Source: an uncultured virus (IMG/VR IMGVR_UViG_2061766007_000696)
Lineage: Duplodnaviria; Heunggongvirae; Uroviricota; Caudoviricetes
Virus record (IMG/VR): IMGVR_UViG_2061766007_000696
DNA length: 64,000 nucleotides
Reading direction: 5' to 3' (one strand)
Shown: piece by piece, positions 1-64,000 of the stretch
How positions within the stretch are numbered: position 1 is the stretch's first letter
Layout: each line of letters opens with the position of its first letter
Made by a program: the position numbers and the translations under genes
The notes under the pieces: model-generated
Database searches by the model: none
What the model saw: only the letters and a program-made list of their open reading frames with translations
Told to the model about the DNA's origin: nothing

Positions 1-186
1 TCGATTATATTTGCAAAATGGTTGATAAATATGAATCTGCTGGTGAGGATGAAAAGAATTATCCACCTTGCGAGATTGATAAGAAAACATCTTTTTTCTG
101 TAATTCATTATGTGGATATGGATATGAGAAATGTAAATATTATCGAGATTGGTGTGAACAAAATCTGACAGAAAAGGAGGACGAGG

Positions 187-537
187 ATGACTTATTCTGA
201 ACCTTTAATTTCAAAAGAAAAGTTTGTGTCAATCATTGACACTATCAGATACCGTGAGGAATTAGCTAGTAAGATTGATGATGTCTGTATTGAATATAGA
301 GCACTTCTCAAAGATGATTTACCGTATTCTGGAAATATCATCATTGGCGGTGCAGATGAAATAATTGAACTTCTTGGAATTATTATGAAAGATGAGGGTG
401 ATGATATTGGTTATTTCTGTTGGGAATTAAATTTTGGAAAAGATTATGAACCAGGATGTATTACACATAATGACAAAGAGATAGATATCAGTACAGCTGA
501 AAAACTTTATGATTATCTCGTAGAGGTTTATTTTTAA
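187..537 (+). CDS. hypothetical phage protein
   Basis: 116-aa ORF with SD (gagga), overlapping the upstream ORF. Confidence 0.6.
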   Translation: MTYSEPLISKEKFVSIIDTIRYREELASKIDDVCIEYRALLKDDLPYSGNIIIGGADEIIELLGIIMKDEGDDIGYFCWELNFGKDYEPGCITHNDKEIDISTAEKLYDYLVEVYF

Positions 538-745
538 TATGAGGAATATTGATTTTGAAAGAGATTTGGATTTGTTATATAAAACAAATCCTGAGAAATA
601 TCAACGTAAATTAGACACCATCAAAAGCAGCGGTTATAGGGTTTTTAGAAATGTGAATGGGGAACACATTGTAAAACAAGATGAGGATTTTATCTACAAA
701 GCTTTTGGTGGTGTTTTTGGAAAAATCTTTAAGGGGGAATAACGT

Positions 746-1357
746 ATGTCATGGTACACGAATTTCTATGTTTGTTATCAAACATCTGACGGAAAAATCT
801 ATCCGTATGGGCCATTTGATTATCAAGGCGATTTCAAATGTATTCATTATACTTCCCGTAGTTTTACAACAGATTTAAAAGAATATTTTGAGCCAGTATC
901 TAAAGATCAGGTTTCGCAAGAATTTATTGATGCAGTTTTCAATATTGAAATAGATGATGATTATGATTTATCTCAATATTGGGGTATTTGTCCTCTTGAT
1001 GCTTTGCCGAGTGGGGATTTTATAAAGATAGGTTATTATCTCATTGATGATATTCAAAAATATCAAGAGGATAATAGTACAGAGAATTTATTTTATGACC
1101 ATTTAGATCCTCTCACTTATAATATGAAATCTCAGAATGAATTAAAATTTGGCAAACCAACAGAAACTGAGGATGAATGGGGAAATAAATATATTCCGCA
1201 TAGCTGTGCTGATTATGCATTATTTTCTTATGCAGATTATGACTGTAAAGAATACGAGGTTCATAAGATAAAAACAATAGTCTATGGTATGTATGATACA
1301 TACGACAATAGTATTCCTAAAGATGCTAAGATTGTTATCTTTAAAACGGAGGGATAA
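746..1357 (+). CDS. hypothetical phage protein
   Basis: 203-aa ORF with gggg SD, in a co-directional array. Confidence 0.65.
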   Translation: MSWYTNFYVCYQTSDGKIYPYGPFDYQGDFKCIHYTSRSFTTDLKEYFEPVSKDQVSQEFIDAVFNIEIDDDYDLSQYWGICPLDALPSGDFIKIGYYLIDDIQKYQEDNSTENLFYDHLDPLTYNMKSQNELKFGKPTETEDEWGNKYIPHSCADYALFSYADYDCKEYEVHKIKTIVYGMYDTYDNSIPKDAKIVIFKTEG

Positions 1358-2122
1358 ATGTTCGTTCATTATATATTAAAAAGTATTAAGCACAGTGGAA
1401 GAAAAGGAATTCGCGGAACTGATTGTACTGATCCTAAGTATAAAGGCTTAGTAGGATATCAGTGCAGAATAAATGTGGATGACATTAAACAATTCAAGTC
1501 TTATCAGTTTGATATATTCAGTCCTATTTATGATTGGTGGCGTACATCTGAGGTATTACAAGTAGTTTGTTCTGTTAATAATGCCTCTTATCTTGAGATT
1601 GAAACTGTTAATGCAATATATACTTTTGAAAGGATAGAAAATGAAACCAAATAAAGGTGAGGAATATGATGTTAAAAAAGTTCCTTTTATTGCTGATATT
1701 CCTATCAATACAATTAAGTTAGAAATTATTTGTANNNNNNNNNNNNNNNNNNNNNNNTGTAAGATGGACACTAGTGATGTCAGAGAGGGTATGATCTCTG
1801 GTGAGGAATACGATTTTAATAATGCTGTGTATAAATTATCAGATGAATACATAAATGAGATGGATAATTAAATGATTATTGATAAAATAGGGGGTTAAAT
1901 ATGAATTGGACACCGTGTACTGAGGGATTTCCTGAGGATAATGAACCTTGTTTGATTACAATTTTCGGGAAAGATGATGGTGGTAAATTGGTCAATGCAG
2001 CTATGAGAAGAGATGGTAAATGGATACCAGAATATGATGAGGACGGACATTATGAAATAACTGCATGGATTAAATTTCCAGAACCATATTAAAAAAGTTT
2101 TGATAAAAGGGGGTGATGCCAT

Positions 2123-3142
2123 ATGGAGCAGTTCAAGATAACGAAGCCAGTTCGTTTGATAGAACTGTTTTCGGGAGTAGGAGCACAAGCTATGGCTCTC
2201 AAGAAATTAGGAGTGCCATTTGAAATGTGGAAAACATCTGACATCGACGTTAACGCAGTCAAAAGCTATAAAGCAATTCACTGTCCAGATGATAATACAG
2301 ATTATTCAGAAAAATTATCAAAGACAGATTTGGTAGATATTCTTTTTAAGATGGCTGTTTCATCTGATGGCAAAAGTCCTATGAAACTTGAACAGCTACA
2401 ACGTAAAGGGGAGAAGTGGCTGAGAGAAACATATAACAATTTTAAAGCGACACATAATCTTGGAAGCATAATGGGGATACATGCTGAGGATTTGAGAATC
2501 AACGAGAAGACACATACAAATATTATGACGTATAGTTTTCCTTGTACTGATCTTTCACTTGCTGGATTACAAAAAGGAATGGATCGTGATAGTGGAACAG
2601 CTTCATCATTACTTTGGCAGGTAGAACGTATATTAAAAGNNNNNNNNNNNNNNNNNNNNNNCAAATTATGGTTATGGAAAATGTTCCAGCGGTTCATGGT
2701 ACTAAAAATATTGATAATTGGAATACCTGGTTGCAGTTTTTATCTGATTTAGGATATTCAAATTATTACGAAGATTTAGAAGCTAAAGATTATGGTATTC
2801 CACAGACACGAAATAGATGTTTCCTCGTAAGTATTCTCGGTAATTATTCTTATAATTTTCCAGAACCTATTGAATTAAAATATATTTTTAAAGATTATCT
2901 TGAAGAANNNNNNNNNNNNNNNNNNNNNNNNNNNNNAAGCTACAAAACTTATAAATGATTTTATTCAGAAAAAACAAATTAGTGGCAAACAAACAACAAT
3001 ATCCATGAGAGGAATTTGTAATCATAAATATGAGGTAAGCGGAAAACCAATTGATGTTGCTCATACACTTATGGCTCNNNNNNNNNNNNNNNNNNNNNNN
3101 NNNNNNNNNNNNNNNNNNNNNNNNNNAGAGGAATGTCAGTAA
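2123..3142 (+). CDS. dcm: C5-cytosine DNA methyltransferase, N-terminal part (motifs I-VIII); frame changes fall at N gaps
   Basis: LIELFSGVGA (motif I), SFPCTDLS (catalytic PC), MENV, PQTRNR spread over ORFs 2123-2752, 2614-2958 and 2900-3142. Confidence 0.85.
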
Positions 3143-4554
3143 TAGACTTAACTAATCAAAGATTTGGGAAATTAGTAGTAATAAAAAGAGCACCAGATAA
3201 AATATGTAAAAATGGGGAAAAACTTGTTTGTTGGGAATGTAAATGTGATTGTGGTAATACAAAAATATATACTCGAAGAGATTTAAGAAGTGGACATGTT
3301 CAATCNNNNNNNNNNNNNNNNNNNNNNNNNNNNNNNNNNNNNNNNNNNNNNNNNNNNNNNNNNNNNNNNNNNNNNNNNNNNNNNNNNNNNNNNNNNNNNN
3401 NNNNNNNNNNNNNNNNNNNNNNNNNNNNNNNNNNNNNNNNNNNNNNNNNNNNNNNNNNNNNNNNNNNNNNNNNNNNNNNNNNNNNNNNNNNNNNNNNNNN
3501 NNNNNNNNNNNNNNNNNNNNNNNNNNNNNNNNNNNNNNNNNNNNNNNNNNNNNNNNNNNNNNNNNNNNNNNNNNNNNNNNNNNNNNNNNNNNNNNNNNNN
3601 NNNNNNNNNNNNNNNNNNNNNNNNNNNNGTACTAATCAAGAAAACTCAATGAATCATGAAATATCCATAACAAATACAAGTGGAACAACTGGTGTATGGT
3701 GGAGTAAGAGGCGTAATAAATGGTGGGCAGGAATATATAAAGATGGGGAATATATTCATTTNNNNNNNNNNNNNNNNNNNNNNNNNNATGCTATTATTGC
3801 GCGTAAAATTGCTGAGAAAAAATATTTCGGTGAATTTGCCATAGATAATGAAAATAGTGATATTTCAAAAGATAGTACTGAATATCAAAATTATATTACT
3901 CATCAAAAAGAAAAGACATTAATACCTCAAAGATTAGGAGATATCGGGGCTTATAGAGTTTATTCTTCTGATGGAATTAGTTTAGAAATTGGTTCATATT
4001 TTGCTTCTGGAGGACAACCACTTTATTTACTTAAAGAGGAAAATATTATGAATGAAGATAAGACATGTAATCGTATAGGTAATTTATCTGGGTTTTCTGG
4101 TGGCAGTTATGCTGGACAAGTATATGATTCTGAAGGTGTTGCTCCTACTATAACAAGGTGCGGAGATGGAGGTGGAAGAATGCCCCATGTAATAGAAAAA
4201 CATGCCTGTGCTATGAGAGGTAGACAACATGAAGAAAACGGTGAATATATTCAAGAACTTGAAGTGAATGGCTCTGAAACAAGTAATAGTATTACAACTG
4301 TTCAAAAAGATTCTATGATTATGGAAGTTGGAGAAGTATACAAAATTAGACGTACGACACCTAAAGAATGTTATCGCCTTATGGGAATGACTGATGAGGA
4401 TTATGAAAAAGCAGCAGAAGTTAATTCTGCCACGCAGCTCTATAAACAAGCAGGAAACAGTATTTGTGTGAATGTATTAGTAGCCATCTTCGGACAAATG
4501 TTTGAAGGTCATGAAGATGACTATAAAAAATTTGCTAATGATATACAATATTAA
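3133..4554 (+). CDS. HNH/AP2-type endonuclease region read in frame with the C-terminal part of the C5-MTase (possible separate start at 4048)
   Basis: DLTNQRFGKL..WECKCDCG and NTSGTTGVWW..AIIARK..AEKKYFGEFA (AP2), then RRTTPKECYRLMG..LYKQAGNSI (MTase motifs IX-X). Confidence 0.75.
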   Translation: MSVIDLTNQRFGKLVVIKRAPDKICKNGEKLVCWECKCDCGNTKIYTRRDLRSGHVQXXXXXXXXXXXXXXXXXXXXXXXXXXXXXXXXXXXXXXXXXXXXXXXXXXXXXXXXXXXXXXXXXXXXXXXXXXXXXXXXXXXXXXXXXXXXXXXXXXXXXXXXXXXXXTNQENSMNHEISITNTSGTTGVWWSKRRNKWWAGIYKDGEYIHXXXXXXXXXXAIIARKIAEKKYFGEFAIDNENSDISKDSTEYQNYITHQKEKTLIPQRLGDIGAYRVYSSDGISLEIGSYFASGGQPLYLLKEENIMNEDKTCNRIGNLSGFSGGSYAGQVYDSEGVAPTITRCGDGGGRMPHVIEKHACAMRGRQHEENGEYIQELEVNGSETSNSITTVQKDSMIMEVGEVYKIRRTTPKECYRLMGMTDEDYEKAAEVNSATQLYKQAGNSICVNVLVAIFGQMFEGHEDDYKKFANDIQY

Positions 4555-4566
4555 ACGGAGAATATT

Positions 4567-5247
4567 ATGGGGGAGAAAAATATTCGTGTTCTCGTTTGTT
4601 GCGAGGAATCTCAGGTTATCACAAAAGCGTTTCGTGAATTAGGGGTAGAAGCGTATTCATGTGATATTATCGACTGTTCTGGTGGTCATCCTGAGTGGCA
4701 TATAAAACAAGATGTTATTCCATTACTAAATGGAAATTGTGAGTTTCAAACTTGTGACGGTGAAACACATAAGATTGATGGAAAATGGAATTTATTAATT
4801 TGTCATCCAGTCTGCCAATTTCTTACCATAACTGGTAATCGTTGGTTTAATGTAGAACGTTATGGGGACAAAGCAAGAGAACGTATTAAAAAACGTGAAG
4901 AAGCAGCAGAATTCTTTATGAAATTTGCAAATGCTGATTGTGATCATATATTAATCGAGAATCCTGTGGGCTTCATGAATACTTATTATAGAAAACCCGA
5001 TCAGATAATTCAGCCGTGGATGTTCCCACCTGATGTTGAGGCTAAACAGACATGTCTTTGGTTAAAGGGATTACCTAAATTAATTCCGGGTAGAACAGAA
5101 GCACCAGAAGTTGAATATTATGAATGGGTTAGTAAAAAGGGTATNNNNNNNNNNNNNNNNNNNNNNNNNNNNNNNNNNNNNNNNNNNNNNNNNNNNNNNN
5201 NNNNNNNNNNNNACTCAATATACAGAATATTTAAGGGGGCTAAATGA
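4567..5247 (+). CDS. phage C5-cytosine methyltransferase-like protein
   Basis: VLVCCEESQ, CHPVC, IENPVG, KQTCLWLKGLP motifs. Confidence 0.75.
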   Translation: MGEKNIRVLVCCEESQVITKAFRELGVEAYSCDIIDCSGGHPEWHIKQDVIPLLNGNCEFQTCDGETHKIDGKWNLLICHPVCQFLTITGNRWFNVERYGDKARERIKKREEAAEFFMKFANADCDHILIENPVGFMNTYYRKPDQIIQPWMFPPDVEAKQTCLWLKGLPKLIPGRTEAPEVEYYEWVSKKGXXXXXXXXXXXXXXXXXXXXXXXXSIYRIFKGAK

Positions 5248-5822
5248 ATAATGAGATATGGAAATATATAGAGGGTTCAGATAATTGTTACGTAAGTAAT
5301 ACTGGAAAAATAAAACAAGGCGATAAAGAATTACCTTTCAAATATGAAAAAACAAATGGATATTATAGATGTGTTATTCCGGGAATTGGCAGAGAACGAG
5401 TTCATAGAGTAGTTGCAAAAGCATTTATAGATAATCTTGAAAACAAAAAATATGTTGATCATATTGATGGATGTAAGACAAATAATAATGCCTCTAATCT
5501 TCGTTACGTAACAAATAGTGAAAACCTTTCAGCTGCTGGAAAACAAGGACTAATTAAAGTTACAACTCACGATAAAATAGATGGAAAACAACCAGTATTG
5601 GGGGTCGAAATTAATACAAAAAGATTTAAAGTTTTTGAATCAGAAAAAGATGCCTCAGAATATATTGGTGGGGATAAAAGCGGAACAGGTGTTGCTCGTT
5701 CAATAACACAAGGACGAATTACAAAAGGCTGGTTATTTTCTAAAATAGACTTGAGCGAAAAAATAAAAGAAATGCTTTCTATTATTGAAAATAAAATTAT
5801 TATAGATGAAGTAAAGGACTAA
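5244..5822 (+). CDS. NUMOD4/HNH homing endonuclease
   Basis: EIWKYI..YVSNTG, VHRVVAKAF, VDHIDGCKTNNNASNL. Confidence 0.9.
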   Translation: MNNEIWKYIEGSDNCYVSNTGKIKQGDKELPFKYEKTNGYYRCVIPGIGRERVHRVVAKAFIDNLENKKYVDHIDGCKTNNNASNLRYVTNSENLSAAGKQGLIKVTTHDKIDGKQPVLGVEINTKRFKVFESEKDASEYIGGDKSGTGVARSITQGRITKGWLFSKIDLSEKIKEMLSIIENKIIIDEVKD

Positions 5823-6952
5823 ATAATGAAATTTGTACTTAATGGATGTGATATTGAATTTATAGCAGAAGNNNNNNNNNNNNNNNNNNNTTATAGAACA
5901 ATTAGATAAATTAATTCCTGATTATTGTGCATGTGGAATCTGTTCTTTAAATTATAAAAATTATAATGAAAATGATCCATCTGAAATAAAAATTGGATAT
6001 GACAGTATTAAGATTATTCAGAAAGATGTTCCTTGTAAAATTAAAGAATATCCTAAAATTAAAATAATCAAATGATTGAAGAGTACGTTAGTGAACATTT
6101 TTATACGGAACATTTTAAAGATAAATATAATTAAGTAGAAATCATGATNNNNNNNNNNNNNNNNNNNNNNNNNNNNNNNNNNNNNNNNNNNNNNNNNNNN
6201 NNNNNNNNNNNNNNNNNNNNNNNNNNNNNNNNNNNNNNNNNNNNNNNNNNNNNNNNNNNNNNNNNNNNNNNNNNNNNNNNNNNNNNNNNNNNNNNNNNNN
6301 NNNNNNNNNNNNNNNNNNNNNNNNNNNNNNNNNNNNNNNNNNNNNNNNNNNNNNNNNNNNNNNNNNNNNNNNNNNNNNNNNNNNNNNNNNNNNNNNNNNN
6401 NNNNNNNNNNNNNNNNNNNNNNNNNNNNNNNNNNNNNNNNNNNNNNNNNNNNNNNNNNNNNNNNNNNNNNNNNNNNNNNNNNNNNNNNNNNNNNNNNNNN
6501 NNNNNNNNNNNNNNNNNNNNNNNNNNNNNNNNNNNNNNNNNNNNNNNNNNNNNNNNNNNNNNNNNNNNNNNNNNNNNNNNNNNNNATTTGGCAAAGGCAA
6601 GGTTGTCATTGTGAGGATTGGTGGAGAGAGGAGTATAAGGAATGACTAATAAAGAAAAATTTAAAGAGGTATTTGGTATTGAACCAGATACAGATACTGT
6701 TCCTATTCGTTGTGAGGATTGTAAATATTTTGAGAGTGTTCATTGTTCTGTCGATGGTATTTGTGAAAGTTGGTGGAATGAAGAATATGAAAGTGCAAAA
6801 ATTACACCAATTAAAGAATATAAAAGTGCAAAACCTACACCAATCAATCAAGATGCGCCAAGTATTGTCAATATTTTTTCTTGTCCTCATTATTTACCTT
6901 GCGGTTGGTGTGATAAAAGAGATGTGTTGTGTAATCAAATAGGGGGAAAAAT

Positions 6953-7200
6953 ATGAAAAAATTTTTAGCAATAGCTTTAACAATTTTAACAATGAGTCAG
7001 CTTACAGGATGTGCCTCTTGTGAAAGAGGATGGGTTGATTTTAAAAGTGACATAGGTGGTGGACTTAATAGAACTATAAATGTTTATACCGCTGATGGGG
7101 AGTTGTTGGCTCAATATAAGGGAAGAATAGATCTTGAGATGACAGAAGGTGGTTATNNNNNNNNNNNNNNNNNNNNNNNNNNNNNNNNNNNNNNNNNNNN
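6953..7200 (+). CDS. putative lipoprotein (3' end in gap)
   Basis: signal peptide with LTGC lipobox. Confidence 0.55.
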
Positions 7201-7385
7201 NNNNNNNNNNNNNNNNNNNNNNNNNNNNNNNNNNNNNNNNNNNNTCAAAAAAGACAGACTTAATTCACTTAAGAATTCGCCCAAGAACATTAAGTGTCCG
7301 GGTGTAGTAAAAAGACTAACTCGTGAAATAAGAAATCTTGAAGAAAAGGTGCAATTAAAATGACAAAAACTGAAGAGGTAACGCT

Positions 7386-7724
7386 ATGACAAATTGCCCC
7401 AATTGCGGTGCTCCTCTTGAGCCATATTCTTGGAAATGTGCTTATTGCGGAACATGTTATTTTGATTTAGATGCTTGGAATTTAGAGCATGGAAAACCTA
7501 CATATGTAAAGTTCAAAACTTCTCAAGGAGTGATAACCGCTTTAGCTAGACCTACAATTGAAACAGTAGAAGTTAGTTCAGATTATTCTTATATTACTGA
7601 TAATCACAGTAATATTATCAAATCTTATATCACAAATAGAACATGTGATATCAATGTAAAGTTTTCTTGTTACGAGAATCCAAAAAATAAAGCATTATTT
7701 CAAATAGATACAAGAGAAAAATAA
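7386..7724 (+). CDS. zinc-ribbon protein
   Basis: CPNC...CAYC at the N-terminus. Confidence 0.6.
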   Translation: MTNCPNCGAPLEPYSWKCAYCGTCYFDLDAWNLEHGKPTYVKFKTSQGVITALARPTIETVEVSSDYSYITDNHSNIIKSYITNRTCDINVKFSCYENPKNKALFQIDTREK

Positions 7725-7779
7725 TAAATGAATTAAAAATTGATTTCATNNNNNNNNNNNNNNNNNNNNNNNNNNNNTT

Positions 7780-8328
7780 AAGGGATTAGGAGCTAGTAAT
7801 CACTGTTCTGAAGAAAGACAAATAAATGATTATTATGCTACTCCAAGAGTAGCAGTAGAAAAACTCTTAGAAAAAGAATCCTTTTCTCATGAAATTCTTG
7901 AACCTGCATGTGGGGAATTACATATATCAAAAGTGTTAGAAGAATACGGATATGAAGTTGAGTCTTCAGATATTNNNNNNNNNNNNNNNNNNNNNNNNNN
8001 NNNNTCTCGCAGAGAGAGAGAGAGAGAGAGTAATCAAAAAGATATAATTACTAACCCACCGTATTCTCTAGCTTATGAATTTGTTGAACATGCTTTAGAC
8101 ATATCAAAAGATGGTGTTAAAGTGGCAATGCTTTTGAAAATACAATTCCTTGAAGGGAAGAAACGTAGGCAGTTATTTGAAAAGTATCCACCAAAATATG
8201 TATATGTCTTTTCTGAAAGAATTGAGTGTGGAAAAAATGGGATATTTACTGGAGGTAGTGCTGTAGCGTATTGCTGGTTTATATGGGAGAAAGGTGAAAA
8301 AAGTGAACCAATTATAAGATGGTTATGA
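7780..8328 (+). CDS. N6-adenine/N4-cytosine DNA methyltransferase (5' end in gap)
   Basis: DYYATP, LEPACG read upstream of 7933, and ITNPPY. Confidence 0.8.
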   Translation, partial: KGLGASNHCSEERQINDYYATPRVAVEKLLEKESFSHEILEPACGELHISKVLEEYGYEVESSDIXXXXXXXXXXSRRERERESNQKDIITNPPYSLAYEFVEHALDISKDGVKVAMLLKIQFLEGKKRRQLFEKYPPKYVYVFSERIECGKNGIFTGGSAVAYCWFIWEKGEKSEPIIRWL

Positions 8329-8345
8329 GGGGGAAAATTAAATAT

Positions 8346-9029
8346 ATGACATTATTGGAATTATATGCTGGGACGGAGTGTATATCAAATGAATTCCGAA
8401 AACATGGTGTAGAGTGTTTTACTATTGATTGGAATGAAAATTTTCCAAGCTCTATGCATTGTGATATTGGCAAATTAGAATTAAAAGATTTACCCGAGAA
8501 ATTTAGACATCCAGATATTTGCTGGATTTCACCTGAATGTCGCTCGTATAGCCTTGCGGCAATTAGTAAACATCGTATTAAAAATCCTGAAACAGGAAAT
8601 CTTGATCCTATTTCGGATTATGCAAAAGAGTGTGATGAAACTAATCAGCACACACTTGAACTTCTTAAACAATTAAATCCAAAAGTATGGTGGATTGAAA
8701 ATCCAAGGGCTTGTTTTCAAAACATGATATGGATGAAACCATACGATAAATACAAACATCTCATTACCTATTGTAAATACATGCAAGATGAACCTTATGA
8801 AATGAGGCGTATGAAACCTACAAATCTTTGGACAAATATCCCAAATCCTGAATTATTACCGCCATGTAAAAATATGGCTTATGATTGCCATCCACCAGCA
8901 CCAAGAGGAAGTAGAACATATGGAACACAAGCTATGAAGGGACATAAGGAACGTTCGACATATCCTAAAGAATTATGTGAGGCAATAGTTAATATAACTT
9001 TTGATTATCTTAATAAGGTGGATTATTAA
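8346..9029 (+). CDS. C5-cytosine DNA methyltransferase-like protein
   Basis: LLELYAG, SPEC, IENP, KPTNLWTN. Confidence 0.8.
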   Translation: MTLLELYAGTECISNEFRKHGVECFTIDWNENFPSSMHCDIGKLELKDLPEKFRHPDICWISPECRSYSLAAISKHRIKNPETGNLDPISDYAKECDETNQHTLELLKQLNPKVWWIENPRACFQNMIWMKPYDKYKHLITYCKYMQDEPYEMRRMKPTNLWTNIPNPELLPPCKNMAYDCHPPAPRGSRTYGTQAMKGHKERSTYPKELCEAIVNITFDYLNKVDY

Positions 9030-9031
9030 AT

Positions 9032-9880
9032 ATGAAATATTGTGGTGCGAAAACACGAATAGCAAAACAGATTGTTCCAATAATACAATCTTACATANNN
9101 NNNNNNNNNNNNNNNNNNNNNNNNNNNNNNNNNNNNNNNNNNNNNNNNNNNNNNNNNNNNNNNNNNNNNNNNGTTGGTTCTGATTTAAATAAATATCTGA
9201 TTGCTTTACATAAACATGTACAAGCAGATTTACCATTGTATGATATAGTTCCAAAAGATTTATATGACAAAGCAAAAGTTGCATGGTATAAGGATGATAT
9301 TTCAGAATTTGAGGAATGGCAGTTGGGATGTATAGGATTTCTTGCGAGTTTTAATGGTAAAGGTTTTCAGGGTGGATTTGCAAAACCGGGATACGAAAAA
9401 ACAACAAATGGTGAAAGATACAGAGATTATTATAGAGAATCAAAGGATAATCTTTTAAAACAAGCACAACAACCTTTATATAAAGATATACATTTCAAGT
9501 GTCATGATTACAGAGATTATAATCCTAAAGGTTATGTAATTTATTGTGATCCACCATATGCTCAAACTACTCAATATTCAAATTCAAAAAGTTTTGATTA
9601 TGATGAGTTTTGGGAATGGTGTAGAAAACAGTCAGAAAGAAATATCATTCTTATTTCAGAACTGCAAGCGCCAGATGATTTTGATGTAATATGGGAGGGT
9701 TCTGTAAGTCGTAGTCTTAATGCTAGNNNNNNNNNNNNNNNNNNNNNNNNNNNNNNNNNNNNNNNNNNNNNNNNNNNNNNNNNNNNNNNNNNNNNNNNNN
9801 NNNNNNNNNNNNNNNNNNNNNTTCAGCAATCGAAGCTTACAAAGCCGAAAATGATTGTGCTAAAGTGTACATTTTCATGA
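9032..9880 (+). CDS. dam: Dam-like DNA adenine methyltransferase (3' end uncertain)
   Basis: MKYCGAKTRIA, GSDLN, IYCDPPY. Confidence 0.85.
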   Translation: MKYCGAKTRIAKQIVPIIQSYIXXXXXXXXXXXXXXXXXXXXXXXXXVGSDLNKYLIALHKHVQADLPLYDIVPKDLYDKAKVAWYKDDISEFEEWQLGCIGFLASFNGKGFQGGFAKPGYEKTTNGERYRDYYRESKDNLLKQAQQPLYKDIHFKCHDYRDYNPKGYVIYCDPPYAQTTQYSNSKSFDYDEFWEWCRKQSERNIILISELQAPDDFDVIWEGSVSRSLNAXXXXXXXXXXXXXXXXXXXXXXXXXXXXXXXXXQQSKLTKPKMIVLKCTFS

Positions 9881-10015
9881 ATAAAGAAACAGCTGAAGTA
9901 TTAACTTTGTCACATGATTTTAATTTTGCTGATTGGAGNNNNNNNNNNNNNNNNNNTGACGACAATCTTAAGTTTGGAGAAGTCGTTATTAGATAAATAT
10001 AAGGAGGAAAACAAT

Positions 10016-10519
10016 ATGAATCTTTCAGCACCATGGTACATTTATTATCAAAAACTTCTTCAGCTTTTTGGGGATGATCCTGAAATTGATATGCTGATTA
10101 AGGATGAAAACAACTTCATAATATATGTAGAAAATGTAGAAAAGGCTAATGCTTTATCAAAGCTGCTTCCACCGACAAAAACTTTTGGCAACGTAGAAGT
10201 GAATATTACTATTGTACCTGCTAATAAGGACGAACAGGATATTCTTGATGTTTTTGAAGATGCATTTAAGGATAATCCTAACTTTGTAAAAACAGAATCA
10301 TTTTTGACTCCAAGAGGAGATTCTATAAAGGCTGTTGTGATGGCTAAGAAAGTTGCTCAGTATTATAGCGATGATATTAAAAAGCCAAGCGGATATACAA
10401 GTGCTCTCTTTGAAGATATTGCAAGAGATGTTTNNNNNNNNNNNNNNNNNNCTGGACCAATGTTGAGGTTAATAAGGAGGACTGATTATGAGCAGACAAA
10501 CAGCAACTGCAAGTGCTAG
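10016..10519 (+). CDS. conserved hypothetical phage protein
   Basis: ORF MNLSAPW... preceded by aaggagg SD. Confidence 0.6.
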   Translation: MNLSAPWYIYYQKLLQLFGDDPEIDMLIKDENNFIIYVENVEKANALSKLLPPTKTFGNVEVNITIVPANKDEQDILDVFEDAFKDNPNFVKTESFLTPRGDSIKAVVMAKKVAQYYSDDIKKPSGYTSALFEDIARDVXXXXXXXGPMLRLIRRTDYEQTNSNCKC

Positions 10520-10680
10520 TGGAGGAATAGGTTTCTTTGGACTTTTAACAATAGTATTTATTGTTTTAAAACTTCTTGGTGTAATAACATGGTCTTGGGT
10601 ATGGGTATTATCTCCTTTATGGATNNNNNNNNNNNNNNNNNNNNNNNNNNNNNNNNNNNNNNNNNNNNNNNNNNNNNNNN
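10488..10680 (+). CDS. small membrane protein (3' end in gap)
   Basis: GGIGFFGLLTIVFIVLKLLGVITWSWVWVLSPLW hydrophobic segment. Confidence 0.65.
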
Positions 10681-10738
10681 NNNNNNNNNNNNNNNNNNNN
10701 NNNNNNNNNNNNNNNNNNNNNNNNNNNNNNNNNNNNNN

Positions 10739-11150
10739 AATTTCCGACAGTTTATGTAAAAGACTCGAAAAAATAATAAAAGCAACAAAAGCTAAGGTGG
10801 TACTTACATCATCCTGGAAAGATAATTCAAGTCCTCAAGACCTTGCTTATATGAAAAAGCGGTTAAATAGGCATTTAGCTTTACCGATTGGACAGACTTT
10901 TGAGAAAAGACCGGGACTTAGAGGAACAGGAATTAATGATTATCTTAAGGATCATCCGTGTGATGAGTTTGTAATTCTTGATGATTTTGACTTTAATTTT
11001 TATGAGGAAGGATTGTGGGAACATGTTGTTCTTACAGACCCCGTTGTGGGACTTACAAATGACGATGTGGATGATGCTATAAAGATACTTAATGGTGATT
11101 TATCAACGCATGAACACACAAGGCTTGAGGGCTGGGGATATCACAGATGA
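10739..11150 (+). CDS. HAD-family phosphatase of the RNA-repair (Swiss Army Knife HAD) type (5' end in gap)
   Basis: VVLTSSWK, RGTGI, FVILDD, TDPVVGLT. Confidence 0.7.
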
Positions 11151-11175
11151 TTATTAAAAAAGTATAAATTACACA

Positions 11176-11204
11176 TTGAATATTAAACAAACAAATGATA
11201 TAAT
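11176..11204 (+). promoter_or_regulatory. sigma-A type promoter driving ncRNA cluster 1
   Basis: TTGAAT-17-TATAAT, followed by AAAAACAT as in the promoter at 33809. Confidence 0.75.
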
Positions 11205-11235
11205 AAAAACATGTCAAAGATATCTCTGTTGAAAT

Positions 11236-11311
11236 AGACGTAGAGTTTTAAGATAGTTCTTCACCTCCGTAATAAATGGAGAAAGTAGGGTGCAAATCCC
11301 TACCTACGTCT
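11236..11311 (+). ncRNA. tRNA-like RNA with non-canonical 9-nt anticodon loop
   Basis: AGACGTAG/CTACGTCT acceptor, CTCC-gtaataaat-GGAG stem, GTAGGG-TGCAAAT-CCCTAC T arm. Confidence 0.65.
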
Positions 11312-11347
11312 TTTCCCTCGTAGAGGGAGTCTGATTAAAAGGACGGT

Positions 11348-11406
11348 TGGGGCGTAGCTCAGATGGTCAGAGCTTTAGGTCGTGGGTTCAAATCCCACCG
11401 TTCCAA
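11348..11406 (+). ncRNA. tRNA-like RNA lacking the anticodon arm
   Basis: TGGGGCG/CGTTCCA acceptor, GCTC-agatggtca-GAGC D arm, only TTTAGGTC before GTGGG-TTCAAAT-CCCAC. Confidence 0.75.
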
Positions 11407-11419
11407 TTAAATAAAAAAG

Positions 11420-11551
11420 AATATAAGTAGTTGATCACATCAACCGGAGTGACACGTAGGATGCTGAGTCAAGACTAGACTTGTCAGCGCTCACCCCGAA
11501 TGGCTGCACAAAAGATGCAGAACTCTTAATCGAGTAAGATTTGCTATATTT
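11420..11551 (+). ncRNA. unidentified multi-hairpin structured RNA candidate
   Basis: GTTGAT/ATCAAC, CGGAGTGA/TCACCCCG enclosing GCTGA..CAAG/CTTG..TCAGC, CTGCA/TGCAG, ACTC/GAGT. Confidence 0.45.
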
Positions 11552-12849
11552 ACACACCTAAGTGAGCGAGAAAGCCCACGGTTTTAACCGTGGGATGAAA
11601 GCGTATTAAACCAAGGAGTTAATTATTGAATAAAGGTGTTAAGTTTAGGATATATCCTAACAAAGAACAAGAAAACTTAATATTGCAGACGCTTGGTTGT
11701 TGCCGACTTATCTACAACAAAGGTTTAGATATGCGTGATAAAGCATATAAGGATGGTGAAAAAGCCAATTATGCAAGTACTTGTAGAATGATAACAGAAC
11801 TAAAAAGTGATGATAACTTTAGCTTTCTTAAAGTAGTTGATTCAATGGCACTTCAACAATCATTAAAAGATTTGGATAGAGCCTATCAGAACTTCTTTAA
11901 GAAAAGAGCAAAGTTTCCGCAGTTTAAGAGTAAGCATAACAACTATCAATCATACAGAACGCTTAATCAAGGTAACAATATCCGTATTGTAGGCAATTAT
12001 CTCAAACTTCCCAAATTGGGATATGTAAAAGTAAAACAATCAATGGAAGTAGGACATATCAACAATGTGACTATTGAGAAAACACCTACAGAAAAATACT
12101 TTGCGGTACTAAATGTAGACTTTGAACCAGAGTTTAAACAAAACAATGGTAATTCAATCGGAATAGATGTAGGACTTAAAGAGTTCTATACAGACAGTAA
12201 TGGTAACAAAATTGATAATCCTAAGTACCTTGAAAAGTCAGAAAAGAAATTAAAGCGTGAACAACGTAAGCTTTCAAGAAAACAGAAAGGCTCAAAGAAC
12301 AGAAATAAACAAAGGATAAGGGTTGCAAGGATCCATGAAAAGGTAACTAATCAGCGTAATGATTTCCTACAGAAAGAATCCACTAAGCTAGTGCGTGAAA
12401 ACCAAACAATCTGCATAGAGGATTTAAACATTAAGGGAATGATACGCAATCATAGATTAGCAAAAACAATATCAAGTGTTTCATGGAGCAAGTTCTTTAC
12501 AATGCTTGAATATAAGGCTACATGGTATGGAAATACAATAATAAGAGTACCTACATTCTATCCAAGTAGTCAGACCTGTAGTAAATGCGGTCAAGGTAAT
12601 CCAATGGTAAAGCATTTGTGGGTAAGAGAATGGGAATGTCCATTTTGCCATACACATCATGATAGAGATTACAACGCAAGCATAAATATCTTAAACAAGG
12701 GGCTGTCACTAGCCTAAGATAGTGGCAAATAGGGTAGGGCATACCCGAATATACGCTTGTGGACACAATGTAAGACGTTGAACCTTTAGGTCAGCGCAGT
12801 AGTGGATGAAGCAAGAATCCCCTGTCTTTAGGCATGTAGGGAGTGTCAA
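11552..12849 (+). mobile_element. IS200/IS605-family non-autonomous (tnpB-only) element; left boundary approximate
   Basis: left-end hairpin CCCACGG-ttttaa-CCGTGGG at 11575-11594, tnpB, right-end hairpin ending in TCAA at 12849; no tnpA seen. Confidence 0.85.
11626..12717 (+). CDS. tnpB: RNA-guided endonuclease TnpB
   Basis: KFRIYPNKEQ HTH, RuvC motifs GIDVG / IEDL / DRDYNAS intact, CxxC..CxxC zinc finger. Confidence 0.95.
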   Translation: MNKGVKFRIYPNKEQENLILQTLGCCRLIYNKGLDMRDKAYKDGEKANYASTCRMITELKSDDNFSFLKVVDSMALQQSLKDLDRAYQNFFKKRAKFPQFKSKHNNYQSYRTLNQGNNIRIVGNYLKLPKLGYVKVKQSMEVGHINNVTIEKTPTEKYFAVLNVDFEPEFKQNNGNSIGIDVGLKEFYTDSNGNKIDNPKYLEKSEKKLKREQRKLSRKQKGSKNRNKQRIRVARIHEKVTNQRNDFLQKESTKLVRENQTICIEDLNIKGMIRNHRLAKTISSVSWSKFFTMLEYKATWYGNTIIRVPTFYPSSQTCSKCGQGNPMVKHLWVREWECPFCHTHHDRDYNASINILNKGLSLA

Positions 12850-12870
12850 GTGCCGCATAGAGATATACAA
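12673..12870 (+). ncRNA. TnpB omega-RNA (reRNA) copy 1 with guide starting GTGCCGCATAGAG
   Basis: overlaps the tnpB 3' end and the right end; conserved with the second copy up to TCAA. Confidence 0.7.
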
Positions 12871-13122
12871 GAATTTTTGTGTGACATATTGTATTTGATT
12901 GATTTGGATAAGGAGCAGAAAGAATGATAGCACATACATGTTATGGAGTTATAGATGATTGTAAGAATGAAGAGAGTTATGGTGAAATTTGTTTACAGTG
13001 CAATAAGTGCGGAAGATTTGACAAGGATGAGACAGAAGAGGAGCAGGAAGAATGACAGATAAATTAAGAGAACTGATAGACAATGCCACATTTAGACCCG
13101 TAGGAACTTTTGNNNNNNNNNN

Positions 13123-13320
13123 AATGCAAGTATAAATATTTTAAACAAAGGGCTGTCACTAGCCTAAGATAGTGATAAATAGGGTAGGGCATACCCGAAT
13201 ATACGCTTGTGGACATTGTGTAAGACGTTGAACCGCTTGCGGTCAGCGCAGTAGTGGATGAAGCAAGAATCCCACGAATTTATTCGTGGGAGTGTCAACA
13301 AATATCCTAACGGAAAAATA
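13123..13320 (+). ncRNA. second omega-RNA / IS605 right end with a different guide (CAAATATCCTAACGG)
   Basis: about 175-nt near-copy of 12673-12849 with altered hairpins, starting right after a 10-N gap. Confidence 0.7.
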
Positions 13321-13414
13321 GTCGAAACTCTTTCGTATAAAAATTGAATGCATTGACTTGCAAAGGGCGCGAACCTTGCGCCCTTATTTTTATATAAAAA
13401 AGGAGGAAAAAGTT

Positions 13415-13957
13415 TTGTCAACAAGGGGGTTATATGGTATCCGCAAAGGGGGAGTGGATAAGTGTACTTATAACCATTGTGATTCTTATCCCGATGGTTT
13501 AGGCAGAGATATTCTGCAATTCTGTGCTACTCATTCAGAGCAACAAATTTCTGATTTATACAATTTAATAGAGTTATTTAATACTAATGTTCCACCAACA
13601 GAGGAACAGAAAGCTATGTGTAAAATAAATGGCTATGTAAATTTAAATGTTAGTAGTCAATCTGATTCAGATTGGTATTGTTTACTAAGAGAATTACAAG
13701 GTAATATTAATGCTTGGGATAAAGCTCTTAAACAGAATGTAAAGTTACCNNNNNNNNNNNNNNNNNNNNNNNNNNNNNNNNNNNNNNNNNNNNNNNNNTT
13801 TTGTGAGTATGCTTATATTATCAATCTTGATACACATGTTTTAGAGTTTTGGAGAGGATTTCAAACGAAACCTAATTTTAATAACAGATATGGTTTCAAT
13901 ATATCATCTCAAGGNNNNNNNNNNNNNNNNNNNNNNNNNNNNNNNNTTGGGAAATAA
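13415..13957 (+). CDS. conserved phage protein (MSTR...YxHxDxYP type); 3' end uncertain
   Basis: TTG start after aggagg SD; STRGLYG and YNHCDSYPDGLG. Confidence 0.65.
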   Translation: MSTRGLYGIRKGGVDKCTYNHCDSYPDGLGRDILQFCATHSEQQISDLYNLIELFNTNVPPTEEQKAMCKINGYVNLNVSSQSDSDWYCLLRELQGNINAWDKALKQNVKLXXXXXXXXXXXXXXXXXFCEYAYIINLDTHVLEFWRGFQTKPNFNNRYGFNISSQXXXXXXXXXXXXGK

Positions 13958-14020
13958 AACTTTCAGATATAAATTTACAAAATATTGATAATATTATTGA
14001 AGAAATGGAGGATATGTGCA

Positions 14021-14710
14021 ATGAAGATGAAAATTAGACACGGATGTTTCGAATCCAATAGCTCAAGCCAACATTCGATAGCTGTTACAAAAAATGATCA
14101 TTTTCTTAAAATGGAAGATTTTGAGGATTATCCTGNNNNNNNNNNNNNNNNNNNNNNNNNNNNNNNNNNNNNNNNNNNNNNGAAGCTTGATTTTGAAAGA
14201 CATCCATTTAAGTTCCTTTGTACATTTGAAGAAAAAGTACAATTTGCAATTGCATCATTATGTGGCGGTTATATTAAGCCAGAAAAACGTGATGAACAAT
14301 TTAAGTTGATTGTACAGGCAGTACAAACAATTAATCCTAGCATCAAATCAATTAAGCTTCCCGAAGTAGAAGAGGAATTATATTTAGATGAAAAGGGTGA
14401 ACGTATTCCGGCATCTATTGTCCATTATGATTATGATACTGATAAGGATTTTTATATTTTAGATGGACATAAATGGCATGTTACAAAAACAGATTTATAT
14501 CATAGAGTTCCTTATTATGGATATGTTGATCATCAGAGTAGCGGATTACTTGAGGAATTTTTGAAATCTGAGAATATTACACTTGTTGATTTTCTTGGAA
14601 ATAGAAAGTATGTAGTCATCATTAGTGGTGATGAATATTGCGATTGGCAAGCATTCAAATATAGTGGACTTATAAACATTGCTAACATTGAAAAGGAGTT
14701 TGGGGTATGA
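14021..14710 (+). CDS. NSSS-motif protein 1
   Basis: N-terminus MKMKIRHGCFESNSSSQHS; C-terminal GYVDHQS. Confidence 0.75.
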   Translation: MKMKIRHGCFESNSSSQHSIAVTKNDHFLKMEDFEDYPXXXXXXXXXXXXXXXXKLDFERHPFKFLCTFEEKVQFAIASLCGGYIKPEKRDEQFKLIVQAVQTINPSIKSIKLPEVEEELYLDEKGERIPASIVHYDYDTDKDFYILDGHKWHVTKTDLYHRVPYYGYVDHQSSGLLEEFLKSENITLVDFLGNRKYVVIISGDEYCDWQAFKYSGLINIANIEKEFGV

Positions 14711-15199
14711 AAAAAGCAATAAGAGTTAGTGTGTGGGAGACAAATTCATCTTCTTGTCATTCGGTTTCAGTTTCAAGGAAATCAAACAAAGATTATGAGT
14801 CAATAAGACATCATATTGATTTAGACGGAATATTACATATAGAACCAGAGGAATTTGGATGGGAACAAAAAAAATATAGATTTCNNNNNNNNNNNNNNNN
14901 NNNNNNNNNNNNNNNNNNNNNNNNNNNNNNNNNNNNNNNNNNNNNNNNNNNNNNNNNNNNNNNNNNNNNNNNNNNNNNNNNNNNNNNNNNNNNNNNNNNN
15001 NNNNNNNNNNNNNNNNNNNNNNNNNNNNNNNNNNNNNNNNNNNNNNNNNNNNNNNNNNNNNNNNNNNNNNNNNNNNNNNNNNNNNNNNNNNNNNNNNNNN
15101 NNNNNNNNNNNNNNNNNNNNNNNNNNNNNNNNNNNNNNNNNNNNNNNNNNNNNNNNNNNNNNNNNNNNNNNNNNNNNNNNNNNNNNNNNNNNNNNNAGT
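14707..15199 (+). CDS. NSSS-motif protein 2 (mostly in gap)
   Basis: N-terminus MKKAIRVSVWETNSSSCHS. Confidence 0.7.
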
Positions 15200-15601
15200 A
15201 TGAAAATTAAAATTAGGAGTGGATTATTTGAAACAAATTCAAGTTCAACACATTCATTAGTTATTATGACAGAAAAAAATTTTAGAAAGTGGGAATCAGG
15301 TTACTATTATTACAATCCTTATAATTATAAGTATGAACTTGAACATGAATATTTAGACCCTTCTTACAAACCAGTTGACAAAGCTTTATATTCTGAAGAT
15401 GAAGTAAGACAGTTTTTACTTCATAATGCAAATATTACACAAGATGACTTTGAAGATAATGATTTTGAAGATTTAGCTTATGATAGTTGTTTTTATAATA
15501 TAGATAAATTTGATGGTGAATTAGAAGTAGATGAAAAATCATTTGTTACTCCTAGTGGGGATAGAATAATATGCCATTGTGCTTATGGCTATAATTATTG
15601 A
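15200..15601 (+). CDS. NSSS-motif protein 3
   Basis: N-terminus MKIKIRSGLFETNSSSTHS. Confidence 0.75.
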   Translation: MKIKIRSGLFETNSSSTHSLVIMTEKNFRKWESGYYYYNPYNYKYELEHEYLDPSYKPVDKALYSEDEVRQFLLHNANITQDDFEDNDFEDLAYDSCFYNIDKFDGELEVDEKSFVTPSGDRIICHCAYGYNY

Positions 15602-15609
15602 GGGCTAAT

Positions 15610-16500
15610 ATGAAAACAATAGGTAAATATAAAAATGGTAATTATACAGTAACACTTTTATCAGACGGTACTAAGATTCGAGAAACTAAGGATGATGATT
15701 TTAAACCAGAATTTCCTGAATCAATGGATATTACTATTACTGAGAGATGTATAAACAATTGTGCCGAATGTTATGCTAACTGTACACCACAAGGGCAGCA
15801 TTGTGATTTCACTAAATGGCAGACATTATTAAATAGTGTGCATCCTTATACTGAATTAGCCATAAATGGTAATCAGATAACTGATATTCCTCATCTTGAA
15901 GATTTTCTAGTTCATATGAGAGAAAGAAAAGTAGTTGTCAACATGACAGTGAATCAGATTGATTTTGAAAAGAATTGGGAATATTTGAAAAGACTTACTC
16001 ATGAAAAGTTAATATATGGACTTGGGGTTTCACTTAATAGAGTTACTGATGATTTATTAAAATTCTTACAGTTTTTCCCTAATGCAGTACTCCATGTTAT
16101 TTGTGGAATCTTTTCACCAGAGGATTATTCTCTTTTAAAGGATCAGGGGTTAAAACTTTTGATTCTTGGATATAAACAGATTGGCAGAGGTCAAGATTAT
16201 TATATTCAAGATTATAAGAATATTAAACTTAAACAATATTGGTTAAAAGAATATCTGCCTGAAATGCTTGAATATTTTGAGGTTATCAGTTTTGATAATA
16301 ATGCACTGCAACAGTTAGATATTAGAAAACTAATGACTGATAAAGAATGGGAAGAATTCTATATGGGAGATGAGGGCGCATTTACTTTTTTCATCAACCT
16401 TGTACAAGGATATTTTGCTCAGAATTCCATGTCAGAAGTTNNNNNNNNNNNNNNNNNNNNNNNNNNNNNNNNNNNNNNNNNNNNNNNNNNNNNNNNNNNN
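15610..16500 (+). CDS. radical SAM protein (3' end in gap)
   Basis: PESMDITITERCINNCAECY = CxxxCxxC; ELAING and NMTVN. Confidence 0.85.
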
Positions 16501-17240
16501 NNNNNNNNNNNNNNNNNNNNNNNNNNNNNNNNNNNNNACTTGACACAACATCAATATAATAATAACCGAAAAAGTACAATGCAACTTGTGTCAAGTGAAT
16601 TAAATAGAAAGGATTTTATTTATGACTAAAGAACAATTAGCTTTATATAGGGATAGATTTCATTGTGGTGATAAAGTATTTACTGATAATCCGGCAGAAA
16701 CAGGTAAAGAAATTATTGAGGTAACTATCTATGAAAAATATCCTAAATATGCAGTAGTTACTAATGGCAAGTATAGATGGTGTAAACATTGGACAGATTT
16801 AAGATTAAATAACCCATAAGGAGAAAAAAATGAACGGAAAAGAAGTAATGAAATTAATGAAAGATATAGATGATACAATTCAGAAAGCACCTGATTCAAG
16901 TGATCATGTGATTGATTATCCATGTCCTGCTTGTAAAAGCCCAGNNNNNNNNNNNNNNNATATTAATGGCAGAAAATCCTTAGCAAGATTTGGATGTACT
17001 AAATGTTCATGGTTTATTGTTGTATGAAGGAGAATATTAAATGCAATACAGAAATGGGGATTCTGTAGTAATAGACGGTGTAGTAATTGGACAACAGTAT
17101 GATAATGGAGTTTTGTTTTATCAAATTGCTATTGATGATCACATAGTTATCTCAGTACCGAGTAAAGTTGTAAAACCAGGAAATGTGTCAAATAATTCAA
17201 AGATAATGGATGCTAAAGAGTATAAGCCAGGGAGGTTCAA

Positions 17241-18005
17241 ATGAGTTACAAAAGTGAAATTTTTAAAGATATTCTTGAACAATTTGAAACTGAGGAATTA
17301 AAAAACTTCTGCATTGATTTATTAGAAAAAAGACCAGATGAGAATTACACTATACCAAGTAGTACATCATTGAAATATCACAATGAAACTCAATGTCAAT
17401 CAGGAGGACAGATTAAACATGAACTCATGGCTTGTACTATTATGAATTATCTGCTAGGTCTTGAATATATGAAAGAAAAATACCCTAAACCTAAGCAGCG
17501 TGATTCTTTAAGAATAGCAATGTTAATGCATGATTGCTGTAAGACTAATGGTGGTAAATATACTGTTCATGAGCATCCGATTCTTAGTGGCAAATTTGTA
17601 GAAGAATGTGAAGTTGAACATGATATAAAACTTCAGTTAAAGCAGTATATAAGTCGCTTAATAGCTTCACATAGCGGAGAATGGACTACATCAAATAGAA
17701 GTTCAGTTGTTCTTCCTAAACCAGAAACAGATGATCAGTTTCTTATTCATCTTTGTGATTATCTTTCATCAAGGTCGAATTTAGATATGATTTATTCTGA
17801 TGAAGTTAATAAAATGATAAATGATAATCTTCCACCTGAAGATAGACCAGATATTACTACATGGACATTTAAGTTTGGCAAATACGCTGGAAAGTCTATT
17901 CCTGAAATTTTAAATATTGAACCTGATTATCTCAGATGGGTCAAGAACGAATCTGATATGGGTAAAACAGAACCGCTTAAAACATTTTTGGAGAAATTAG
18001 GATAA
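17241..18005 (+). CDS. HD-domain phosphohydrolase with C-terminal FGKY domain
   Basis: KYH, KHE, MHDCCK, SHSG, CDY; FKFGKYAGKSIPEI. Confidence 0.8.
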   Translation: MSYKSEIFKDILEQFETEELKNFCIDLLEKRPDENYTIPSSTSLKYHNETQCQSGGQIKHELMACTIMNYLLGLEYMKEKYPKPKQRDSLRIAMLMHDCCKTNGGKYTVHEHPILSGKFVEECEVEHDIKLQLKQYISRLIASHSGEWTTSNRSSVVLPKPETDDQFLIHLCDYLSSRSNLDMIYSDEVNKMINDNLPPEDRPDITTWTFKFGKYAGKSIPEILNIEPDYLRWVKNESDMGKTEPLKTFLEKLG

Positions 18006-18022
18006 TTAAATAGGGGGGTAAT

Positions 18023-18952
18023 ATGAAACAAAAACACTTTATGGATATTGAAAATCTGAGAGAAGAATCTACTGAATTAAGAGAATCAAATGCTCTTGGA
18101 TTTGAAATAGGGGATATTATTCAAATAACAGAGAAGTATGATGGAGCTAATGCTTGCGCTTGTTGGGATTCTGAAGAAAACTGCATGAAAGCTTTTTCAA
18201 GAAAACAGGAATTAGGATTTCAAAATACACTCAATGGTTTTTGGAATTTTGTGCAAGCTTTTTCAGAGGAAACAATTGCATTATTTCAAGCTCATCCTTA
18301 TTGGAGAATTTTTGGAGAATGGAATCTCAAGAATAAGATAGTTTATAACGACACAGGAAAAGTTAAGCACTGGTATGTGTACGATATTTTTGACACTGAA
18401 ACAGAACGTTGGTTGCATCAAGCTGATGTTAGACATTTCTGTGAGGATGCTAATCTTGAATATATAAATGTATTATATTATGGGCCGTTTACTGGATGGG
18501 AACATGTTAAGACATTTTTGCATTCACCTGCATATGGTGACAAGCAAGAGGGAATAGTTTGTAAGGATCAGACAAAACTTAATAATCCTGATACTAGACT
18601 TCCATTCTATCTTAAGATTGTTAACGAAGATTTCAAAGAAAAGATGAAAACTCGTGAGAAGGTTATTAATCCTGAAGCAGAAGCTGCTAAACAAGAAGCT
18701 ATAGAAATGGCATCGTCAATCATCACAAAGAACAGAGTGGAAAAAGAATTGTTTAAGATGAGAGATGAACAAATTGTTCCTGAAAAAATTACACCACAGG
18801 ATATGGGATTAGTTGCTCGTACTTTACCTCAACGTATTTATGATGATTGCATAAAAGAAGATAAAGAGCTTGTATTACAATGCGGTGAACATTTTACAAA
18901 TACATGTAAATCATTATCGATGAAATATGCCAGGGAAATAATTTTAGAGTGA
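18023..18952 (+). CDS. Rnl2-family RNA ligase
   Basis: TEKYDGAN (KxDG), FGEW, YDIF, EGIVCK, LKIV nucleotidyltransferase motifs. Confidence 0.85.
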   Translation: MKQKHFMDIENLREESTELRESNALGFEIGDIIQITEKYDGANACACWDSEENCMKAFSRKQELGFQNTLNGFWNFVQAFSEETIALFQAHPYWRIFGEWNLKNKIVYNDTGKVKHWYVYDIFDTETERWLHQADVRHFCEDANLEYINVLYYGPFTGWEHVKTFLHSPAYGDKQEGIVCKDQTKLNNPDTRLPFYLKIVNEDFKEKMKTREKVINPEAEAAKQEAIEMASSIITKNRVEKELFKMRDEQIVPEKITPQDMGLVARTLPQRIYDDCIKEDKELVLQCGEHFTNTCKSLSMKYAREIILE

Positions 18953-19000
18953 ATTACCCATCACCTAAAGGTCATGGGTTTTCTGGCTAAACTATAATAA
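18949..19000 (+). repeat. IS200/IS605-end-like palindrome (remnant or MITE)
   Basis: GTGAATTACCCATCACCTAAAGGTCATGGGTT hairpin with no associated transposase. Confidence 0.4.
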
Positions 19001-19007
19001 AATTAGA

Positions 19008-19776
19008 TGAGAAAAAGTATAAAAGGGATTAAAATTGAANNNNNNNNNNNNNNNNNNNNNNNNNNNNNNNNNNNNNGTATATTTCATCATTGTATATTAA
19101 TCAATTATTTATTCCTTCACCAATAAAAGTTTTCTATAATTTAGTGTACACTTTAAAGGATGGTAGTTTAATAAAAGCCACATTATATTCACTCCGAAGA
19201 ATAATAATAGCAATTTTATTGTCAGGTATTATAAGCATTCCTATAGGATTACTTATTTATAATTTTGAGATTGTGAGTGATATTTTAAATCCAATAGCAA
19301 GTGCATTAAGATATCTTCCTATAACAGCTTTTTATCCGTTGTTAATTATGTGGTTTGGAATAAATGAAAAGATGAAAATAGCTTTTCTTTTCATAGCTAC
19401 ATTTGTTTATATGATGCCTTCAGTTGTTCTGTGTTTGAATGAAATTAATGAAGATATTATAAACACTGGTATTACTTTAGGAATGAATAAATGGCAGCTT
19501 ATTACTCAAATACAATTACCTGCTACACTTCCATCAATTATGAATAGTTTTGTTGTAATGATCGGAACATCATATTCTTATATAGCAGTTTGCGAAACAG
19601 TTAATGCAAGATATGGATTAGGATGGATTATACAACAATCTTCTTCAAGAGGAAGAACAGATATGGTATTTATGGCAATTATTGTCATTACAATACTTAG
19701 TGTTATATGTGATTCAATTGGTAAATATTTAATTAAGAAAGCATTTAAATGGAGATATTATAAAGCAGATGATTGA
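19008..19776 (+). CDS. ABC transporter permease (SsuC/TauC/NitT type)
   Basis: FIPSP, ALRYLPITAF, several transmembrane segments, GLGW. Confidence 0.85.
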
Positions 19777-20419
19777 ATTAGAAAACTTAAGCATAGGATA
19801 TTCACACGATAAACCTATCCTTAAAAACATAAATTATATTTTTGAGGATAACAAAATATATGGGTTATTAGGAAAATCTGGCTATGGAAAGAGTACATTA
19901 TTAAGAACAATATGTGGACTCTTAAAACCCATATCGGGCACTATTAAAGTTAATGGCAATTCATTTACAAGTGCAAGGAAAGATAATATCTATATGATGT
20001 TTCAGAACTACACTTGTTTTGATTGGCTAAAATGTCTTGATAATGTTCTTATAGCTCAAAAAGTATATGGAAAAGTTACAAATCAGGATGTGGATAATGC
20101 TATTAAATGGTTAAATGCTGTTGGACTTGGAAAACACTTAGATAAATATCCTACTCAGCTTTCAGGCGGTATGAAGCAACGACTTGCATTAGCAAGAACA
20201 TTGTTCATGAATCCAAATGTAGTTTTAATGGATGAACCTTTATCTGCATTAGATGAAAAGACAAGAGAAAAAATGCAGAATCTTATTATANNNNNNNNNN
20301 NNNNNNNNNNNNNNNNNNNNAATATAATAATAATGGTAACGCATAGTCATGAAGAAGCAGAAAAGGTTTGTGATGTAATCATAGATTTTAGTAAAGGGGG
20401 ATTTGAAAATGGGAATTAA
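19769..20419 (+). CDS. ABC transporter ATP-binding protein
   Basis: GKSGYGKS, LSGGMKQR, LMDEP, VTH. Confidence 0.95.
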   Translation: MIELENLSIGYSHDKPILKNINYIFEDNKIYGLLGKSGYGKSTLLRTICGLLKPISGTIKVNGNSFTSARKDNIYMMFQNYTCFDWLKCLDNVLIAQKVYGKVTNQDVDNAIKWLNAVGLGKHLDKYPTQLSGGMKQRLALARTLFMNPNVVLMDEPLSALDEKTREKMQNLIIXXXXXXXXXXNIIIMVTHSHEEAEKVCDVIIDFSKGGFENGN

Positions 20420-20928
20420 AGATTTATTTTTTGAAAGTAATGAGGAAACTAATNNNNNNNNNNNNNNNNNNNNNNNNNNNNNNNNNNNNNNNNNNNNNNN
20501 NNNNNNNNNNNNNNNNNNNNNNNNNNNNNNNNNNNNNNNNNNNNNNNNNNNNNNNNNNNNNNNNNNNNNNNNNNNNNNNNNNNNNNNAATTAACAGCAAC
20601 ACTTCCTTCTGAAATGGCAACTAATATTAAACAGCAGACAGTGTTAGGGATAATGTCAACAGTTGGATTACTTTCTGAAAGTGTTATTGATGATGGTATA
20701 TTAAGAATTCAATGTCTTGAAAATGCAAAAAATAGTATTACGGATAATTTAACTACTGAAATTCAAAATAATGAAAATACTATTGAATCCCTTAAGGTTC
20801 AGATTGCAGAACTTCAAAAGGATAATGCTATGAAACAAGCACAAATTATCTCAATTAAAAATGCATCAGATACTGAAGTTAATCGTATAAAAGGATTAAT
20901 TGATTTTGTAGGAGGAACGGATAAATGA
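20409..20928 (+). CDS. coiled-coil hypothetical protein
   Basis: ORF spanning a gap, helical C-terminus, translationally coupled to its neighbours. Confidence 0.55.
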
Positions 20929-21600
20929 CATTAGGAGCTGTAGTAGGAATAGCTGCTATAGGTATTGTAGGGTTAATTTTTATCATGTTTCCCGAAGCAA
21001 GAGCTTTAGGACGTGGTTTTTTAAGATTGTTTGTACAAGACATGGCATCAACTCCAGAAGGCGCAAAAGCCATATATACTGAAAAAATTGAAGAATTACA
21101 ACAAACATATAATGAAGCATCCGATTCATACCGTATGGTTACTGGTGAATACGAGCAATCTAAAAAAGAACTTCAATCACTTCAAAAAAGATTAGCGCAA
21201 GTTGAATCTCAATGCGAAGCTCTTATGCGAATGAATAATGAGGAAGGAGCAATAATAAAAGCACAAGAGCGTCAAGAAATTCTTGAAGATATTCAGCATA
21301 CTGGTGATATGATGGATAAATATGAACAAGCTATGAAAGAAGCAAAACAGATAACATCTACTTGTGAACAACAGCTTATTCAAATGAAAAAAGAGATGAA
21401 AGATACCATCAAAGAAATGCAAGATAATAAACGCATTNNNNNNNNNNNNNNNNNNNNNNNNNNNNNNNNNNNNNNNNNNNNNNNNNNNNNNNNNNNNNNN
21501 NNNNNNNNNNNNNNNNNNNNNNNNNNNNNNNNNNNNNNNNNNNNNNNNNNNNNNNNNNNNNNNNNNNNNNNNNNNNNNNNNNNNNNNNNNNNNNNNNNNN
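20925..21600 (+). CDS. membrane-anchored PspA/IM30-like coiled-coil protein (3' end in gap)
   Basis: N-terminal transmembrane segment followed by a long coiled coil. Confidence 0.6.
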
Positions 21601-21757
21601 NNNNNNNNNNNNNNNNNNNNNNNNNNNNNNNNNNNNNNNNNNNNNNNNNNNNNNNNNNNNNNNNNNNNNNNNNNNNNNNNNNNNNNNNNNNNNNNNNNNN
21701 NNNNNNNNNNNNNNNNNNNNNNNNNNNNNNNNNNNNNNNNNNNNNNNNNNNNNNNNA

Positions 21758-23120
21758 TTGATGAATGGGTAGGATATAAATCCATAGTTGATGCAAATGG
21801 TGGTTTAACAACCCAACCTGGTTCTATTTATGATCAGTTAGGAATTAAAGTTAATATTAGTATTATAAATGATGCAACTCAAAGTTCAAACGCTCTTATA
21901 GCAAAAGATATTGATGCTGCCGGTTATACAATTAATAGAGTTTCTTTCTTATCAAAAAAATTTACCGATGCTAATTGTGAAGTAATATTTCCTTATATTA
22001 CTAATTTCAGTAATGGTGGTGATGGTATTATTNNNNNNNNNNTAATGATTTAGTAGGCGCAAGAATTGGTGTTCCTCAGTTTAGCGAATCTCATGCGATG
22101 GTTGTTTGGTTTGTTCAAAATTCAAATCTTTCTGACGAAGAAAAAAAGGATATTATTGATAATCTTATTCTTTTTGCTACATCTGATGAAACAGCTAAAG
22201 CATTTTTTGCAGGAGAACTTGACGTTGCAGCCACATGGGAGCCTTATCTTTCCCAAGCTCAAAGTATGAGCGATGCACATATTTTCTTTTCGACAGCATC
22301 TTCTAAATCTTTGATTATGTCAGGTGTTTTATTCAATAAAGAATATGCAGATAAAAATCCAGAAGTTGTACAGAAATTTATCCAAGGTACACTTATGGCT
22401 GGCAATCTTTATGAAACTGATATGAATACTATTACTGAAGTAATGCCAATGTTTTCAACAGCTTCAGAACAGGATATTCTTGATCAATGTGCAGGAGCAA
22501 AACTTACTACGTGGGCTGATAACGATGAATTATTAGATAACGAGGCGAAAAGTATTTACAGTGCAATGTGTGATGTATGGCAATCTTTAGGGGAGGATGT
22601 CGTTCCTTCAATGGTAGATACTTTATTTGATAAATCATATAACGATGCAATTAAAGCAGAATTTACAAGTGATGAAGTCCAGACTGTAGTGACTAAAAAT
22701 ACAAATAATACACAAGTTACTGAGGATAATAAACAAGAGATTCTTGATGCCCAGGCAATGCTAACACAATCTGCTACGGTTACATTTATTATTAACACTG
22801 CTAAATTCGATGATTCAGCAGCTGCTTCAGCTACACTTGATGAATTTATTGAAACGGCTAAGATTCTTGACGGTACTATTATTGAGATAGCTGGTAATAC
22901 TGATCCTAATCCTATATCTGATCCTGAAGATACAGCTAATAAACTTCTTTCAGAACAAAGAGCAGAAACTGTTAAACAGTATTTTGTTTTAAATGGTATT
23001 GATCCTAAGAGAATTATTACTGTTGGAAATGGGTCAAGCAATCCTATGTATGATAATGATACAGAAGAACATAGAGCACTTAATCGTAGGACAGATGTAA
23101 GTTTTAAGATTATTGAATAA
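21758..23120 (+). CDS. ABC substrate-binding protein (NMT1/SsuA-like) fused to a C-terminal OmpA-like peptidoglycan-binding domain (5' end in gap)
   Basis: DEWVGY, SNGGDGI, ATWEPY; GNTD..N..LSEQRA..V...NRRTD. Confidence 0.85.
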
Positions 23121-23159
23121 ATTTTTCTACATTTGAAGATTTACAAAGGAGGAAATAAA

Positions 23160-25434
23160 ATGAGNNNNNNNNNNNNNNNNNNNNNNNNNNNNNNNNNNNN
23201 NNNNNNNNNNNNNNNNNNNNNNNNNNNNNNNNNNNNNNNNNNNNNNNNNNNNNNNNNNNNNNNNNNNNNNNNNNNNNNNNNNNNNNNNNNNNNNNNNNNN
23301 NNNNNNNNNNNNNNNNNNNNNNNNNNNNNNNNNNNNNNNNNNNNNNNNNNNNNNNNNNNNNNNNNNNNNNNNNNNNNNNNNNNNNNNNNNNNNNNNNNNN
23401 NNNNNNNNNNNNNNNNNNNNNNNNNNNNNNNNNNNNNNNNNNNNNNNNNNNNNNNNNNNNNNNNNNNNNNNNNNNNNNNNNNNNNNNNNNNNNNNNNNNN
23501 NNNNNNNNNNNNNNNNNNNNNNNNNNNNNNNNNNNNNNNNNNNNNNNNNNNNNNNNNNNNNNNCTGCCGACATTTTGTTAAGAGTATAGGAAACGTCATT
23601 GCTATTAATGACGGTGTTATTACTACCATTTGGGATTTTGAAACAAACGATTACAGATGGAATAATGTTGCTGAACATCTTTCAGAATACGTAAGACAGT
23701 TTCCTATTTCAGATGTATTTATTTCTAAGTTCCCTACGGTTGGTACGGATTTCAATATGATGGAGGGGGATGGAACTAATATTATCAAGTGGGAACATCC
23801 TTATGCTAAAATCCCTGAGAAGTTTGTATTCAACTCAAGATATGACACTATAGATACAGTACGTGGACAGAGTAGAGATATTCGCAATGTATTTAAGCGC
23901 TCTCTTGATGAACTTACAATGGATGCTGTGGATACGGTTCTTGATCTTATTAATCAGGGCAGTTTATATAAAGGCGATGAGTATAGGGATAATGTTTTTA
24001 AGTTTAAGAATATTAAGAAAGATTATGACAAATTAAATAATCATGCGAAAGAATTATTTGCTTGGGAGTTTTCAGTTAATATAAATCCTGCGATTGCTAA
24101 AATTCGTAATACTGCCATTGGAACACTTCTCACTGATATTTCTGAAGATGTAGACCTTGAAGAAGCAGTTAAAAAATATGAGTTTGTAACAGCACCTTCA
24201 AACTACAAGCGTTCAAAGCCTATCTTTACTAAGAAGATGCTTGAAGATGCTCAAAAAACAATTACTGAACTTGGATATCTTGATTCTCTTCAGAGAAGAT
24301 ATGCTAATGCTGATGACATCAAGGTGAATAATATTTTGTTCAGTAATCGTGATACTGCTAAGAGAATTGAGGGTGCTAATGATTTATTTGCACAGCTTGA
24401 GAAAGAAACAAAGGGTTCACCTAAGAAGTTTGACAGAGTTGAGGAAATCTCTATTGAAAAGTTTATTAACGATGTACTGCCGACAGCTACTGAGGTAGAA
24501 GCTTATGTTGAAAATAAGCACACTCCGAACTTTATGTCGCTAATTGCACCAGTTAATAAAGATTCTAAGACAATGTTTAAATGGAATAATAATTTCTCAT
24601 GGGCTTATACCGGGAATGTTACAGATTCTATTGTTAAGCAGAATGTCAAGAATGCTGGTGGTAAAGTTGATGGTGTTCTGAGATTTAGTATTCAGTGGAA
24701 TGATAGAGGTGAATGGGATAAAAATGATGAAGATGCTCATTGCAAAGAACCAAATGGTAATGAAATTTATTATGCAAATGATAGATATCCAAGTTATTCA
24801 AAATTAGGTGGATCACTTGATGTTGATATAACAAATCCTGCTAAAGACAATGTTGCAGTAGAAAACATAGTATGGTCTGATATCGGTAAAATGCAAGATG
24901 GCGATTATAAATTTTTTGTTCATTGTTTTGCAAATCGTGGTGGACGTTCTGGATTTAGAGCAGAAATTGAGTTTGATGGGCAAATTTATTCCTTTGATTA
25001 TGCTAAACCATTGAGACAGGATGAAAACGTAGATGTGGCAGTTGTAACTCTNNNNNNNNNNNNNNNNAAAACTTCCGTCAAACTGTTCCTCAAAAGAGAT
25101 TTGGGGAATTAAAACAAATGATTTTACACCAGTTTCAGTTATTTGTTATTCACCGAACTATTGGGATGAACAGAATGGCATAGGTAATAAGCATTATTTC
25201 TTTATGCTTAAAGATTGCGTAAATCCTGAGTTACCTAATGCTTATTACAATGAATTCCTTAATTCTGAACTATATCCTCAGCATCGTAAGGTTATGGAGG
25301 CATTAGCATCAAAAGCTCACGTCCAGGAAACAGATGATCAGTTATCAGGACTTGGATTCAGTTCTACATTAAGAAATGAATTAGTTGTGAAAGTTAAAGG
25401 TACAACAGAACGTGTTCTTAAAATTAAATTCTAA
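23160..25434 (+). CDS. large conserved phage protein with YfaP/TerD-like beta domain (frame change at gap)
   Basis: [28 protein letters not shown]; continues to ..RVLKIKF. Confidence 0.65.
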
Positions 25435-25446
25435 GGAGGAATTTTC

Positions 25447-25830
25447 ATGGCAGATTTATTTAAAATCGCAACAAAGAAAGCATACCGTTTCAATTACAAA
25501 GGTCTTATTACAGTTGAAGACTTATGGGATTTAAGTGTCGAGGAACTTGATAAGATTTATAAATCTCTCAAAAAGCAGCAAAAAAATAATACTGAGGAAT
25601 CACTTCTTCAAACAGTTTCTACAGAAGATAAAGAGCTTCAGAATAAAATTGATATTATCAAGACTATTGTGAATGATAAACTTGTTGCACGAGACAAGGC
25701 ACAGAAAGCTGCTGAAAGAAAAGCACAGANNNNNNNNNNNNNNNNNNNNNNNNNNNNNNNNNNNNNNNNNNNNNNNNNNNNNNNNNNNNNNNNNNNNNNN
25801 NNNNNNNNNNNNNNNNNNNNNNNNNNNNAT
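25447..25830 (+). CDS. conserved phage helical protein (end in gap)
   Basis: MADLFKIATKKAYRF..GLITVEDLWDL with ggagga SD. Confidence 0.65.
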
Positions 25831-25851
25831 AAAAAAAAGAGAGGATACAAA

Positions 25852-26760
25852 ATGAAAACACAGTACAATGAAATCGTTAATGTTAACAGTATTGGTAAGG
25901 CAGAAAATCCTATTCTTATGAATGATATTCTGCGCATGGCAAATGAGGAACAGCTTACACCAGCAGCTCAAAATCAAGAACGTGTTCTTTTTCTTGCTAT
26001 TGATGTTCAGCAGGATTTTATGGATAATGGTGCACTTGGGGTTCCCGGAGCGCATGGTGACGTTGAAAGAATGACTCAGTTTATTTATAACAACATGGAT
26101 AAAATTGCTAACATTGCAGTATCAATTGATACTCATACACCTCATCAGATTTTTCATCCTTGTTGGTGGATTGATGAAAATGGCAATAATCCAGCACCTT
26201 ACACAGCAATCACACTTGCCGACCTTGATAGTGGAAAGTGGAGAGCAGTTATTAATCCTAGTGCAAGCAGAGATTATGTTGAACATCTTGAAAAGGATGG
26301 TAAGAAGACACTTGTAGTTTGGTCATATCATTGTTTACAGGGAACAACTGGTGCAGCTCTTGAAAATCAATTTGCTAATATGGTTTATTTCCACAGTGTT
26401 GCTAAGAAAGCTGTTACTCAAAGACTTGTTAAAGGGCAAGATCCTATGAGTGAAATGTATGGCATTATCAAACCTGAGTATGATACTAAGAATTACATCA
26501 ATATTGATTTCCTTAATAAACTTGAAAAGTATGACAAGATTGTAATTTGCGGCGAGGCGAAAAGTCATTGCGTTTTAGAATCAATCAAGCAAATGCTCGA
26601 ATATTATAAAGATAATCTTGAAGTAACAAAAAAGGTTTATATTCTTGAGGATTGTATGTCTATTATTCCTGGATTTGAGGAATCAACAAAACAAGCATTC
26701 GAGGATTTTAAAAATACATATCATGTAAATATGGTTAAGAGTACAGAATGGGGGCTTTGA
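25852..26760 (+). CDS. nicotinamidase/isochorismatase-family cysteine hydrolase
   Basis: AIDVQQDF, DTH, HCLQGT, KG, GEAKSHCV. Confidence 0.85.
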   Translation: MKTQYNEIVNVNSIGKAENPILMNDILRMANEEQLTPAAQNQERVLFLAIDVQQDFMDNGALGVPGAHGDVERMTQFIYNNMDKIANIAVSIDTHTPHQIFHPCWWIDENGNNPAPYTAITLADLDSGKWRAVINPSASRDYVEHLEKDGKKTLVVWSYHCLQGTTGAALENQFANMVYFHSVAKKAVTQRLVKGQDPMSEMYGIIKPEYDTKNYINIDFLNKLEKYDKIVICGEAKSHCVLESIKQMLEYYKDNLEVTKKVYILEDCMSIIPGFEESTKQAFEDFKNTYHVNMVKSTEWGL

Positions 26761-26762
26761 TT

Positions 26763-27424
26763 ATGAGTGAGGAAATGATTATTGATGGATTGGATGAGGT
26801 TGAAATCGAGAATACTTCAATAGATGAAATCGACAGCGAAAACATTAATCTTATATTTGTTGGAATTGATTGTAGCGGTTCTATGGCTANNNNNNNNNNN
26901 NNNNNNNNNNNNNNNNNNNNNNNNNNNNNNNNNNNNNNNNNNNNNNNNNNNNNNNNNNNNNNNNNNNNNNNNNNNNNNNNNNNNNNNNNNNTGTTGTAGG
27001 TGGTTATAAAAAAATCAGTGAATTTGATACTTCTTATTATATTGGTGGTTGCACTGCAATGTTTGATACTATCACTGATGGTACAGATAAGCTTAAGCAG
27101 TACAGAGATTTCCTTAAGAATGAAGGTATGAGAGTCAAAGCCGTATTTGCTATATTTAGTGATGGTTTAGATAATTCCTCAAGAAGTTCGTTCAGTGATG
27201 CCAAGAGATCTATTGAGTATCTTAATCAAGAGGAAATTGTTACTGCATTTATAAGTTTTGGTGGTCAAGCAACTCAGACTGCACATGATCTTGGTTTTAA
27301 AAATATTCTTGATGTTACAAGTTCTGCGTCAGAACTAAGAAAAGCCTTTAATTGTCTCAGCAAATCTGTTATTGAGAATTCAAAGAGTGCTGTTGATAAT
27401 ACCGATGATTTCTTTGATGTATAA
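26763..27424 (+). CDS. vWA (TerY/YegL-like) protein
   Basis: MIDAS DCSGSM, GGCTAMFD, FSDG. Confidence 0.85.
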
Positions 27425-27432
27425 AATTAAGT

Positions 27433-27456
27433 AGGGGTGGATTTTCCACCCCTCTT
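27433..27456 (+). terminator. GC-rich hairpin
   Basis: AGGGGTGGA-ttt-TCCACCCCT. Confidence 0.4.
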
Positions 27457-27474
27457 ATTAGAAAGAGGGTTATT

Positions 27475-28140
27475 ATGTTTATAAATAAAATAGGACAGCA
27501 ACATCTTGAGTATGGATTAAATTGTCAGGATGCTGGACTACTAAAAGACAAAATCAAAATTGTTTGTGATGGTTGTTCTGAAGGAAAAAATTCTGAAGTT
27601 GGAGCAAAGCTTTTTTGCCATTTGTATGATGTATTTAATTTAAAGCAATATGGTGTAATACAAGGAATAGCCAATGCTTTCACAATATTAGCACCTATGT
27701 TTAATCAAACCTCGGAAACAGTTAAAAACTATATCTGTTTTACGATTCTTATTGTTGAGGAAACAGATGATGATTTTTTAGTTTATTATTGTGGTGATGG
27801 ATTTATTATTGCTCAAAAAAGAGATGGGAATATTGATTTCATAGAATTAAATGATGGGGAATATCCAAAATATTATTCATATAATTACACAAAAAAAGAA
27901 TCTCTGAAATACTATAAAGATGGGGTTTCTGTTCAATCAGTTCATTTTCCAAAATCTGAATATCTTAATGTAGGTATTGCATCTGATGGCTTAAGATATA
28001 TTTTTACTGATAAAAACATTGAGGAAAAATCTGTAGAATTGCTTAAAAATAATAAAGAAATCGCTTTAAAAAGATTTATAAATAAAAATCAGACNNNNNN
28101 NNNNNNNNNNNNNNNGGTGCTTTATGAAAATATCAAATAG
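27475..28140 (+). CDS. PP2C-like (YegK-like) phosphatase
   Basis: NCQD, VCDGCS, GDG, ASDG. Confidence 0.85.
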   Translation: MFINKIGQQHLEYGLNCQDAGLLKDKIKIVCDGCSEGKNSEVGAKLFCHLYDVFNLKQYGVIQGIANAFTILAPMFNQTSETVKNYICFTILIVEETDDDFLVYYCGDGFIIAQKRDGNIDFIELNDGEYPKYYSYNYTKKESLKYYKDGVSVQSVHFPKSEYLNVGIASDGLRYIFTDKNIEEKSVELLKNNKEIALKRFINKNQXXXXXXXXVLYENIK

Positions 28141-29787
28141 AGAGCTTAATAAATTGAATCAAATTGCAGAGGGCGGTGAGGGTATTATTTATGAATATAA
28201 TAATGATATTCTCAAAGTATACAAAAATACTGTAAATATNNNNNNNNNNNNNNNNNNNNNNNNNNNNNNNNNNNNNNNNNNNNNNNNNNNATTAATGATA
28301 AAAGACAATTTATCGGATATCTTATGCCTAAAATTCAGGGTAATGAATTACGCATGTATACCAATAAAAAGTTTTTAAAGACCAATAATATTACCACTAA
28401 AGATATTTTAGAAATATTGAATAAGATAAAAAATACAGTTGATTATCTTCATAAAAATAATATTTATGTTGGTGATTTAAACGACCAGAATATCTTGGTA
28501 GACTTTTCAAATAATGTTTATTTTATTGATTGTGATAGTTGGTCTATAGATAATGATAAATGCGAAGTAGTTATGGACTTATTTAAAGATCCATTAATGC
28601 ATAGTAATGATTTTAATGAAAAGACAGATACTTATGCACTTAGTATTATTATCTGGAAAACATTAACAAGAATACATCCTTATGGCGGCACAATGAATCC
28701 TGATATAGATATTTTAGAACGTATGAAAAAAGGTATTACTCTTATAGATAATCCCAATGTAAAGATTCCGAGAACAATAAAATCCTGGAATTATCTCAGT
28801 CCAAATCTCATACAAAGTCTTAAAATAGTATTTGAAAACAAAAGTCGAGAAATTCATGATGAATTATCAGATATNNNNNNNNNNNNNNNNCATGAATATT
28901 ATTATGGTAAATTTAATCAATGTCCATTATGTAATGCTAATGCACAAGTTCTTATGAAACCAGTTTTAAATGGGGTAATAAACGGATTAAAATTATATTC
29001 ATTACTTGTTGATAATAAAGTTAAGATTGTTTTAAATACATCTATGTATATAAATCAGAATGATATAATTACAGATATGGATAATCATGAATATGAAAAA
29101 TATCAAAAAGGAATAAGATATTATTTTATAACTGTGGATGATGTACAATATCTTGTACATGATAAAGATTCGACAATTGATTTTTCTATAAATAATTGTA
29201 ACTATAGTATTCCTAAAAGATATAAATCTGCTATCTGTGTTGAAAATAATGAGATTTTTTATATCTCAAATGCTAATAAATTTGCAAAGCTTACAGCTAC
29301 TAAAAATGGTAATGGATTGCAGAATATTACCTCGTGTAGCTATGAATCTTATTTCTCATCTGAAAATGGTAATACTTGTATTGTCAATAAATATGATAGC
29401 AACCTTATTATAAACATAGAGGGTAGGAATATAGAATATAAATATGATAAGAAAATTGTGAATTATGGTATTCATTATGATATAATAAGTTGTAAGTGGC
29501 TGATTGTTTTTGAAAATAGTCAGGGCAAATTTGACACATTAGTTATTTCTGATTGTGTTGAATATTCAAATGATCAGATCAAATATCAAGGCAGTCTCAA
29601 TAATTTATGTTTATCTAATAGTATCATATATATTCCCATTGACGGTAAAATCAGAGGATATAACTATAATAAACAAGCATTTAAAGATTTTGAATGTAAT
29701 GTTGTTTCCGCTGATAGTAAGCTGATTAAAAATGGTTCATCATTTATTATTATTAATGACGAAAATATATATAAACTTGGAAAATGA
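28124..29787 (+). CDS. Ser/Thr protein kinase (YegI-like) with beta-rich C-terminal domain
   Basis: AEGGEGIIY, GDLNDQNILV, FIDCDS, HPY. Confidence 0.85.
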
Positions 29788-30289
29788 TAAACAATATTAA
29801 ATAAGGAAAGGAGAACCCAATGAGTGCAATAATGTACGCTTTCTGGATGCAGAAAAAAGAACAAGAGAAGGGGGAATAAGTATGAGAACTTTGTTGGGAG
29901 ATGAAGACATGATACTTAAATTAATTGATATTGTCAGAGGGTACGATTTTAATTACATTTCTTTTCGAAAATTTGCACCTGATGGTTCAGATTATTTTGC
30001 AGGTGCATGTAAATATATTAATGGGGAATTGATTTCTTTGGATGGTGATAATTATTCTTTGGACTGTCCGATTCTCAAATATGATATAGAGGAAAATAAT
30101 AAAGAGCTTGAGNNNNNNNNNNNNNNNNNNNNNNNNNNNNNNNNNNNNNNNNNNNNNNNNNNNNNNNNNNNNNNNNNNNNNNNNNNNNNNNNNNNNNNNN
30201 NNNNNNNNNNNNNNNNNNNNNNNNNNNNTGGTCAGAAAAGCAACTTAATCCCTGGAGCCGACATTTCTTTGTTGAGGAGGTTGATAAGA

Positions 30290-30544
30290 ATGGAGAAGCT
30301 TAAAAAATGTCCTTTTTGTGGTGAAAAACCAAGTATAACTCCTGGGGGATCTAATCCATTTTGGGTAGTTATTAGATGTAAAAATTGTGAAGTTAAAAGA
30401 AAATTTGAATATTATTATTCAGTCAATGAAGAAGAAAAAGAGGATGGTTATTATAATAAGGTTAAAAAAGAGTATTGGAATAAATACAGAGAACCTTTAA
30501 AAGAAAAAGCTATTTTATGGTGGAATACAAGATATGAGGGGTAA
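30290..30544 (+). CDS. Lar-like zinc-finger protein
   Basis: LKKCPFCG..CKNC..WNTR. Confidence 0.6.
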   Translation: MEKLKKCPFCGEKPSITPGGSNPFWVVIRCKNCEVKRKFEYYYSVNEEEKEDGYYNKVKKEYWNKYREPLKEKAILWWNTRYEG

Positions 30545-30547
30545 AAT

Positions 30548-33500
30548 ATGCAAAATCTTCATCGTCATTCTTCTTATTCAAACATAATGATAACCGACAG
30601 TGCTGTTTCAAATGAGGATTATGCAAAACGTGCTGTTGAATTAGGACATAAAACCTTGTCATCTGTTGAACATGGATGGCAGGGTAATTATTTTCAAACT
30701 TATGAGTTAGCAAAAAAATATGGATTAAAACCCATTATTGGAACAGAGGCATATTGGGTTAAAGATAGAATTGCAGAAATAAAAACTGTAAACAAAAAAG
30801 GTGAGGGGGTCTTTAATAAAGATAGATCAAATCATCATATATTAATATTAGCTAAGTCTAACATGGGACGTGAGGCTATAAATGATATTCTTTCCGAGGC
30901 AAACATTAGTGGTTATTATTTTAGACCAAGGGTTGATTTAGAGTTGCTTTTTAGTTTACCACCTAATGATGTAATGATTACTTCTGCATGTATTGCCTTT
31001 AGTGGATATGAGGATATAGATGATATTATTCTTAAATTTCATGNNNNNNNNNNNNNNNNNNNNNNNNNNNNNNNNNNNNNNNNNNNNNNNNNNNNNNNNN
31101 NNNNNNNNNNNNNNNNNNNNNNNNNNNNNNNNNNNNNNNNNNNNNNNNNNNNNNNNNNNNNNNNNNNNNNNNNNNNNNNNNNNNNNNNNNNNNNNNNNNN
31201 NNNNNNNNNNNNNNNNNNNNNNNNNNNNNNNNNNNNNNNNNNNNNNNNNNNNNNNNNNNNNNNNNNNNNNNNNNNNNNNNNNNNNNNNNNNNNNNNNNNN
31301 NNNNNNNNNNNNNNNNNNNNNNNNNNNNNNNNNNNNNNNNNNNNNNNNNNNNNATAAAAGATGCTATGAATGTTACAGATCAGGCATTAGAATTTTGTGA
31401 TTACGATAATGTAAGAATTTTTACTAAAGATATAAAGTTACCTACTCTTTATCCTGGGGAAACAAAAGAACAAAAGGATAAAAGATATAGTAAACTTATT
31501 AGTAAAAAATTTACAGAATATATGAAAAATATTCCTTCTGAGGATTATGATAGATATTTTGAAGGTGTGAAAGCTGAAATACAAACATATAAAGATACGG
31601 GTATGTGTGATTATCCACTTCTTGATTATGCTATTGTAANNNNNNNNNNNNNNNNNNNNTTTCTTTACTAATACATTATGTGGATTTTCAAAAGTTGATA
31701 GATTTAAATCGGCTATCAAATTATATCCTGAACGATTTATTTCAACTACACGCATTCTTTCTACTAAGAGTCTTCCTGATATTGATTTAAATTGCGGTAC
31801 ACCAGAAATATTTGAGGAATCTCAAAAAAGAATACTTGGAGAAAATCATGTTGCTCCACTTATTGCTTTTGGTACTTTGAAAAAACGCTCTGCATTTAAA
31901 ATTTATGCAAAAGCAANNNNNNNNNNNNNNNNNNNNNNNNNNNNNNNNNAGATTGGCAAATATGAAGAAGCTGTTAAAAATGCTCCTGATGAATCAAAAG
32001 ATAGTATTGATATTCACGATTATATTGATGAAAAATATGAAGAATATCTCAAACAAAGTGAAGAATATTGGGGTGTAATTTCTGATAAGAAGAAAGCCCC
32101 AAGTGCTTATCTTCTTTATGATGGTGATATACGCCGAGAAATAGGTCTTATTAAATGTAAGAGTGAATCTTCGAAAAAAGAATATATTACTTGTGTAATA
32201 GATGGTGCTGTAGCTGAGAATTATAAGTTCTTAAAAAATGATATTCTTAAAGTTGATGTTGTATTACTTATTGATAAAGTTTTTAAACGTATAGGTATAG
32301 AACATTTTGATGTAAATAAATTATTAGAATTAATAAAAAATGATCAAAAAGTTTGGGATTTATATGCTAGTGGTTATACTATTGGATTAAATCAAGTCGA
32401 GCAAGAAGGTAGTAAAAGAAAATGCATGGCTTATAAACCTCATAATATATCTGAATTAAGTGCTTTTGTGGCTGCTATACNNNNNNNNNNNNNNNNNNNN
32501 NNNNNNNNNNNNNNNNNNNNNNNNNNNNNNNNNNNNNNNNNNAAGATTTTTCCTGGGGAATTCCTACACTTGATAATCTTATAAGAACAGAAGAACTACC
32601 AGTATCGTTTATGTTTTTTCAAGAACAGGTAATGTCTGTTTTAAATTATGCTGGTTTTCCTATGGATGAATGTTACGGAATAATTAAAGCAATTGCTAAG
32701 AAACATCCTGAAAAAGTTAAACCTTTAAAAGAAAAATTTATTGAAGGATTTAAAGAAAAACTTATTCAAAATGAAGGATTATCAGAAGAAGAAGCACAAA
32801 AAAATTCTAAAGATGTTTGGCAGATAGTAAACGATAATTGCGGATATTCCTTCAATTCAGCCCATGCTTTTTGTATGGCTCTTGATAGTTTATATCAAGC
32901 ATGGCAAAAAGCTAATTATCCTTATGAATTTTATGAGGTATTATTACAGCATTATTCTGATAAAGGTAATAAAAATAAAGTATCTATTCTTAAAGAAGAG
33001 ATGNNNNNNNNNNNNNNNNNNNNNNNCAGTTTAAATTCAGGGATGATAACAGACATTTTACAGCTAATAAAGAAAAACATTTTATATCACCATCATTAAG
33101 TTCTCTGAAAGGTATGGGAAATACAGTAGCAGAGGATTTATATAACTTGAGGAATAAAAAATATAATAGTTTTGTTGAACTTCTTGATGACTTAAAAACA
33201 ACTTCTTGTAAATCAAGTCAATTAAATATACTTGTTAAATTAGATTATTTTTCGGAATTCGGTGACATTAATTACCTTCTCAAAGCAATAAAATACTATG
33301 ATATTCTCCGCACTAAGAGGCAACTTAAACATGAGCAGCTTAAACTTCTCAATCTTCAGAGTAAAGATGTAGAACCTTATGCTGAAAAAGTTCTGGCTAA
33401 GATTATAAAATTAAAAGATGCCAAAGGTTTACTTGAATATGCTATTAATAACATAAAAGAACCTAAATGTACTACTCTTGAGAAAATGCGTTATCAGAAT

Positions 33501-33812
33501 GAACTTCTTGGATATGTGTCAATAACTGATCCTAATTTAGAAGATGATTGTTATTTTGTACAAAATATCAATGGTACTTATAGTCGTATGGTTTCTCTGT
33601 ATCAGATGAATTGTGGTAAGAGTTTTACTATTAAAATCCGCAAATCTCAGTTTGAGAAGAATCCTGTTAAGATTGGGCAAATTGCCCGAATTAAAGAGAT
33701 TATCAACGATAAAAAATGGCGAAAAGTCAAGGATGATGAGGATGGTGAGGAATATTGGGTGCGAATTGACGAAAGAGAAGATATTTTAACAAAATATGCT
33801 GTTATTAGTTGA
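30548..33812 (+). CDS. dnaE: DNA polymerase III alpha subunit (phage DnaE), fragmented by gaps
   Basis: PHP motifs HRHSSYS, EHG, GTEAY; PERF, SLPDIDL, KNDIL, YSFNSAHA. Confidence 0.9.
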
Positions 33813-33837
33813 CAAAATTAAATATAGAAACTATAAT
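33809..33837 (+). promoter_or_regulatory. consensus sigma-A promoter driving ncRNA cluster 2
   Basis: TTGACA-17-TATAAT. Confidence 0.85.
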
Positions 33838-33942
33838 AAAAACATAAACAAGGTATTAAATTTCTCTTAAGAAAAATAACCTTGCTGTCTAAAACTCCTA
33901 TGGGTACGGTGAGAAGTTCCTTGCCAGGCTTCTCCCTCCTAC

Positions 33943-34020
33943 AGCTCGTTAGTCTAAGTAAGATACTGCAAACCAATAAATCATCATGCAGAGATGGGGG
34001 TGCAAATCCTCTGCGAGCTA
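33943..34020 (+). ncRNA. tRNA-like RNA with 16-nt anticodon loop
   Basis: AGCTCGT/GCGAGCT acceptor, GTCT/AGAT D arm, CTGCA-16nt-TGCAG, GGGGG-TGCAAAT-CCTCT. Confidence 0.7.
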
Positions 34021-34444
34021 CTGTCTCTTAATGAGACAACTCTTCATTAAAAAACTTATACTTCTTACGTTGAGGAAATAGATTGGTATTTCCTCAACAA
34101 CAAGCTNNNNNNNNNNNNNNNNNNNNNNNNNNNNNNNNNNNNNNNNNNNNNNNNNNNNNNNNNNNNNNNNNNNNNNNNNNNNNNNNNNNNNNNNNNNNNN
34201 NNNNNNNNNNNNNNNNNNNNNNNNNNNNNNNNNNNNNNNNNNNNNNNNNNNNNNNNNNNNNNNNNNNNNNNNNNNNNNNNNNNNNNNNNNNNNNNNNNNN
34301 NNNNNNNNNNNNNNNNNNNNNNNNNNNNNNNNNNNNNNNNNNNNNNNNNNNNNNNNNNNNNNNNNNNNNNNNNNNNNNNNNNNNNNNNNNNNNNNNNNNN
34401 NNNNNNNNNNNNNNNNNNNNNNNNNNNNNNNNNNNNNNNNNNNN

Positions 34445-35031
34445 TATTATTTCTGAATATAATTTATCCACTGAACAATTAGATATTAATAGACATAATT
34501 TATTTTCTGAAATGGGTAAGAAAACTAATTCAAAAATGCGTATAGATTTAAAAGATGTATTTGATGGAAAAGTAAAATATCAAAGTTCTTATAATTTATT
34601 ACAAAGACTATTTAATGAANNNNNNNNNNNNNNNNNNNNNTTGTGGGATAACTGAATGGTTAGGAAAGCCTATTGCATTTCATTTGCATCATGAAGATGG
34701 TAATCATAATAATAATGCTTTAAGTAACCTCAAAGTTCTTTGTCCAAATTGTCATTCACAAACAGATAATTTTGCTGGGAAATCACGAAAAGCTTATAAA
34801 GATAAAAAAGACAAAAGAAAAATAGTTTCTGCTGTAAAAAAATCTTTAAAATTACCGCCTATTACTAGGGAGGAATTAAAGCGGAAGATTCGTTCAATAC
34901 CTTTTACAAGTATTGCTGGGGAGTACGGCGTAACTGATAATGCTATAAGAAAATGGTGCGATAAATATCAGTTACCAAGAAAAAAATCTGTAATTCAAAC
35001 CTATTCTGATGAGGAATGGGATAAAGTTTGA
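34445..35031 (+). CDS. HNH endonuclease with C-terminal HTH (5' end in gap)
   Basis: CGITEW..LHHEDGNHNNN..NLKVLCPNCHSQT; IAGEYGVTDNAIRKW. Confidence 0.85.
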
Positions 35032-35206
35032 CTTTAAACTATATTTAATTATTTTATGTGCGACAGTTCAAGTCTGTCTAGCTTGATCCTATGCTTCATC
35101 TAACCTTGAGTGCCAAAATGACAGAAGATGTTGACATAGAGATGTGTGGCTCACAAACGAGCTTGAAGGGGATAGTTCTCTGAGAGGGGAACTATCCTAG
35201 TCCCAA

Positions 35207-35290
35207 GGGGATATGGCGAAATCGGCAGGACGCTAAGCTCTTAAAAAGCTTTGAGGTAATCTCGTGTGAGTTCAAATCTCACTATCCCCA
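35207..35290 (+). tRNA. tRNA-Leu(TAA)
   Basis: GGGGATA/TATCCCC acceptor, AAGCT-cttaaaa-AGCTT, long variable arm, TTCAAAT T loop. Confidence 0.9.
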
Positions 35291-35296
35291 TTTTAA

Positions 35297-35369
35297 GTCC
35301 TCATAGCTCATTCAGCAGAGCAACAGACTTTTAATCTGTAGGTGCCGGGAGCAAAGCCCGGTGGGGACA
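35297..35369 (+). tRNA. tRNA-Lys(TTT) with atypical T loop
   Basis: GTCCTCA/TGGGGAC acceptor, ACAGA-cttttaa-TCTGT, CCGGG-AGCAAAG-CCCGG. Confidence 0.8.
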
Positions 35370-35502
35370 TCATGTAACTCAAGAAACAACCCATTATTAT
35401 ACAAAGTTTAAAATCTCCGTTTGTTTTGATAGTGCTGTATTAAAAATCCTATATAAGTTTCGCCTATTTACATAAAAGTTTTTCGTTTTCTTGAGTTACA
35501 CT

Positions 35503-35605
35503 TAGTCCTTTTCTATTTAGAGAATACTCAAATTTCACAAAACCTTTTAAGGCTGATTGGGATGGACGCAATTTGGGTAAGGTGGTGCAAATCCATCAAG
35601 GACTA
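35503..35605 (+). ncRNA. tRNA-like RNA with 35-nt insert at the anticodon position
   Basis: TAGTCCTT/AAGGACTA, TTCT/AGAA, ACTCAAATT/AATTTGGGT, GGTGG-TGCAAAT-CCATC. Confidence 0.6.
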
Positions 35606-35607
35606 TT

Positions 35608-36210
35608 ATGAAAAAATTAACAGTAATTTTTTTGCTACTAATGACATGCAATATTAAATGCCAAGCGTCAGAAGGAATTTGGGAACATATTGAAAATATT
35701 CCCACAGAGATGGTAGTAGCACCATCTACAGAAATTGTTGAAGTTATACCTGAACAGCCATTATGTAGGGAGGTGGANNNNNNNNNNNNNNNNNAGACAT
35801 GGATGCCTTACACATTGTTCGGTAAGAAAACTCGACAATATGAATTACAACAATACGCTGAAACAGATTCATTAGGATTTCGATGTATTGCAGGCAGATA
35901 TCTAGTTGCGGTAGGTAGTGCAGCGGAAGTATCAATAGGACAATATGTAGATATTGTTTTAGAAAATGGGGAGATAATTCCATGCATTATTGGTGACAGT
36001 AAAGCAGATAGCGATACGTATCCAGATAATCTGACAACAAAAGGCAGTGGATGTGTTTGTGAATTCATAGTAGATACAGATGTCCTTACTAAGAGGATTA
36101 GAGGTAGTGGGGATGTCTCATCAATAGATGAATCTTATGATTCACCTGTTGATAAAATAATAGTGTATGAAAAACTAAATTTCTTTGGGGGCGAAGAAGA
36201 TGATCTGTAA
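35608..36210 (+). CDS. secreted protein, possible 3D/cell-wall hydrolase-like fold
   Basis: signal peptide; YLVAVGS..GQYVDI..IIGDSKAD..EFIVD. Confidence 0.5.
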   Translation: MKKLTVIFLLLMTCNIKCQASEGIWEHIENIPTEMVVAPSTEIVEVIPEQPLCREVXXXXXXXTWMPYTLFGKKTRQYELQQYAETDSLGFRCIAGRYLVAVGSAAEVSIGQYVDIVLENGEIIPCIIGDSKADSDTYPDNLTTKGSGCVCEFIVDTDVLTKRIRGSGDVSSIDESYDSPVDKIIVYEKLNFFGGEEDDL

Positions 36211-36442
36211 ATTCAATAGTCTTATTGATGTTGTAAATATTTCTCGTTTTACAACTTTACAATTACCAAATTCTGATATTAATATCTCAAGGGGAACAAT
36301 CTGTGTAGATGCTAAATCTATTATGGGCGTTGCTAGTCTTGACCTTTCCAAAGAATATACTGTCGAAATCATCACTAATAATGAGGATGAAAAGGAAAAA
36401 TTTATCTGTTATTTCGAGCAGTTTAATGCTCTAAAAAACTAA
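36200..36442 (+). CDS. HPr-like protein
   Basis: VDAKSIMGV regulatory Ser46-type motif; no His15 motif. Confidence 0.75.
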   Translation: MICKFNSLIDVVNISRFTTLQLPNSDINISRGTICVDAKSIMGVASLDLSKEYTVEIITNNEDEKEKFICYFEQFNALKN

Positions 36443-37812
36443 TAAAGGGGGAAAATTGAATATGGCAACATACAACGTTGGTGACAAAGTAATGGTTCCA
36501 GCTACAGTTTCAGGTATAAATGTAGATGAAACTGGATTATATCTGGATCTTAAGATTAAAGCCAATAACAAGATTGTAAATCTTCATTGTGAGGAAGAGG
36601 ATATTTCACAATCTGAATCTTCAGAAACAACAACTGATACAGAAACAACTGAACCTTAATATGATACCTCCTTGGGAAAACACTGTCCCAAGTTAATATA
36701 GCCCATAAGTATTCATTGCTTGTGGGCTATTTCTAAAAGGAGTAAAAAAATGGCAGACATTACAATTTGTTCAAATCTTACATGTCCAAAGCGTATGACA
36801 TGCTTCAGATGGGTTGCAAAGCCTAACAAAATTCAAGCATATAGCAAATTTTCTACATGTAATAAAGAAAGTGGATATCCTCATTATATTCCGGCAACTC
36901 TTGTTGAAATAAATGCTTATAAGCAAAGAGAGGGGATTATTGATGAGAAATAGGAAAAGAATAAAAAATAATAAAAGAAACAAACTAAAGATAAAAAAGT
37001 TAGTTAAAAAATATCCTTGGCTTATCCCAAATTCTCAGTATTATACAGGTCGGATTCTTAAAAAACGTAATTGGAATTATTCCTGGACTTGGTATGACGA
37101 TATGCCGAGAGGTTGGGAAAAGTGTTTTGGGAATATGTTTCTTGAGGAGTTAGACGCTGCTATNNNNNNNNNNNNNNNNNNNNNNNNNNNNNAGATCAGC
37201 TTAAAGAAAAATATGGACGGTTAACTGTATATGTTCATGGTTTTAATGATGAGATAATGCGAATTATTGATAAGTATGAATATATCAGTGCAAATATCTG
37301 TATCTCTTGTGGGGCTTATGATGTCCCTATGGTTAATGAATCTTGGATTTCTCCACATTGTTTTTCTTGTTTTAGAAAAAATCAAATATTAACTGATAAA
37401 TGGTATTCAGAAAATTATAAAGATTATAAACCAAAAACAGAGGAACAGATTCGAGATTTGTATAATAAATTAACCTCTGATGAGAAATCTGATTGGAAAA
37501 TGCCNNNNNNNNNNNNNNNNNNNNNNNNNNNNNNNNNNNNNNNNTTTTCTAAAGATGGTGATACAGAAACAACTTACGATATTTCTGATACGGTAGCAAA
37601 AATAAGGGGAAGATATGAGAAGAAGTGACGACCCTTTGAGGGATTTTGCTTTATGGGATGATGATCAGGAAGAAAAATTAAATAAAAGACCAATATGTTA
37701 TATGTGCGGTAAACATGTTCAAGATGATTGCTTTTTTGAAATTGAACATGAAATATACTGTGAACATTGTATTAATGATTGTAAAAAATATTTTGATTGA
37801 GGGGGATTGAGT

Positions 37813-38020
37813 ATGAAGGCTACTTTATATACAACTAATTGTCCTAAATGTCGAGTGCTTGAAACAAAATTAAAACAAAAAAATATAGAATTTGATGTTG
37901 TGGATGATGAAAATATCATGATTGAAAAAGGTTTTATGGAAGCTCCTATGTTTGAAGTTGATGAAAAAATAATGGGATTTCCTGAAGCTATAAATTGGNN
38001 NNNNNNNNNNNNNNNNNNNN
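37813..38020 (+). CDS. NrdH/glutaredoxin-like protein
   Basis: LYTTNCPKC, next to nrdD. Confidence 0.75.
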
Positions 38021-38021
38021 N

Positions 38022-39882
38022 ATGGGGGTTGAAAGGTATGAAAAATATAGGTCATATCTTGACTTTATAAAAAAATACAGAACAGTAAGTAATGCTTCAA
38101 CAGGAAGTGCGGTTGACTCAAATGCTAATGTAGAAAATAAAAACGTAACAACTTGTACTGGCGAATTAATGAAAGCAGATTTTATTGGAATTAACAGATT
38201 ACAAATGTCTGATATGCTTACAAAATTATATGGCAAAGATATTGCCAATGAGTATATAAGACAATTAGATAGTCATGAAATTTATAAACATGATGAAACA
38301 CAGCCATTACTTCCTTATTGCGTAAGNNNNNNNNNNNNNNNNGGATGGAAGAAATTGGTGGAATATCAGCACCTCCTAAAAATTTACAATCGTTTTGTGG
38401 GTCATTTATAAATCTTGTTTTTGCTATATCTGCACAATTTGCAGGAGCAGTAAGTACTCCAGAATTTCTGACTNNNNNNNNNNNNNNNNNNNNNNNNNNN
38501 GATGATTATTATAAACATCCTACAAAAGTAGTAGATAATTCAAATAAAAAAAGAACAATTGAAGATGTTCTTACACAGTACTTTCAGCAGGTTTGCTATT
38601 CATTAAATCAACCAGCAGCTGCAAGAAATTATCAAAGTGTTTTTTGGAATATAGCATATTTTGACAAAGCATATTTTGAAGGAATATTTGATGATTTTGT
38701 TTTCCCTGATGGTTCAAAACCTACTTTTGATTCTGTTATGTGGCTTCAGAAAAAATTTATGGAATGGTTTAATCAAGAAAGATTAAGAAAGATATTAACA
38801 TTTCCTGTTGAAACAGCAAACCTTTTAAATCATACAGACGCAAATGGTAATTCATATTTNNNNNNNNNNNNNNNNNNNNNNNNNNNTTTTGTTGCAGAAA
38901 TGTGGAGTAAAGGACATTCATTTTTCTTATATACAAGCGATAGTGTAGATAGTTTGGCTTCATGTTGTAGATTACGTAATGAACTCCAAGATAATACATT
39001 TTCTTATACTCTTGGAGCAGGTGGCGTAAGTACTGGAAGCAAATGCGTTATAACTATTAATTTTAATAGGTTAGTTCAAAACATATACAAGAATCGAGAA
39101 GAATATATTAAAGATAACGGTCATCAAAAACTTGATAAAGCAATAAGAGAACAAGTTAATAAAATTCATAAATATTTGATTGCTTATAATGAGAATCTTA
39201 TAGAAAATTTAAAAGCTGGATTAATGCCAGTTTATGATGCTGGTTATATTAGTATGGATAAACAGTTTCTTACTATTGGTATAAATGGTCTTGTAGAAGG
39301 AGCAGAATTTTTAGGTATCTCAATTACACCTAATGATGAATATGAAGAATATTGTACTGCTTGTCTAAAACCAATTTACGAAGAAAACAAAAACGATAAA
39401 ACGTCTGAAATTATGTTTAATACCGAATACGTGCCTGCCGAAAATCTAGGAGTTAAAAATGCAAAATGGGACAAAGAGGCTGGTTATTTCTCTCCAAGAG
39501 ATTGTTATAATTCATATTTTTATAAACCTGATGATCCTACACTTTCAATTATTGATAAATTGATTTTACATGGTAAAAAAACAACAAAATGGTTAGATGG
39601 GGGCAGTGCGCTGCATTTGAATTTAAACGAACATCTAACAAAAGAGNNNNNNNNNNNNNNNNNACAGGTTGTCAATATTTTACATTCAATATTCCTAATA
39701 CGGTTTGTAATGATTGCGGATATATAAGTAAACATAAATTTGATAAATGTCCTAGATGTAGTTCTGAGAATGTTGATTGGGCAACAAGAGTTATTGGATA
39801 TCTTAAGCTGATTTCTAAGTTCTCTGAAAAAAGACAAGAGGAAGCAGATAAGAGATATTACATAGACGGAACGGAGTACTAA
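38022..39882 (+). CDS. nrdD: anaerobic ribonucleoside-triphosphate reductase (frame changes at gaps)
   Basis: IYKHD, PYCV, TFPVET, ASCCRL, PAE, GGS, zinc ribbon and RVIGYL glycyl-radical motif. Confidence 0.9.
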
Positions 39883-40357
39883 ATGAATCCGCTGAGATAT
39901 AAAGGTTATGCCATTGCACTTGAGGAAATTCCTAATGAAATAAGTTTAGCTTTTAATATNNNNNNNNNNNNNNNATGGCTGCCATTCTCAGTACTTATGG
40001 AATTATTCTGGGGATTTACTAATTGATAATATAGAAAGGGTACTGAATAAATATTATCAATACATAACTTGTGTATGTTTTATGGGTGGAGATCAAAACA
40101 TTATAGAACTTGAAGAAGCATGTGAATATGTAAAAGATAAGTATCATTTAAAAACAGCAATATATTCTGGAAACTCAAACATATCAACATTTCAACAATT
40201 GATAGATTTATCTCTTATAGATTATTTAAAAATAGGGAAATATATAAAAGAATGTGGAGGTCTAAATAATCCTAAAACTAATCAACGAATGTATTTTATA
40301 CAAAAAAAAGACATTATAGATATTACGTATTTATTCCAAAAAAAGATAAATGAGTAA
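39883..40357 (+). CDS. nrdG: anaerobic RNR activating radical SAM protein
   Basis: EIPNEISLAFN..GCHS, CVCFMGGD, YLKIG..GGL..TNQR. Confidence 0.85.
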
Positions 40358-41177
40358 TCGAAAAGATTATACTGGGAAACAATTTGGAAATAGACTTATT
40401 GTTCGAAATTATTGTACAGATGAGGATTGGATTAAAATTAATAAACCAATTCCAAATGAAAAAACTAAATACAGANNNNNNNNNNNNNNNNNNNNNNNNN
40501 NNNNNNNNNNNNNNNNNNNNNNNNNNNNNNNATAAGAAGTGAAGAAGATTCTTATAACAGATGTTGTTTTTGTTCAAATATAGGTAATCGCTATAATCTT
40601 GAAAGTGATACAAACGAATGGGTTCTTAACGATAATAACGCAGTATGTAAAATTGTATATAAAGATAAGATATATGATTGTTTTATTGATTTAGAAGATT
40701 NNNNNNNNNNNNNNNNNNNNNNNNNNNNNNNNNNNNNNNNNNNNNNNNNNNNNNNNNNNNNNNNNNNNNNNNNNNNNNNNNNNNNNNNNNNNNNNNNNNN
40801 NNNNNNNNNNNNNNATAGATCACATTGATGGTAATAGTCTAAATAATAGAAAAAATAACTTAAGAGCCGTAACGCATTTAACTAACGTTGATAATATAAA
40901 AAAAGTAAGAACAGATAACAAAATAGGAATACGAGGTATTTCATATGANNNNNNNNNNNNNNNNNNNNNNNNNNNNNNNNNNNNAGATTTTTCTTATCAT
41001 AATATTCGAATATATGTTAAACCATGGAAGACATTAGATGAAGCAATATATTGTCGTTTATGTTTAGAAAATATTTTTGGATTTGAATTAATAATAAATA
41101 ATGAAAATGCAAAAAATTATTATTTAAATTCATTTCAAAAAGAACAAATCGAAAATTATGTAAAAGAAAAAGTAAGA
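40350..41177 (+). CDS. HNH endonuclease (gap-fragmented)
   Basis: KDYTGKQFG; IDHIDGNSLNNRKNNLR near 40815-40865. Confidence 0.7.
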
Positions 41178-41702
41178 NNNNNNNNNNNNNNNNNNNNNNN
41201 NNNNNNNNNNNNNNNNNNNNNNNNNNNNNNNNNNNNNNNNNNNNNNNNNNNNNNNNNNNNNNNNNNNNNNNNNNNNNNNNNNNNNNNNNNNNNNNNNNNN
41301 NNNNNNNNNNNNNNNNNNNNNNNNNNNNNNNNNNNNNNNNNNNNNNNNNNNNNNNNNNNNNNNNNNNNNNNNNNNNNNNNNNNNNNNNNNNNNNNNNNNN
41401 NNNNNNNNNNNNNNNNNNNNNNNNNNNNNNNNNNNNNNNNNNNNNNNNNNNNNNNNNNNNNNNNNNNNNNNNNNNNNNNNNNNNNNNNNNNNNNNNNNNN
41501 NNNNNNNNNNNNNNNNNNNNNNNNNNNNNNNNNNNNNNNNNNNNNNNNNNNNNNNNNNNNNNNNNNNNNNNNNNNNNNNNNNNNNNNNNNNNNNNNNNNN
41601 NNNNNNNNNNNNNNNNNNNNNNNNNNNNNNNNNNNNNNNNNNNNNNNNNNNNNNNNNNNNNNNNNNNNNNNNNNNNNNNNNNNNNNNNNNNNNNNNNNNN
41701 NN

Positions 41703-42034
41703 TTATAATGCCGGGAAGGTCGTATAAATTTCCTACAGGAATTGCAATAACGCCACCAAACGGTTATTTTGGTGCAATTTTTGCTAGATCAGGATTATCA
41801 GTTAAACAAGGACTCAGACCATGCACATGTGTTTCTGTAATTGATTATGATTATGCAGGGGAAGTTGTTGTACCAATTTATAATGACAGTACTGAAAGTC
41901 AGATAGTACAAGCTCATGAAAGAATCGCACAGTTAGTGTTACTTCCGTATATTAATGTTGATATTCAAGAGGTTGATGAATTAGACAAAACAGAAAGAGG
42001 AGAGGGCGGTTTCGGCTCAACAGGAAAGTTATGA
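41703..42034 (+). CDS. dut: dUTPase (5' end in gap)
   Basis: ARSGL, VIDYDYAGE, RIAQL, RGEGGFGSTG. Confidence 0.95.
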
Positions 42035-43221
42035 ACAAAATGTATCTCAAAAGGATTAAAGAGGACGGATCAATTCCATTCCGATGTAAAAACAAAAGAA
42101 TAAAATCCGTAATGGTGTTGGACAAACTTAAACAAATTAACTTCACATTATATCCATATCATACTAAAGATGCTATAATAGTAGATAAAGAATACGCAGG
42201 TTTAGATGCTTGCATATTCGTTGAATATTAAACAAGGATGGTATGAAAATGTTGGGAAAAATTCTATGTAGATTTTTCAAAATACATACTCCAAACCGTA
42301 GCTTAGATATTAATTTTAAAAGTCATTGTAAATACTGTGGCAAGGATATTGTTAAAATTGACGGTAAGTGGAGATGCACTTATAACGATTGATTAGTCAA
42401 GAGGGGGATATGACTGATAAACAAAAAGAAATCATCAATATATTTAAAACACTTATTTCCAAATTCGGTTATCAAGAAATCTCTAAATTATTGGNNNNNN
42501 NNNNNNNNNTGAATACGACTGAATTTAATACAACAGATCAAATAGCAGAGAGAGAAAAAGTGAAGGCATTAAAGCATAATCTTCCTGATCCTGACTTTGA
42601 TTTCCGAGATTTTTATATTAAAGGGGATATTCTTTTTTACGCATATATCAACGAATTAATGGGTGAAAAAGAGGTTATAAAAATAAAAGTCAGAACTGTA
42701 TATGCTAGAACATTGGTCGGTTATGAAGAAAATGCAGGATGCCACATGATAGGCATAAACACCAGAGATAGAATCTTTAAGAATGAATCAGAGGCAGACG
42801 CTTTTCTGAAAACCGTCAAAGTTAAAGCACTTTACGGCTGACAGAAAGGGGGATGTGCAGATGAAATCCTTGTGCTCATATTGTGAGTATAAGAATAAAT
42901 GCTCTGCTGATACGAAACGTAATTGCGAACTTCTTGAAGATTGCGACGAGTTTGAGCGCAGAGAGGTTCGAGATAAGAATAAAAAACGCCACCAGGAACA
43001 ATAATGGGTGTGTAATTTGATAGGTACGTTCTCTGGTGGCGTACCTATTATAACATAATTGAGGGATGTATAAAGCATTTGATAAAAATATTTAAGAGAT
43101 AACGATATGGAATAACTCACCAAATGGCGAGTAAATGGAGAACAAATGAAGAAGGTCATATTTATTATATCAATATTGATTTACTTAGCTATGTCAGGAA
43201 TATTGATATATGGAACATGGA

Positions 43222-43750
43222 TGTTTGGATATTAGGAGGATGCATGACAAAAGAGGAATTTGAAGCAAGAGTGCATGAGATTAAGGAAAAGGCTTGGCAG
43301 TTAGGAGCTAATCAATATGCTGATGGATTTGAAAAAGGCTATGCAGAAGGAGCGAGAAACCAAGATGAAGTTCAATATAAGCATGGCTACGAAGCAGGTG
43401 TTGTTGATGGAAAGAAAAGCATAGAAGCCTTAGAAGCTGCTTCCTACAATATTTGGTATGAAAAAGGTTTAGAGGCTTTATGGGAGATGTGGCATTGGTA
43501 TCTGAATAATGACCTAGAAACAATACGCAGTATATTTCCTGAGCATAAACCCCATGAAACATTTATGGTTATGGCAAAAAGAGTTGGATTAGCTGAATCT
43601 GTAAGAAGAATTAAAGAGCACATGAAAGCTGATACTGGGTTACTTTACAGTACTATATCCGACCTGAAAGCAGACTACACTAAAGAGCAGATAGTTAAGG
43701 CACTAAAGGACAATGACATTGAGGTTATAGAGGTGGTAGAGCATGAGTGA
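43222..43750 (+). CDS. hypothetical protein with GYxxG repeats; start uncertain
   Basis: GFEKGYAEG / GYEAG repeats. Confidence 0.5.
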
Positions 43751-44596
43751 GAATAGAGTGTGTTGTAACTGCCGTCATAATATCAGAAGTGGCAAAGTTA
43801 CTAATATTGAATGTCATTGTGAAATTACTGGTGATTGGCTCAGTTATCTTACAGTTATGACATACTGGTGTAGAAGGTGGGCGAAAGAACACAAATTTGA
43901 AGAGGTGAAACATGAGTAGTGTATATAGAGATACAACAGTCACATTAACAGAGGAAGAGAGAAAACTGTTAAAGGCTGCAATAGAGAAATGCAAAGAGAT
44001 TGCAAGCGATTGTAATGATGAGGATCTATTTGTTGATGCAAGTAATGTTTTTTACTCTTTGTATGAAAGTTACAAAAATAACGAGCTTCCTGCTGTGGTA
44101 CACATTTATGAGTGAGGTAGAGAAATGACAAACGGANNNNNNNNNNNATGAGAATAGACGTGTTTTCGTCTTATGTAGATGTAATGGGGGAAAATTATGA
44201 ATTTTATAATCAGTATCCGTTAAAGTGGTGGAACGCAGAATATAAAGAGCCAACTACTAAGAATGATTTAGGAGTTGATGCAGCGGTAGTACCTTTTTTG
44301 GATACTATCAGCAGACAAGAAGCAATAGATACCATAAGACAGTTATATTTAGACCTTGCTTCACAAAAAGCGGTTATTGATATTCTAAAAGTATTGCCCT
44401 CAGTAACACCAATAAGACCAAAAGGGCATTGGATAGGACATAGAGAGCATTGTGAGAATTTAGGAGTAATACCAAGTGGTTTAGGTGCTTATGAATGGTG
44501 TTCTAATTGCGATTGCGGTATTGATGTTAGGGAGTGGCATAGTAATCATTACAATTATTGCCCTAATTGCGGAGCAGATATGAGAGGTGAGGTAGA

Positions 44597-45088
44597 ATGA
44601 CAAGAGAAGTAATTACGAGAGATATCGTTGGTTATGAAGGGCTATATACTATTGATATTTTTGGAAATGTCATAAATCTCAAAAACAATAGGGAAGTAAA
44701 ACAACAAAAAAATAAGTTTGGTTACATGTGTGTTTCGCTTTATAAGGATAAGAAACAAAAACAATATAGAGTACATCGACTAATTGCAGAAACATTTATT
44801 TCCAATCCTCAAAATAAAGAACAGGTAAATCATATAGATGGTGATAAAACACATAATGTTGTATGGAATCTTGAATGGACTACATCAAAAGAAAACAACA
44901 TTCATGCAAGTGATGTAGGGTTGGTTCACAAGGCAAGAAAAGTAAAAATAGTAGAAACTGGAGAGGTGTTTAATTCACTTGGAAGTTGTGCGAGAGCAAT
45001 TAATGGTAATGCAGGAGATATATCAAGATGTATTCATTCAAGAGGAACTAAAACACATAAAGGTTATACTTTTGAAGAGGTGGAATAA
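44597..45088 (+). CDS. NUMOD4/HNH homing endonuclease
   Basis: DIVGYEGLY, VHRLIA, VNHIDGDKTHN..NLEW. Confidence 0.9.
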   Translation: MTREVITRDIVGYEGLYTIDIFGNVINLKNNREVKQQKNKFGYMCVSLYKDKKQKQYRVHRLIAETFISNPQNKEQVNHIDGDKTHNVVWNLEWTTSKENNIHASDVGLVHKARKVKIVETGEVFNSLGSCARAINGNAGDISRCIHSRGTKTHKGYTFEEVE

Positions 45089-45435
45089 ATAGGAATGTCA
45101 AGAGAAGAAGCAATAACAGTATTAAAAACATTTATGGAAAATCCGTTATTCAGTGAGGTTCACAAAGCTGCATTTAATATCGCAATACATGATATAAAGC
45201 AACGTCACGATTGGGATATTAATAAATTGATGTTAGTGCCTAAAACAGAATGGGAACAAGACCACGCTATATTAAAGGCTTATTCTGATGGAGCAAATGA
45301 GGTTCTTGACAAAATAAGAGCCGAGATAGAAGCATTATCGAACGCAAATCCATCATATTGGCATGGTGGCGATATGGTAGACCGTGATGATGTGTTGGAG
45401 ATTATCGACAGTTATAAAGACAATGGGGGAGATAA

Positions 45436-45897
45436 ATGAAGTTTAAACCTAAACATGGAATGGCAAAAACAAGATTATATAAAACATGGACTAACATGAG
45501 GGACAGATGCAATTTGAAGAAAGGCAAGGAATATCAACATTATGGTGGCAGAGGGATAAAAGTTTGTGATGAATGGCAAAACAGCTTTGAAACGTTCATG
45601 GAGTGGGCTATGACTCATGGGTATGATGACACTTTAACTATTGACCGAATAGATGTTGATGGAAATTATGAGCCAAGTAATTGTCGTTGGATTACTCGAC
45701 AAGAGCAGAACAACAACAGAAGAATAAATATTTATTTAACTCATGATGGTGTTACTCACACTTTAAAAGAGTGGAGCTGTATAACAGGAATAAAATATCC
45801 AACATTACAAGGCAGAGTAAGAAGGGGTTGGAGAACAGAAGATATATTATTCAGACCGATATCTCATGACAAGTACAAGGCAGAAAGTGAGGAATAG
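45436..45897 (+). CDS. HNH-type endonuclease
   Basis: YGGRGIKVC..W, TIDRIDVDGNYEPSNCRW. Confidence 0.85.
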   Translation: MKFKPKHGMAKTRLYKTWTNMRDRCNLKKGKEYQHYGGRGIKVCDEWQNSFETFMEWAMTHGYDDTLTIDRIDVDGNYEPSNCRWITRQEQNNNRRINIYLTHDGVTHTLKEWSCITGIKYPTLQGRVRRGWRTEDILFRPISHDKYKAESEE

Positions 45898-46029
45898 GGA
45901 ATGATATTCAGAGTATGTCTTATTATTGCTAACGCTATTTGTGTAGCAACAACAGATAACAAGGTAGTTAAGATTTTAGGAGTGTCGGCTATATCACTTA
46001 TGAGTATATCTTTTTTGGGGAGGTAGACA

Positions 46030-48250
46030 ATGGGAATGTCGATTGATGAATCCAGACAATTACTATCCCAATATCAGAAATTATTCAACAGCCTCAATGG
46101 GGATTACAAATTAAGCCAAGTACAAATATCGGAGCTGAGGCATTCTATCGGTACTGCATTAGATATCATGCATAAGTATCAACAGATAGAACAAATTTAC
46201 AAAGAGTGGTTTTCAGATATTGGAAGAACAAGCGCAGATGCCTACAGAAGAATAGGAGAAGTATTAAAAGATGGGAATGTCGATTGATGAAGCCATTAAT
46301 CACGGGAAAGAACAACTGGAGATATTTGGCGGTGATCATAAGGAATTTATTGAAACTGCAATAGAAACAATGCTCAAATATCAAGAAATAAGAAAAATCT
46401 ACATGACTCATCATTATACAGATGAAGAGGTTATAGAGAAAATCAAAGAGGTAATTAAATGGGGATGACACTTGATGAAGCTATTCAGAGATACAAAAAC
46501 AATGCCGAATATGAGCGTACACATGGTAATCTGCAAGGCTGTTTAGAGTTTAGACAGCTTGCGGAATGGTTAGAGCAGTTACAGAAGATACAACAGATAC
46601 TAAAAGAAATTCCTTATGGTGGTGATGCTACTCTAAGGAGAATACAAGAGGTAATAGAAGATGGGAATGATGATTGATAAACCGTACAGAACGATAACAA
46701 TGCCTAAATGCCCTTATTGCAATTACAAACATTCTAACTGTTCGCCGAGCAATTACAATTGGTCTAAACTGGTTGGAATGGCAACAGGCACAGGAAGTAC
46801 TGATGTTAAATTAAAATGTGAGAATTGTGGGAATTATTACAGAGTCAAGTGTAATATAAGATTTTTCGGAAGTGGAGTAGAAGATGGGAATGTCAATTGA
46901 TATTGATGGTTCAATCAAAGAACTTAGTGAATGGAGAAAACACCTTAACTATGATAATGGCGATTACTGCTATGGTGATGATACTACTAAGCATTCTTTA
47001 GATGTTGCAATAGAAACCATGTACAAGTATAAGCAGATAGAGCAGATACTTGANNNNNNNNNNNNNNNNNNNNNNNNNNNNNNNNNNNNNNNNNNNNNNN
47101 NNNNNNNNNNNNNGTCGATTAAAAAAGCTATTGTAGGTTTAAAAACTGAACGACAACTATCAGTAGATAATATAGATATATATGATTCAGAAGAATCAAG
47201 ACGTGACGCACTATACTATGTGTCAATTCTTGAAGCAGCCATTGAAACCATGTGCAAGTATCAGAAGATAGCAGAAATAACTGAACCATTAAAGAAATTA
47301 TCCTTTGATGAAATGAGTGACATTGAAAGAAGGATATTAGAGGTGGTAGAAGATGACTAATGTTATTTATCCAAGTCCTTTAGCAGAGGAAATAAGTTAC
47401 GAACAAATAAAAGATGGTTTGAAAATACATAACCCTTATGGAGTGCCAGAAGTTGCGCATAATAGATGTTGTGATGAGGCTATTAAGTGTATAGAAAAAC
47501 TAGAGAAGATAGAACAGATAATAAAAGACCATGATGCTGATAGAATGCCCGAAGATTATTGGTATATAGATAAGATCAGAGAGGTTTTAAAAGATGGGAA
47601 GATTGATTGACACAAACGATATACGAGTGAAACCACAGTATATGCAAGACATTATGGGAATTGCAATGATAAGATGTGAGGATTTATCAAGAATATTAGC
47701 AGATGTTCCAACAGTAGAAGCAATCCCAAAAGCCGACTACGAAGCTCGCTTAAAAGCTGATATGGCGACTATGTTGGAAGAACTAAATTCAGAGATTAGG
47801 AAACAATATGTTTGGCAAGTAGACCAATGGGATGCAGGTCTAAATGTAGGAGTCGGTAGATGTTCTAATTTAGTTCAACATAAAATTGATGCACTAAAGG
47901 AACAAACAGATGAAACATGAAACATATCTATGTGGGGATGGACATTCTAAATGGGGTATTTGGAATATTCGCAAGAAAGAATTTCAATTTGGAATATGTG
48001 AAGATACTCCTATGCTTGCTGAAGCAAGATTATTCCAGAAAATTGGTAAAGATGGACATAAATACAGATTTCAAGTAAAAGCTATATCTAAGGGGCAGAC
48101 AGATGGGAATGACGATTGAGAAAAGCAAAGATATTTTAGAGGACGTAGTTGCATATATGGCTAGTTNNNNNNNNNNNNNNNGTATATGCTAATCATTCAT
48201 ACTCTGAAATATGCAATGCAATAAGAACGCTTGAAAAAATCGCTGATAAA
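46030..48250 (+). repeat. array of short overlapping ORFs with recurring junction repeat (A)GATGGGAATGTCGATTGA and related variants
   Basis: starts at 46030, 46271, 46459, 46661, 46884, 47594 and 48103 encode MGM(S/T/M)(I/L)(D/E) or MGRLID. Confidence 0.8.
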
Positions 48251-48713
48251 GCCGACTACGAAGAAAGACTTGCAGTTAAGGAAGGGCTTGAAAATGATTA
48301 GAGTAGTGAAATGGAAAGAGTTGTTTACAAGGACAGAAGTAGAAGAAATAGTTGTAGATATATTGACAGAGATACAGTCGGAGATAAGGGAATATCACGA
48401 AATTGGTTGTGATGAAGATTGTAATAATTGTCGTATGGTGGGCTGTGTCGAGCCAGTAAACGTTATTAAAGATTTAGATATTATCCAACAGAAAATTGAT
48501 GCGCTAAAGGCTGAAAGTGAGAATAAAAAATGAAGTGTGAAGATTGTATAGAATGGGAATATTTTGATGGTTATGGTTACGGCTGTTTTTGTATGAAAAC
48601 AATGACACCTATTGACGCAGATAAATGTGAATTCTACGCAGACAAAAGACCTGATATACCACATTCGTGGAAACCATCAAAAATACTTCTTGAAAACGAG
48701 GCAGACAATAGGA

Positions 48714-48938
48714 ATGACTGAGTATCAAATAGAGCGTCAAAAGATTTCATTAAAGCCATGTCCTTTTTGTGGTGGAGAAGCAAGGCTTAAAAAACACCAA
48801 AGACTAGAACAAACATGGTATGTTCAGTGTAAGAATTGTGGGATAAGAACACCATATTTTACACAAGCAGCTTATGAATCTTGGAAAGAGACAAGAGATT
48901 ATCCTATAAAAATGTGGAATAGAAGAATAGATATATGA
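48714..48938 (+). CDS. Lar-like restriction-alleviation zinc-finger protein
   Basis: LKPCPFCGGEA..CKNCG..WNRR. Confidence 0.7.
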   Translation: MTEYQIERQKISLKPCPFCGGEARLKKHQRLEQTWYVQCKNCGIRTPYFTQAAYESWKETRDYPIKMWNRRIDI

Positions 48939-49084
48939 TATAAATAACCCTACATAGTAGATTCAAAGAAAATTTAACTACAACAACTATAAATGCTGTG
49001 TAGGGTTTTATAAGGTGGAAAAAGTTTTGATCACATATTACATTTTTAGATTACTTGAAATAATTATATTGGGGTACGATAATT

Positions 49085-49281
49085 ATGAAACAAAATTTTT
49101 TAACAACGAAAGACGTTCAGNNNNNNNNNNNNNNNNNNNNNNNNNNNNNNNNNNNNNNGCAATAAAGCTAGTAAATCTGCCTGATTTTCCAAAAGTAAGA
49201 GTAGGAAGATTAATAAGAATCCCGGAAGATGATTTTTATAAATATATGGAATCATATAGGAATCTTTCTATCAATATATAG
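49085..49281 (+). CDS. xis: excisionase-like HTH protein
   Basis: FPKVRVGRLIRIP motif, convergent with the integrase. Confidence 0.7.
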
Positions 49282-49284
49282 AAG

Positions 49285-49320
49285 AAAGCCGACAAACTTT
49301 ATTGCTTGTCGGCTTTTTTT
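49285..49320. terminator. hairpin/terminator at the convergence of xis and int
   Basis: AAAGCCGACAA...TTGTCGGCTTTTTTT. Confidence 0.6.
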
Positions 49321-50436
49321 ATGGCATCTTTCAAGGTCTTAATATCAACACCAACATAAATATTAGCAGTTGTAGTAATATCATTATGACCTAAAAGCTC
49401 TGATATTGTTTTTAAAGGAACATTGAGCTGATATAGGATTGATCCATATCCATGCCTCAAACTGTGAGGGGTATAATCCTTGTTTGAAACATTTGAATTA
49501 TCCAACATCCTTTTTAAAGTTCTCTCGACAGTTCTTCTTGAATAAGGGTTGCTCTTATTTGTGAGAAAAACATAATCGTCCGAAGAATGATTAGGATTTT
49601 CCTGATCCATAATTTTTAAAATCTCACCAGCTCTTTTTCTATAAGGAATAATTCTGGATGAATCTTCAGTCTTTGTATCTTTGTCAATTATCTCATAATG
49701 AGAGATATTACCCTGATTATCTCGAATTTTTACCCTAGTTGTGGTTGAGATTACTCTAATTGTCTCATTCTCTAAATCAACATTTTCCCATTTTAGACCA
49801 CAAGCCTCAGCAAGTCTCAATCCAGAATACATGATAAAAACAAGCATATAAGCAGCTGTTCCATAAACAGGAGTATTCCGTGAGGTCTTTTTAAAAGCCT
49901 CATTATAAAGAATATCCATATCCTCATTTGAGGTGAAACTTATCTGTTTCTTTTTATTTACAACATTTGATTCTGTCGGAACTTTTACTTTTTTTATTTT
50001 AAGATTTGGGAATTGAGTCGGATCTTCATTGATGGCATTTCTTAAGATATTCCAGGTTTTTGTGATTGTTCCTCGCCTGTATGTCTGAGCTAGTTCTTTA
50101 AAATAATCATTGAGATTGTCTGAAATTATTGCTTGTACCTGTCTATTTGCTAACGGATGTTTGAAAAATCTTTGACTCAATGCATCCTCATAAGCATCAA
50201 ATGTCGTAGATTGAAGATTTATGCCGACTTCTTTGTACTTGACCTCGTATAACCAATGTTTGACATATTGACCAAAAGTCAATTTATTGTCAGATAGATT
50301 TATTTTCTTTTCTTGATTTTTGATTTTTTCTTGAACTTCGGCATTGGACTTTCCATAAACGTATTTTCCATCAGTTGTTCTATAATAATAATATTTTTTA
50401 CCATTAACAACTTTANNNNNNNNNNNNNNNTTTCAT
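49299..50436 (-). CDS. int: phage tyrosine integrase
   Basis: SGLRLAE, KT, HSLRH, LGH, Y; start extended to ATG at 50436 across a gap. Confidence 0.95.
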
Positions 50437-50486
50437 AAATATAATCACCTCTTGAAACTGATTATACTGGAAAGAAATTATTATGC

Positions 50487-50736
50487 AACCATGTCAAATA
50501 TTGACATAGTTTTTGAAAATAAAAAACCGAGAACTCTTCGTTCTCGGCTTATTTAATAGTCGGAGTGGCGGGNNNNNNNNNNNNNNNNNNNNNNNNNNNN
50601 NNNNNNNNNNNNNNNNNNNNNNNNNNNNNNNNNNNNNNNNNNNNNNNNNNNNNNNNNNATATGTTCTTGATGTAAATTAATCTAAATTTATCAAAGTTTA
50701 CCCTAATTTATCAAAACCATGTCAAATCATGTCAAA
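50487..50736. other. probable attP region
   Basis: CATGTCAAA repeats (50490, 50718, 50728; inverted TTGACAT at 50501) flank GTCGGAGTGGCGGG, which resembles a tRNA 3' end on the - strand. Confidence 0.6.
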
Positions 50737-50778
50737 CATTAAAATAAATCAAGAAGCGCATAATTACCGCTTTGCTAA

Positions 50779-50851
50779 CACGAGCGCAAGGATTCGAACC
50801 TTGAAATGGCAGATTTGGAGTCTACTGCTGTACCAATTGAGCCACGCTCGC
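50779..50851 (-). tRNA. tRNA-Trp(CCA)
   Basis: reverse complement GCGAGCG..GTAGA-ctccaaa-TCTGC..CAAGG-TTCGAAT-CCTTG-CGCTCGT. Confidence 0.9.
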
Positions 50852-50952
50852 TTAACGAAAACGCCTAGGAGCAAAGCCCCTAGACGAAATCTCAGCACTA
50901 TCCACACAAGGATGGTAGTGAAAGTAACTTCCCAACATAATTGTCGGGAATA

Positions 50953-51672
50953 TCATTTTAATTTCTTTCTCGTCAAGCTACCGCAAACACCATCGGCAGT
51001 AATCTTGGCAGAAGTCTGGAATTCTTTGAGACATCTTTCCGTTTCTGAACCAAAGTCCCCATCAATATCAAGTTTATAACCTGCTTCAACAAGTTCCCAC
51101 TGAAGCCATTTAACAGCCTCTCCAACCATATTTTTCTTAAGAGTAATATGAGGTTCTTTATAAGGATTTGTCCCTTTAGCAGATGAGATAGGAGCGAGAT
51201 TAACCTCGTAGTTATATTTAATCCAGGAAAACGTAAGACCACATGTCCAATTCATAGGATCAAATCTACTACGAATTGTTCCAAAGTCGATACCTTTAGC
51301 CTCATAAACAAAATATCCATCAGACTCATGAGAAAAGATACCAACATGACCTTTACGCCAAACTACCGTACCATTTGCAAAAACACGGTACTGACTAATA
51401 GGAAGTCTCGTATATGCCTGAGAATAAAGCTGAGAACTGCCTAAAACCTTCTTAGTATAAGAGGAGATAAGTCCAGAACAGTCAACACATATTTTTCCGA
51501 CCATTCCTTTGTTCCGAGCTTTCTGCATATATTGAGTTGTAACTATGTTAGGATAAGCTTTGTGCATTGACATCATGAAAGATTCATTTAGAATTTTTAG
51601 CTTGCTACCATAAAAATATGGAGTACCAAGCAAAGATTTTGCATGTTCAACTAAACCTTGTCCAGTAAGCAT
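50953..51672 (-). CDS. endolysin (NlpC/P60 catalytic domain plus peptidoglycan-binding domain)
   Basis: GTPYFYG, VDCSGL, GHVGI; VKWLQ..DGDFG..T..FQ..DGVCG. Confidence 0.9.
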   Translation of the reverse strand: MLTGQGLVEHAKSLLGTPYFYGSKLKILNESFMMSMHKAYPNIVTTQYMQKARNKGMVGKICVDCSGLISSYTKKVLGSSQLYSQAYTRLPISQYRVFANGTVVWRKGHVGIFSHESDGYFVYEAKGIDFGTIRSRFDPMNWTCGLTFSWIKYNYEVNLAPISSAKGTNPYKEPHITLKKNMVGEAVKWLQWELVEAGYKLDIDGDFGSETERCLKEFQTSAKITADGVCGSLTRKKLK

Positions 51673-52360
51673 GTTGTTTACCTCCTTTGAATAAAAAAAA
51701 GGAACAGCCTCAGCTGTTCTCAAAAAATAGTTTATATATAAATTTCTGTTTATTTTTCTCTAATAAATCCTTACTACAATTGAACAACTAGAGATTTTTC
51801 AATGCAATGCCGGGTGACATTCTTTGTCAATCTCTAGATATCAGCAAAAGCATTTNNNNNNNNNNNNNNNNNNNNNNNNNNNNNNNNNNNNNNNNNNNNN
51901 NNNNNNNNNNNNNNNNNNNNNNNNNNNNNNNNNNNNNNNNNNNNNNNNNNNNNNNNNNNNNNNNNNNNNNNNNNNNNNNNNNNNACCTTTCGTTTTCTGC
52001 TTTCAAATTATTTATTTCTTTCATTTGTTCTTCAAGTCTATTTTCTACTTCATAACAGATATATTGGTCATTTTCTTTTAGTAATTGACGAATCATTACA
52101 TCTGTTTCCATAATATACCTCATATCTTTATTTAGTGTACTAACTGTCTTGTTGACATGAATCAGTATTCGGTGGACTATCTTTAACATTTTCTAATTCT
52201 TTAGGTTGATTTAATATGATAATGTCTACGGCTATATTATTTGTGTATTTAATACTCAGCAAATAGATTTACCACTGTTTACTCAGCGTATTTTGCTTTT
52301 CTTCCGTATTTAATGCCTATGCTAAGACAACCACTAGTTTCATTAATGTCTAAAATATAA

Positions 52361-53170
52361 CTAACTCATGTAATTTCCAGTCTTAATACAAAGAATATAA
52401 CCAAACAATGTTCCACTTGATGCACTTGATGCAATATTAGATAAGAAGATATTATTATTCTTCATCATTCTAAAGGCAACATTAGAATTACCAGTGTCTA
52501 TTGTATGAAAACAAAAAAATTTATAACCCGATGGAATAGTAGCTATATTTGGATATTCAATAGTACCGTTAGCTACTAAATTATACGACTTTGAATATTG
52601 AACTAGTTTAAATAAGTTCGTTAAAGCGGAATTTAACTCAGTAACTGCTGTTGAAAGTGTAGTACTAGTAAAGTTACTACTATTAGTACTCCAAGAACCA
52701 GCAGAGCAAGCCGTTGTACATTTATAAAGTGTATTATTATAAATTACATAATTACCAACACTATAAGCTTTACTTGTACTATATTGATCTGTACTCTTCC
52801 AAATCATATCATCAGCTCTTGAGGCAACTGAAGAAGCAGTATTTGCTGTAGAAGCTGCCGAACTTGCTACTGAAGCAGCATCCGAAACATCATTATTTAA
52901 CTGACTAGTATATGCTCCTAATGTGGTTGCTGTAAAACAGTCCTGGTTAGTTGTCCATGAACCGGCTGAACATGCAGTAGTACATTTGTAGAGCTGATTA
53001 TTTTCGATAACAACATCACCTACCGCATAAGCCTTAGAAGATGAGTAGGCATCTGCCTCGTTATTGAGTGCAGAATTTGCCTTATCCTCTAATATATTTA
53101 GTTTAGCTGACGGAACTCCCGCAAACGGTATAAGTTCCCTGGTGTTTTTATCCAAAGTGTTAGAACTCAT
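52361..53170 (-). CDS. tail-fibre/receptor-binding-like protein with two carbohydrate-binding-like repeats
   Basis: MSSNT..PFAGVP; two copies of YSxSKAYxVG..LYKCTTACSAGSW; LNSALT junction then a distinct C-terminal domain. Confidence 0.7.
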   Translation of the reverse strand: MSSNTLDKNTRELIPFAGVPSAKLNILEDKANSALNNEADAYSSSKAYAVGDVVIENNQLYKCTTACSAGSWTTNQDCFTATTLGAYTSQLNNDVSDAASVASSAASTANTASSVASRADDMIWKSTDQYSTSKAYSVGNYVIYNNTLYKCTTACSAGSWSTNSSNFTSTTLSTAVTELNSALTNLFKLVQYSKSYNLVANGTIEYPNIATIPSGYKFFCFHTIDTGNSNVAFRMMKNNNIFLSNIASSASSGTLFGYILCIKTGNYMS

Positions 53171-53219
53171 GATAAAATCCTCCTTTATTATAATTCTATT
53201 GTTTAATATTGTCAAGTAA

Positions 53220-53263
53220 TGCGTGGTAGGGATTCGAACCCTACAGGTGTCCCTTATCACGCA
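53220..53263 (-). ncRNA. tRNA minihelix-like element (acceptor plus T arm only)
   Basis: reverse complement TGCGTG-13nt-GTAGGG-TTCGAAT-CCCTAC-CACGCA. Confidence 0.55.
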
Positions 53264-53426
53264 AAAAATGCCATAAAAGAGATGTTTTACGGCATTTTAT
53301 AAAAACTGGTTTATGAAATTTTAATATGTTATAATATCAGGGCGAGGATGCTGCCGACAACGGTAAAGCGGTTGCTTATTCCCCCTCGGAGTGCAGACTA
53401 AATCTGCTTGAAAAGGGGGTGGTTGT

Positions 53427-53510
53427 ATGACATTACAAGAGCTTTATTATTGCTTGATGATTATCAAAGTGATTATAGACATTGTTATTATCATCACAAC
53501 TGAAAAATGA
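53427..53510 (+). CDS. putative type I toxin, 27-aa hydrophobic peptide
   Basis: MTLQELYYCLMIIKVIIDIVIIITTEK with strong SD, inside long-range inverted repeats. Confidence 0.65.
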   Translation: MTLQELYYCLMIIKVIIDIVIIITTEK

Positions 53511-53609
53511 CCGCGGGCTAGGCAGTCATTCTTCTGAATAGATTATTTTCTTTTCACTAGTTTGCACTCCGAAGCAGCCGTTTTACTGGCAGCATCCTCG
53601 TTTAAAGAT

Positions 53610-53638
53610 ATTATAATATATTTTGTCTTTTTTATCAA
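53610..53638 (-). promoter_or_regulatory. antisense promoter for a putative antitoxin RNA
   Basis: TTGATA-17-TATAAT on the - strand, converging on the toxin mRNA. Confidence 0.65.
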
Positions 53639-54000
53639 TAATGTGGATTTCCGGAAATCTACATCAAATCACAGGATCAGGATTGTTTTCCCATCAAGGG
53701 TATTCTCAAGCTCGGNNNNNNNNNNNNNNNNNNNNNNNNNNNNNNNNNNNNNNNNNNNNNAGATGGTTTGTTTCATCAAAAAGGATCTGCCCATCTTTTA
53801 TCGCTTTTCCTGAGAGGGCAGAAGTAACGCCACGAATGAATTTAACAAGTGACATTAATATCACCATCCTTTCTATTAATCTTAAACCTATCTTTTCGAA
53901 CTTCTAAAATACGAAAAACCGCAAACATAAGATATGCCGCAAGTTTCATAGATTTAACGTATTCTTTTTTAAATTCCATTTATCCTTTTCCTCAATAAAA

Positions 54001-54026
54001 AAGAGAGGGTATAAAACCCTCTCTTT
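54001..54026 (-). terminator. rho-independent terminator
   Basis: AAGAGAGGGT-ataaa-ACCCTCTCTT with T-tract on the - strand, just after the 479-aa gene. Confidence 0.7.
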
Positions 54027-54040
54027 AATACATAATCAAA

Positions 54041-55480
54041 TTAAGATACTGTCTGCCATTCTAAAGCAGAGGCAATAGCATCGTCTGTATAAGCACGACC
54101 GCCATAAACTGTTATATCATCTTTATCATCTTGATTAGTACCTAAAACTGCGGCTGCACTTCCAGCTGCATCAAATGCTGTAGTATCCTCAAGAGCGGCA
54201 CTACCAAGTCCGTGTACTGGAACAGACGTTCCGTCAACATCTATAGCCCCATCAACTGAACCCTCTGTTACAGACTGAACAGCACTACCAGCTGTTCCAG
54301 CAATTTCATCCAGAGCATCCTGAACATTTGTGCTTGTAAGACCAGAAGTTGTATTAGTATAATCGAGGTCTTCAGCTGCGCCAGTTGTAGCAACCTTATC
54401 AAGAACAATATCAGTACCAGAACCAGCACCAATGATACCGTCTGTCTCAGAGATACCAGCCTTGATAGTTACAACACCACTTGTCTCAGAGGCAATTGCA
54501 ACATCATTTGATGTATCAAGAGCAGCAACAGCAGCAGCGGCAGCATCTTTAGCAATCTTAGCAACTGAACCAGTTGTAGAATCAGAGCCATCTAATCTCT
54601 GAAGTGCCTGTTTAACTGTCTCGCCATCACCAGCACCGCTAGATGTCTCAGCTTTGTATTCAATCTTGGATGCATCAATCTTTACGATAGTTGCACTGAA
54701 TACATGATCTGTAAGTGTGAGCTGAACCTCAGTAGCATTAAGCTGAACACCATAGACATCAACAAAAGTCTGAAGGTTTACATACAGAGGATCTGTAACG
54801 TTTTGCATCTCCATCTTGAGATATTTACCAGCATCAGCTGATGTAGGTGTTGTTTCACCTTTAATAAGAGCGGTAACATCAGTCACACCATCATACAGTT
54901 TATCAGAACTGAATGTGATATCAACAATACTAGCCGCCTGAAGCACCTTATCCTTCGGAATATTGATAGTTCCAACAAGAGTAGCAGGATCTGTCAGTGC
55001 CTCAGGTGAATTAGCACCCTGATAAAGTCTGAATACTTTAGCATAATCAGACTGTCCTGAGGAAGCATCTGTCAGCCAAACAGTTTTGGAAGCTACACCA
55101 CCAGCAGAAGCTGTTGCAAGTTCCTGAAGCGCACCTTCTACAGTTTCAGCCGCGATAAGACCACCAGCATCAGCGATTGATACATCAGCAGCTGCACCTG
55201 TAGATGCAATTTTTGCAAGAGAGATATCCTTAGTTGTATCTGTACCAACAGCAATAGAACCATCTGTCTCTTTGATACCCTTAATTGTTACGATACCCTC
55301 AGAAATTGATGCAAGAGCAAACTCAGCAACGTCAAGGTCATTTCTGTCAAGTTTATTTGTTCCCTGATAGAAGCTCTCTCCACCACCTGTTTCTGAAACT
55401 CTGTAGAGAGTACCATTGTCAACAGACTGAAGTGCGTCATATTGTGCACGAGTTAATAATTTAAATAAAACAGAACTCAT
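54041..55480 (-). CDS. virion structural/decoration-like protein with internal repeat
   Basis: Ala/Thr/Asp-rich; duplicated IAS..G.VTIK.I.ETDG.I..G..DI.L.K.A.TGAA block. Confidence 0.6.
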   Translation of the reverse strand: MSSVLFKLLTRAQYDALQSVDNGTLYRVSETGGGESFYQGTNKLDRNDLDVAEFALASISEGIVTIKGIKETDGSIAVGTDTTKDISLAKIASTGAAADVSIADAGGLIAAETVEGALQELATASAGGVASKTVWLTDASSGQSDYAKVFRLYQGANSPEALTDPATLVGTINIPKDKVLQAASIVDITFSSDKLYDGVTDVTALIKGETTPTSADAGKYLKMEMQNVTDPLYVNLQTFVDVYGVQLNATEVQLTLTDHVFSATIVKIDASKIEYKAETSSGAGDGETVKQALQRLDGSDSTTGSVAKIAKDAAAAAVAALDTSNDVAIASETSGVVTIKAGISETDGIIGAGSGTDIVLDKVATTGAAEDLDYTNTTSGLTSTNVQDALDEIAGTAGSAVQSVTEGSVDGAIDVDGTSVPVHGLGSAALEDTTAFDAAGSAAAVLGTNQDDKDDITVYGGRAYTDDAIASALEWQTVS

Positions 55481-55538
55481 AATTGTTCTCCTTTCTTAAT
55501 AAAAAAATTAATTTGTTCTCCATTCAATTGTGTTTTTG

Positions 55539-55937
55539 CTATAATCCNNNNNNNNNNNNNNNNNNNNNNNNNNNNNNNAAATTATCTGAAGAAAAATATA
55601 TAACTCCAGTTCTTCCAGGACGAGGAAATGTATCTAATGTTCCATATACTAATTGAGAATCAGGATTTGATGTGATCTGAATCCATTCATAAGAAGTTGT
55701 TAATCTCCAAAGAATATTGGTTTCAAAGATAAAATAAAATCCTGGAACAAGATTAGGCAACATAATTCCTCTCATATCATCAGTTGCAAGACACATTATC
55801 TGATCATAAAAAACACGACCATTTTCCCCATCAAGGGCAATTTGTCGTGTATCCTCACAAAATATTAAATTTCCAACCTCAACTGCAATCTCACTCAGCT
55901 TGTCAGAGGTTGTGCAGATATATTTTACATTTGCCAT
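55539..55937 (-). CDS. tail-associated hypothetical protein
   Basis: ggaggg SD; position in late module. Confidence 0.55.
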   Translation of the reverse strand: MANVKYICTTSDKLSEIAVEVGNLIFCEDTRQIALDGENGRVFYDQIMCLATDDMRGIMLPNLVPGFYFIFETNILWRLTTSYEWIQITSNPDSQLVYGTLDTFPRPGRTGVIYFSSDNXXXXXXXXXXXGL

Positions 55938-55946
55938 AATCCCTCC

Positions 55947-56744
55947 TTAAATAAAATGAATCGCAAGTTGTTGGTCAGTATAATCATGAGCATTCTGGAT
56001 AGCCCCCTCAGTGCTCTGATTTACGTATTCAGTTATAGTGACTGGTTCCTGCCCCGGAACATCAACATGAGTTAGAGCATCAACTTCATCTTTTGTATAA
56101 GTATTACTTTTATCGGCTTTACCATTTAAAGCCGTATCCATTTCATTCTTTGAATAAACTTCATCAGCGTCTGCTTTATTGGACAGTACAGTATCAATGT
56201 AATCACGTCCGTAAACATCATCTGAATCAGCTTTTTGTTCCAACAAAGTATCTGTCTGAACTTTTGTATAAACATCATTAGCGTTCGCTTTATTGGACAG
56301 TTCTGCCTGTACCGCATTCACGGTAACACCGAGATTAGTAAGAGTTTCACTTATACTTGATATATTTTCCTCAGCAATCTCTAGGCGGTTATCAATACCC
56401 TGAACCTGAGTTTTTAAAGTATCAAGTTCAATCTTTACCTCATAAAATGTTGGTTTATACTGAATACCGTCAAATGTATAAACAACATCATTGACTATAT
56501 ATAAGACCTCAGTATCACCTTCATTTACATCAGGTAATTGTCCGACTCTTTGGACACTTATTTTATTATCGCCAACAATGGTATGTATCTGTTTTTCGGG
56601 ATCGACATAAACAAGATATCCAGTGTCGATGATATAACACCAACATATCCTGTCTATATCCTTTAAAGCACCGTCTATAAGTGCCTGCTCAAGAACGGAG
56701 ACAGTTGAGGCTCTTGCAAAAATTGGTAAAATTAATTGTGCCAT
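55947..56744 (-). CDS. tail-fibre-like protein with KAD..VY repeats
   Basis: four L..KA(N/D)..(D/E/N)(V/T)Y.K/R..D repeats. Confidence 0.65.
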   Translation of the reverse strand: MAQLILPIFARASTVSVLEQALIDGALKDIDRICWCYIIDTGYLVYVDPEKQIHTIVGDNKISVQRVGQLPDVNEGDTEVLYIVNDVVYTFDGIQYKPTFYEVKIELDTLKTQVQGIDNRLEIAEENISSISETLTNLGVTVNAVQAELSNKANANDVYTKVQTDTLLEQKADSDDVYGRDYIDTVLSNKADADEVYSKNEMDTALNGKADKSNTYTKDEVDALTHVDVPGQEPVTITEYVNQSTEGAIQNAHDYTDQQLAIHFI

Positions 56745-56764
56745 GGCATATTTTTATATCCCCG

Positions 56765-57508
56765 TTATGAGCCAAGTAAAGCGTCAAGATTTAATTCTGG
56801 TATTCTTGTTGTTGAAAATAAACTTGTATTCAGAGTATCGACATTATCAACACCATTAGCATCATCAAGGTCTACCTGGGCATCGGTAGGATTGCTGTCG
56901 GTATCTATATCTGCCTCAATGAGAATTTCCACACCCTCACCCATAGGTTCATTATCAGCATTCTTAAGTTGTAATTTGTCATCAGTAAGCATAAGATCGA
57001 CAGCTTGAGCTTTACTGTATTCACTTGAAATAGCATTGAGTTTTGCAATCTCATTATCAATTTCTAAGAAACGGTTATCAATCGCACCAAGAGAAGCATC
57101 AGGCATAAATCTGTAATAATCTTCCCAAGTGAGAATTGTTAGTTCTAGCTCACTACTATGCATTACATATGAAATCTCAGTCTCAACATCATACTTTGTA
57201 AGTGTTATTTCTATTTTGATAGTTCCAGCCATATGCGTGAATTTTGAATCAACTGGCAAAACATATCTGTACCAGTTATCTTTATAAAGACCGTCATCCG
57301 TATCACCACTCAGAGTAAGAGTTTCCATGTGACTCACATTAGCAGCATCAATATAGAGCAGGGTAGCAGTGAAACCTTCCATTTCCATATCATTTATAGT
57401 CAACGGAATAAGAACCTCTAAAATATCTACACGACTTTCACCTTGTCTTATTTTGGTATTTTTTGTCAGAACTAATTGTTTATTTTCTTTAAAAAGAATT
57501 GTGCTCAT
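56765..57508 (-). CDS. baseplate/BppU-like protein
   Basis: IRQGESRVD.., KFTHMAGTIKIEI, position in tail module. Confidence 0.55.
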   Translation of the reverse strand: MSTILFKENKQLVLTKNTKIRQGESRVDILEVLIPLTINDMEMEGFTATLLYIDAANVSHMETLTLSGDTDDGLYKDNWYRYVLPVDSKFTHMAGTIKIEITLTKYDVETEISYVMHSSELELTILTWEDYYRFMPDASLGAIDNRFLEIDNEIAKLNAISSEYSKAQAVDLMLTDDKLQLKNADNEPMGEGVEILIEADIDTDSNPTDAQVDLDDANGVDNVDTLNTSLFSTTRIPELNLDALLGS

Positions 57509-57731
57509 AAACAGGTTTACNNNNNNNNNNNNNNNNNNNNNNNNNNNNNNNNNNNNNNNNNNNNNNNNNNNNNNNNNNNNNNNNNNNNNNNNNNNNNNNN
57601 NNNNNNNNNNNNNNNNNNNNNNNNNNNNNNNNNNNNNNNNNNNNNNNNNNNNNNNNNNNNNNNNNNNNNNNNNNNNNNNNNNNNNNNNNNNNNNNNNNNN
57701 NNNNNNNNNNNNNNNNNNNNNNNNNNNNNNN

Positions 57732-58459
57732 NATTTAGTCTCTGTCTTTTTTGCGTTGACTACATTTGTTTCAGAGGGCGATAATGTTTGTTCATTTTTT
57801 ATGTTTTTAATATTGTATTTATAAATGGTATTATATTTGATCTGTCCATCAGTATTTCTTCTGAAAAAAGTCGTATATAGATATCCATTAACATAAGANN
57901 NNNNNNNNNNNNNNNNNNNNNNNNNNNNNNNNNNNNNNNNNNNNNNNNNNNNNCAAGAACAGTTCCTTTTAGAACAGCAATATCATAAAAATATTTACCA
58001 CCACTTTTCTTTGTTCCTACTACAAACTTATATCTTTTATCCTGATCCATACCTATATACGTTATACTATTGAATTCATTAACAACACCGTTTTTCTTAT
58101 AAAAGATTTCCTTTTTGATTTCCCCTTTAAGATTAACCTGTAAAAGCTGAGGATAATTTGGAGTATTCATGGTAGATATGAAGAGATATTTTTCCGCATA
58201 CGTTATTCCGTTAGCATGACGAGCAAGTTTAGCCACTTTACCATTTTTGGTCACATTATANNNNNNNNNNNNNNNNNNNNNNNNNNNNNNNNNACATTGG
58301 ATACAGAATATTATCTTTCGTTGCGCCACATGACTTTAAAACATATAAAGTATCTTTATAATTTGTCATGCTGTTAACCGCAGTGAGCTTAAAACCACCG
58401 ACAACAGGATTTGGAATTTTTTTGATCAATGAATGATTCATATTAAAATTTGTTGCCAT
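57732..58459 (-). CDS. hypothetical beta-rich protein (gap-fragmented)
   Basis: ORFs 58256-58459 and 57799-58329; HANGITY motif. Confidence 0.45.
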
Positions 58460-58821
58460 AAACTCACCTCCTTTTTCAAAACAAAAGAGCAGTACAATGA
58501 CTGCTCTTAAAAAATATAACTGTATAAAAATACATTCTGTATTCAGTTGTCAATTTATAAATTTCTGTTTATTTTTTATACGATAAATCCTTATTTAAAT
58601 GAGTTACTATAATTTNNNNNNNNNNNNNNNNNNNNNTGCATGTGTAAAATTACAGCCACACAAGAAACCTAAAAAAGCACATATAAATCCTAAAAGTACA
58701 CTCATCTTAATACCTACTTTCTATGTAACTAAAATTTCTGCTTTTACTGAGTGCCTAAAGCTATGCAATAGACACTCATATTTTGTCTGAAAAGCTATGC
58801 AATTCAGATTTCTAATTTAAA

Positions 58822-59422
58822 TTACGAGTAGACTTTTCTATAAATAACATTTATCCCATCTGTATTATTAAGTGTATAAGTTGAATTTGTAGTATTAACT
58901 AACCCAAGAGTTATTTTATTATTCGTTGCATCAATAGAANNNNNNNNNNNNGCTCATATACTCTACTGCAAATATTTCATAACCGTTTGGTATTGTAATA
59001 GATGCCCTCTCAACCGTTTTAACTGTTCCTGGAGTAAGGTTAGCCCAACCAGATAAAGTAAACCATTGTTTTTTAACTGGTGGCTGCGTTAAAGCGGAAT
59101 TTAGCGTATTAATTCCACCTGTTACAGTACCATTTCCAATAGAAGATATGTCGGTCGTTCCCAACATTTTATACAAATATCTTACATTTTTAAACATTTG
59201 AGACATCTTAGCAAATATGCTAGAATGTGTTTCATTAGTTGCTAATTGTGTTACTGATGTCCAGGAATCTGCATTAGCATCAGTAGTGTCACTAGAAGTA
59301 AATGTAGTAACATTATCTTTTGAATCGCCATCTTTGCTCATTTTTGATGTTAATAGATCAATGGGAACTCCGGCAAATGGAGAGAGTTTCCCAGTATTCG
59401 AGTCATAAATATTTGAACTCAT
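58822..59422 (-). CDS. tail-fibre-like protein (continues past the gap to ..YRKVYS)
   Basis: MSSNI..PFAGVP N-terminus shared with the 52361 gene; LGTTDISSIGNGTVTG, LNSALT. Confidence 0.7.
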
Positions 59423-59553
59423 TATGACCTCCTTTCTATATAATTAGGCATATACCTAATGTTTAATTTTAATCAAGTTTTTTATTTTTATTAAAAAGAG
59501 CGTTCGTTACCGAACGCCCTACATTATACATACACATGTGCAGTATTCTAACT

Positions 59554-60606
59554 TTAATCACAAATCATTCTGTATTGTTGAGTAACTTTTGGAGTTCTGA
59601 CTTCGGCATAATCAAGCGTAGTATTATACTGTTCATGCCCCAATATTTTCATCAATACTTCAACATCCATTCCATGATTTATAGCTTCTGTAGCCATAGT
59701 TATTCTGAATTTATGTGGATTTTTCTTTGTGACAATATTTGCTTTATTACCTATTCTTTTCAGAATGTTTTCAACACCACTATTTCCCATAGCTTCATAA
59801 TCCTTAGTTACTGAATCTCGCTTTAATCTGACAAATAATGGTCTGGATATCATATCTTCCTTTGAACGGTTTTCATTATTAAGTCTCCAATCGAGGTATC
59901 TTAATAAATAAAAGCCTGCCCTTTCTGAAAATGGTACAATACGATCTTTCTTTCCTTTACCTTGACGTATTTTTACTTCAAGATGCTGAAAGTCAACATC
60001 ATACCATCTAAGATTACATAATTCTCCAACTCTTACAGCGGTAGCAAGAAGAAATTCTACAATAGCTATATCCCTGGGACTGTCACGACAAGCAAGTTTT
60101 ATCATTTCTATTTCAGCAGTAGTAAATTTTTCTTTGATAATTTTTTCTCTTTTAATAGTGTCAATCATTTCCATGGGATTTTCATCAATAAATTTTTTCT
60201 TTTTGAGATATTTAAAGAAAGCACATNNNNNNNNNNNNNNNNNNNGTATTGGTAGCCCATTGTTTTTCATAAGAACATGTAGCAAGATAAGCTTCAATGT
60301 CTACTGAATCAATATCAACAAAATTTTTGCCAACAGATGTTCTCATATGCATAACAGCTCTTACATATTGTGTAATAGTTTTCTCAGATAACTTTCTAAC
60401 TCTTTCAGAAGCAATAAACATCTTTAGAGTATTAGCATCATTACTGTCTGATAATTCAATGAGATCATAACATTTCTTGGAAATATCAACATCTCTTAAA
60501 TGAATATANNNNNNNNNNNNNNNNNNNNNAGTTGTTCATCATCCAGAGTAGTCAGCATACTATTTAAAACACTAGTTACAAACATATCAACATTTTGCTC
60601 TGACAT
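59554..60606 (-). CDS. second tyrosine recombinase (XerD-like) embedded in the tail-fibre module
   Basis: TAVRVGE, GKGKKDR, HKFR, LGH, TTLDY; N-terminal LSEKTITQY domain. Confidence 0.9.
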
Positions 60607-60844
60607 AATACACATCCTTTCGAATTGATATTTAATATTCCATTTATATTATATCACTGGATATTTCTTTCAGAGCAAAGTTAATAATTTTTTAATTAAT
60701 TTTAGACAAAAACAATAAAGGTAGAACAAAAGAACAATACTTTTATTTAATTAAATATTCAGTTTAAGTTCATTTATAAATTCTAATTTAAATGAGTANN
60801 NNNNNNNNTTTACAGTCGATTTTTATTATGTAAAATCCACTTAA

Positions 60845-62500
60845 TTATGGCACATAAGTAGTGAGTGAAATGCTTTCAGATGATGTATATTCTACAAATA
60901 ATCGTACACTTGAACCTAGTCTTATCAAAGAGCTTGTTGCTGATATGTACTTATTTGTAAAATCACCACTCAGCATAGTTAATACTGGAGTCTCATTACT
61001 TACTTTTGTTAATGTAGCTACTTTAGCATCATTTGTTATAAGCATCATTGCAAAAGAAGCATCAGTGCTATATGAAATATTTACACCTGTCTTTGAGTTA
61101 TCAGTAATAACATTCATTACATGACAGTCAGACCAAATTCTGTCACTTAAAGCGGAATTTAGCGCAGCATCGTTGTTCAGTAAAGTGCCTATAGCATTGT
61201 TCATAGAAGTATTGGAAGAAATTGTTTCCGTTACCGTTGTTCCGGATCCTGTCTTAGATGTGGAAGTGTACAAATTACTTCCGTTATATGTATGATCTGT
61301 ATCATAATCGTAACCTGAATATGTTCCCTGATTATTATATATTCTAATAAGTTTTCCGTTGTTAGGATTAACAGCAACACCGTAAACCTGGTTAGAAGCA
61401 GTAGGGGCTACTTTCCAATAAGTATGATATTCAACATTACCTATTGTAACATCTGTAANNNNNNNNNNNNNNNNNNNNNNNNNNNTTGTTTCATGATTGA
61501 GTAATATACCTGAAACAGTTCCATCAGCAAGTGACGAAATATCATGTCCCCCAATTAAATATGGATCATCATCAATCAGATTAACAACCAAATATTTTGC
61601 CTTTTCGGAAACAGATAATTGTTCCCATTGAGCTGTTGTTCCAGTAAAAGTTGTTCCGTCAACATTATCATCCGTAATATCAATAACATCATAAATATCT
61701 TGTTCAGCAGTTGATAATGAATTCCATTCAGCCTGAGTTCCAACAAAAGTCTTAGGAGTACCAATTCCATTAGCACTACATGATTTCCATACCCAAGATG
61801 TTCCGTCGTAAACATAAGTATTATAAAATCCGGCTGTTCCAAAAATAGTGTTATTAACACCGATAGGAATAGAACTATTTTTAACAATAATATTTTTTGC
61901 GCCTGTACTATTAACATTTAATGTTACAGGTGAATTAGCAGTAGNNNNNNNNNNNNNNNNNNNNNNNNNNNNNNNNNNNNNNNNNNNNNNNNNNNNNNNN
62001 NNNNNNNNNNNNNNNNNNNNNNNNNNNNNNNNNNNNNNNNNNNNNNNNNNNNNTGATTGGGTACTTAATGCAGTACCGTTCTTATTCTTAAGTATAATAT
62101 TTCCATTTGAAATTTCAAGTGAATTTGCGTAATTAGATTTAATATTGTTACCTGACTCATCAGCTAAAGCTTTTGCAGCTGTACCAGCGACATATTCTTT
62201 ATAACCAGCTGCCTCATCTAATTTTGTATCATCAACAACAACATACATAACACCCGTATCTAACTGTCTGACTGTATCACCATTCTGAACAGTAGCAGTA
62301 GTAAGAGCGTATCTTGCAGTCTGGTCTGCTACATCCACCATACGTTCCAAAGCACCAGACGGAAGGTTTGACAGACTAAGCACATCAGACAATTGTGCCT
62401 TTTTAGTAACGCCATTTGCGTCATTAACAATCACATCAACATTTGTAGGCACAGTTGTAAGTTGATCTAATTGTTTTACCGTTTTTAATGTAATTGCCAT
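60845..62500 (-). CDS. tail fibre protein
   Basis: GTQAEW repeats, TLNVNSTGAKNI, LNSALS junction before the C-terminal domain. Confidence 0.75.
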   Translation of the reverse strand: MAITLKTVKQLDQLTTVPTNVDVIVNDANGVTKKAQLSDVLSLSNLPSGALERMVDVADQTARYALTTATVQNGDTVRQLDTGVMYVVVDDTKLDEAAGYKEYVAGTAAKALADESGNNIKSNYANSLEISNGNIILKNKNGTALSTQSXXXXXXXXXXXXXXXXXXXXXXXXXXXXXXXXXXXXXTANSPVTLNVNSTGAKNIIVKNSSIPIGVNNTIFGTAGFYNTYVYDGTSWVWKSCSANGIGTPKTFVGTQAEWNSLSTAEQDIYDVIDITDDNVDGTTFTGTTAQWEQLSVSEKAKYLVVNLIDDDPYLIGGHDISSLADGTVSGILLNHETXXXXXXXXXXTDVTIGNVEYHTYWKVAPTASNQVYGVAVNPNNGKLIRIYNNQGTYSGYDYDTDHTYNGSNLYTSTSKTGSGTTVTETISSNTSMNNAIGTLLNNDAALNSALSDRIWSDCHVMNVITDNSKTGVNISYSTDASFAMMLITNDAKVATLTKVSNETPVLTMLSGDFTNKYISATSSLIRLGSSVRLFVEYTSSESISLTTYVP

Positions 62501-62514
62501 CGCAATCTCCTTTC

Positions 62515-63714
62515 TTAAAGCAATAAGAGAGTTCCACCATCTGCATCCTCAAGAACTTTTAAGAGGTCTGCAAGATTTACAACCGTCCCATCCTGAAATG
62601 TATATGTAAGATGCGAAGCATCATGAGAACTCCAATCGGCAGCTTGTTCTGCCCAATATTTTGCATTATTAGTCGCACTAGGTTCTGTAGCCCCAGTTGT
62701 CCATTCAGCCCATTTTCTTGCAAGCTCTACTGAATCCTCAGCATCAGATGCACTCTGAGTACAGCTACTCTCAAGTGTCATAACTCTACCTTCGATTGCA
62801 GCCGCTGCATCCTCACTTGCTTTTGCAGCGTCCTCAGAATCCTTAGCATTGTCCTCCGAATTTTTAGCATTTGTTTCTGATACCTTAGCATTATCCTCCG
62901 AGGTTTTAGCATTGTCCTCAGATGTCTTTGCGTTATCTTCAGAACTCTTTGCTGCAAGTTCTGAGGCTTTAGATGCTGTTTCTGAATCTTTTGCTGCATC
63001 CTCTGATGCTTTGGCATTTGTTTCTGAAGTTGCTGCATTATCAGCTGATACACTTGCCGCATTTGCTTTTGCACCTGCGGTGTTTGCATAATTTGAAGCA
63101 TTAGTTGCAGAAGTAGCAGAAGCAGTTGCAGAATTTGCAGATTCCGTAGCAGAGGCAGTTGATTCAAGAGCTTTATTAGTAGCTGTCTGAGCAGAATTAC
63201 TAGCAGAAGTAGCAGAACTGTTTGCGGCGTTTGCTGCTGTATTACATTGCTGAACATATGTAAGTAAATCATCATATGTCATTTCTGATTTACGTATAGC
63301 GTCAACTAATAATTGGAATTCATTTGATGAGATAACCTCATTAGCATCAAATGATTCAGTAACTATGACACAAAATGGGAAACTCTTTAGCTGAGTGCTA
63401 CTAGATATATCTACAATACCAATCTGTAAATTTACTCTGCCAGGTACAGCGGTCATTTGATAAGTAATCTCAAATGTGATTTTATTATTTGATATAGTAC
63501 CCTCATTAACAATCTGAGTTCCGTCAGGTTTTTCACCCACTACAATTGCTTTAGTACCTGAGGGTATTGTATAGGGTAAGCCATTTGATACGAGAGTAAC
63601 AGATACATATCTGGCACCATTTCCATCACCTTGTACAGCAGGAATAAACATAAAGTTATTATTAGAGGATAACTCTATAACATATTCATGTGTAATAGGA
63701 GTTATATTTCCCAT
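62515..63714 (-). CDS. BppU-like baseplate protein with Ala/Ser heptad repeats
   Basis: AVQGD..R, KPDGT; SEDNAKT-type tandem repeats; NNAKYW. Confidence 0.75.
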   Translation of the reverse strand: MGNITPITHEYVIELSSNNNFMFIPAVQGDGNGARYVSVTLVSNGLPYTIPSGTKAIVVGEKPDGTQIVNEGTISNNKITFEITYQMTAVPGRVNLQIGIVDISSSTQLKSFPFCVIVTESFDANEVISSNEFQLLVDAIRKSEMTYDDLLTYVQQCNTAANAANSSATSASNSAQTATNKALESTASATESANSATASATSATNASNYANTAGAKANAASVSADNAATSETNAKASEDAAKDSETASKASELAAKSSEDNAKTSEDNAKTSEDNAKVSETNAKNSEDNAKDSEDAAKASEDAAAAIEGRVMTLESSCTQSASDAEDSVELARKWAEWTTGATEPSATNNAKYWAEQAADWSSHDASHLTYTFQDGTVVNLADLLKVLEDADGGTLLLL

Positions 63715-63744
63715 ATTTCCTCCTTTCCGCAATTAAACAGACAT

Positions 63745-63936
63745 TTAATCGCATTTTTCTTCTTCTTCAGGTTGCTCCATTTGTTCCCTGGTTGCCTCCT
63801 TCTGAAGTTGTTGCGTATAAAGAGATCCAACATCTCTTGTGATATCTTTTAATATAAAAAAGACTACCCCAACGTCCAATCCGCTTGACTGGATATCATT
63901 GAGAATAGTCTGCTTGAATTTTTCATATTTAAGCAT
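63745..63936 (-). CDS. small tail-module protein
   Basis: 63-aa ORF with aagga SD. Confidence 0.5.
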   Translation of the reverse strand: MLKYEKFKQTILNDIQSSGLDVGVVFFILKDITRDVGSLYTQQLQKEATREQMEQPEEEEKCD

Positions 63937-64000
63937 TCTTTATCCTTTCAATCTCATTTTCTAATTCATCTATTCGTTTATATAATTTTTGAATCATGTG

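Follow-up and report, generated by a model that had tools for sequence, protein, structure and literature searches.

Most radical SAM enzymes that modify peptides contain an RRE or a SPASM/twitch domain. To our knowledge, sulfatase maturation by anSME is the only serine-directed protein modification performed by an enzyme of this type. In the HXS antiphage system, the radical SAM enzymes HxsB and HxsC are reported to mature a protein effector, HxsA (PMC13128918). Here we describe a locus in which one radical SAM gene follows three genes with a common start peptide. It lies in a 64,000-nucleotide stretch of DNA (the window) from an uncultured virus of the Caudoviricetes (IMG/VR record IMGVR_UViG_2061766007_000696). 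Enzyme and tagged proteins probably constitute an undescribed protein-modification system of phages.

The ORF listing and the sequence revealed three co-directional, close-packed genes on the + strand (14021-14710, 14707-15210 and 15200-15601), with a start peptide of the pattern MK.(K/A)IR...(F/W)E(T/S)NSSS.HS. Gene A (ATG at 14021, stop at 14710; 46 nt masked, 14136-14181) encodes a tagged protein of 229 aa and pI 5.4 with a long A/B-type body. It starts MKMKIRHGCFESNSSSQHSIAV, and its N-terminal tag, MKMKIRHGCFESNSSSQHSI (14021..14080, +), fits the profile built from 190 unique tags. The start of gene B (ATG at 14707, visible stop at 15210) overlaps the stop of gene A as ATGA. Tagged protein B starts MKKAIRVSVWETNSSSCHSVSV and would have 167 aa if the frame holds across the 312 bases that are masked N (14885-15196). 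Gene C (ATG at 15200, stop at 15601) has no masked bases and encodes a tagged protein of 133 aa and pI 4.5, which starts MKIKIRSGLFETNSSSTHSLVI and has a short C-type body ending in ..CAYGYNY. The tags of B, MKKAIRVSVWETNSSSCHSV (14707..14766, +), and C, MKIKIRSGLFETNSSSTHSL (15200..15259, +), were located by sequence and motif scan. A six-frame scan of the window, 9.5% of which is masked, with the pattern [EQD][ST]N[ST]S[STM].H returned exactly three sites, those of A, B and C; 200 shuffles gave a mean of 0.005 sites and a maximum of 1. The gene for the divergent radical SAM enzyme begins at 15610 on the same strand, 9 nt past gene C. Its CxxxCxxC motif, CINNCAECYANC (15748..15771, +; Cys47, Cys51 and Cys54), is the [4Fe-4S]/SAM cluster motif. 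The first visible stop of this gene is at 16629 (15610..16629), and a mask at 16441-16537 covers the C-terminal part; since homologues end about 14 residues beyond the last aligned position, the true stop is probably near 16510, within the mask. An earlier note on this DNA had described three tandem, tightly spaced genes with a common start motif and a CxxxCxxC radical SAM gene directly after them, and this arrangement is borne out.

Upstream of gene A lies a gene for a YNHCDSYP protein, (M)STRGLYGIRKGGVDKCTYNHCDSYP (13415-13957, +; TTG start in the ORF listing). It was present in 0/80 related loci and was ruled out as a member of the module. A terminator-like hairpin (13363..13385, +; 10 bp, 6 GC, T-run), found by consensus scan only, is the probable upstream boundary of the transcription unit. 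Pfam domains in the window include HAD_SAK_2, HD and RNA ligase. Megablast of 13300-19000 against 50,697 phage records gave no match.

We then analyzed the enzyme as a family. Among PHROGs it matched phrog_16999, 'Fe-S oxidoreductase' (5.4e-33), and 2258 cluster representatives (50% identity) were related to it at E<=1e-3. The family is almost purely viral and is found nearly exclusively in large phages of gut, freshwater and cyanobacterial hosts. The CxxxCxxC cysteines are invariant in 40/40 aligned members, and no other cysteine is. A SPASM/twitch cysteine cluster is absent from these 40 unmasked or partly masked members, and the consensus C-terminus is cysteine-free; the earlier note had seen no obvious SPASM cluster in the visible part of the window protein. 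The enzyme has a conserved 35-residue N-terminal hairpin of its own, Y.NGNY...DGTKIR. No RRE or PqqD domain was detected by Pfam or NCBIfam in the enzyme or its neighbours. That no RRE was detected and that SPASM/twitch is absent count against the tag being a substrate. The extensions fused to the enzyme in six homologues (P0104, P0105, P0139, P0153, P0198 and P0212) contain no Pfam domain.

The window enzyme alone gave no match to Pfam Radical_SAM (PF04055) even at E<=0.1, and this too counts against the tag being a substrate. The Pfam model was matched by 28/40 family members at E<=0.1 (best 3.4e-9), with several scores below the curated cut-off of 29.5 bits. The family profile matched the solved radical SAM enzymes 7TOL (8.2e-5) and 5V1Q (SuiB; 0.004) and, at E<1, also SkfB (6EFN, E 0.04), QueE, PylB and viperin. 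Judged by sequence, membership in the radical SAM superfamily is apparent at the family level and weak for the window sequence alone. Weak NCBIfam matches among the 40 members were to W_rSAM_matur (23), ScmE (21), WgkB (20) and HxsC (13). Together with the SuiB and SkfB matches, they indicate a weak kinship to peptide-/protein-maturing and MoaA/viperin-type radical SAM cores, which speaks for modification of the tag. PADLOC gave no match for the four window proteins; the fused homologue P0106 gave a viperin-core match only, and a weak one (1.7e-5).

To determine how tightly tag and enzyme are linked, we took the best 80 loci from 524 IMG/VR stretches encoding an enzyme relative and, starting from the tag, the best 80 loci from 434 IMG/VR stretches. 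In the enzyme-seeded set, a tag ORF was found within 6 kb in 79/80 loci, nearly always directly upstream and on the same strand; in the remaining locus the tag ORF is present and cut by the contig end, giving 80/80. In the tag-seeded set, the enzyme was found within 10 kb in 76/80 loci and at 11-30 kb on the same contig in three of the other four (79/80), the single contig without enzyme being a 65%-complete fragment. Note that these 160 loci are the top-scoring ones and include many near-identical phages from few samples, so that the counts are not independent and the safe number is three separate lineages. Two distant named phages have the pair. Four tag genes in tandem come after the enzyme in the Lak-B7 megaphage, and in the Microcystis phage Ma-LMM01 the tag protein gp130 is encoded two genes before the enzyme gp128, in a neighbourhood with primase and RuvC. 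Among the loci examined, linkage is close to obligate. Moreover, tag protein and enzyme form one chain in P0106, P0163 and P0237, with the tag intact in all three. The association in 80/80 and 79/80 viral contigs, its occurrence in two distant lineages and the natural fusions support the conclusion that tag and radical SAM enzyme form a functional module. The earlier note had set linkage in other genomes as a test of its proposal, a phage-encoded modification system; the module is supported in this way, and modification of the tag ranks first among the readings considered here.

The tag-seeded loci have 1-6 tag genes each, against one enzyme. Where there is a single tag protein, its body is either C-type or B-type. 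Beyond tag and enzyme, no further gene is conserved; the commonest other real neighbour is present in 33/80 loci, and a gene resembling that of the CCA-adding enzyme (named by eye from its sequence) in 28/80. Relatives of protein B were present in 16/80 loci by blastp.

Across the 190 unique tags the consensus is M-K-x-x-I-R-x-x-x-(F/Y/W)-E-(T/S)-N-S-S-S-x-H-(S/A/T). Counting from the glutamate, E0, S+3, S+4 and H+7 are never substituted, R-5 is kept in all 189 readable tags, and N+2 and S+5 are near-invariant (188/190 and 186/190). The F-E-T of the tag might permit a reading as an aromatic-x-Ser/Thr cyclophane site, which we do not claim. In the AlphaFold model of an 86%-identical homologue of A (pLDDT 89.9) the tag was below 50, and in that of protein C (83.4) residues 1-4 and 6-14 were. 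A tag below 50 on bodies of 90 and 83 is as expected for an arm that becomes ordered only on a partner, or may be an artefact, because invariant columns give no covariation.

The Asn-Ser step within the tag invites a different explanation. Asn-Ser is a classic junction of autoproteolysis, and pyruvoyl enzymes cleave before Ser. Cleavage after the Asn of N-S-S-S could accordingly free an N-terminal serine nucleophile or a pyruvoyl group, the radical SAM enzyme acting later or elsewhere. The first modelled strand, residues 16-23, begins just past the serines, as in N-terminal-nucleophile folds. However, R-5, the aromatic residue at -1 and E0 are invariant, whereas propeptides are normally poorly conserved, and the obligate enzyme would be left without explanation. 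In addition, no Ntn or pyruvoyl fold appeared among the top fold-search matches, which is weak evidence. We regard self-processing as improbable.

Behind the tag, the proteins differ. Tag-bearing proteins have 81-267 aa, with a median near 137-193, and blast sorted their acidic bodies into at least 14 clusters, which are unrelated to each other and have no known fold. In profile-profile comparison, the A and C families could be aligned only over residues 1-28 (probability 99%). Compared by eye with the consensus, the visible part of gene B (59 residues) contains the tag and the FGW...KKY signature of the A/B body class, and A and B are therefore probably homologous beyond the tag. Thus, the earlier note's statement that the three proteins share only an N-terminal motif holds for A and C and probably fails for A and B. 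The 63 relatives of A at E<=1e-3 include none with a Pfam domain and none named beyond 'hypothetical'; no Pfam family occurred in more than 3 of 35 A-family members. Protein C has 38 relatives at E<=1e-3, and their alignment (A1) showed conservation of the tag and of a C-terminal TPSGD..VAFG.YGYDG segment. A/B-type bodies contain a few invariant polar residues, namely the Y and D of GY.DH and the D of G(N/D)D. These invariant Y/D/D residues, as would be found in an enzyme or subunit, count against the substrate reading. An E...D-x-D pattern in A-type bodies might be open to a Toprim-like interpretation, which we do not claim.

Database and fold searches gave little recognition of the bodies. 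Proteins A, B and C had no match in Pfam, NCBIfam or PADLOC; in PHROGs the only match was one of protein C over the length of the tag (phrog_28997, 0.0013), and the A-family profile had 0 matches in PDB at E<=10. Foldseek against PDB gave no convincing match (best E 0.6 for C and 0.24 for A), nor did a wide fold search with VIA, with a best Z of 3.8 over 41 residues for the A body and of 4.5 over 55 residues (a KH domain) for the C body. The sole match in the BFVD fold search was one uncharacterised Myoviridae protein (1.4e-4). An Atlas search returned viral 'hypothetical protein' clusters only, with scores up to 0.90 and low recognition. Tags also occur on six longer proteins, of 282-342 aa, and 0 of these have a Pfam domain.

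Small acidic proteins that are unrelated and share one N-terminal peptide recall the internal-protein loci of T4, where small proteins share such a peptide and the gp21 protease cleaves by the rule hydrophobic-x-Glu. Like T4 internal proteins, the tagged proteins could be an injected arsenal, directed to the capsid by a tag that the prohead protease cuts; V-F-E before the serines would suit such a cut. Against this, the companion of the tag is a radical SAM enzyme rather than a protease or head gene, and is even fused to tagged proteins. Furthermore, invariance runs eight residues beyond the glutamate, and both in Ma-LMM01 and in the window the surrounding genes serve replication and RNA repair. 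This explanation is the least probable of those considered.

We give about an even chance to the reading in which the enzyme docks on the tag, present on a variable set of client proteins, and modifies it chemically. The module would be self-contained and of two parts: the radical SAM enzyme, compact and with one [4Fe-4S] cluster, and variable acidic clients whose tag is a flexible N-terminal arm. In the mechanism that we propose, the enzyme would bind the tag, probably by adding the tag's basic stretch, K-R-Q-I-R-x-G-V-F, as a strand to its own 35-residue N-terminal hairpin. The E-T-N-S-S-S-x-H turn would then be placed over SAM and cluster, where the 5'-deoxyadenosyl radical could abstract a hydrogen from either S+3 or S+4, the serines that are never substituted. 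The residue would thereby be oxidised or cross-linked, and the client would need it in this form for its job in infection. Tag binding, hydrogen abstraction, target residue, product and biological role are all inferred. As to the fusions, a handle for recruitment alone would be dispensable once tag protein and enzyme are joined, and the tags are intact.

The same fusions and the tight linkage fit equally well a holoenzyme in which the tagged protein is a partner subunit. On this view, the tag would be an arm for docking or catalysis, and would either complete the radical SAM active site or bring a third substrate such as a nucleotide, RNA or DNA, the paralogues providing alternative specificities. 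The fusion P0183, which joins an A-type body without tag to the enzyme, hints at a role of the body itself alongside the enzyme, and the invariant Y/D/D residues of A/B-type bodies speak for such a role as well. So do the neighbours with functions in nucleic-acid metabolism: in the window, HAD_SAK_2, HD and RNA ligase; in 28/80 loci, the CCA-adding-like gene; and in Ma-LMM01, primase and RuvC. Inteins tend to reside in replication and nucleotide enzymes, and by eye we found inteins in the cluster motif and the GGE-like motif of the enzyme in 4 of the 150 best representatives. On the other hand, a fixed heteromer, such as the heteromeric enzyme acting on a nucleotide or DNA that the earlier note gave as its alternative, is a poor fit, because the bodies number from 1 to 6 per locus and belong to 14 clusters, more variation than a defined complex would allow; 1-6 tag genes to one enzyme is the pattern of clients. 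Moreover, since the single tag protein of some systems has a C-type body and that of others a B-type body, the tag alone is indispensable and no particular body is, and the pair has no further conserved companion (best real neighbour, 33/80). We consider a partner subunit the main rival, and less likely than modification of the tag.

Returning to modification of the tag, a broader version is more tentative: the phage radical SAM enzyme might 'arm' exchangeable acidic effectors, 1-6 per phage and with at least 14 unrelated bodies, by a new serine modification on a portable 18-residue tag. The effectors would act in early infection, for instance against the defences of the host or on its nucleic-acid machinery. 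If this is true, radical chemistry on folded proteins would gain a handle that can be transferred, namely the tag. Should the tag be a substrate at all, the module would represent a radical SAM protein modification of a new kind, with one short, portable peptide as both recognition site and target, of interest to enzymologists and protein engineers; it would further define a new class of early phage proteins that depend on the modification for their activity. Microcystis phages of the Ma-LMM01 type, for which GenBank names the host strain, offer a possible experimental system with gp128 and gp130. A literature search that included tag strings and phage/viral radical SAM phrases found no paper on the pair, and enzyme and tagged partners match no named family or known fold in the databases searched.

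How does the module compare with known systems? The activases PflA and NrdG are similar small enzymes with a single cluster, and their mode of action, on a loop within a folded protein, would be shared by the phage enzyme; NrdG2 (TIGR02495) was weakly matched by 11/40 family members (best 2e-5). However, neither the glycyl radical motif RVxG[FWY] nor an invariant client cysteine was found in alignments A1 and A2, and the invariant glycine of the clients lies in the ..YGY(D) segment rather than in an RVxG[FWY] context. With anSME (AtsB) the module would share the use of one radical SAM enzyme for many folded paralogous clients, a Ser or Cys being oxidised in a short invariant motif on the N-terminal side. 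In contrast to the phage enzyme, anSME has two auxiliary clusters in a SPASM domain. Nor do the tags contain the sulfatase motif (C/S)-x-(P/A)-x-R: no P/A-x-R follows the serines in 190 tags, and fold searches with the client bodies returned no alkaline-phosphatase or sulfatase fold.

The pairs SuiB/SuiA, SkfB/SkfA and CteB/SCIFF resemble the locus in that one radical SAM enzyme is encoded beside one to several genes with a conserved recognition segment. RiPP systems have short precursors with an N-terminal leader and a variable core, and enzymes with RRE and SPASM/twitch. In contrast, the phage substrates would be folded acidic proteins of 100-270 residues, and the conserved segment itself holds the likely target. 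The tag proteins, with 81-267 aa and bodies confidently folded in models, are not short precursor peptides.

The likeness to HXS is radical SAM maturation of a folded protein with a short His/Ser motif in phage-bacterium conflict (PMC13128918). The HxsC model TIGR03977 weakly matched 13/40 family members (best 6.6e-6) and not the window enzyme. As described there, HXS is bacterial and combines two radical SAM enzymes and HxsD with repeated internal H-x-S motifs in a periplasmic effector (PMC13128918). The region 13415-16629 contains one radical SAM gene only and no H-x-S repeat array. The phage module thus differs from HXS in having one enzyme without SPASM, a single, strictly N-terminal tag and many bodies.

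At 13363-13385 a terminator-like hairpin precedes a co-directional block of five genes. The unit is headed by the YNHCDSYP gene (13415-13957, TTG start), which reads (M)STRGLYGIRKGGVDKCTYNHCDSYP, followed by protein A (14021-14710; N-terminus MKMKIRHGCFESNSSSQHS), protein B (14707-15210; MKKAIRVSVWETNSSSCHS), which overlaps the stop of A at its start and contains 312 masked nt, and protein C (15200-15601; MKIKIRSGLFETNSSSTHS). The radical SAM (rSAM) enzyme, containing CINNCAECYANC, starts at 15610, 9 nt past C. A six-frame scan detected exactly three copies of the tag, the N-terminal peptide R-x4-E-(T/S)-N-S-S-S-x-H, in the window, at A, B and C (mean of 200 shuffles, 0.005). The ORFs and the scan thus confirm the earlier note's description of three tandem genes with a common N-terminal motif, preceded by a YNHCDSYP protein and followed by a CxxxCxxC gene. 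Note that the C-terminal end of the enzyme is covered by a mask (16441-16537). Since its homologues (~300 aa) terminate ~14 residues beyond the last aligned position, the true stop is probably near 16510, not 16629.

Region 13300-19000 gave zero megablast matches among 50,697 phage records. The window (GC ~30%, 9.5% masked as N) has the gene content of a large phage, including cytosine methylases, NrdD, a lysin-like protein, HNH/NUMOD4 endonucleases (5244-5819, 44597-45085), a Ser/Thr protein kinase adjoining a PP2C phosphatase (27475-29787) and two phage-integrase-family genes on the minus strand (49302-50282, 59557-60297). GC skew changes sign at ~49000-50000, and gene orientation flips at 49-50 kb. 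DNA polymerase III alpha is split over separate ORFs (30548-33099, 38318-39727), as a PHP domain plus two fragments of the finger domain; the split could result from masks, introns or inteins. Rfam placed a tRNA at 11348-11406 (45.4 bits) where ARAGORN reported none; the tRNAs that ARAGORN did call in the window (tRNA-Leu, tRNA-Lys and tRNA-Trp) lie at other positions. Just upstream of the block lies a TnpB/IS605 OrfB gene (11626-12717; Pfam OrfB_IS605 3e-33, Cas12f1-like TNB). The final ~160 nt of this element (12673-12830) are repeated 450 nt downstream (13123-13282; 92% and 87% identity), resembling a second right end or an omega-RNA-like remnant, and a 43-aa CxxC ORF (12924-13055) separates the two copies. 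RNA-repair-type genes flank the module on either side (10488-11150, 17241-18005, 18023-18952), comprising a HAD_SAK_2 gene (5.8e-18), one for an HD-domain protein that is ExoX-like at its C-terminus and one for an RNA ligase (3.3e-23). An ABC transporter pair (19090-20419; permease BPD_transp_1 1.4e-19, ATPase ABC_tran 2.9e-33) is located within this phage-like region.

The linkage of tag and enzyme was analyzed from both sides. Enzyme relatives occurred in 524 IMG/VR stretches; in 79 of the best 80 loci a tag ORF was present within 6 kb, nearly always on the same strand and immediately upstream, and in the 80th it was truncated at the contig end. Conversely, the tag matched 434 stretches, and the enzyme was found within 10 kb in 76 of the best 80 loci, which carried one to six tag ORFs each (none by regex in locus L160). 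In three of the other four the enzyme lay farther off on the same contig (11-30 kb), and the last locus sits at the end of a fragment that is 65% complete. Note that both sets represent the highest scorers and include many near-identical phages out of a few samples. The genomic linkage that the earlier note set as its check is borne out. Independent lineages carry the pair as well. Among GenBank phages, 24 records contained the enzyme (15 from Lak megaphages, 9 from Microcystis phages), and one of each was inspected for tag genes. Lak-B7 has four tag genes in tandem (166, 221, 187 and 100 aa) after that of the enzyme; in Ma-LMM01, gp130 (tag with a B-type body behind it) lies two genes ahead of gp128, the enzyme. 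Species-representative cellular genomes yielded only 4 loci, each in a MAG with a Tenericutes, Firmicutes or Clostridium label.

No further gene tracked the pair among the 80 loci (HD 1/80, RNA ligase 9/80), the commonest real neighbours occurring in 28-33. A CCA-adding-enzyme-like gene (named by eye) is upstream in 28/80. The YNHCDSYP gene, which matches phrog_30528 (1.2e-12) and no Pfam family, was detected by blastp in 0/80 related loci and is unlinked to the module; 15/80 have, ~3 kb downstream of the enzyme, a protein of 212 aa whose start, MSSSGIYGIRKD, looks similar by eye. To judge by these comparisons, the tag genes and the enzyme form a self-contained module.

The window enzyme matched no Pfam or NCBIfam entry, and matched phrog_16999 ('Fe-S oxidoreductase') at 5.4e-33. 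An exhaustive phmmer search retrieved 2258 representatives at E<=1e-3, 601 of these at E<=1e-30. In an alignment of 40 family members, Cys47, Cys51 and Cys54 were the sole invariant cysteines, in agreement with the earlier note, which saw no obvious SPASM cysteine cluster in the visible part; a hairpin at the N-terminus (Y.NGNY...DGTKIR) was also conserved, as was a GGE-like segment. Pfam Radical_SAM was matched by 28/40 members at E<=0.1 (best 3.4e-9), the scores inspected for fused members falling below the curated cut-off of 29.5 bits. Sub-threshold NCBIfam core matches were to W_rSAM_matur (23/40), ScmE (21/40), WgkB (20/40), MoaA (18/40), viperin (14/40), HxsC (13/40) and NrdG2 (11/40). 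Among solved rSAM enzymes, the family profile matched GDGT-MAS (7TOL; E 8.2e-5), SuiB (5V1Q; 0.004), SkfB (0.04) and QueE (0.05). Based on these matches and the three cysteines, the enzyme is a genuine, though very divergent, radical SAM protein with a single cluster and without a SPASM or twitch domain. By eye, inteins interrupt 4 of the 150 best representatives, three (P0126, P0129, P0218) precisely ahead of the third CxxxCxxC cysteine and one (P0238) before a GGGN SAM-binding-like segment, a placement which argues that both motifs are functional. Residues 210-288 of the profile also matched the soluble domain of a 'Holin' chain (6pxe_T and relatives; E 0.002, ~80 residues), including the FDNLALEQL segment; this may be chance.

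A profile search of all loci gave 363 tag matches, or 190 unique tags. Numbered from the invariant Glu, R-5 (189/189 readable) and E0, S+3, S+4 and H+7 (each 190/190) were invariant, and N+2 (188/190) and S+5 (186/190) nearly so. Position -1, always aromatic, was F (178), Y (8), W (3) or H (1), and +1 was T (179) or S (11). A Met 9 or 10 residues ahead of E0 in 171/190 indicates that the tag is strictly N-terminal. Self-processing at Asn-Ser would account for such a peptide, as would a T4-like capsid-targeting signal, but both leave the obligate enzyme unexplained; we consider the former improbable and the latter slightly more so.

The proteins behind the tag are diverse. Proteins A and C had 63 and 38 relatives at E<=1e-3, all metagenome-derived, with no Pfam domain and no name other than 'hypothetical'. 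The A family conserves the tag, FGR.PF, a K..Y helix, YGYVD(H/E) and V.DGDE, and the C family the tag and a C-terminal TPSGD..VAFG.YGYDG; profile-profile comparison aligned the two only over residues 1-28 (probability 99%). The bodies (residue 29 onward) of 286 unique tagged proteins from 169 loci fell into 14 blast clusters, the largest being the A/B type (n=147) and C type (n=119), both acidic (median pI ~4.5). AlphaFold predicted the bodies confidently (pLDDT 83.4 for C; 89.9 for P0039, 86% identical to A), with pLDDT <50 for the tag in both models. Neither body had a convincing match among solved or viral predicted structures, and the A-family profile had zero PDB matches at E<=10.

The tag is the sole universal feature of the enzyme's partners and occurs on at least 14 different bodies, tag-protein copy number ranges from 1 to 6, and in single-partner systems the body is of either the C or the B type. 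These features favor clients over fixed subunits. Moreover, three fusions in which the enzyme and a tagged B-type protein form one chain (P0106, P0163, P0237) keep the tag intact, which gives it a role beyond recruitment. We therefore rank first, at about even probability, that the enzyme binds and modifies the tag. Hydrogen abstraction would most likely occur at Ser+3 or Ser+4, possibly generating an aldehyde by oxidation or a crosslink to His+7. That the tagged proteins are instead subunits or co-catalysts is a strong competing explanation of distinctly lower probability. It is in line with P0183, in which an A-type body without tag is fused to the enzyme, and with the invariant polar residues of A/B-type bodies, the nucleic-acid metabolism genes around the module and the inteins in the enzyme family; the 14 body clusters, the variable copy number and the sufficiency of either body type in single-partner systems speak against it.

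Searches of the open literature returned nothing on the module. Its logic resembles that of anSME with sulfatases, of multi-precursor RiPP maturases and of HXS, a defence system described recently, where HxsB and HxsC mature the protein HxsA (PMC13128918). However, the (C/S)-x-(P/A)-x-R motif that defines the anSME/sulfatase system is absent from the module, the phage enzyme lacks the SPASM domain of known maturases, the short precursors of RiPP systems are missing, and there is neither the second rSAM enzyme nor the H-x-S repeats of HXS. A PADLOC scan likewise gave no match to known defence proteins, although this is a weak test. Since the features that define these systems are mostly lacking, the module is assigned to none of the three families and is best called a new form of rSAM-dependent protein maturation.

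Follow-up and report, generated by a model that had tools for sequence, protein, structure and literature searches.

Three tail-fibre genes of an uncultured rumen phage share an identical 15-bp sequence at the point where the shaft passes into the tip, and a second tyrosine recombinase, rec2, lies between two of the copies. The layout, found in a 64,000-nucleotide stretch of DNA referred to here as the window, represents a variation on the Rin-type fibre shufflon, a known system. According to the explanation favoured in this work, the 15-mer would be the central part of a site, about 18-20 bp long, at which crossover takes place, rec2 its likeliest enzyme, and the direct sites joints for the in-frame exchange of tips. 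The chances that this explanation is correct are about even.

The candidate crossover site and the fibre genes

The sequence TTAAAGCGGAATTTA occurs three times without mismatch in the window (52621-52635, 59089-59103 and 61147-61161), always on the + strand. The fibre genes are encoded on the - strand, and every copy is read in frame as L-N-S-A-L. An earlier note on this DNA had claimed these three copies in one orientation, overlaps of 17 bp between sites 1 and 2 and of 18 bp between sites 2 and 3, and a LNSAL frame at the switch to unrelated C-termini. All of this proved exact: tips of 86, 93 and 100 aa follow the motif, and none is related to another. Each of the genes that hold a site is complete and has both a ribosome-binding site and an ATG. 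In fibre 2, whose true length is concealed by a mask at 58940-58951, the motif forms the end of the second shaft helix, and in an AlphaFold model (pLDDT 64) LNSAL closes helix 100-111 directly before the beta tip. Rin-type shufflons likewise have a short repeat in frame where the constant part of a fibre meets the variable part.

When up to two mismatches are allowed, the 15-mer has 4 matches compared with 0.23 expected, a number reached in none of 100 shuffles; a copy with one mismatch is found at 22651, inside an unrelated + strand gene. The earlier note had also described inverted arms around a 6-bp core. The arms are present, but the full 5+5 form is limited to site 1. They are better described as 7-bp arms, CG-YTAAA and TTTA-RCG, of which site 2 has both and sites 1 and 3 have one each. 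The pattern CG-YTAAA-N6-TTTA gives 4 matches in 64 kb, where 0.06 are expected, and is found nowhere but at these sites. No inverted copy of the 15-mer is present in the 64-kb window at up to two mismatches, which counts against the favoured explanation. The inverted look-alikes in the window, at 60776 and 58583, are degenerate ones. The 22-nt element at 60776 has the same outer arms and three mismatches, all in the spacer, and judged by this sequence it is possibly a relic of a partner site.

The codon usage of the site is unusual. TCC, which accounts for 5.3% of Ser codons in the window, is used within it, and rare NCG codons stand just before it. As the earlier note had pointed out, the synonymous positions are identical, and the probability of identical codons in three independent LNSAL motifs arising by chance is about 7e-5. 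The residues encoded by the spacer are those that vary, and the residues encoded by the arms are those that are fixed. Against the favoured explanation, the 4-bp arms are rich in A and T, and the coding of L-N...L partly dictates their sequence. On balance, the sequence evidence supports the 15-mer as a DNA-level recombination joint and not a protein motif alone.

Table 1. Location of the fibre genes, repeated sites and recombinases in the window.
Feature	Position	Strand	Description
Fibre 1	52361..53170	-	269 aa; two CBM_5_12 repeats (2e-12), LNSAL, 86-aa tip (52364-52620)
Site 1 (S1)	52619..52636	-	15-mer with CG flank; LNSAL of the fibre 1 shaft/tip joint
Fibre 2	58824..59422	-	204 aa, = P0136 (100% identity); two-helix shaft module, LNSAL, 93-aa all-beta tip
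Site 2 (S2)	59087..59106	-	most symmetric copy, spacer TTCCGC between two 7-bp arms; LNSAL of fibre 2
Fibre 3	60845..62500	-	551 aa; LNSAL 105 aa before the end, 100-aa tip (60848-61146)
Site 3 (S3)	61147..61164	-	LNSAL of the 551-aa fibre 3
22-nt element	60776..60797	+	54 nt past the fibre 3 stop
22-nt element, second copy	58583..58604	+	91% identical; about 220 nt past the fibre 2 stop
rec2	59554..60606	-	second tyrosine recombinase, about 350 aa, XerC/D-like, without arm-binding domain; between S2 and S3
Integrase	49299..50282	-	the phage's other tyrosine recombinase; beside tRNA-Trp and endolysin; 24% identical to rec2

The recombinase and its relatives

The domains found in rec2, Phage_integrase (6.7e-34) and a SAM-like N-terminal domain (Phage_int_SAM_4), confirm the earlier claim of a second tyrosine recombinase between sites 2 and 3 that is distinct from the integrase. 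The catalytic residues R-K-HxxR-H-Y are kept, and the orientation is that of the fibre genes. A core-binding and a catalytic domain, no arm-binding domain, a position beside fibres and separation from the integrase are all features of the Rin type. The masks at 60227-60245 and 60509-60529 change the length of rec2, and contigs of three runs have 5 extra letters behind 60245. Since the frame breaks are confined to masks that do not preserve length, the gene is probably intact.

Other assignments were considered and rejected. A XerC/XerD/XerA dimer resolvase does not fit, because P0121, whose XerA/C/D-like part starts at about residue 63, falls below the curated equivalog cut-offs (XerA 173 vs 220 bits, XerC 151 vs 335 bits, XerD 146 vs 330 bits). 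An integron integrase is also excluded, with scores of 81 bits for P0121 and 63 bits for the window's own part, far under the IntI cut-off of 265 bits. A serine-invertase switch of the Gin/Cin/Min kind was discarded because the enzyme is of the tyrosine type and the serine recombinase domain PF00239 is absent from the relatives' records (4/4 and 3/3); in the window itself, this check was made via PHROGs on 52 open reading frames only.

The three best relatives of rec2 in GenBank phages (31-34% identity) are all located in type I restriction-modification loci. They are the nearest relatives with visible context; rec2 also has 9 close relatives whose neighbourhoods are not visible. In two of the three loci, hsdS pieces are invertible and the sites have the form TAAA-N6-TTTA. 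The site in the hsdS loci is 14 bp long, is in frame, is present in four copies (two + and two -) and matches S2/S3 at 13 of 17 positions. In the tree, the rec2 family and the hsdS-locus recombinases form one clade apart from Xer-like proteins and integrases, with support of 82/91 that applies to the clade as a whole and not to the branching order inside it. No hsd genes were found near rec2, the neighbours of which are fibre genes. No relatives of rec2 were found in IMG/VR, and the GTDB genomes gave only one, at 27% identity, which counts against the favoured explanation.

Inversion and tip exchange in relatives

A scan in both orientations, proposed in the earlier note, gave no inverted copy in the window itself but found inverted pairs in relatives. 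The same 15-mer occurs as an inverted pair in three IMG/VR contigs, each with a full fibre gene and a silent tip without its own start, and a fourth pair, in a metagenome contig, has a one-base spacer variant with TCA on both sides. These silent tips lack a shaft and have only about 17-20 bp in common with the expressed gene. The Ser wobble base of the site varies between phages and is the same within partner pairs. In a protein search, fibre-1 orthologues use TCA or TCT, whereas the three paralogous sites of the window all use TCC.

In a sister fibre family, an inverted partner is present in 9 of 68 loci and a direct partner in none of the 68. In three natural contig pairs of this family, the only difference is that the segment bounded by sites of the same form is inverted: the flanks are collinear at 90-98% identity, and the segment of about 975 nt is reverse-complemented at 94-99%. 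A base by which the two sites can be told apart keeps its place in both isomers, and therefore the crossover takes place within the last 13 bp. The inverted pairs, the wobble match within them and the rare codons show constraint on the site at the DNA level; with the inversions of the sister family, they support the recombination joint that the earlier note had proposed. The inverting phages were found to have no rec2-like gene, which counts against the favoured explanation; each has a single ordinary integrase, and these integrases fall into four unrelated types and lie between 1.75 kb and more than 20 kb away from the sites. Serine recombinases are absent from these phages. Consequently, the site does not need rec2.

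Reassortment of C-termini at the site, also raised in the earlier note, was found in relatives, whose tips vary behind near-identical shafts. Among 42 fibre-1 relatives, mean pairwise identity is 0.51 over the 40 aa before the motif vs 0.076 over the 40 aa after it. P0001, P0257 and P0258 combine one shaft with differing tips, and of 33 matches to the end of fibre 3, 18 break off no more than 8 residues past the motif. At the protein level, the motif itself varies among relatives (LNSSL, LNSDL, LNSNL, LNTSL). Judged from these alignments, tips re-pair freely with shafts at the motif in many phages of gut and rumen, which form a large group. Among 288 retrieved proteins, none joins a tip of this phage (T1, T2 or T3) to another shaft, which counts against the favoured explanation.

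Rearranged forms in assembled contigs

Rearranged forms were sought in the assembled contigs of 4 runs. No site-to-site junction was found, including the joint from 61147 to 59103 and a circle junction, and contigs bridging S1 and S2 show the parental order. Because contigs drop rare variants, the missing junctions are weak evidence against exchange. A contig from a run of another study (X6) is 97% identical to the fibre 1 shaft until 52626, inside S1, and then continues with other sequence. The X6 relative keeps rec2 and lacks 1,102 bp holding fibre 2, a gap that begins and ends at gene borders rather than at the sites. Further breakpoints of mosaicism in relatives (58450/59553, 60295, 60694 and 60169) also lie off the sites, which counts against the favoured explanation. 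Variant contigs of the source sample diverge at 60694 and 60169, which makes rec2 itself mosaic.

Comparison with known systems

The Rin shufflon was described in prophages of Bifidobacterium breve/longum (Mavrich et al. 2018, PMC6109161). As described there, Rin is a XerD-like tyrosine recombinase without arm-binding domain, is not the integrase and lies beside receptor-binding-protein genes; a short asymmetric site stands in frame at the constant/variable joint, followed by unrelated C-termini of about 95-100 aa (PMC6109161). Silent inverted cassettes without a start, a single constant gene, 11-bp rix sites and inversion observed in reads are Rin's own features. In contrast, the three sites of the window are direct, which permits no inversion, and the gene around each of them is complete and has a start; inverted sites bounding startless silent tip cassettes are absent, all three copies lying on one strand. 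The comparison of rec2 with Rin is one of described build, not of protein sequence. A Rin-type shufflon is said to occur in Eggerthella prophages too (PMC8778435).

The tRNA-Met bifidophages have a second inverted locus without a recombinase of its own (PMC6109161). Several relatives (L121, L123, L124, L150, L171 and others) resemble it in having a fibre gene and an inverted silent tip, with a short repeat and no nearby invertase. Its site and proteins, as described, are unrelated to those studied here, and the likeness bears on the relatives, not on this window. Gin, Cin and Min of Mu, P1 and p15B likewise exchange tail-fibre C-termini through a short site within the gene, but they are serine invertases and act by inversion only (PMC6109161, PMC9881135).

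The nearest rec2 relatives with visible context belong to the type I restriction-modification hsdS shufflons MT835621.1 and MT838471.1 (34% identity), whose TAAA-N6-TTTA site encodes x-N-D-N-L at a domain joint. Unlike the window, these systems shuffle the target-recognition domains of HsdS through inversion. Integrons use direct sites, a tyrosine recombinase and reinserting circles, and their cassettes are not joined in frame.

Proposed mechanism and alternative explanations

In the favoured explanation, the 15-mer would form the core of a conservative site-specific recombination site consisting of CG-YTAAA, a 6-bp spacer (TTCCGC) and TTTA. The fixed arms encode L-N and L, with the two variable residues in between supplied by the spacer; the site is therefore in frame where the neck helix ends, on the border between the conserved shaft and a hypervariable all-beta tip. 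Each of the three complete, separately translated fibre genes carries one copy with the same spacer in direct orientation, and rec2, being Rin-like and located between two sites, would be the likeliest enzyme. Because direct sites cannot flip, the arrangement would represent no phase switch but a laid-out state, in which three shafts bear three tips simultaneously. The sites would serve as portable in-frame joints, and tips would be traded between DNA molecules, such as those of co-infecting relatives or resident prophages; as an alternative route, segments between sites may be excised and then reinserted. We infer that rec2 is the acting enzyme and that exchange still occurs in this phage.

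It is possible, though rather unlikely, that the sites are only traces left when tips were acquired by an ancestor or a donor, with a recombinase possibly supplied in trans by the host and none of the sites recombining now. In that case, rec2 would have another job: it would integrate a small mobile module with which fibre 2 arrived, or it would resolve genome multimers. Inversion in relatives without any rec2-like gene, the gene-border end points of the X6 relative, the mosaic rec2 of the source-sample variants, the missing site-to-site joints and the direct orientation, which offers no reversible switch, all agree with such footprints. However, the 15 bp are identical in three sites whose flanks have fully diverged, and their codon is unlike that of the orthologues, which suggests ongoing selection or recent exchange within the genome. 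The position of rec2 between two sites, co-oriented with the fibres, and the restriction-modification loci of its relatives, two of three with invertible hsdS pieces and same-form sites, also speak against mere footprints. The assumption that LNSAL is simply an end-of-helix motif, with DNA identity due to chance, codon bias or gene conversion and tips exchanged through ordinary homologous recombination in the conserved shaft, is already disfavoured and highly improbable. Motif variation among relatives, the helix end in the structure model and a shaft conserved enough for one-sided homologous exchange fit it. It is contradicted by the shaftless silent tips, the confinement of crossover to 13 bp, the wobble base shared within pairs and not between phages, the retained rare codons and the division into spacer-encoded variable and arm-encoded fixed residues.

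Two further explanations extend the role of recombination. It appears unlikely, although conceivable, that a clade of tyrosine recombinases lacking arm-binding domains, which would recognise TAAA-N6-TTTA sites, has imprinted L-N-x-x-L on both HsdS and fibre tips, and that direct-site, in-frame cassettes here move in an integron-like manner between genomes or by excision and insertion. Under this imprint, the arms would encode L/I-N and L, and the motif would thereby be stamped on two unrelated modular specificity proteins. A programmed circle in cis, like an in-frame integron, is distinctly unlikely. In it, recombination of S3 with S2 would free a circle holding tip 3, rec2 and the fibre 2 shaft, which could reinsert at any site and permute shafts and tips. 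The earlier arithmetic of a circle of about 2 kb is correct: it would measure 2,058 bp, shaft 2/tip 3 forms one open frame, and every product would be in frame, all three sites having the same frame. The present order could have arisen by insertion of such a circle into a shaft 3/tip 2 gene, and S2, which adjoins rec2, is the most symmetric site. Neither the predicted joint nor a circle junction is present in the contigs of 4 runs, the X6 relative without fibre 2 retains rec2 and not the predicted empty site, and direct partners are absent from the 68 sister-family loci. The scores against integron integrase models, far below cut-off (63-81 vs 265 bits), also count against this circle. Its likeness to integrons concerns the working only.

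Implications

The all-direct layout with a dedicated recombinase is unlike known fibre switches. If active, it would add cassette exchange to the flipping of tyrosine-recombinase shufflons; if not, the window would remain a clear example of the footprints that recombination leaves where two domains meet. The hsdS shufflons, whose sites are alike in form, suggest a single enzyme lineage behind two kinds of specificity switch. The host range of gut and rumen phages is largely set by their fibre tips. A short, portable in-frame joint common to many otherwise unrelated fibres would explain the free movement of tips between shafts and phages, and it would offer a defined handle for tip swaps in laboratory phages.

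Site copies and fibre genes of the window

The 15-mer that the earlier note placed three times in the tail-fibre region occurs there in exactly three exact copies, all on the + strand. The fibre genes lie on the - strand and L-N-S-A-L is read at every copy, which bears out the common reading frame, and the tips that follow the motif, of 86, 93 and 100 aa, show no mutual likeness, as had been claimed. With up to two mismatches the window holds 4 matches against 0.23 expected, a number reached in none of 100 shuffles. The one-mismatch copy at 22651 is not counted as a site, since it lies within a + strand gene and in another frame context. All three fibre genes have a good ribosome-binding site and an ATG, and the likeness of fibre 1 to fibre 2 is restricted to the first ~20 residues. 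Two degenerate look-alikes of the site, in inverted orientation, are positioned after tips 3 and 2 and may be relics of lost partner sites.

Features of the window, with the fibre region in coding-strand order
Feature	Position	Strand	Remark
Tail-fibre protein			405 aa
Fibre 3	60845..62500	-	551 aa
Site S3	61147-61161	+	precedes tip T3
rec2	59554..60606	-	second tyrosine recombinase
Fibre 2	58824..59422	-	204 aa; identical to database protein P0136
Site S2	59089-59103	+	precedes tip T2
Small ORF	~58620-58704	-	between fibre 2 and next gene; hydrophobic start, lipobox-like Cys
Five genes			after fibre 2
Gene with apparent frameshift at mask	57799-58459		
Stretch with little coding			~780 bp, before fibre 1
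Short ORF	53680-53855	-	start like fibre-protein N-terminus; ends after a mask
Element with long nested stems	53300-53620	-	~300 nt, between 479-aa gene and fibre 1
Stretch noted with this element	53220-53255		
Fibre 1	52361..53170	-	269 aa
Site S1	52621-52635	+	precedes tip T1
Small gene, endolysin, tRNA-Trp			in this order after fibre 1
Integrase	49299..50282	-	other tyrosine recombinase
Four consecutive ORFs	30548-33812	+	match phrog_405, one DNA polymerase family
363-aa gene	11626-12717		best PHROG family phrog_506, annotated 'transposase' (1.4e-135)
Partial tRNA match	11348-11406		adjoins the 363-aa gene

The AlphaFold model of fibre 2, of modest confidence (pLDDT 64), contains a long helix (66-87), a helix ending in LNSAL (100-111) and an all-beta domain (116-201) after it. 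Foldseek gave no match to the PDB at E <= 0.001, and the top row (E 0.22) was a phage depolymerase, matched in its C-terminal part. Consequently, the term receptor-binding is based on the position and diversity of the tips, not on their fold. Among 288 retrieved proteins, no hybrid was found in which T1, T2 or T3 is joined to another shaft. In the database proteins P0257 and P0258, an N-terminal module of the fibre 2 type is joined to the final ~50 shaft residues of fibre 3, with two different tips behind LNSAL; reshuffling reaches shaft sub-modules and not the tips alone.

The window is AT-rich (G+C ~30%) and codes for phage functions including methyltransferases, HNH endonucleases, DNA polymerase pieces, NrdD, an integrase, an endolysin and tail fibres. 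It is present nearly whole in runs labelled bovine gut metagenome, and no near-identical DNA was found among the GenBank phages searched. Its 77 N masks (6,086 bases altogether) do not keep their length: relative to the window, contigs have 5 more letters after position 60245, 11 more after 53715 and 2 more after 55546, and 9 fewer at 60800. Frame breaks at masks, including two in rec2 and one in fibre 2, are therefore artefacts, and rec2, fibre 2 and the gene at 57799-58459 are probably intact despite their apparent frameshifts. The DNA polymerase gene, which lies among many HNH endonuclease genes, may be divided by masks, homing elements or inteins, and the short ORF with a fibre-like start may be what is left of a fibre gene that was lost or displaced. 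The element with nested stems folds at -139.6 kcal/mol (z -10.4, equalled in none of 100 shuffles) and is followed by a terminator hairpin and a stretch like a tRNA 3' half; a search of 53100-54100 against Rfam gave chance-level rows only, without a match to the element, which might represent either a structured RNA or a mobile element of palindromic form.

Constraint at the DNA level

TCC accounts for 5.3% of the Ser codons in the window (codon usage from 6,632 codons), and the same usage gives a chance of ~7e-5 that three independent LNSAL motifs carry identical codons. The motif is preceded by ACG, GCG or GAG; NCG codons are rare in the window, GCG making up 4.7% of the Ala codons. The extended form CG-YTAAA-N6-TTTA occurs nowhere in the 64 kb except at the sites (4 matches, with 0.06 expected), and both 7-bp arms are present at S2. 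Among relatives of fibre 1 that were found by protein similarity and whose DNA was fetched, TCA is used in loci L129 and L148 and at both sites of L150, a further inverted pair, and TCT in L157, so that the wobble base is free between phages. Three inverted pairs from IMG/VR carry TCC on either side, and fibre 1 of the window has TCC like its paralogues in the same genome, as opposed to TCA in its orthologues. Judged from these sequences, small in number, the match within genomes would be the pattern required of partner sites. The protein motif L-N-x-x-L looks like the imprint of a DNA site, because the arms code for the fixed residues and the spacer for the variable ones.

Related fibre loci and inversion isomers

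An exact scan of IMG/VR for the 15-mer returned at least 119 stretches, mostly chance matches in short frames, and only two contigs with two copies, which are inverted and ~630 bp apart. An 18-base pattern, combined with reading of the partners, revealed a common plan in three contigs: opposite the LNSAL site of a full fibre gene stands, in convergent orientation, a silent tip (65-108 codons) that starts at its own LNSAL site with no preceding shaft or start; next come a holin and an endolysin. Expressed and silent copies have only ~17-20 bp in common. No match to the window's fibres or rec2 was obtained by tblastn against the contigs carrying inverted pairs.

Independently of the DNA motif, protein similarity yielded 128 relatives of fibre 1, with the joint variants LNSAL, LNSSL and LNSDL. 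Mean pairwise identity (42 relatives, 861 pairs) is 0.51 for the 40 residues preceding the motif and 0.076 for the 40 that follow. Similar tips were seen in 8 of 1,176 pairs, three of these eight being the same protein found twice. Near a distant relative of fibre 1, locus L161 (PXZU01000595.1) contains two pairs of 69-bp perfect inverted repeats (1310-1378/2545-2613 and 3730-3798/4842-4910), ~1.2 kb apart within each pair, and may represent another type of invertible fibre locus with long repeats.

The shaft module of fibre 2 defines a sister family; it was found in 140 proteins and 195 IMG/VR stretches (80 of them retained for analysis) and also, at 50% identity across 53% of the query, in Roseburia phage Jekyll. 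The joint was matched by pattern in 68 of the 80 loci (LNSGL 51, LNSSL 9, LNDGL 8) and not in the other 12. At a tolerance of one mismatch, an inverted partner lies 630-950 nt downstream in nine of the 68 loci and a direct partner in none (0/68).

Three contig pairs of this family (L171/L186, L215/L241 and L242/L174) are inversion isomers, with collinear flanks at 90-98% identity and a reverse-complemented inter-site segment of ~975 nt at 94-99%. The second base differs between the silent-side and expressed-side sites and stays put in both isomers; the exchange therefore takes place inside the last 13 bp, which is too short for ordinary homologous recombination. The arms are those of the window's site, and the spacers are different and agree inside each pair. 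In these phages of ~60 kb, the invertible tip segment is 94-99% alike between isomers and the adjacent shaft ~90%; spread of the two-tip cassette among diverged phages is a possibility. In L171 the invertible segment is adjoined by a repressor and an antirepressor.

Integrases and the second recombinase

The inverting phages point to no clear enzyme. One tyrosine recombinase and no resolvase-type gene is present in each of the genome records G001 (94% complete) and G005-G007 (92-100% complete). These recombinases are ordinary integrases of mutually unrelated types, at distances from the sites that range from 1.75 kb (G001) to over 20 kb. Either various integrases all serve for inversion in the relatives or a host enzyme acts in trans, as has been proposed for a similar bifidophage locus (PMC6109161).

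The rec2 protein (~350 aa) consists of a SAM-like core-binding domain and a catalytic domain with its catalytic residues retained; it is XerA/C/D-like, under all curated cut-offs. Its nine close relatives (P0121-P0129, 47-81% identity) are all metagenomic, the longest of their contigs measuring 41.8 and 12.8 kb; none was found in IMG/VR, and the one GTDB match, from an Oscillospiraceae MAG at 27% identity, is not informative. The three best relatives in GenBank phages (31-34% identity) sit in type I restriction-modification loci. Two of these three have a 14-bp in-frame site, TAAA-N6-TTTA, in four copies each, two per strand, placed at the joints between hsdS pieces; with its flank, this site equals S2/S3 at 13 of 17 positions, the four differences being central. 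Three weaker relatives (28-38% identity) have no such repeats. A repeated site of this form was not found in loci L248-L251, and the likeness is therefore based on two of the six rec2 relatives examined. In the tree, the rec2 family (support 91/99) falls in a clade with the hsdS-linked enzymes (82/91), separate from Xer-like proteins and from integrases, the order within the clade being unsettled. By likeness, which is not proof, rec2 would be tied to in-frame domain shuffling at TAAA-N6-TTTA sites.

Rearrangement in assembled contigs

Four runs were compared over 49,000-64,000, all as assembled contigs, and stretches uncovered in runs X4 and X6 were excluded. The source-sample contigs joining S1 and S2 have the same order as the window, and none of those listed bridges S3. 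The chimeric junctions at the 15-mer anticipated by the earlier note did not appear, no joint between two sites being reported in the assembled contigs of the four runs. In X6, which comes from another study, one contig matches the shaft of fibre 1 at 97% identity from the ATG to 52626, inside S1; it continues with 39 unlike letters, the frame closing after nine codons, and then matches 58810-58742, the DNA directly past the fibre 2 stop. A second X6 contig is without 1,102 bp containing fibre 2, so that the rec2 end is joined to the next gene. In the source sample, variant contigs depart from the window at 52435, 60169, 60694, 60861 and 62447. The region is therefore strongly mosaic, with one breakpoint in a site and several outside. 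The X2 joints of 49362 to 61663 and of 52220 to 62994, with 26-27 letters on a side, and the X6 link of 60295 to 58742 (24 letters) were judged too short for trust. The small ORF after fibre 2, located inside the 1,102 bp, may encode a small lipoprotein, for example a superinfection-exclusion factor.

Function of the site

Conservation at the protein level alone is very improbable: the wobble base of the site varies between phages and agrees within pairs. The geometry deduced previously was confirmed, in that all three sites are direct, recombination of S3 with S2 frees 2,058 bp and all products are in frame; direct sites allow only deletion/insertion or exchange between molecules. A programmed release of the S3 x S2 circle nevertheless appears unlikely; the contigs compared contain no site-to-site joint. 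That the sites are footprints only is a less remote alternative, with a probability clearly short of even. A working joint for tip exchange, with rec2 as the putative enzyme, is given roughly an even chance.

Of the known systems, the Rin shufflon comes closest. Its first two defining features, a tyrosine recombinase lacking an arm-binding domain by the fibres and an in-frame joint site, are found in the window, and its inverted cassette is not. As to rearranged forms, another Rin feature, the contigs of the four runs gave one homology break inside S1 and no site-to-site joint. In the literature searched, neither an all-direct layout of fibre sites nor this particular site is described. In this phage group the site is real and works at the level of DNA. 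The window is unlike every relative seen: its three sites share one spacer, are direct throughout and lie without exception in expressed genes, and a dedicated recombinase accompanies them.
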